Of a stretch of DNA of 20,000 nt, positions 1 through 20,000 are shown piece by piece (positions within the stretch are counted from its first letter, which is position 1; every line of letters begins with the position of its first letter). The notes beneath the pieces are model-generated. The model ran no database searches. It was not told where the DNA came from and was given only the letters and a program-made list of their open reading frames with translations. Both the position numbers and the translations under genes were made by a program. Location: the IMG/VR virus record IMGVR_UViG_3300025751_000004, one strand, 5' to 3'. Origin of the DNA: an uncultured virus (IMG/VR IMGVR_UViG_3300025751_000004). Taxonomy: Duplodnaviria > Heunggongvirae > Uroviricota > Caudoviricetes.

Positions 1-522
1 ATAAAAACTGGAGAGCCTCTGCCAATGGAGTTTGAGTTTGCCCAAAATTTTTTAGACAGACTAGCAGATAAACGAGGCGTAAAGTTTTGTGAACGCAAGA
101 TGGGCGTCACTGAAGATCTGAAAGCCTGTGGGTTCTACGACAAAGAAGCGTGGTTCCGTGGCATAGCTGATCTGCTTATAATTGATGTGATAGGCGAAGT
201 CGCGTGGGTTATTGACTACAAAACATCTAACTCGTCACGGTACGCGGACAAGGGACAGCTAGAGTTGATGGCCCTATCCGTATTTGCACACTTCCCAGAA
301 ATAAAAACAGTACGCGCAGGGTTGGTTTTTGTGCTAGTAAATGACTTAGTGAAACACACCTACGAGGTGCATGATAAAGCAGACTTGTGGGAGAAGTGGA
401 TTAAGAAGTTCAACGCTATGAAAGCCGCAGCAGAAGCAGACACGTGGAACGCCCGTCCTAACGGGTTATGTAAAAGGCACTGTCCTGTGGCGGAGTGCAT
501 ACACAACGGAGCGAACTCGTAA
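1..522 (+). CDS. PD-(D/E)XK (Cas4/RecB-like) phage exonuclease, 5'-truncated
   Basis: Motifs RGIADL...VIDYKT, GQLELMA and C-terminal LCKRHCPVAEC (three Cys of a Cas4/AddB-type cluster). The frame is open from base 1 (IKTGEPLPM), so the true start is probably upstream of the window rather than at 25. Confidence 0.85.
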   Translation: MKTGEPLPMEFEFAQNFLDRLADKRGVKFCERKMGVTEDLKACGFYDKEAWFRGIADLLIIDVIGEVAWVIDYKTSNSSRYADKGQLELMALSVFAHFPEIKTVRAGLVFVLVNDLVKHTYEVHDKADLWEKWIKKFNAMKAAAEADTWNARPNGLCKRHCPVAECIHNGANS

Positions 523-791
523 TGCCGTACAAAAACCCTAAAGACCGCAAGAAGCAGACTAATAAACCTGTTGGCAGTAAGCCGTTTGAGGCGCGTATGG
601 AGCGCCAACGTGCGCGGCGTAAGATGGACCGCGAGGGGGTAGATAGAAATAACAACGGCAAAGCTGACAAGCGTGAGGGCAAAGACATCAGCCACAAAAA
701 AGCCTTGAGTAAAGGTGGTTCTAACAAAGACGGTGTGACAGTAGAAAACCGCAGTAAGAACCGTGCAAGGAACTATAAAAAGAAAAAGTAG
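522..791 (+). CDS. Small basic protein with degenerate HNH-like motif (89 aa, MPYKNPKDRK...)
   Basis: ATG at 522 overlaps the nuclease stop (TAATG), a better start than 495. GKDISHKKALSKGGSN...NRSKN resembles the phage HNH pattern DxDHxxPLSxGG; no Zn-binding cysteines. Confidence 0.7.
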   Translation: MPYKNPKDRKKQTNKPVGSKPFEARMERQRARRKMDREGVDRNNNGKADKREGKDISHKKALSKGGSNKDGVTVENRSKNRARNYKKKK

Positions 792-799
792 GAGAACAA

Positions 800-2335
800 A
801 TGAAGATTTTAGATGGTAAGGCGCTGCTACTCAAGCTGCGCAATCCAAACCGTGTCACCTCTATTATTCCAAAAAGCAAACAAATAGATAACAACGAAGT
901 GCTTGTGAAATGGGATATTGATGCGGCTCACAAGCTGCGTAACCTTAACATCCAAGCTCCGTCACCTATCGACACCCAGTATAATTGGTCAGGGCAACAC
1001 ACTCCGTTTGCCCATCAGAAGAAAACGTCTTCGTTCTTTACCATGAATAAGAAAGGCTTCTGCTTCAACGAGCAAGGCACGGGTAAAACAGCAAGTGCGA
1101 TCTGGGCCGCTGATTTCCTTATAAAGCAAGGCAAGATAAACAGAGTGCTTGTGATATGCCCACTGTCGATTATGGATAGTGCGTGGAGAGCAGACTTACA
1201 CACGTTTGCCCCGCACCGTACTGTGGATGTTGCGTATGGTAGCGCCAAGAAACGTGCAGCCATCGTCAACCAAGGGGCAGAGTTTGTCATAATAAATTAT
1301 GACGGTGTGGAGATAGTGGTAGAGGAGGTACTCAAAGGTGGCTTCGATCTGGTTATTGTGGACGAGGCTACCCACTACAAGAATGCACGGACTAAGCGTT
1401 GGAAGACACTTCGCAAGATAGTAGGCGACGACACTTGGCTGTGGATGATGACGGGTACTCCCGCCGCACAATCCCCTCTTGATGCGTATGGCATTGCGAA
1501 GCTGATTAATCCAGATGCAGTTCCGAGGTTCTACAGTTCGTTCCGCGATACGGTTATGCAGCAGATTACACAGTTTCGTTGGGTGCCCAAAGAGAACGCT
1601 AATGAGATTGTATTTAACGCGTTACAGCCAGCCATACGGTTTACCAAGAAGGAATGTCTCGATTTGCCAGACATGACATACGTCAAACGTAAGGTTGAGT
1701 TGACCAAACAACAAACAAAATACTATGAAATACTCCGTAAGAAGCTGGTGATGAAGGTAGGTAGCGACGAGGTGTCTGCCATAAACGCTGCCGCAACCAT
1801 GAACAAGTTACTTCAGATCAGTGCAGGCGCAGTATACACCGATGACGGTGACGCGTTAGAGTTTGACATAAAGAACCGCTACCAAGTGCTGAAAGAAGTT
1901 ATAGACGAGAGTAGCCAAAAGGTCTTGGTATTCGTGCCATTCAAGCACACTATCGACGTGCTAGTATCCAAGCTACGGTCTGACAACTTAACAGCAGAAG
2001 TGATTCGCGGCGACGTGCCAGCACACGCCAGAACCGACATATTTAAAAGGTTTCAAACTGATACTGACCCCAAGATATTGGTGATACAGCCTCAATCAGC
2101 AGCACATGGTGTGACTTTAACTGCGGCGAATACTGTGGTATGGTGGGGTCCGACTTCTTCACTGGAAACGTACTCGCAAGCGAATGCTAGGGTTCATAGA
2201 TCAGGACAGAAGCATCCGTGTACAGTCGTACAATTGCAGGGGTCGGGTGTAGAGAAGCGCGTGTACTCTTTGCTTGATAAACGCATAGATGTGCACACAA
2301 AAATGATCGACTTGTACAAAGAACTGCTTGACTAA
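800..2335 (+). CDS. SNF2-family (SF2) DNA helicase/ATPase
   Basis: Motif I EQGTGKT, Ia LVICPLS, II VDEATH, III MTGTP, V SAAHGVTL, VI QANARVHRSGQ; RBS AGGAGAACAA at 790-799. Confidence 0.95.
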   Translation: MKILDGKALLLKLRNPNRVTSIIPKSKQIDNNEVLVKWDIDAAHKLRNLNIQAPSPIDTQYNWSGQHTPFAHQKKTSSFFTMNKKGFCFNEQGTGKTASAIWAADFLIKQGKINRVLVICPLSIMDSAWRADLHTFAPHRTVDVAYGSAKKRAAIVNQGAEFVIINYDGVEIVVEEVLKGGFDLVIVDEATHYKNARTKRWKTLRKIVGDDTWLWMMTGTPAAQSPLDAYGIAKLINPDAVPRFYSSFRDTVMQQITQFRWVPKENANEIVFNALQPAIRFTKKECLDLPDMTYVKRKVELTKQQTKYYEILRKKLVMKVGSDEVSAINAAATMNKLLQISAGAVYTDDGDALEFDIKNRYQVLKEVIDESSQKVLVFVPFKHTIDVLVSKLRSDNLTAEVIRGDVPAHARTDIFKRFQTDTDPKILVIQPQSAAHGVTLTAANTVVWWGPTSSLETYSQANARVHRSGQKHPCTVVQLQGSGVEKRVYSLLDKRIDVHTKMIDLYKELLD

Positions 2336-2356
2336 GGCAGTATATATAACTAAATA
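2327..2356 (+). promoter_or_regulatory. Putative sigma70 promoter for the 2382-6804 genes
   Basis: CTTGAC(2327-2332)-N17-CTAAAT(2350-2355), equivalently TTGACT-N17-TAAATA, in an AT-rich gap upstream of RBS GGAGGAGA (2370-2377). Confidence 0.65.
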
Positions 2357-2381
2357 ATACTTTGTACTAGGAGGAGATAAA

Positions 2382-2783
2382 ATGAGCGACTATTCAGACG
2401 CCCCTGCCGATAAGATGACGAAAGCGTATTTAGCCATACGCAACAAACGTGCACAATTAAAGGCAGAGTACACTAAACAGGATGACGAGTTAGCTAGGCA
2501 GCTTGACATCTTGAAACGAGCGCTTCTTAGCTATTGTGAACGTAACAAAGTTGAGAGCGTTAGAACCGACGAAGGGTTATTCTTTCGTTCTCAACGCACC
2601 AAATATTGGACTAGCGATTGGGAAGCCATGCACAAGTTTGTCATAGAACATAAAGTGCCAGAGTTGTTCGATAAGCGTATAAACCAGACGAATATAAAAC
2701 AATTCTTGGAAGAAAATCCTGAGTTAAAACCCGAGGGTCTAAATATAGACACCGAGTATGTTATATCAGTAAGGAAAAAATAA
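2382..2783 (+). CDS. Phage replication-module protein with N-terminal coiled coil, function unknown
   Basis: Strong RBS; helical N-half (YLAIRNKRAQLKAEY...LDILKRALL) followed by VESVRTDEG...SDWEAMHKFV...KPEGLNID, a layout loosely like Gam/Gp157-type phage proteins. Family not confirmed. Confidence 0.7.
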   Translation: MSDYSDAPADKMTKAYLAIRNKRAQLKAEYTKQDDELARQLDILKRALLSYCERNKVESVRTDEGLFFRSQRTKYWTSDWEAMHKFVIEHKVPELFDKRINQTNIKQFLEENPELKPEGLNIDTEYVISVRKK

Positions 2784-3070
2784 TGGCTTCACCCTTCGTA
2801 GCTATAGAAGATCTGGCTAAACACTTAGCCGTATCAGTATCTACCGTTCGCGGCTGGATACGTCAGGGCCACATCCCTGACAACACTTTTCTAAAAATCA
2901 ACAACGTCTATCGTTTTGATAAGGACGCCGTGTCTAACGCATTACTAAGCAAGACTGGCCCCATAAGGTCTGTGGTCGATGGTGATTTCACAGACGCTCA
3001 CCCCGTGCGGTATACATCGCACGATAACACCCAGTACGAGATGGATCTAAGTCTCGACGAAGATATATAG
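2783..3070 (+). CDS. Excisionase/MerR-like helix-turn-helix DNA-binding protein
   Basis: IEDLAKHLAVSVSTVRGWIRQGHIP...VYRFDKDAV is a typical HTH_17/Xis pattern; translationally coupled to the upstream gene (TAATG). Confidence 0.85.
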   Translation: MASPFVAIEDLAKHLAVSVSTVRGWIRQGHIPDNTFLKINNVYRFDKDAVSNALLSKTGPIRSVVDGDFTDAHPVRYTSHDNTQYEMDLSLDEDI

Positions 3071-3081
3071 GAGAACGACAA

Positions 3082-3807
3082 ATGGCTGCACCATACGTTA
3101 TAAAGAATGTGGAAGCCCTATGGCCCAAGCTGGACCGTACTTATGCTTTCGATCAAAAGGCAAACCAGAGTATGCCGTGCGATCCGATGGCACCAAACGC
3201 TGAGTATTCCATCGAACTGAAGATGGATAGCGAAACCGCCAAGCATCTATACATTGCTATGGTAAAATCCTATCAGGCTAACAAAAAACCAGATTGGCCT
3301 GATAAACCTGCTAACCCTATGACTAAGCACGACGATGGCACCCGCACCGTCAAGTGCATACTCAAAGGCCAATACAACGGTGAAAAGACCCGTAAGCCTC
3401 TACAGTTTGATTCCAAGAACAATCCTATGGATGATGACTTTCAGTTGACTACGGGCAGCAAGATCAACATTGCTGTAACCTTTTATCCGTATAAATACAT
3501 GCAGAACGAGCCAAGCGTTTCTCTGCGTATAAAACAGGTCCAAGTCCTTCAGTTGGCAGAACGCACTATGCGTAGCTTGTTTGATACAGTGGACGATGGC
3601 TATACTAAATCTTCTGAGAGCGTGTTTGGGAACAACGTAGTAGACATGCCACAGAAGAAAGAGCCAGAAGTAGACCTAACAGGTTTTGACGAAGACAACG
3701 GTTCCCCTGCCGAACCAGAACCAGTCAAGGTTGAGAAAAAAGCAGCGGCAGCGGGTGCGTCCCAAAGTGCTACGCTAGATAGCATACTAGACGAGTGGGA
3801 TGACTAA
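3082..3807 (+). CDS. ssb: Single-stranded DNA-binding protein (T7 gp2.5/DUF2815-like)
   Basis: N-terminal ALWPKL, AEYSIEL, LTTGSKINIAV, VSLRIKQVQVLQL, and an acidic tail ending LDEWDD; located between helicase and primase. Confidence 0.8.
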   Translation: MAAPYVIKNVEALWPKLDRTYAFDQKANQSMPCDPMAPNAEYSIELKMDSETAKHLYIAMVKSYQANKKPDWPDKPANPMTKHDDGTRTVKCILKGQYNGEKTRKPLQFDSKNNPMDDDFQLTTGSKINIAVTFYPYKYMQNEPSVSLRIKQVQVLQLAERTMRSLFDTVDDGYTKSSESVFGNNVVDMPQKKEPEVDLTGFDEDNGSPAEPEPVKVEKKAAAAGASQSATLDSILDEWDD

Positions 3808-3814
3808 TTAAACA

Positions 3815-3844
3815 GCGCGGTCTTTCGGGGCCGCGCAAACTTTT
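3815..3844 (+). terminator. GC-rich hairpin after ssb: weak terminator or mRNA stabiliser
   Basis: GCGCGGTCT-TTCG-GGGCCGCGC (3815-3836; two G:U pairs) followed by AAACTTTT, an imperfect U tract. Confidence 0.6.
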
Positions 3845-3860
3845 ACGGGAAGAGAACACA

Positions 3861-6602
3861 GTGAGCACTGAAATATTTTTACGTTCTGTGCTAGGGGAAG
3901 ACGGTCACTATTGCCTGTGGTGCAATAAAAGCAAAAAAGACATCAAACAGGAATTTTATCCGTCAGTCGAGCGTTTATTAGAACGAGCAAATGAGTTAGA
4001 CGCAGAAGGGTACAATGTATTCTTCGCCCTTGGCACGTACAAAGAACCCCTGTTGGGTCGCAAACAAATTAATGTCGTGCAGATGAAGTCTTTCTTTGTC
4101 GATCTTGATTGTGGTCCGAGCAAAGAGTTCCCTACGCAAGCAGACGCGATTGAGGCGCTGCGTAGATTTTGTAAGACTAACAAGCTGCCTAGACCAACAA
4201 TCATAAACTCCGGTAACGGGTTACATGTATACTGGCCTTTGAGTTCAGCAGTGGACGAGAAGACTTGGTTCCCAGTTGCGGAGCGGCTCAAGCAGCTATG
4301 TGCTGACCAATCATTCTGGGCGGACCCTTCACGCACATCTGATTCTGCTAGTATATTACGTGTACCAAACACTCACAACTACAAGAGTGATCCACCTAAA
4401 CCTGTCGGGCTTATCAACGATTACTATGCGGACCCCATAGATTTCTTAGACTTTGAAGAACGTGTGGGCGGCGGTGTGATACCAGTTCCGTCTAAGTTTA
4501 CTCCCAGTGCGTACAGAGACACATTAAACAAACAATCCTCTGGCAGCTTTAAGCGTTTGCTAGAGAAAACAGCCAAAGGGCAAGGCTGCGCACAGATAGA
4601 GTACATAATACAGAACCAAGAGAGTATCTCCTATGACATGTGGAGAGCAGGTTTATCTATTGCAAAGGTGTGTACGGACGGGGACAAGGCCGCAAAATTG
4701 ATGTCTGCCAGTCACCCCGATTACGATTATAACGAGACAATCCGCAAGATGATGGATACGGGTGGGCCACAATACTGCACCACATTTGCGGGCCATAACC
4801 CTGATGGCTGCGCGGGCTGTCCCAATGCGATGCTCATAACAACTCCTGCACAACTGACAACTATTGTGGAAGAAGCGGAACCTACTCCTGAGATACCCGA
4901 ATACCCTGCACCGTACATGCGCGGCAAGCATGGGGGTGTATACATGCGTACCAAAGATGAAGAGGGTAACCCAAAGGAAGATTTAATATACCTCAATGAC
5001 TTCTATGTAACGCGTAGACTGCATGATGTTGAACAGGGAGAGGTGGTTGCATTTGCTCTGCACTTACCAAAGGACGGGGTGCGAGAGTTCACAGTCCCTC
5101 TTATGGCTATTACTTCGCGGGAAGAGTTCCGCAAGCATATGGCTATGAAGGGTATAACTTCTTATGGCGATGATTTGGCTAGGCTTATGAAATACGTACA
5201 AACATGGGTGAATGAATTGCAGCAGACAGGCGCAGCGAGCGAGGCTCACCAACAGTTCGGGTGGGTTGATGACAACACTATGGAAGAGTTTGTTCTTGGG
5301 GATAAACTTATCAAGGCGCACACTATAGAGTATAACCCGCCTTCGTCTAAAACCGCAGGGTTCGTGGAAGCACTTACAGCAAAAGGGAGCGCAGAGCGTC
5401 AGAAAGAGATACTTGGGTTCTTCAATGTAGAGGGTCTTGAGTTGCACCAGTTTGTTATCTGCATGGGTCTAGCGTCACCTCTGATGCCACTGAGTGGGCT
5501 GTTTAGCTTCGCAACGCACTTGTATGGCGGGTCAGGGGTAGGGAAAACCACTGCTATGTATTGTAACTCTGCGATGTGGGGCGACCCGCATTTCCTAACT
5601 TTAGGCCAGAGAGACACGCCAAACTCACGTATGTCTCGGGGAGAGATATACAAAAACCTGCCACTAAACTCTGACGAAATGTCAAACATGAGGCCATTTG
5701 ATGCGTCTGATTATGCGTATCAGATTGCGGAAGGTAAACAACGTAACAGGTTACAGGGTAGTGCCAACGTAGAACGCTATCGAGGGAAGCCGTGGCGGTT
5801 GCAGGGGTGTTCGTCTGGTAACATAAGTCTCCATGAATTACTTCAGAAGTTGAAGGCTGACCCAGAAGCAGAGATGCAGCGTATACTGGAGTTCACCGTT
5901 GATCCCAACCTAAAAGCTATCATTGATAAAGATAAAACTGACGCGCTTTATAAAGACATACAATCTAATTACGGGCATTTTGCTGTGCCGTATATACAAT
6001 ATGTTATACAGAACCGTGCAAAAGTGGTTCAGTTGTACGCCAACATAAAAGAGCGATTAGATAAGGCTGCAGATTTGTCGGCAGTTAATCGTTTCTATTC
6101 CGCAGGGTGCACAAACGTGCTTGTGGCTGCAACACTTGGAAAGGCTATGGGCGTAATAGATTATGACGTAAAGCGTTTGTTCGTGTGGGTCGTCAATGAA
6201 TTAATACGGGCCAAAGGAGCGATCAGCGATACAGGCGTAGACACTAAGTCTATACTTGCAGATTTTGCTAGAGATAATTGGGGCAACATCCTTAAAATCA
6301 AAAGCACTGACGATGGTAGAGATGAAATTGCAAGTTTGGTAGTACCTGAGAGTATGCCCAGAAACAAACTGGCAGGGCGTTTTGAAACCGACACAAAGAT
6401 ACTTGCTATCCCTACAAAAGAGTTCAAGAAATATCTAGTGGATCAGTATATAAACTACGGCTCCACAATAAAAAGCCTAAAAGAGGACATGGGCGCAGTT
6501 ATGAAGAGTGTGTATATGACCAAGGGTACTAGCCTAAACTTACCTTCTCAATATTGCGTGGTTGTTAAGATGGAGGAGTTAGGTGAAACCCCTGAGACTT
6601 GA
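3861..6602 (+). CDS. Primase-helicase fusion: AEP-family primase, Cys-rich accessory domain and DUF927-type P-loop ATPase
   Basis: AEP motifs FFVDLD, IINSGNGLHVYW and DSASILRVPNTHNYK; Walker A GGSGVGKTT (5526-5552); Walker B LNSDE; GTG start with RBS GGGAAGAG. Confidence 0.9.
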   Translation: MSTEIFLRSVLGEDGHYCLWCNKSKKDIKQEFYPSVERLLERANELDAEGYNVFFALGTYKEPLLGRKQINVVQMKSFFVDLDCGPSKEFPTQADAIEALRRFCKTNKLPRPTIINSGNGLHVYWPLSSAVDEKTWFPVAERLKQLCADQSFWADPSRTSDSASILRVPNTHNYKSDPPKPVGLINDYYADPIDFLDFEERVGGGVIPVPSKFTPSAYRDTLNKQSSGSFKRLLEKTAKGQGCAQIEYIIQNQESISYDMWRAGLSIAKVCTDGDKAAKLMSASHPDYDYNETIRKMMDTGGPQYCTTFAGHNPDGCAGCPNAMLITTPAQLTTIVEEAEPTPEIPEYPAPYMRGKHGGVYMRTKDEEGNPKEDLIYLNDFYVTRRLHDVEQGEVVAFALHLPKDGVREFTVPLMAITSREEFRKHMAMKGITSYGDDLARLMKYVQTWVNELQQTGAASEAHQQFGWVDDNTMEEFVLGDKLIKAHTIEYNPPSSKTAGFVEALTAKGSAERQKEILGFFNVEGLELHQFVICMGLASPLMPLSGLFSFATHLYGGSGVGKTTAMYCNSAMWGDPHFLTLGQRDTPNSRMSRGEIYKNLPLNSDEMSNMRPFDASDYAYQIAEGKQRNRLQGSANVERYRGKPWRLQGCSSGNISLHELLQKLKADPEAEMQRILEFTVDPNLKAIIDKDKTDALYKDIQSNYGHFAVPYIQYVIQNRAKVVQLYANIKERLDKAADLSAVNRFYSAGCTNVLVAATLGKAMGVIDYDVKRLFVWVVNELIRAKGAISDTGVDTKSILADFARDNWGNILKIKSTDDGRDEIASLVVPESMPRNKLAGRFETDTKILAIPTKEFKKYLVDQYINYGSTIKSLKEDMGAVMKSVYMTKGTSLNLPSQYCVVVKMEELGETPET

Positions 6603-6804
6603 TGACTTAGACCCTGATGGAGTAAAAATTATCATAAAGTGGGACAAGTTTGTAGTCGGTGCCTCGGTGTTTATACCCTGCATAAATACAGAGAAAGCTA
6701 AAAAACAACTAAAACGTGTTGCAAGTTTGAAACAATACCAAATTTCCATTCAAATTCGCATAGAAAATGGTATGTGGGGGGTTCGCACTTGGCGACACCT
6801 GTGA
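6583..6804 (+). CDS. Small hypothetical phage protein (73 aa), possibly DNA-binding
   Basis: GTG start with GGAGGAG RBS, overlapping the primase end; basic sequence WDKFVVGASVFIPC...GVRTWR. Confidence 0.7.
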   Translation: MKPLRLDDLDPDGVKIIIKWDKFVVGASVFIPCINTEKAKKQLKRVASLKQYQISIQIRIENGMWGVRTWRHL

Positions 6805-6812
6805 TATATAGT
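6782..6812 (+). promoter_or_regulatory. Possible promoter for the junction small RNA
   Basis: TTCGCA(6782-6787)-N17-TATATA(6805-6810) with TG at 6802-6803 (extended -10 position); alternative -10 TATAGT at 6807-6812. Predicted start near 6817. The -35 match is weak. Confidence 0.35.
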
Positions 6813-6816
6813 GGTT

Positions 6817-6885
6817 AACAGCTTGGTCCATACAACCAGTTGTTCTCCTCCCTGATCTGACCCTGCTTCGGCAGGGTCTTTTTTT
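6817..6885 (+). ncRNA. Candidate small regulatory RNA with anti-Shine-Dalgarno seed
   Basis: Hairpin AACAGCTTGGT/ACCAGTTGTT (6817-6844), C/U-rich linker CTCCTCCCTGATCT, then a Rho-independent terminator; 6838-6852 is complementary to RBS regions at 790-799, 2370-2377, 3069-3079 and 3847-3858. Confidence 0.5.
6859..6885 (+). terminator. Rho-independent terminator at the module junction
   Basis: Perfect 8-bp stem GACCCTGC-TTCG-GCAGGGTC with a cUUCGg tetraloop, followed by T7. Confidence 0.92.
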
Positions 6886-9800
6886 AATCAGTTAGGTCTT
6901 GCCATCCACTAGCGAGTTCTAGCAGAGCGTTTCTGTACGTAGGACTGAGTGCCACACCTTGGTACATGTCAACACTGGTTTGCATATGTTGGTTCAAAGA
7001 ACGCTTCAAACTCTTTGGAGTTATAGATGCCTCAGGATGGCGTTGATTGAATTTTTGCATTTCTCTAAGCACGTTATCAACTTCCTCTGCATCATTCTGA
7101 CGCAGGGCGATGTAGTATTTCTTAGATAGCGCGGATCGTTTGGTGGTGACTGCCTTGTCTATACCCTTCAAGATACGATTCTGGTCTGATGCTTGTGTGT
7201 AACCTGCGGGTTGTATGCCAAACAGAACACCCATAAGCTCACCAGTTGTCATATCATCGTATATTGGGTCACCTCTTCGACTAAACGCACCGCCCTCTCT
7301 GCTGTAGCGACCGAGGCTCTTCATTGCGTTAGCCACCGCTGTAGGCATTAGGTTTTCAATACCTCGTTCAATCTGCCCGTCCCCAAGATCTTCTATGCCT
7401 CTTTTAATCCGGTTCGCGGTGGATAGTGCAGGACCACCGATGTAGAACCCTATCGTTTCTTCAAGCGATGGATCGGGGTTATATTTGTTCTCTTGTATAA
7501 GAAGACCCGTCAACGCGGTACGTGACGCAGTATCTAGCCCTGTCATTGCGACCAACGGACCTTTATACCAGCCTTCACCAACTTGCTTCCGCACAAGCGT
7601 ATCAAAATCTTCCTCTTCATCGTCAAGGAAGAACATGTTAGCTACAAGACGTACTGCACCGTACAAGGGTATACCTTGCAGACCCGCAAAGAATATCGCC
7701 GAACCGTGTAGACCAAGAAGAATCTTAAACGCTTCTTTACGCTGTTCTGGGGGCAACTCTTTATCGACCATGCGTTTTGCCTGTTTAAACATACTGTAGT
7801 ACATCTGCAGTCCGTAGCTCTTGTACATCATGGCTACGCGCCCGATGTTCTCTCGTGCTATACTTGGTCCTGTCTCTAGGTACGCACCGCCATTGGCCTC
7901 TTGCGTCATATAGATAGCTTCCTCGGCGGCTTCCATTTGCTGCTCTGCTGTTGGATTACCTTTGCCCTGTGTAAGTTTATCTATATGTAGGTTGTACGCT
8001 GCAATCATAGTGTTCTGACGGTTGAACTTTTCCACGTGGTTAAACATGTACGCAGATATGCCAGATATTTTATCCATAATACTGCCAGCAAGTCCCCCCA
8101 AAGTGTCTTTGCGCATAGCCCTAGCTGCTTCGTCCAGACCCATACTTTCTGCGAGATAACTTTGGCTAACAAGCTGCCCTCTCTCGGCTGCTACTTTTAC
8201 AAGCGGCATGAGATCCAATAGTTTTTGACGCATTGCATCTGACATCTTAGGATCAGCTTTCAAAGATATATTACCGTCGAGATCCATGTCATAGAAGTCA
8301 CGCAAAGAGTTTTTAACATTAATAGTTATACTGCCTGCTTCTTTAATCGCCTTTGTTGTCTGGGCATAACCATACTTGGCCCCCAGATAGGGCATAACAA
8401 ACAGAGGTATCTGCGTCCCGTTAACTAGCGCAGAGGATGCGTTAAACCCAATAGTATATATAAACGCAAATTGGTTTAACCTGCGACCCACGTCTTCGAT
8501 AGATTTGTTTTTAGCGCCCTGCCGTGCAAATCTGGCTCTACCTAACAACTCAGCCTTCATATCCTCAAACACCGTATCAGGAACGTCTGCGGGCTGTTTC
8601 GTGTTTTCAATCTGCTGTTCTATCAAACGTATTTCAGAAGCGGATTTTAGTTTCTGAGCTTGGACCGCTAGGTCGTAACCTTTTGTCCTAAGAGCATACA
8701 TGCTGTCTTCTTTGTAGCCGGGTGTTCCTTTACGTTTTTGCATGGATTTGGCAAAAGACGTTTCAGGTAAGGTCGCTACAAACAACCGCATAACTTCTTC
8801 TATAGCCTTATTATCTACCTTCGCCTTAGATAGAGAGTTCACAACTTCAAACACAAACGAGGTGGGAGGTGCTTTTTGATAATCTTCAATAGTTGCCTCG
8901 CCTTGAGATCTTTGGACATTTTCAAATCTAGGATCAGCTTTTATTTCCCTGAAGGCTCGGTCGCGTTCAGCTTTTGTAGTAAACATCTCAACTACATACT
9001 CGGCACGTGCGTTGGGGGCGTTCTTAACACCGTAGCTCAACTTGTAGTTGCCTTCTCGAACAAGAGGGAAGTAAACCTCTAACGTACCAGCATCAAACAA
9101 CTTCGCATAAATATCTTTCTTGACCTTTTTGACTACTTCAGGATCGCCTGCCTCTTTGCCAAGCTCGTCAATCTCTTTCAGAACAATCTTTCTTGCCCGT
9201 TCAAACTGTTCTTTGTAGTGATCACGCATCTTCTTATAAGCTAATTGCCCGTCTCCACGAAGCCCGTTATCGCGTATAAACTTCTGTTGTTCGTTCCAAA
9301 TGTCTAATTTAGTCTTATTTGGGTCGTCACTTTGCTTGTCTTTGTAGGCTTTTATAGCTTCTGCCTGCGGCAAAAACGCATCTACTTGGTAAATGGTTGC
9401 ACCGAAATCTTGACTGTAAATAAGTTCATTTAGTTTGGCTACTTTCGCATTACCCATGCGCTTGAAGATACCTTGAACCTCTTCGACTACCTTCTTTGTA
9501 GCTTCCGTAGCAGTGGTTATTGACCCGCGTTGACGGAGGATTGCGTTATCTAAATCAAACCCTAACCTGTTAAACCCAGACACTTGTGCTATATCTGCTA
9601 GTCCTTGGTTAGCCACCAGCTTTAAATATATTCTACGCGGTAAGGTTTTTGCGCTGTCTAAGAAATCTCTAGCTGTATCCACAAATTCTTGTTTATCAAA
9701 ATCTTTAACCAGTTTGCGTTGCACATCGCCTATGTCTTTTGCTACCTTTTTGACGTTATCGCGTGTGCCAAGAGCAATCTTACCCGTCAGCCTTTGCGGT

Positions 9801-12800
9801 GGCGTAGGGTTAAGTATCGCCATAGTCATAGCATCAAAATCATCTAAGGATTCTAAGTTGCGTTTTTCTCCTAAAATTCTTGTAGCAATAAAATTTTCTG
9901 CCATCTGCAGGTAGCTAATATTTTTATTATTCATCATTGCGGATAGGCTTGACCGAAACTCTGGGTTAGACATAGCTTCAGAAAAGAACTCTTTTATATC
10001 CGTTGAGCCATATTCTCCATCAAACTCTTTCTGTACCTCTTTAAACAAACGTTGAATGGCTACAGGTACACCTTGTTCTATTTTTCGCAGGGTCAAGGCA
10101 TGAGCTATTTCGTGCATGAGCGCGTGAGCATCTCTGCCTTTATCCTTATCTAACGTGATGGTTTTTGTTTCAGGATCATAGATTCCGTCAGCCAAATCGC
10201 CGTATCCGTCTTTAAGGTTTTTCTTGGTCGTTAGCTTTATTCCAGACCCTTTGAGCAACTGCTTAAATCTAATCGCATACGCTTTTAACTTAGGAAAACC
10301 TTTAGTTTTAGATAGTATGTCTAACGCAGTATCTATATCGCCAGCATCTATGGCTGCTTCTAAGGGTTCATTTTTAATTTTTAATTTGTTTACCGCTGCG
10401 TATAACGTTCCCCCGTTCTTCACGTCATCTATAAGATCGGGGCTAAAATCGGCTTTAGGATCTTTTTGTGCAGCGTTTTTTATTTCGTTAAGTATGGTAC
10501 GGTCCCTGCGAGACATGGGCATACTTTCCATAAACTCAACAGTTTTCTTGGCGTTATCAAAAGAACTACCCCGCTCTAGCTCCTCTCGTTGACGCGCAGA
10601 CGTAGGGTCTTCGTCTCTACCATATTGCTCTGTGTCTGGACGTCTTGCGCGTTTGCTGCCTGCAGCCCCACTTTCATTTATAACTGTGTAATACGCCTCG
10701 CGTATGCCGTCTGCAGGATTAGGGTATTTTGTTAGGTATTCGTTTACCGCATCTTTTGCCCCGGATACTTTTTTAAATAGCCTAGCGTTAACTTCTTCAG
10801 AGAATGGGTTAGACGTTACAGGTATTTCCTTAGCATTACGCCGTTGTGCAGGAGTGGCTTTGCGGTTGAATTGTTCTGCTATTTTATCGGCAGAACTTAC
10901 GTCTTGACTCTCTTGAGTTGCGGATGACTTTTTTGGTGCCAAGGACGGATCATCCACAAAAGTGACTTTTCCTGTCCGCTTTAGCGTTTTAGGATCAACC
11001 TTATATCTTGTGCCGGGTATTACTTGCCGTACTGGACGATCTTGAGATTCCATAGCGGTGCCACGCCCTATGGCGTACACGTCGGACCTTGCAGTGGCTG
11101 CTGCGCTTTCAGCTAATGGTCCTGCATCCACTACATTTCGTGCAACAAGAACCTGACCTGCTTTAAGAGATTTTGCGCGGCGATCAAATTCGGTTTTGTC
11201 GAACGTGCGTCCGACTGGAAATTCTATTATCTCTTTAGCATCTACCGTAAAGGGAACTACCTCTCCATCAGAGCCACTATAACTTGCGGCTACGTCACGA
11301 TTAGTAGAAGCAAACACATTATACCCATCACGAGGAGCAAGTTTGTCTTTAACGTCTTTGCGATTAAGACCCCGATAGAGTGTTAGTGCTTTTAATGCAC
11401 TAGGCTGTGTTCCTTTTGCAGTAGTAGTATCGACAGCATCACGCCTGACATCTCCCAGTCCATCCGTCTCAGATGTTTCAGGCTTTTTGGCACCTGTATC
11501 TTTTGCCTGTCTTGCTCCCATGCCTTGCTGATTACGAGCATCGCTCTCTCTACGTCCTGTGTCGTCAGGTGTGGGGGGAGATGAAAGTTCTCCAATTGTG
11601 TCAGATCCACTTGGTTCTCCTTCGTCAATGGTATAATTAGGTTTCGGGAGCAGTAACGGTTCTGTCCTTGTAATAGGCTCTTGCCCCATCCGACGGGCTT
11701 TTTCTCTGCCCACTGCAGCCATAAGATCGTCTTGGTCTTCACGTTGACCCTTGTAAGACTCTGCTACCCGTTGGTCTGGCCCCTGCCTCTCCGGTGTTTT
11801 AGCACGTTCTTCTTCTACTATCTGTTCAAATTTATTTATTGGTATGTTACGGGCAGCAAGTTTCTCCCTGTCAAACGTTACATCGCCCGTTCTTTCAAGC
11901 TCTTCACGTACTTCTTTGCGAGTATCTATAAGTTCTTGGTTTGCGGTTAGTGACCCTATCCCTAAATCACTCAAGTCGGTTACCCGTTCTCTCGAACTTA
12001 CAAACTCAGGTCCACGGTCAGCTTGCCGCTGCATTGCCTGCACCGCTGTGCGTCTTAGATTAGACATCTCTCCTGATGGGGCCGATTCAGGCGGTCCTTG
12101 TCTTTCGGGTATTTTTGCGGCTTCTTCCTCTATAATCTCAAAGACCCGTTCAGGAGCAATACCATCTACGCCTTCTACAGCTTTTACTTGGTTGGCTAAC
12201 TCTGCAGTTAATGCGCCATCGGTATTAGGTAGCTCTTCTGCTAACAAAGCTCTTATTTGCTGCTCTGCAGGAGATTCGCCTGTGGATGTGGGTCCAGCCC
12301 TGCGGGTATTAGCAAACGAATCCACAAGGAACTGTAAGGCTGCACCCGCTGTACCACCTAACGCGCCAGCTTCTGCGGTACCACTATCAAACACAGCACG
12401 ATCTGGGTTGTACCCACGTTCTACAAGGTTTTGCACGACTTCAGACGCAGCTTCTTGGGCACCTTCTGCGCCACCTGTTATAGCCGCACGTTGTATCTTT
12501 TGTCCGATACCAGTAACTTCTTGTGGCCCAAGATCATTTATAAGTTTACCTACAAACGGCAATTTAGCTACTGGTACAATCCGACTAATTGGCAATGCCT
12601 CTGCCGCACCTGCAAGTAAAATACGCGGGTCATTTACAGCACGTTGACGTTCTTCTGGGGTGGCCCCCGCTGCTCGCGCTCTTTCACTAGCCTCGCCTTT
12701 AGCCACATTAACACCAAGACCAAGGCCCGCTGCTGTACCTGCTAAACCTGCACCAACACCAACTACAGGAGCGGCAGCGGCAACACCCGCTATTCCAGCG

Positions 12801-13204
12801 GCAAACCCACCAATAGACCCAAATGCCTGCCCAATTTTGTATGACAGCGCATCTGCTCCTGCGTCACTTGGCTTGAGCACTGAGGCGATGCCCATGATCT
12901 TATCACGTGCTGCTGTTTCTGCGTCTTCTCCAAGTAAAGTCCCTGCACCTAACGCGGCAGTCTCAAAGGTACCGACGAACCCAGCCTGCGTGCCACGTGC
13001 CAGTCTCCCCAACATAGTGCCATCGTCAGGCTCTGATTCTGGTAGGTCGAACCGGGTGAATAGCGGTTTGGTTTCGCGGGCGCTTTCACGTTCAAACCGC
13101 TTCTTTCGTTCAGCAAGACGTATGATGAAGGCATCTGACGCGTCCTCCGGTGCCTCTACTTTAACCTCGCTTCCGTCAGGGAAATCAACGGTAAACATTT
13201 TCAT
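6884..13204 (-). CDS. Large internal virion (ejection) polyvalent protein with ART-like, zincin metallopeptidase and PLxRFG-like regions
   Basis: 2106 aa. Gly/Ala-rich hydrophobic segment near aa 125-170; LYRG...VFASTNRDVAASY (11065-11386); HEIAH (10100-10114) with downstream EFFSEAMSNPEF; YFPLVREG (9050-9073); long helical C-terminal half. Confidence 0.8.
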   Translation of the reverse strand: MKMFTVDFPDGSEVKVEAPEDASDAFIIRLAERKKRFERESARETKPLFTRFDLPESEPDDGTMLGRLARGTQAGFVGTFETAALGAGTLLGEDAETAARDKIMGIASVLKPSDAGADALSYKIGQAFGSIGGFAAGIAGVAAAAPVVGVGAGLAGTAAGLGLGVNVAKGEASERARAAGATPEERQRAVNDPRILLAGAAEALPISRIVPVAKLPFVGKLINDLGPQEVTGIGQKIQRAAITGGAEGAQEAASEVVQNLVERGYNPDRAVFDSGTAEAGALGGTAGAALQFLVDSFANTRRAGPTSTGESPAEQQIRALLAEELPNTDGALTAELANQVKAVEGVDGIAPERVFEIIEEEAAKIPERQGPPESAPSGEMSNLRRTAVQAMQRQADRGPEFVSSRERVTDLSDLGIGSLTANQELIDTRKEVREELERTGDVTFDREKLAARNIPINKFEQIVEEERAKTPERQGPDQRVAESYKGQREDQDDLMAAVGREKARRMGQEPITRTEPLLLPKPNYTIDEGEPSGSDTIGELSSPPTPDDTGRRESDARNQQGMGARQAKDTGAKKPETSETDGLGDVRRDAVDTTTAKGTQPSALKALTLYRGLNRKDVKDKLAPRDGYNVFASTNRDVAASYSGSDGEVVPFTVDAKEIIEFPVGRTFDKTEFDRRAKSLKAGQVLVARNVVDAGPLAESAAATARSDVYAIGRGTAMESQDRPVRQVIPGTRYKVDPKTLKRTGKVTFVDDPSLAPKKSSATQESQDVSSADKIAEQFNRKATPAQRRNAKEIPVTSNPFSEEVNARLFKKVSGAKDAVNEYLTKYPNPADGIREAYYTVINESGAAGSKRARRPDTEQYGRDEDPTSARQREELERGSSFDNAKKTVEFMESMPMSRRDRTILNEIKNAAQKDPKADFSPDLIDDVKNGGTLYAAVNKLKIKNEPLEAAIDAGDIDTALDILSKTKGFPKLKAYAIRFKQLLKGSGIKLTTKKNLKDGYGDLADGIYDPETKTITLDKDKGRDAHALMHEIAHALTLRKIEQGVPVAIQRLFKEVQKEFDGEYGSTDIKEFFSEAMSNPEFRSSLSAMMNNKNISYLQMAENFIATRILGEKRNLESLDDFDAMTMAILNPTPPQRLTGKIALGTRDNVKKVAKDIGDVQRKLVKDFDKQEFVDTARDFLDSAKTLPRRIYLKLVANQGLADIAQVSGFNRLGFDLDNAILRQRGSITTATEATKKVVEEVQGIFKRMGNAKVAKLNELIYSQDFGATIYQVDAFLPQAEAIKAYKDKQSDDPNKTKLDIWNEQQKFIRDNGLRGDGQLAYKKMRDHYKEQFERARKIVLKEIDELGKEAGDPEVVKKVKKDIYAKLFDAGTLEVYFPLVREGNYKLSYGVKNAPNARAEYVVEMFTTKAERDRAFREIKADPRFENVQRSQGEATIEDYQKAPPTSFVFEVVNSLSKAKVDNKAIEEVMRLFVATLPETSFAKSMQKRKGTPGYKEDSMYALRTKGYDLAVQAQKLKSASEIRLIEQQIENTKQPADVPDTVFEDMKAELLGRARFARQGAKNKSIEDVGRRLNQFAFIYTIGFNASSALVNGTQIPLFVMPYLGAKYGYAQTTKAIKEAGSITINVKNSLRDFYDMDLDGNISLKADPKMSDAMRQKLLDLMPLVKVAAERGQLVSQSYLAESMGLDEAARAMRKDTLGGLAGSIMDKISGISAYMFNHVEKFNRQNTMIAAYNLHIDKLTQGKGNPTAEQQMEAAEEAIYMTQEANGGAYLETGPSIARENIGRVAMMYKSYGLQMYYSMFKQAKRMVDKELPPEQRKEAFKILLGLHGSAIFFAGLQGIPLYGAVRLVANMFFLDDEEEDFDTLVRKQVGEGWYKGPLVAMTGLDTASRTALTGLLIQENKYNPDPSLEETIGFYIGGPALSTANRIKRGIEDLGDGQIERGIENLMPTAVANAMKSLGRYSREGGAFSRRGDPIYDDMTTGELMGVLFGIQPAGYTQASDQNRILKGIDKAVTTKRSALSKKYYIALRQNDAEEVDNVLREMQKFNQRHPEASITPKSLKRSLNQHMQTSVDMYQGVALSPTYRNALLELASGWQDLTD

Positions 13205-13215
13205 GGCGAATTACC

Positions 13216-15258
13216 TTATCGTCTCACGTAGGGCGTATTTCCACCTGCTATACCTTGTTGCCCGCTTACTCCACTACCACTTAAAGAACTGCCCAGTAAC
13301 GCTATCGCGTCTTGATATAGATTTAACATGCCTGAAGCCTCAAAATACAAATCTGTCTGGTATCTTGCGGCCTTTCGTATCTCATCCCCAGTTAGATCAT
13401 TCTGTAGCTGTACAATTCTTGTTTCAATGGCTGACTTTTTGTCGTCTGTTGCCATTGACAGTCGCTCTCTAAGCGCATCTATCTCCCCCTGTTTTGTATC
13501 TGTAAGCACTTTTAATTCTGCGAGATATGTGGCGTCGTAGCTTGCCATGACTTTACCAGCTAGTGTTCTTGCTTCTGAGTCTAGTTCGGCTTCTCTTTTT
13601 GCTAAATCTTTAGCTGCTGCAGCGTCTAGTCGTTTGTTCTCTGTTATGTCCGCTATTTGCGCTTTCTCTAGCTCAATCTCGTTTGTTCTTTTCATTACTG
13701 CTATTTTGGCTCGTTCAAGATCTTTCTGTTCAGCATCGCTTTGCTGCTCGTATGCAAACTTTTTAGCATCTAGGTCAGCCCTCAAAACGGCTAAATCTCT
13801 GTTTGCTGCAATATTCTGACTGGTTCTAAGGTTAGCCATTTTCTCAGAGTATACTTTTGCAGCAGCCTCTACAGAAGCCTTCCCTAAATCACTGTCTATC
13901 TGCATACCTGAAAGTTCAATCGCATTACGCTCATTAAGTCTGAGGCGTCTGTCTTTCTTCTGGCGCATACGTTCATTCATTGCACCTGCGGCAATCCCTG
14001 CCCCCGTATAGCCAAGGCTAGATGTACCCGCAGCGCCTATGAGAGCCGCCGTAATCCGATTAAATTTTTCCTGTTGTGGGTTATAGTCGCGTTCTTCTAG
14101 CGCTTTCATTTCGTCAATCATCCGCTCTATAGCGTCTGCTTTTTCAGAACGACCAGTTATTTCGTCTACGAGACTCGCAGTGTCTCGGAAACTAGACTGC
14201 ATATCAATGTCGCCTACACCCATCGGATCTTTTATTTGGCCCCGCTTAAACTCGTCTAACGTGCTATCTAGTGTATTTTGTGCAATTGTAGGTTTTTCTC
14301 GTGGAGCGTCTGCTTCCACTGCGGCAGGGGGTGCTAATTGCGCAGGTGCCTTTGGCGGCGATAAAGAAGCTATGCCCGAGCCTTGCTCGCCAACAGTGGT
14401 GGGCAACATCGTTTCCGTACCCCGTTCTGCAGCTAGCGATAGTTGATTTGAAAAATCAAAATCTCCTATTTTATTTACAGGGTTTGTAGAGTCAGGTATG
14501 CCAATGTTTGCCCCTAAAGCAGAAAAGTTAAAGGGAGCACGCTCTCCCGCAGTTGCTTCAAACTTAGGAAAATCATCTACCAAAGCCTTTAATTGTCTAG
14601 CAGTAAGTTCACCCGAATTTAATTTTTTTATGATTTGCTGTGCTTGAGCGCGTCTAGTGCTAGACTGTGTTTTAAAAAACCCTTCTCCGTAATTAGCATA
14701 AGGCCCATATGCGTTACGAACCGCCGCTCTTAGTTGGTTTTGTGGGTTATTAGGATCGTCTACAGGGGAAGTGAGAAAATCTGCTATTGTTCCAATACCG
14801 CGCCCAAACGGTGAACTATCGACACTACCGCCCGGTTGGAATGCAACAATGCCCCCACCAGCTAACTTCTTAGGCATAGCACCTTTAGGCATACCCGGCA
14901 TACCCATCAAACCAGCTATACCCCCTTGTGGTCTAGGAGTTCTGGCTAATTGCTGCAGGTTTTTTGCTTGATCACTTTGACGTTTACCTAAAATACCCTG
15001 CGTTTGCTTGACCATATCATCTTTAGTACGCTGAAACATTTCTTGTTCGCGCTGCTGTTTTATGGTGCTGGGCTGTTGTTGCATCTTTAACTGCATATCA
15101 CGTGCAGCAGCATCCTTCTCAGACTTCAACTTTTGCAGGGCAAGAAGGTCTATCAACTCTTGGTTTTGTTGGTAACGTTGCATAAGCTGTTGTGGGTTAG
15201 CACGATATGCGTCCACTTTACGTTGGACCTCTTCGTCCATTCTCTGGTTACCGATCAT
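13216..15258 (-). CDS. Putative internal virion/ejection protein (680 aa)
   Basis: Gln-rich coiled-coil N-terminus, GG motifs (PQGGIAGL, LAGGGIVAFQPGGSV), a hydrophobic AALIGAAG...GIAAGA segment and a coiled-coil C-terminus; lies directly upstream of the giant protein. Function inferred from context. Confidence 0.65.
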   Translation of the reverse strand: MIGNQRMDEEVQRKVDAYRANPQQLMQRYQQNQELIDLLALQKLKSEKDAAARDMQLKMQQQPSTIKQQREQEMFQRTKDDMVKQTQGILGKRQSDQAKNLQQLARTPRPQGGIAGLMGMPGMPKGAMPKKLAGGGIVAFQPGGSVDSSPFGRGIGTIADFLTSPVDDPNNPQNQLRAAVRNAYGPYANYGEGFFKTQSSTRRAQAQQIIKKLNSGELTARQLKALVDDFPKFEATAGERAPFNFSALGANIGIPDSTNPVNKIGDFDFSNQLSLAAERGTETMLPTTVGEQGSGIASLSPPKAPAQLAPPAAVEADAPREKPTIAQNTLDSTLDEFKRGQIKDPMGVGDIDMQSSFRDTASLVDEITGRSEKADAIERMIDEMKALEERDYNPQQEKFNRITAALIGAAGTSSLGYTGAGIAAGAMNERMRQKKDRRLRLNERNAIELSGMQIDSDLGKASVEAAAKVYSEKMANLRTSQNIAANRDLAVLRADLDAKKFAYEQQSDAEQKDLERAKIAVMKRTNEIELEKAQIADITENKRLDAAAAKDLAKREAELDSEARTLAGKVMASYDATYLAELKVLTDTKQGEIDALRERLSMATDDKKSAIETRIVQLQNDLTGDEIRKAARYQTDLYFEASGMLNLYQDAIALLGSSLSGSGVSGQQGIAGGNTPYVRR

Positions 15259-15263
15259 AACAC

Positions 15264-16100
15264 TTATTCCTTGCCCATGCCAAACGCTTCACCAAACAAA
15301 TTCATAATCCCTCCTGCGCCACCTAAAACGTTAGACAACATAGAAGGTTCTACATAGCTATAAGACTGCGCAGCTATTGGTAGATTTTGCAGTAGTGACT
15401 GCATGTACTGAACTTGTTTATACGGGAAGTCTCTTTCTTCCTCGAACTGCATTCTATCAGCGGTTATGCCCTGCTGTTCAATATCTCTTTGCGTTGCGCC
15501 GAGGTCTGCTTGTTTTGTAATAGCCGCAAGTCCGTAAAGGTTAGCAGCGTCCTGTGCTTTCATAGCCCTATCTTGCTCTGTATTAAACTGCCCCATCGCC
15601 GTATTGTATGCGTCTCTGTACCCCTCACCTGTTATACCAGCCAAGTTTTGCAGTAAGTTGCGGCTAGACTCTGCCCCGACCAATGCGGAACGCGCTCCAC
15701 CATAAGCCCCCGCTTGTGTAAGCCGTCCTTGATCCTGCAGCAATTGAATCATTGCCTGCCGCCGCGCCTCATCAATTTGAGGTTGCAATGCTGCTTGGAG
15801 GTACGGATTCATGTACGTTTGAGCGTTTTCAGCGGTAAAAGTTTGAGGTGTATATGCTCCCATCGCGTCAGTAGGTATTGTGAGATTCGCTAATCCTTGA
15901 AACGCCGTAGATTGTAGATCGGATTCTCCAGCCGTAAGTGGACCCATGTAGGCTTCGTAGGGCTGTTCAGCAAGCGCCCTACCTCTGCCGAGCATCTCCG
16001 TTACATACGGACCTGCGTATTCAGATAAAACGCCTTCTCTACCTGTTTCTTGCCCTACTAGAGGGTCCAAAGGTGCTTTTACAGTTGATTCCGTTGCCAT
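15264..16100 (-). CDS. Putative DNA ejection/pilot protein (278 aa)
   Basis: RBS GAGGTG; YMNPY...AGAYGGARSAL motif, Gln/Ala-rich helices and a Gly-rich amphipathic C-terminus (NVLGGAGGIMNLFG), as seen in podovirus ejection proteins. Confidence 0.65.
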   Translation of the reverse strand: MATESTVKAPLDPLVGQETGREGVLSEYAGPYVTEMLGRGRALAEQPYEAYMGPLTAGESDLQSTAFQGLANLTIPTDAMGAYTPQTFTAENAQTYMNPYLQAALQPQIDEARRQAMIQLLQDQGRLTQAGAYGGARSALVGAESSRNLLQNLAGITGEGYRDAYNTAMGQFNTEQDRAMKAQDAANLYGLAAITKQADLGATQRDIEQQGITADRMQFEEERDFPYKQVQYMQSLLQNLPIAAQSYSYVEPSMLSNVLGGAGGIMNLFGEAFGMGKE

Positions 16101-16108
16101 GTATCACC

Positions 16109-16774
16109 TCACGCGGGTAGCATTTTTCTAGGGTCAATTTCTTTACCCTGTTTTTCATTGCCTGTACGGGCCTTACGTACACGAGATAGCATATTGTCTA
16201 ATACTTTAGCCCCTGCCTCTGAACTTCCGTTACCTAAATGACTAACTACATCAGCAGGGATTACGTATTCACCGTCACTTAAACGTGCTTCTTGCATACC
16301 ATCTATGTTTGCACGGACTTTATCAGCCATCCCATCAGTATCGCCATCTAAATACCGACCCTTTTTAAGTTCGGCTATACCCCCTGCCGCCATTGTAGTT
16401 ATAGGTTGTCTTTCTTCCCTTGCAGGGTTTGCTTTGTTTATAGCGGCTAACCCTGCTGCGCTCATAGGAGTTGGGGCGTTAGGTGTAACGTATTGCATGT
16501 CTGTAAAATAACGCTGTCCTCCACTTCCGGGTCGTCTGTTTGGGTCAAACGTATCAGGTACACGCTGTCTAGTCGAAGTATATCTTGGTATATCTCCTTG
16601 GTAGCCCACTTTGGGGCGTTCCCCTTGCCCAATTCCTAATGCGTTCAAACCTGCGGAGAATAAAATAGGCCCAAAGGGATTACCGCTTGTAAGCCCTGCA
16701 AAACTATCTTTGGTAATCGGGTCATCCGAATTAAAGTCTAGGTCGATTCCTGTAAGATCAGAAAGCCAACTCAT
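16109..16774 (-). CDS. Virion-associated protein with AxGG...DGMAD...LSDGEYVIPADVV domain (221 aa)
   Basis: RBS AGGAGG; the C-terminal MAAGG...GDTDGMADKVRA...RLSDGEYVIPADVVSHLGNGSSEAGA resembles a motif found in phage tape-measure and internal virion proteins. Confidence 0.7.
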   Translation of the reverse strand: MSWLSDLTGIDLDFNSDDPITKDSFAGLTSGNPFGPILFSAGLNALGIGQGERPKVGYQGDIPRYTSTRQRVPDTFDPNRRPGSGGQRYFTDMQYVTPNAPTPMSAAGLAAINKANPAREERQPITTMAAGGIAELKKGRYLDGDTDGMADKVRANIDGMQEARLSDGEYVIPADVVSHLGNGSSEAGAKVLDNMLSRVRKARTGNEKQGKEIDPRKMLPA

Positions 16775-16775
16775 A

Positions 16776-19700
16776 CTACCCTCCTAGTATACGCAATAAT
16801 GCGTCTGTTTCATCTTCTACCATACCACCCGATAAAAAACCAGTGGCTTGTCTTCTTGTATCATATGGAGAAACAAATAAACTTTCCTGAGTAGGAGTAG
16901 CAAATATACTCTCACCACCAATGTCATACATGTATTTAAGTTGGAATGGGTCAGGCGGCGTGACTTTTACTCCACGCGCTGCGGCTGCTAATTGCATAAG
17001 CCCCTGTTGCTGCTGCTGTCTTTTTGCCGCCTCTTGTTGTGCTTGCTGCGTATTTATTAAGGTGTTTAGCTGTGTGTTTAGATTAGTGTTTAACTCAGTA
17101 TTCAGCGCTGTCTGAGCGTCTATCTGGCTTTGCAGGTCTTGTATGGTTTGTTGCTGGGTATCAATCGTACCATATAACCCCGTAGCAGGCGTAAACATAG
17201 AAGTATCTGCAAGCTGCACATCTTGTCCTGCAAAGGCTTGTTGTAGCAAATTAAGATCAGCGTCATTTACGATACCATCTCCGGTGACATCGTATTGCTG
17301 TATTTGCAACTCGCTCAAAACCTGATCTTGTGCGATGGTATCTGCTACGAAATCAATATCTACTTGCGTGACATTCTGTGCAGGCTTGCCGATAATATTT
17401 GCAATTTCATTTGATAGTGCGCCCAAACCTTCATCTATACTGGCGTATATACCTGTGGCTGCAGTGTCATCGGTAGCAGGACCACCAATAATAGCGAGAA
17501 GATCGTCTTTTGTAGTGCCAATAGTATTTAACAGGTTTGTCTCTGTAGTTCCTAACGCGGTAGATACATCACCAATAGCAAGAGAAAGTGCTTCGTCACG
17601 CTCTACACCCGCATTTTCATATTGTTTTATTGTAGCAAACAAACCTGTTGGGTCTTGGCTCTCGTCTACATCTAGTGTGTTGGGGTCATCAAGTACCTCG
17701 GGTGTCCCTAATATACCTGCAAGACCACTAATATCCTCACCAAGAGAAGTTTCTACAGCACCAATAGCTTTTTCTAAGTCAGTCTTTGTAGTACCTAAAT
17801 TATCAGCAACTGCTTGTATTGCGTCATCTCGTGTAGACCCGCTTGCTACAAGGTCAGCAATATCTGCAAATATACCCGTAGCTTCAGCATCATCAGTAGC
17901 GGGTGTGCCAAGCTCTGTACCGATAACACTAGTTATTTGTTCGGTAACATCTATATTTGCAATCGCTGTTTCTAGGGCAGTTTTTGTAGTACCTAAATTA
18001 TCAGCAATTGTTTGTATTGCTTCATCTCGTGTAGATCCGCTTGCTACAAGGTCAGCAATATCTGCAAATATACCTGTAGGATCTTGGGTTTCATCCACAT
18101 CTAACGTGTCAGGATCATCTTCAACTGCAGGCGTGCCTATAACATCTGCAAGGTCGCCAATATCCTCACCAAGAGAAGTTTCTACATCACCAATAGCTTT
18201 TTCTAAATCTTCTTTGGTAGTCCCTAACTGTTTTAATACTTCGGCTTCTGTAAGGCCAAGATTAGTAGATAGCGCATCAATTGCTTCTTGGAGTGCAGCG
18301 TCTTTTGCGGAGCCTTCTTCAATTGCTTTGTATATACCCGTAGCTTCTTTGGATTCATCTTCAGGTGTATTTGGATCGTCCGCAACCGAGGGTGACCCTA
18401 TGGTTTTAGACATTAGGTTATACGTAGCGGTCGGTAGATAACTTTCTAATTTAGCGCGTTGGAATGCTTCAAAGCCTGCAGGATCATAGTCTTCGGATTC
18501 AGGATCGAACTGCCCAACAAACCTATCCACATCCTCCTGTGCTACATCTACAAGACCTAACTCTTCATAGGCTGCGCGAGCCTCACTTGCGCTAAAGAAT
18601 CGTGGGTCTACATATTCATTAATTGCTGCTTTTTGCGCGACTTGGTAGTTTTCGTCGTTTAGCTGCCCTGTAAATTGTTCAATGTCTGATTGTGAGGGTT
18701 GATACCCAATAGCACTTAAAAATTCTTCTGCCTCTACTGCAGTAACTTGTCTTGGGTCTACGTATGCACCAATAGCACTGGTTTGTGTTTCTTCTGTTTT
18801 AGACGCTACAAACTGCGCTATCTCTTCTGGCGTTGCGCTATACCCTGTATTTGCAAAAAATTCTGTAGCTTCTTCTAAGGTGGTCGCTAATGGATCATAT
18901 TCTGCACGCGCTGCCGATAGTTTTTCGGTTTGGTAGTTTGCGGCTACGCCTTGACCTACATATGTAGCTGCTAAAGCATCGGTTAGTGTAAGCCCTTCTT
19001 CAGCAGCAATCGCCTGTACTTCTGCAAGGGTAACCTGACGTGGGTCTACATAAGATGCAATAGCTGCAGCTTGTTCTGTTTCAGGTACTTGAGCGACAAA
19101 CTCTGCAATTTCTTCGTCGGTTGCCTCATAACCTAAATTGGCAAAGAACTGACGCGCTTCTTCGTCTGTAACTTGACGTGGATCAACGAACTGTCCAACC
19201 GCTGTTTCTTGCGCGGCTTGATCTAGTTGTCCAACAAACTGTGCAACCTGCTCATCGGTAGGCGTAAAGCCCAGTGCATCAAATGCGGCACGAACTTCTG
19301 CTTCTGTGGTTTGACGCGGGTCAACGAACTGTCTAACCGCTGTTTCTTGCGCGGCTTGATCTAGTTGTCCAACAAACTGTGCAACCTCTTCATCGGTGGG
19401 TGTAAACCCTGCAGCTTCAAATGCTGAACGAACTTCTGCTTCTGTGGTTTGACGTGGATCAACGAACTGTCCAACCGCTGTTTCCTGTGCAGCTTGATCT
19501 AGTTGTCCAACAAACTGTGCAACCTGCTCATCGGTGGGTGTAAAGCCCAGTGCAGCAAATGCTGAACGAACTTCTGCTTCTGTGGTCTGACGCGGATCAA
19601 CGAACTGTCTAACCGCTGTTTCCTGTGCAGCTTGATCTAGTTGTCCAACAAACTGTGCAACCTCTTCATCGGTGGGTGTAAACCCTGCAGCTTCAAATGC

Positions 19701-20000
19701 TGAACGAACTTCTGCTTCTGTGGTTTGACGCGGGTCAACGAACTGTCCAACCGCTGTTTCTTGCGCGGCTTGATCTAGTTGTCCAACAAACTGTGCAACC
19801 TGCTCATCGGTGGGTGTAAAGCCCAGTGCAGCAAATGCTGAACGAACTTCTGCTTCTGTGGTTTGACGCGGGTCAACGAACTGTCTAACCGCTGTTTCTT
19901 GCGCGGCTTGATCTAGTTGTCCAACAAACTGTGCAACCTCTTCATCGGTGGGTGTAAACCCTGCAGCTTCAAATGCTGAACGAACTTCTGCTTCTGTGGT
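16776..20000 (-). CDS. Large acidic repeat protein (at least 1074 aa, N-terminus outside window), probably virion-associated
   Basis: Manual translation shows no stop between 18530 and 20000 in the frame of the 584-aa ORF (TTEAEVRSAF...QEDVDRFVGQFDPE), so the GTG at 18530 is internal. Contains two repeat families and a dockerin/EF-hand-like loop. Confidence 0.88.
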   Translation of the reverse strand, partial: TTEAEVRSAFEAAGFTPTDEEVAQFVGQLDQAAQETAVRQFVDPRQTTEAEVRSAFAALGFTPTDEQVAQFVGQLDQAAQETAVGQFVDPRQTTEAEVRSAFEAAGFTPTDEEVAQFVGQLDQAAQETAVRQFVDPRQTTEAEVRSAFAALGFTPTDEQVAQFVGQLDQAAQETAVGQFVDPRQTTEAEVRSAFEAAGFTPTDEEVAQFVGQLDQAAQETAVRQFVDPRQTTEAEVRAAFDALGFTPTDEQVAQFVGQLDQAAQETAVGQFVDPRQVTDEEARQFFANLGYEATDEEIAEFVAQVPETEQAAAIASYVDPRQVTLAEVQAIAAEEGLTLTDALAATYVGQGVAANYQTEKLSAARAEYDPLATTLEEATEFFANTGYSATPEEIAQFVASKTEETQTSAIGAYVDPRQVTAVEAEEFLSAIGYQPSQSDIEQFTGQLNDENYQVAQKAAINEYVDPRFFSASEARAAYEELGLVDVAQEDVDRFVGQFDPESEDYDPAGFEAFQRAKLESYLPTATYNLMSKTIGSPSVADDPNTPEDESKEATGIYKAIEEGSAKDAALQEAIDALSTNLGLTEAEVLKQLGTTKEDLEKAIGDVETSLGEDIGDLADVIGTPAVEDDPDTLDVDETQDPTGIFADIADLVASGSTRDEAIQTIADNLGTTKTALETAIANIDVTEQITSVIGTELGTPATDDAEATGIFADIADLVASGSTRDDAIQAVADNLGTTKTDLEKAIGAVETSLGEDISGLAGILGTPEVLDDPNTLDVDESQDPTGLFATIKQYENAGVERDEALSLAIGDVSTALGTTETNLLNTIGTTKDDLLAIIGGPATDDTAATGIYASIDEGLGALSNEIANIIGKPAQNVTQVDIDFVADTIAQDQVLSELQIQQYDVTGDGIVNDADLNLLQQAFAGQDVQLADTSMFTPATGLYGTIDTQQQTIQDLQSQIDAQTALNTELNTNLNTQLNTLINTQQAQQEAAKRQQQQQGLMQLAAAARGVKVTPPDPFQLKYMYDIGGESIFATPTQESLFVSPYDTRRQATGFLSGGMVEDETDALLRILGG
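17440..18400 (-). repeat. Degenerate intragenic repeat G(T/S)P..DD(P.T...DE....)TG(I/L)(F/Y)A.I...LGTT, about 5 copies
   Basis: Visible in translation; near-identical DNA blocks at 17785-17876/17983-18074 (offset 198) and 17730-17777/18159-18206 (offset 429). Confidence 0.85.
18500..19172 (-). repeat. Diverged copies of the 46-aa DPRQ repeat (46, 50, 46, 50 aa, plus a partial fifth)
   Basis: Translated units VTDEEARQFFANLGY...YVDPRQ, VTLAEVQ...EYDPLA, TTLEEATEFFANTGY...YVDPRQ, VTAVEAEEFLSAIGY...YVDPRF, then FSASEARAAYEELG...FVGQFDP. Confidence 0.85.
19173..20000 (-). repeat. Near-perfect coding tandem repeat, 138-bp (46-aa) unit, six copies in window, alternating A/B (276-bp higher-order unit)
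   Basis: GCTGTTTC recurs at 19201, 19339, 19477, 19615, 19753 and 19891. Unit: TTEAEVRSAF(E/A)A(A/L)GFTPTDE(E/Q)VAQFVGQLDQAAQETAV(R/G)QFVDPRQ. Confidence 0.97.

Follow-up and report, generated by a model that had tools for sequence, protein, structure and literature searches.

Organization of the locus

The window, i.e., the whole stretch of 20,000 nucleotides that was analysed, corresponds to positions 44058-64057 of a 64,057-base phage contig (G000). Its plus strand encodes a PD-(D/E)XK nuclease, a SNF2 helicase, a 133-aa protein, an HTH protein, a T7 gp2.5-like SSB, a DUF927 primase/helicase and a 73-aa protein, and its minus-strand genes encode virion and ejection proteins. Upstream of the window, the early arm also encodes an AAA ATPase, a DUF2201 protein, a DUF6378 protein and DNA polymerase A. 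The 133-aa protein weakly resembles Mu Gam, Gp157 and DUF7307; within its family, 13 of 20 members matched PF22709 and 8 matched PF07352, all of them weakly. Neither an integrase nor an antirepressor was found among the 34 proteins scanned, and several early ORFs have no family.

The cultured relatives are distant. The helicase matched those of Pseudomonas phage Rollin and Rhizobium phage RHph_TM3_14A at 39%, the terminase those of HTVC027P and DSL-LC04 at 47%, and the endolysin that of Roseobacter phage CRP-811 at 42%, Roseobacter phages being the nearest for this protein. From the endolysin likeness we would guess an alphaproteobacterial host; a prophage or host search returned two weak matches only.

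The main early promoter lies outside the window (G000 C1:33019-33047) and reads TTGACA-N17-TGTGATATACA, with TATACA as the -10 box; the early arms of G001, G002 and G004 begin with equivalent strong promoters. The early control region (G000 C1:31700-34300, L227) also contains a repeated palindrome, TCGGGCA-N1/2-TGCCCGA, in at least four full copies, with a half copy preceding the ATPase leader; it may be operator-like or form an RNA hairpin. Positions 19173-20000 of the window, continuing at the contig start, form a 138-bp tandem array of six copies that are 91% alike, which encodes 46-aa repeats in a large minus-strand protein and within which the contig ends.

The early and late arms converge on a region with the following features:

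6583-6804, plus strand: 73-aa gene, the last early gene, hosting the predicted sRNA promoter
6782-6787, plus strand: predicted -35 box, TTCGCA, 17 nt before the -10 box and within codons of the 73-aa gene
6800-6810, plus strand: predicted extended -10 box, TGTGA-TATATA, overlapping the TGA stop of the 73-aa gene (6802-6804)
6817-6885, plus strand: predicted sRNA of 69 nt, its start placed by the spacing from the -10 box
6817-6844, plus strand: 5' hairpin, whose 3' arm holds the GUUGUU extension of the seed
6838-6852, plus strand: seed AGUUGUUCUCCUCCC, with UCUCCUCCC as the predicted single-stranded toehold
6859-6885, plus strand: intrinsic terminator with an 8-bp stem (6859-6878), a cUUCGg loop and a U7 tract
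6884-13204, minus strand: 2106-aa last late gene, an ejection protein DarB-like in its C-terminal part

The 73-aa protein had no Pfam or PHROG match and only a weak DUF7303 lead. Its structure model reached a pLDDT of 85, and fold searches with it gave no clear match (best Z 5.3, no E below 0.001), leaving an RNA-chaperone role for this protein unsupported. On the other side, the stop of the 2106-aa gene overlaps the last two U of the terminator U-tract, and the transcript of this gene would run antisense through the sRNA gene.

Promoter, hairpin, seed and terminator of the putative sRNA

The region 6782-6885 reads as a candidate sRNA gene with a promoter, a 5' hairpin, an open anti-SD seed and a terminator. 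The -35 box has TT at its first two places in 23 of 26 lineages, a conservation confounded with the invariant codons R68 and W70 of the 73-aa gene. The TGATA context at the stop gives TGnTAnnnT, with the final T occurring in 20 of 26 lineages. The window has an A at this place, and so has the early promoter at G000 33019; TGTGATATA is common to that promoter and the predicted sRNA promoter. Alphaproteobacterial promoters often lack the final T of the -10 box; the consensus promoter scan, which requires it, did not list the sRNA promoter. The predicted sRNA promoter is built like the main early promoter of the phage and appears to be of the early sigma-70 type.

The hairpin and the cUUCGg terminator of the original prediction were both recovered in the fold, the latter in the terminator scan as well. 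The fold of the stretch had a z of -2.94, with 1 of 200 shuffles equally stable, and stem 1 begins at the equivalent of the predicted start (6817) in most lineages. The hairpin arms covary: in a test that used no structure, with the 5' arm aligned on the predicted start and the 3' arm on the seed, own pairs over 19 lineages reached -7.4 against -4.0 kcal/mol (z -6.9). The seed core has an unpaired probability of 0.84 in the window and of at least 0.8 in 19 of 27 lineages, and is predicted to be paired (unpaired probability below 0.4) in 6 of 27. An A-tract that would enable the terminator to function on the minus strand occurs in only 3 of 65 elements, the terminator being one-way in the other 62. 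No Rfam family reached its gathering score in the window or in 19 relative loci.

Four metatranscriptome runs yielded 30 contig pieces on window positions 1-13500, mostly 99% alike; among the pieces listed, none lies over 6817-6885 and one ends at 6787. Since a 69-nt RNA cannot be seen in contigs of 150-nt reads, the missing coverage at 6817-6885 is uninformative.

Conservation of the unit among related phages

Searches with the 73-aa protein returned 193 loci with 87 distinct downstream sequences, ten of them truncated. The promoter motif, the anti-SD tract and the terminator were complete in 69 of the 77 remaining types (67 recognized by a lenient pattern and two window-type rows that the pattern missed), and the unit is thus conserved with a promoter signature of its own, as the original prediction would lead one to expect. 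Two types have neither promoter nor hairpin and keep the terminator and the C/U tract. In the last six (L212, L215, L048, L136, L131 and L197) the unit is absent, terminator included, and the late-gene stop abuts the 73-aa stop tail to tail where the late frame is readable.

In six types (L067, L078, L126, L130, L132 and L222) tandem repeats of about 10 nt, of the types TGGAGTTGTA, GGAACGTTAC and GGACTTCATT, lie between the 73-aa stop and a promoter motif displaced 25-60 nt from it; the motif moves together with the RNA. The repeat unit corresponds to one helical turn, which suggests protein sites or iterons.

The cultured distant relatives Rollin, RHph_TM3_14A and DSL-LC04 carry no such unit at the junction, as judged by eye or by gene overlap. 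Many early leaders of Rollin (L225) share C[CT]GGAG(AG), of which no complementary intergenic copy was seen in the 43 kb covered. A MAFFT alignment of the units gave no consensus pairs, so that the model R1 was sequence-only. It found only the window, L176 and L194; as it misses true members, its blank result in the cultured relatives and in the rest of G000 carries little weight.

The original prediction left open whether the RNA has its own promoter or is processed from the 3' end of the operon. The former is favoured by TGATA, which marks the 73-aa stop in 56 of the 87 downstream types and was seen at only 8 of the 293 stops of other early genes. Together with the promoter that moves with the RNA and the covarying hairpin, this enrichment argues for an independent plus-strand transcript from about 6817, which on grounds of conservation would have its own promoter and intrinsic terminator. 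We retain processing as an unlikely rival, according to which the element would lack a promoter and, as 3' UTR of an early transcript of 18 kb, would either fold back on upstream RBSs or be excised by RNase E. The element does end the early operon, SorX is reported to be made by processing (as described in PMC9438474), and this rival could accommodate both the two types with a terminator and C/U tract only and the -35 conservation, owing to its confounding with codons. It leaves unexplained why the hairpin begins at the predicted start, and in the promoterless genome G013 none of the 16 leaders carries the seed-complementary tag.

Complementarity of the seed to early leaders

The reverse complement of 6838-6852 is GGGAGGAGAACAACT, confirmed letter for letter. 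Its matches in the leaders of the window are:

790-799, plus strand: predicted target site in the SNF2 helicase leader, AGGAGAACAA, 10/10
2370-2377, plus strand: predicted target site in the 133-aa gene leader, GGAGGAGA, 8/8
3069-3079, plus strand: predicted target site in the ssb leader, AGGAGAACGAC, 11 pairs with one G:U
3847-3858, plus strand: doubtful target site in the primase/DUF927 leader, GGGAAGAGAACA, 11/12
6572, plus strand: GGAGGAG in the 73-aa gene leader

The helicase, ssb and 133-aa matches stand exactly as originally described. The primase match is present, but its mismatch falls inside the SD core and only a short duplex folds; GGAGGAG likewise precedes the 73-aa gene, but as a target it shows no covariation with the seed.

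Over the whole contig, at least three bases are paired beyond GGAG in 10 of 14 early GGAG leaders, compared with 1 of 15 late ones (p 0.0003), which bears out the earlier observation that matches extend past the SD core and that structural-gene leaders match poorly. The pattern AGGAGA[AG][CT][AG]A[CT] has six occurrences on both strands of the 64 kb. The five on the plus strand all stand at early starts, and the single one on the minus strand is the element itself. When all 4096 hexamers following GGAG were ranked against the 14 early leaders, counting G:U pairs, the extension hexamer of the seed itself came first. The tag is carried by about eight leaders in the genome. Three belong to the helicase, to ssb and, with the core only, to the Gam-like 133-aa gene; five lie upstream of the window, namely those of the AAA ATPase (G000 34292), the DUF2201 gene (35568), the genes at 37770 and 40852 and the DUF6378 gene (41594). 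The best site, matching 12/12, is the leader of the DUF2201 gene.

Whole-RNA cofolding with accessibility gave a median of -8.2 for early leaders (n=25) and -4.8 for late leaders (n=44). The top sites were DUF2201 (-17.8), the 133-aa gene (-13.7) and ssb (-12.4), followed by the helicase (-9.7) and the primase (-9.6); one late leader reached -11.3. The proposed sequence of toehold pairing and unzipping of the hairpin is reproduced in the cofolds for DUF2201, helicase and ssb, which open hairpin 1, but not in that for the 133-aa leader, which pairs with the open core only.

Covariation of seed and leaders across lineages

A test proposed with the original prediction was whether the seed covaries with the early leaders. 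A matrix was built from 26 seeds and the leaders of six orthologous genes, the lineages being drawn from a tree of 35 representatives; near-duplicates were left out, and C17, which had no SD-called leaders, was dropped and reused as held-out record L168. Gene starts came from an SD heuristic, seeds were placed by motif and by eye, and the lineages are related. After removal of row and column effects, own seed-leader pairs were 2.1 kcal/mol more stable over the 26 lineages (z -6.6, with p at the minimum attainable in 20,000 permutations). The own seed was also favoured in 11 of 13 sister pairs that do not overlap (sign test p 0.011), so that the covariation was confirmed.

The signal differed among genes. 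The own seed was favoured in 10 of 11 non-zero sister contrasts for the helicase leader and in 10 of 13 for the 133-aa leader. Covariation was weaker for ssb (z -2.2, 4 of 6 sisters), and the primase leader gave 7 of 11 sister contrasts (p 0.27). In the matrix test no signal was found for the hth and 73-aa leaders (z 0.1 and -0.7); these two genes are translationally coupled, their starts overlapping the previous gene. The covariation signal is thus carried by the helicase and the Gam-like 133-aa gene, the primase appearing doubtful and the 73-aa gene unsupported as targets. The replication module had originally been proposed as the set silenced together. Helicase and 133-aa gene remain in this set, but the putative targets extend over the early arm with the best site at DUF2201; the primase is a weak member, and no covariation was seen for the 73-aa and HTH genes.

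Individual lineages illustrate the correspondence. In C5 the seed matches the 133-aa leader at 17/17 positions, across the GTG start codon; in C8 an odd seed, GGGATAG, recurs as GGGATAG in the helicase and 133-aa leaders; and in G015, outside the matrix, a different seed, GGAGACCA, is also found in three early leaders. In 12 held-out records, five of which (G014, L068, L120, L216 and L044) are close to training lineages, the own seed ranked 3, 1, 1, 2, 13, 7, 7, 6, 13, 2, 2 and 4 of 27. In the eight records with enough late genes, its ranks of 26 were 3, 1, 23, 1, 1, 10, 6 and 4 for early leaders and 25, 14, 9, 1, 18, 12, 19 and 3 for late leaders, the high late ranks of 1 and 3 belonging to C10 and C26. 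The seed hexamer fell within the top 54 of 4096 in 9 of 11 genomes; the other two, G004 and G008, failed this test (rank 833 or worse), and C7 and C9 favour foreign seeds over their own.

An ordinary terminator with a chance anti-SD tract, to which we assign a minimal probability, would account for a unit that is dispensable in 6 of 77 types and for the A-rich spacers that are generic in early leaders. Early leaders are in fact GGAGAA-rich even where the unit is lost (A[AG][CT] in 4 of 14 in G011 and 4 of 6 in L197), so that the first two extension letters are generic. This reading is largely refuted by the covariation of seed with leaders and of the hairpin arms, and the held-out and hexamer ranks also stand against it.

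A host-aimed RNA, either a SorX/MmgR mimic or a shut-off RNA, would match phage leaders as a side effect of shared SD usage. We consider it quite improbable, although CUCCUCCC pairs with any strong SD, the endolysin is nearest to those of Roseobacter phages, and the RNA has a sub-threshold likeness to SorX, the toxic sRNA and suhB/MmgR. The covariation is gene-specific and concerns positions in the spacer and the first codons that 16S rRNA does not reach, and a phage with a toxic RNA would be expected to diverge from it in sequence rather than to converge on it.

The mismatches also bear on how the seed is read. With leaders chosen by identity alone, mismatches opposite a seed U or G were G:U-compatible in 34 of 55 cases for own and 239 of 805 for foreign seeds (17 of 28 and 123 of 494 without the clade of the window), as expected from RNA-RNA pairing by a plus-strand RNA; transitions are the commonest neutral change too. 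At the G/T places of the seed own leaders mismatched in 32 of 70 cases, little better than foreign ones (514 of 1051). When mismatches were tallied in bulk over all leaders, own and foreign seeds could not be told apart (identity 0.396 and 0.390); this tally took the first GGAG as its anchor and was dominated by non-targets.

This G:U bias weighs against reading the element as a same-sense motif. As such a motif it might be bound by a protein, serve as a decoy at the 3' terminus of late mRNA, represent a leader copy that was inverted and has since decayed, or provide a minus-strand RBS; together we regard these possibilities as very unlikely. The late transcript probably reads through the site, and in the window GGAGGAG is followed by a TTG at 9 nt (6 aa) and an ATG at 13 nt (40 aa), the latter start being kept in the four nearest lineages. 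The original prediction had itself named the RBS of a small minus-strand ORF as the competing explanation, and such an ORF was not conserved: a minus-strand start 4-10 nt after the SD occurs in only 10 of 28 lineages, four of which have at least 20 aa, no peptide is common to the lineages, and the frame from the 13-nt start runs to 40, 10, 10 and 55 aa. Promoter, hairpin and U-tract all face the plus strand.

Proposed mechanism and significance

We consider it likely that the RNA acts in trans to repress translation from the early arm of the phage itself. An RNA that is complementary to the early ribosome-landing sites and changes in step with them probably turns early-gene translation down as a group. 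From the sequence, complementarity, co-evolution and covarying structure described above we infer the following course, from transcription by host sigma-70 through toehold pairing and initiation block to its purpose. Host sigma-70 RNA polymerase would start at about 6817, using the promoter embedded at the 3' end of the 73-aa gene, and stop at the terminator, both ends being placed by conservation. The open UCUCCUCCC would pair with the Shine-Dalgarno sequence of early cistrons and, according to the computed cofolds, the pairing would extend through UUGUU and open the base of hairpin 1, an extension available only to leaders with the tag GGAGAACAAC or its G:U variants. With SD and spacer covered, 30S entry would be blocked, an established mechanism of such RNAs.

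With promoters of one type for the RNA and its putative targets, RNA levels would be expected to follow the dose of phage genomes, giving an incoherent feed-forward or dose feedback. If stable, a small RNA of this kind would build up as genomes are copied or co-infect, and would limit the synthesis of the helicase, the Gam-like end-protection protein (a weak assignment), SSB and the ATPase/DUF2201 pair. Among the roles originally envisaged, the early sigma-70-type promoter would fit dose feedback better than a late-induced timer. We give an even chance to delayed negative feedback on early and replication protein synthesis, which would also restrain superinfection by a phage sharing the tag; alternatively, the RNA might serve a carrier state or simply buffer noise. 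Given the one-way terminator, transcription from the late side may continue across the sRNA gene, and the resulting antisense mRNA may titrate the RNA.

A more speculative, and on balance doubtful, extension is that the early RBS spacers of non-integrating phages bear an address tag read by one dose-sensing sRNA, that co-drifting tags and seeds define RNA-coded immunity groups, and that late antisense read-through sets or lifts the brake. If true, lytic or carrier-state phages would possess a circuit for decision and exclusion that needs no protein and through which each phage restrains superinfecting kin that share its tag.

An RNA co-evolving with an early regulon over dozens of aquatic phage lineages would represent a post-transcriptional layer of phage development that is accessible to sequence analysis and to tests that do not require the host, with a natural orthogonal sRNA-RBS pair for reporters in each lineage. 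It bears on how abundant uncultured phages that have no integrase limit replication, persist or exclude kin.

Comparison with known RNAs

Anti-SD seeds are used by alphaproteobacterial sRNA families such as AbcR. Cuckoo/CcsR, with which the original prediction also compared the RNA, has an anti-SD C/U motif as well, and is described as two to four adjacent hairpins, each with CCUCCUCCC in the loop (PMC4615179). The window RNA differs in having one motif, placed in the linker, and a loop that reads UCCAUACA and does not contain CCUCCUCCC, which rules out membership of this family; its layout, with one motif in the linker before the terminator, is SorX/MmgR-like. Several relatives have CCUCCC in the hairpin loop, and in L054, L061, L174, L176, L205, L175 and L183 a second anti-SD tract (CACCUCCCUG, CCCUCCCCUC) lies in the loop of hairpin 1, a cuckoo-like arrangement.

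SorX (RF02784), suhB/MmgR (RF00519) and the Betaproteobacteria toxic sRNA (RF02278) resemble the phage RNA in their size of about 60-75 nt and in one CUCCUCCCUG-type tract just before an intrinsic terminator. Their scores were 27.5 bits for SorX (E 3e-5, gathering 46.6; no match in 19 relative loci), 19.3 bits for suhB/MmgR (gathering 41) and 25.7 bits for the toxic sRNA (gathering 50), all below gathering and driven by the CUCCUCCCUG tract and the terminator. RNAs of the SorX/MmgR type are reported to repress translation at the SD (in the accounts of PMC9438474 and bioRxiv 10.64898/2025.12.09.693200). These RNAs are chromosomal with host targets, whereas the phage seed varies with phage leaders; SorX derives from the 3' UTR of an OmpR-type gene, whereas the gene upstream of the phage RNA is the 73-aa ORF. 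Shared ancestry with these host RNAs is possible.

Phage sRNAs acting on phage genes, as far as they are covered in PMC12197685, mostly have one lysogeny-switch target or are cis-antisense. Our literature search, mostly outside subscription papers, found no description of an RNA of the present kind, and the portion of the supplements of a phage structured-RNA survey (PMC10690425) that was searched gave no match, although the RNA may be listed there without a function. A multi-target variant of phage antisense control, co-evolving with the phage's own early genes, would be new.

The c4 antisense RNA of P1/P7, of 77 nt, is likewise encoded by a phage and acts in trans, blocking translation of a phage mRNA by binding in the region of its RBS, and it sets immunity specificity by sequence, a further likeness, as outlined in PMC12197685. 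The C4 Rfam model was not among the matches up to E 10, nor did it appear at gathering. In the same account c4 acts on one antirepressor mRNA of a temperate phage, whereas here about eight early cistrons would be addressed and no integrase was found among the proteins scanned. The CI RNA of satellite phage P4 also silences the phage's own replication genes by pairing; according to the description in PMC4825925, it is processed from the transcript under control and causes premature termination at seqA/seqC. The present RNA, unlike CI RNA, has a predicted promoter of its own at the far end of the operon and RBSs as its putative targets. As in the c4/CI class, the seed is complementary to, and covaries with, sites in the phage's own mRNAs. 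By analogy, the function of the predicted RNA would be nearest to that of P1/P7 c4 and P4 CI RNA, but with many RBS targets.
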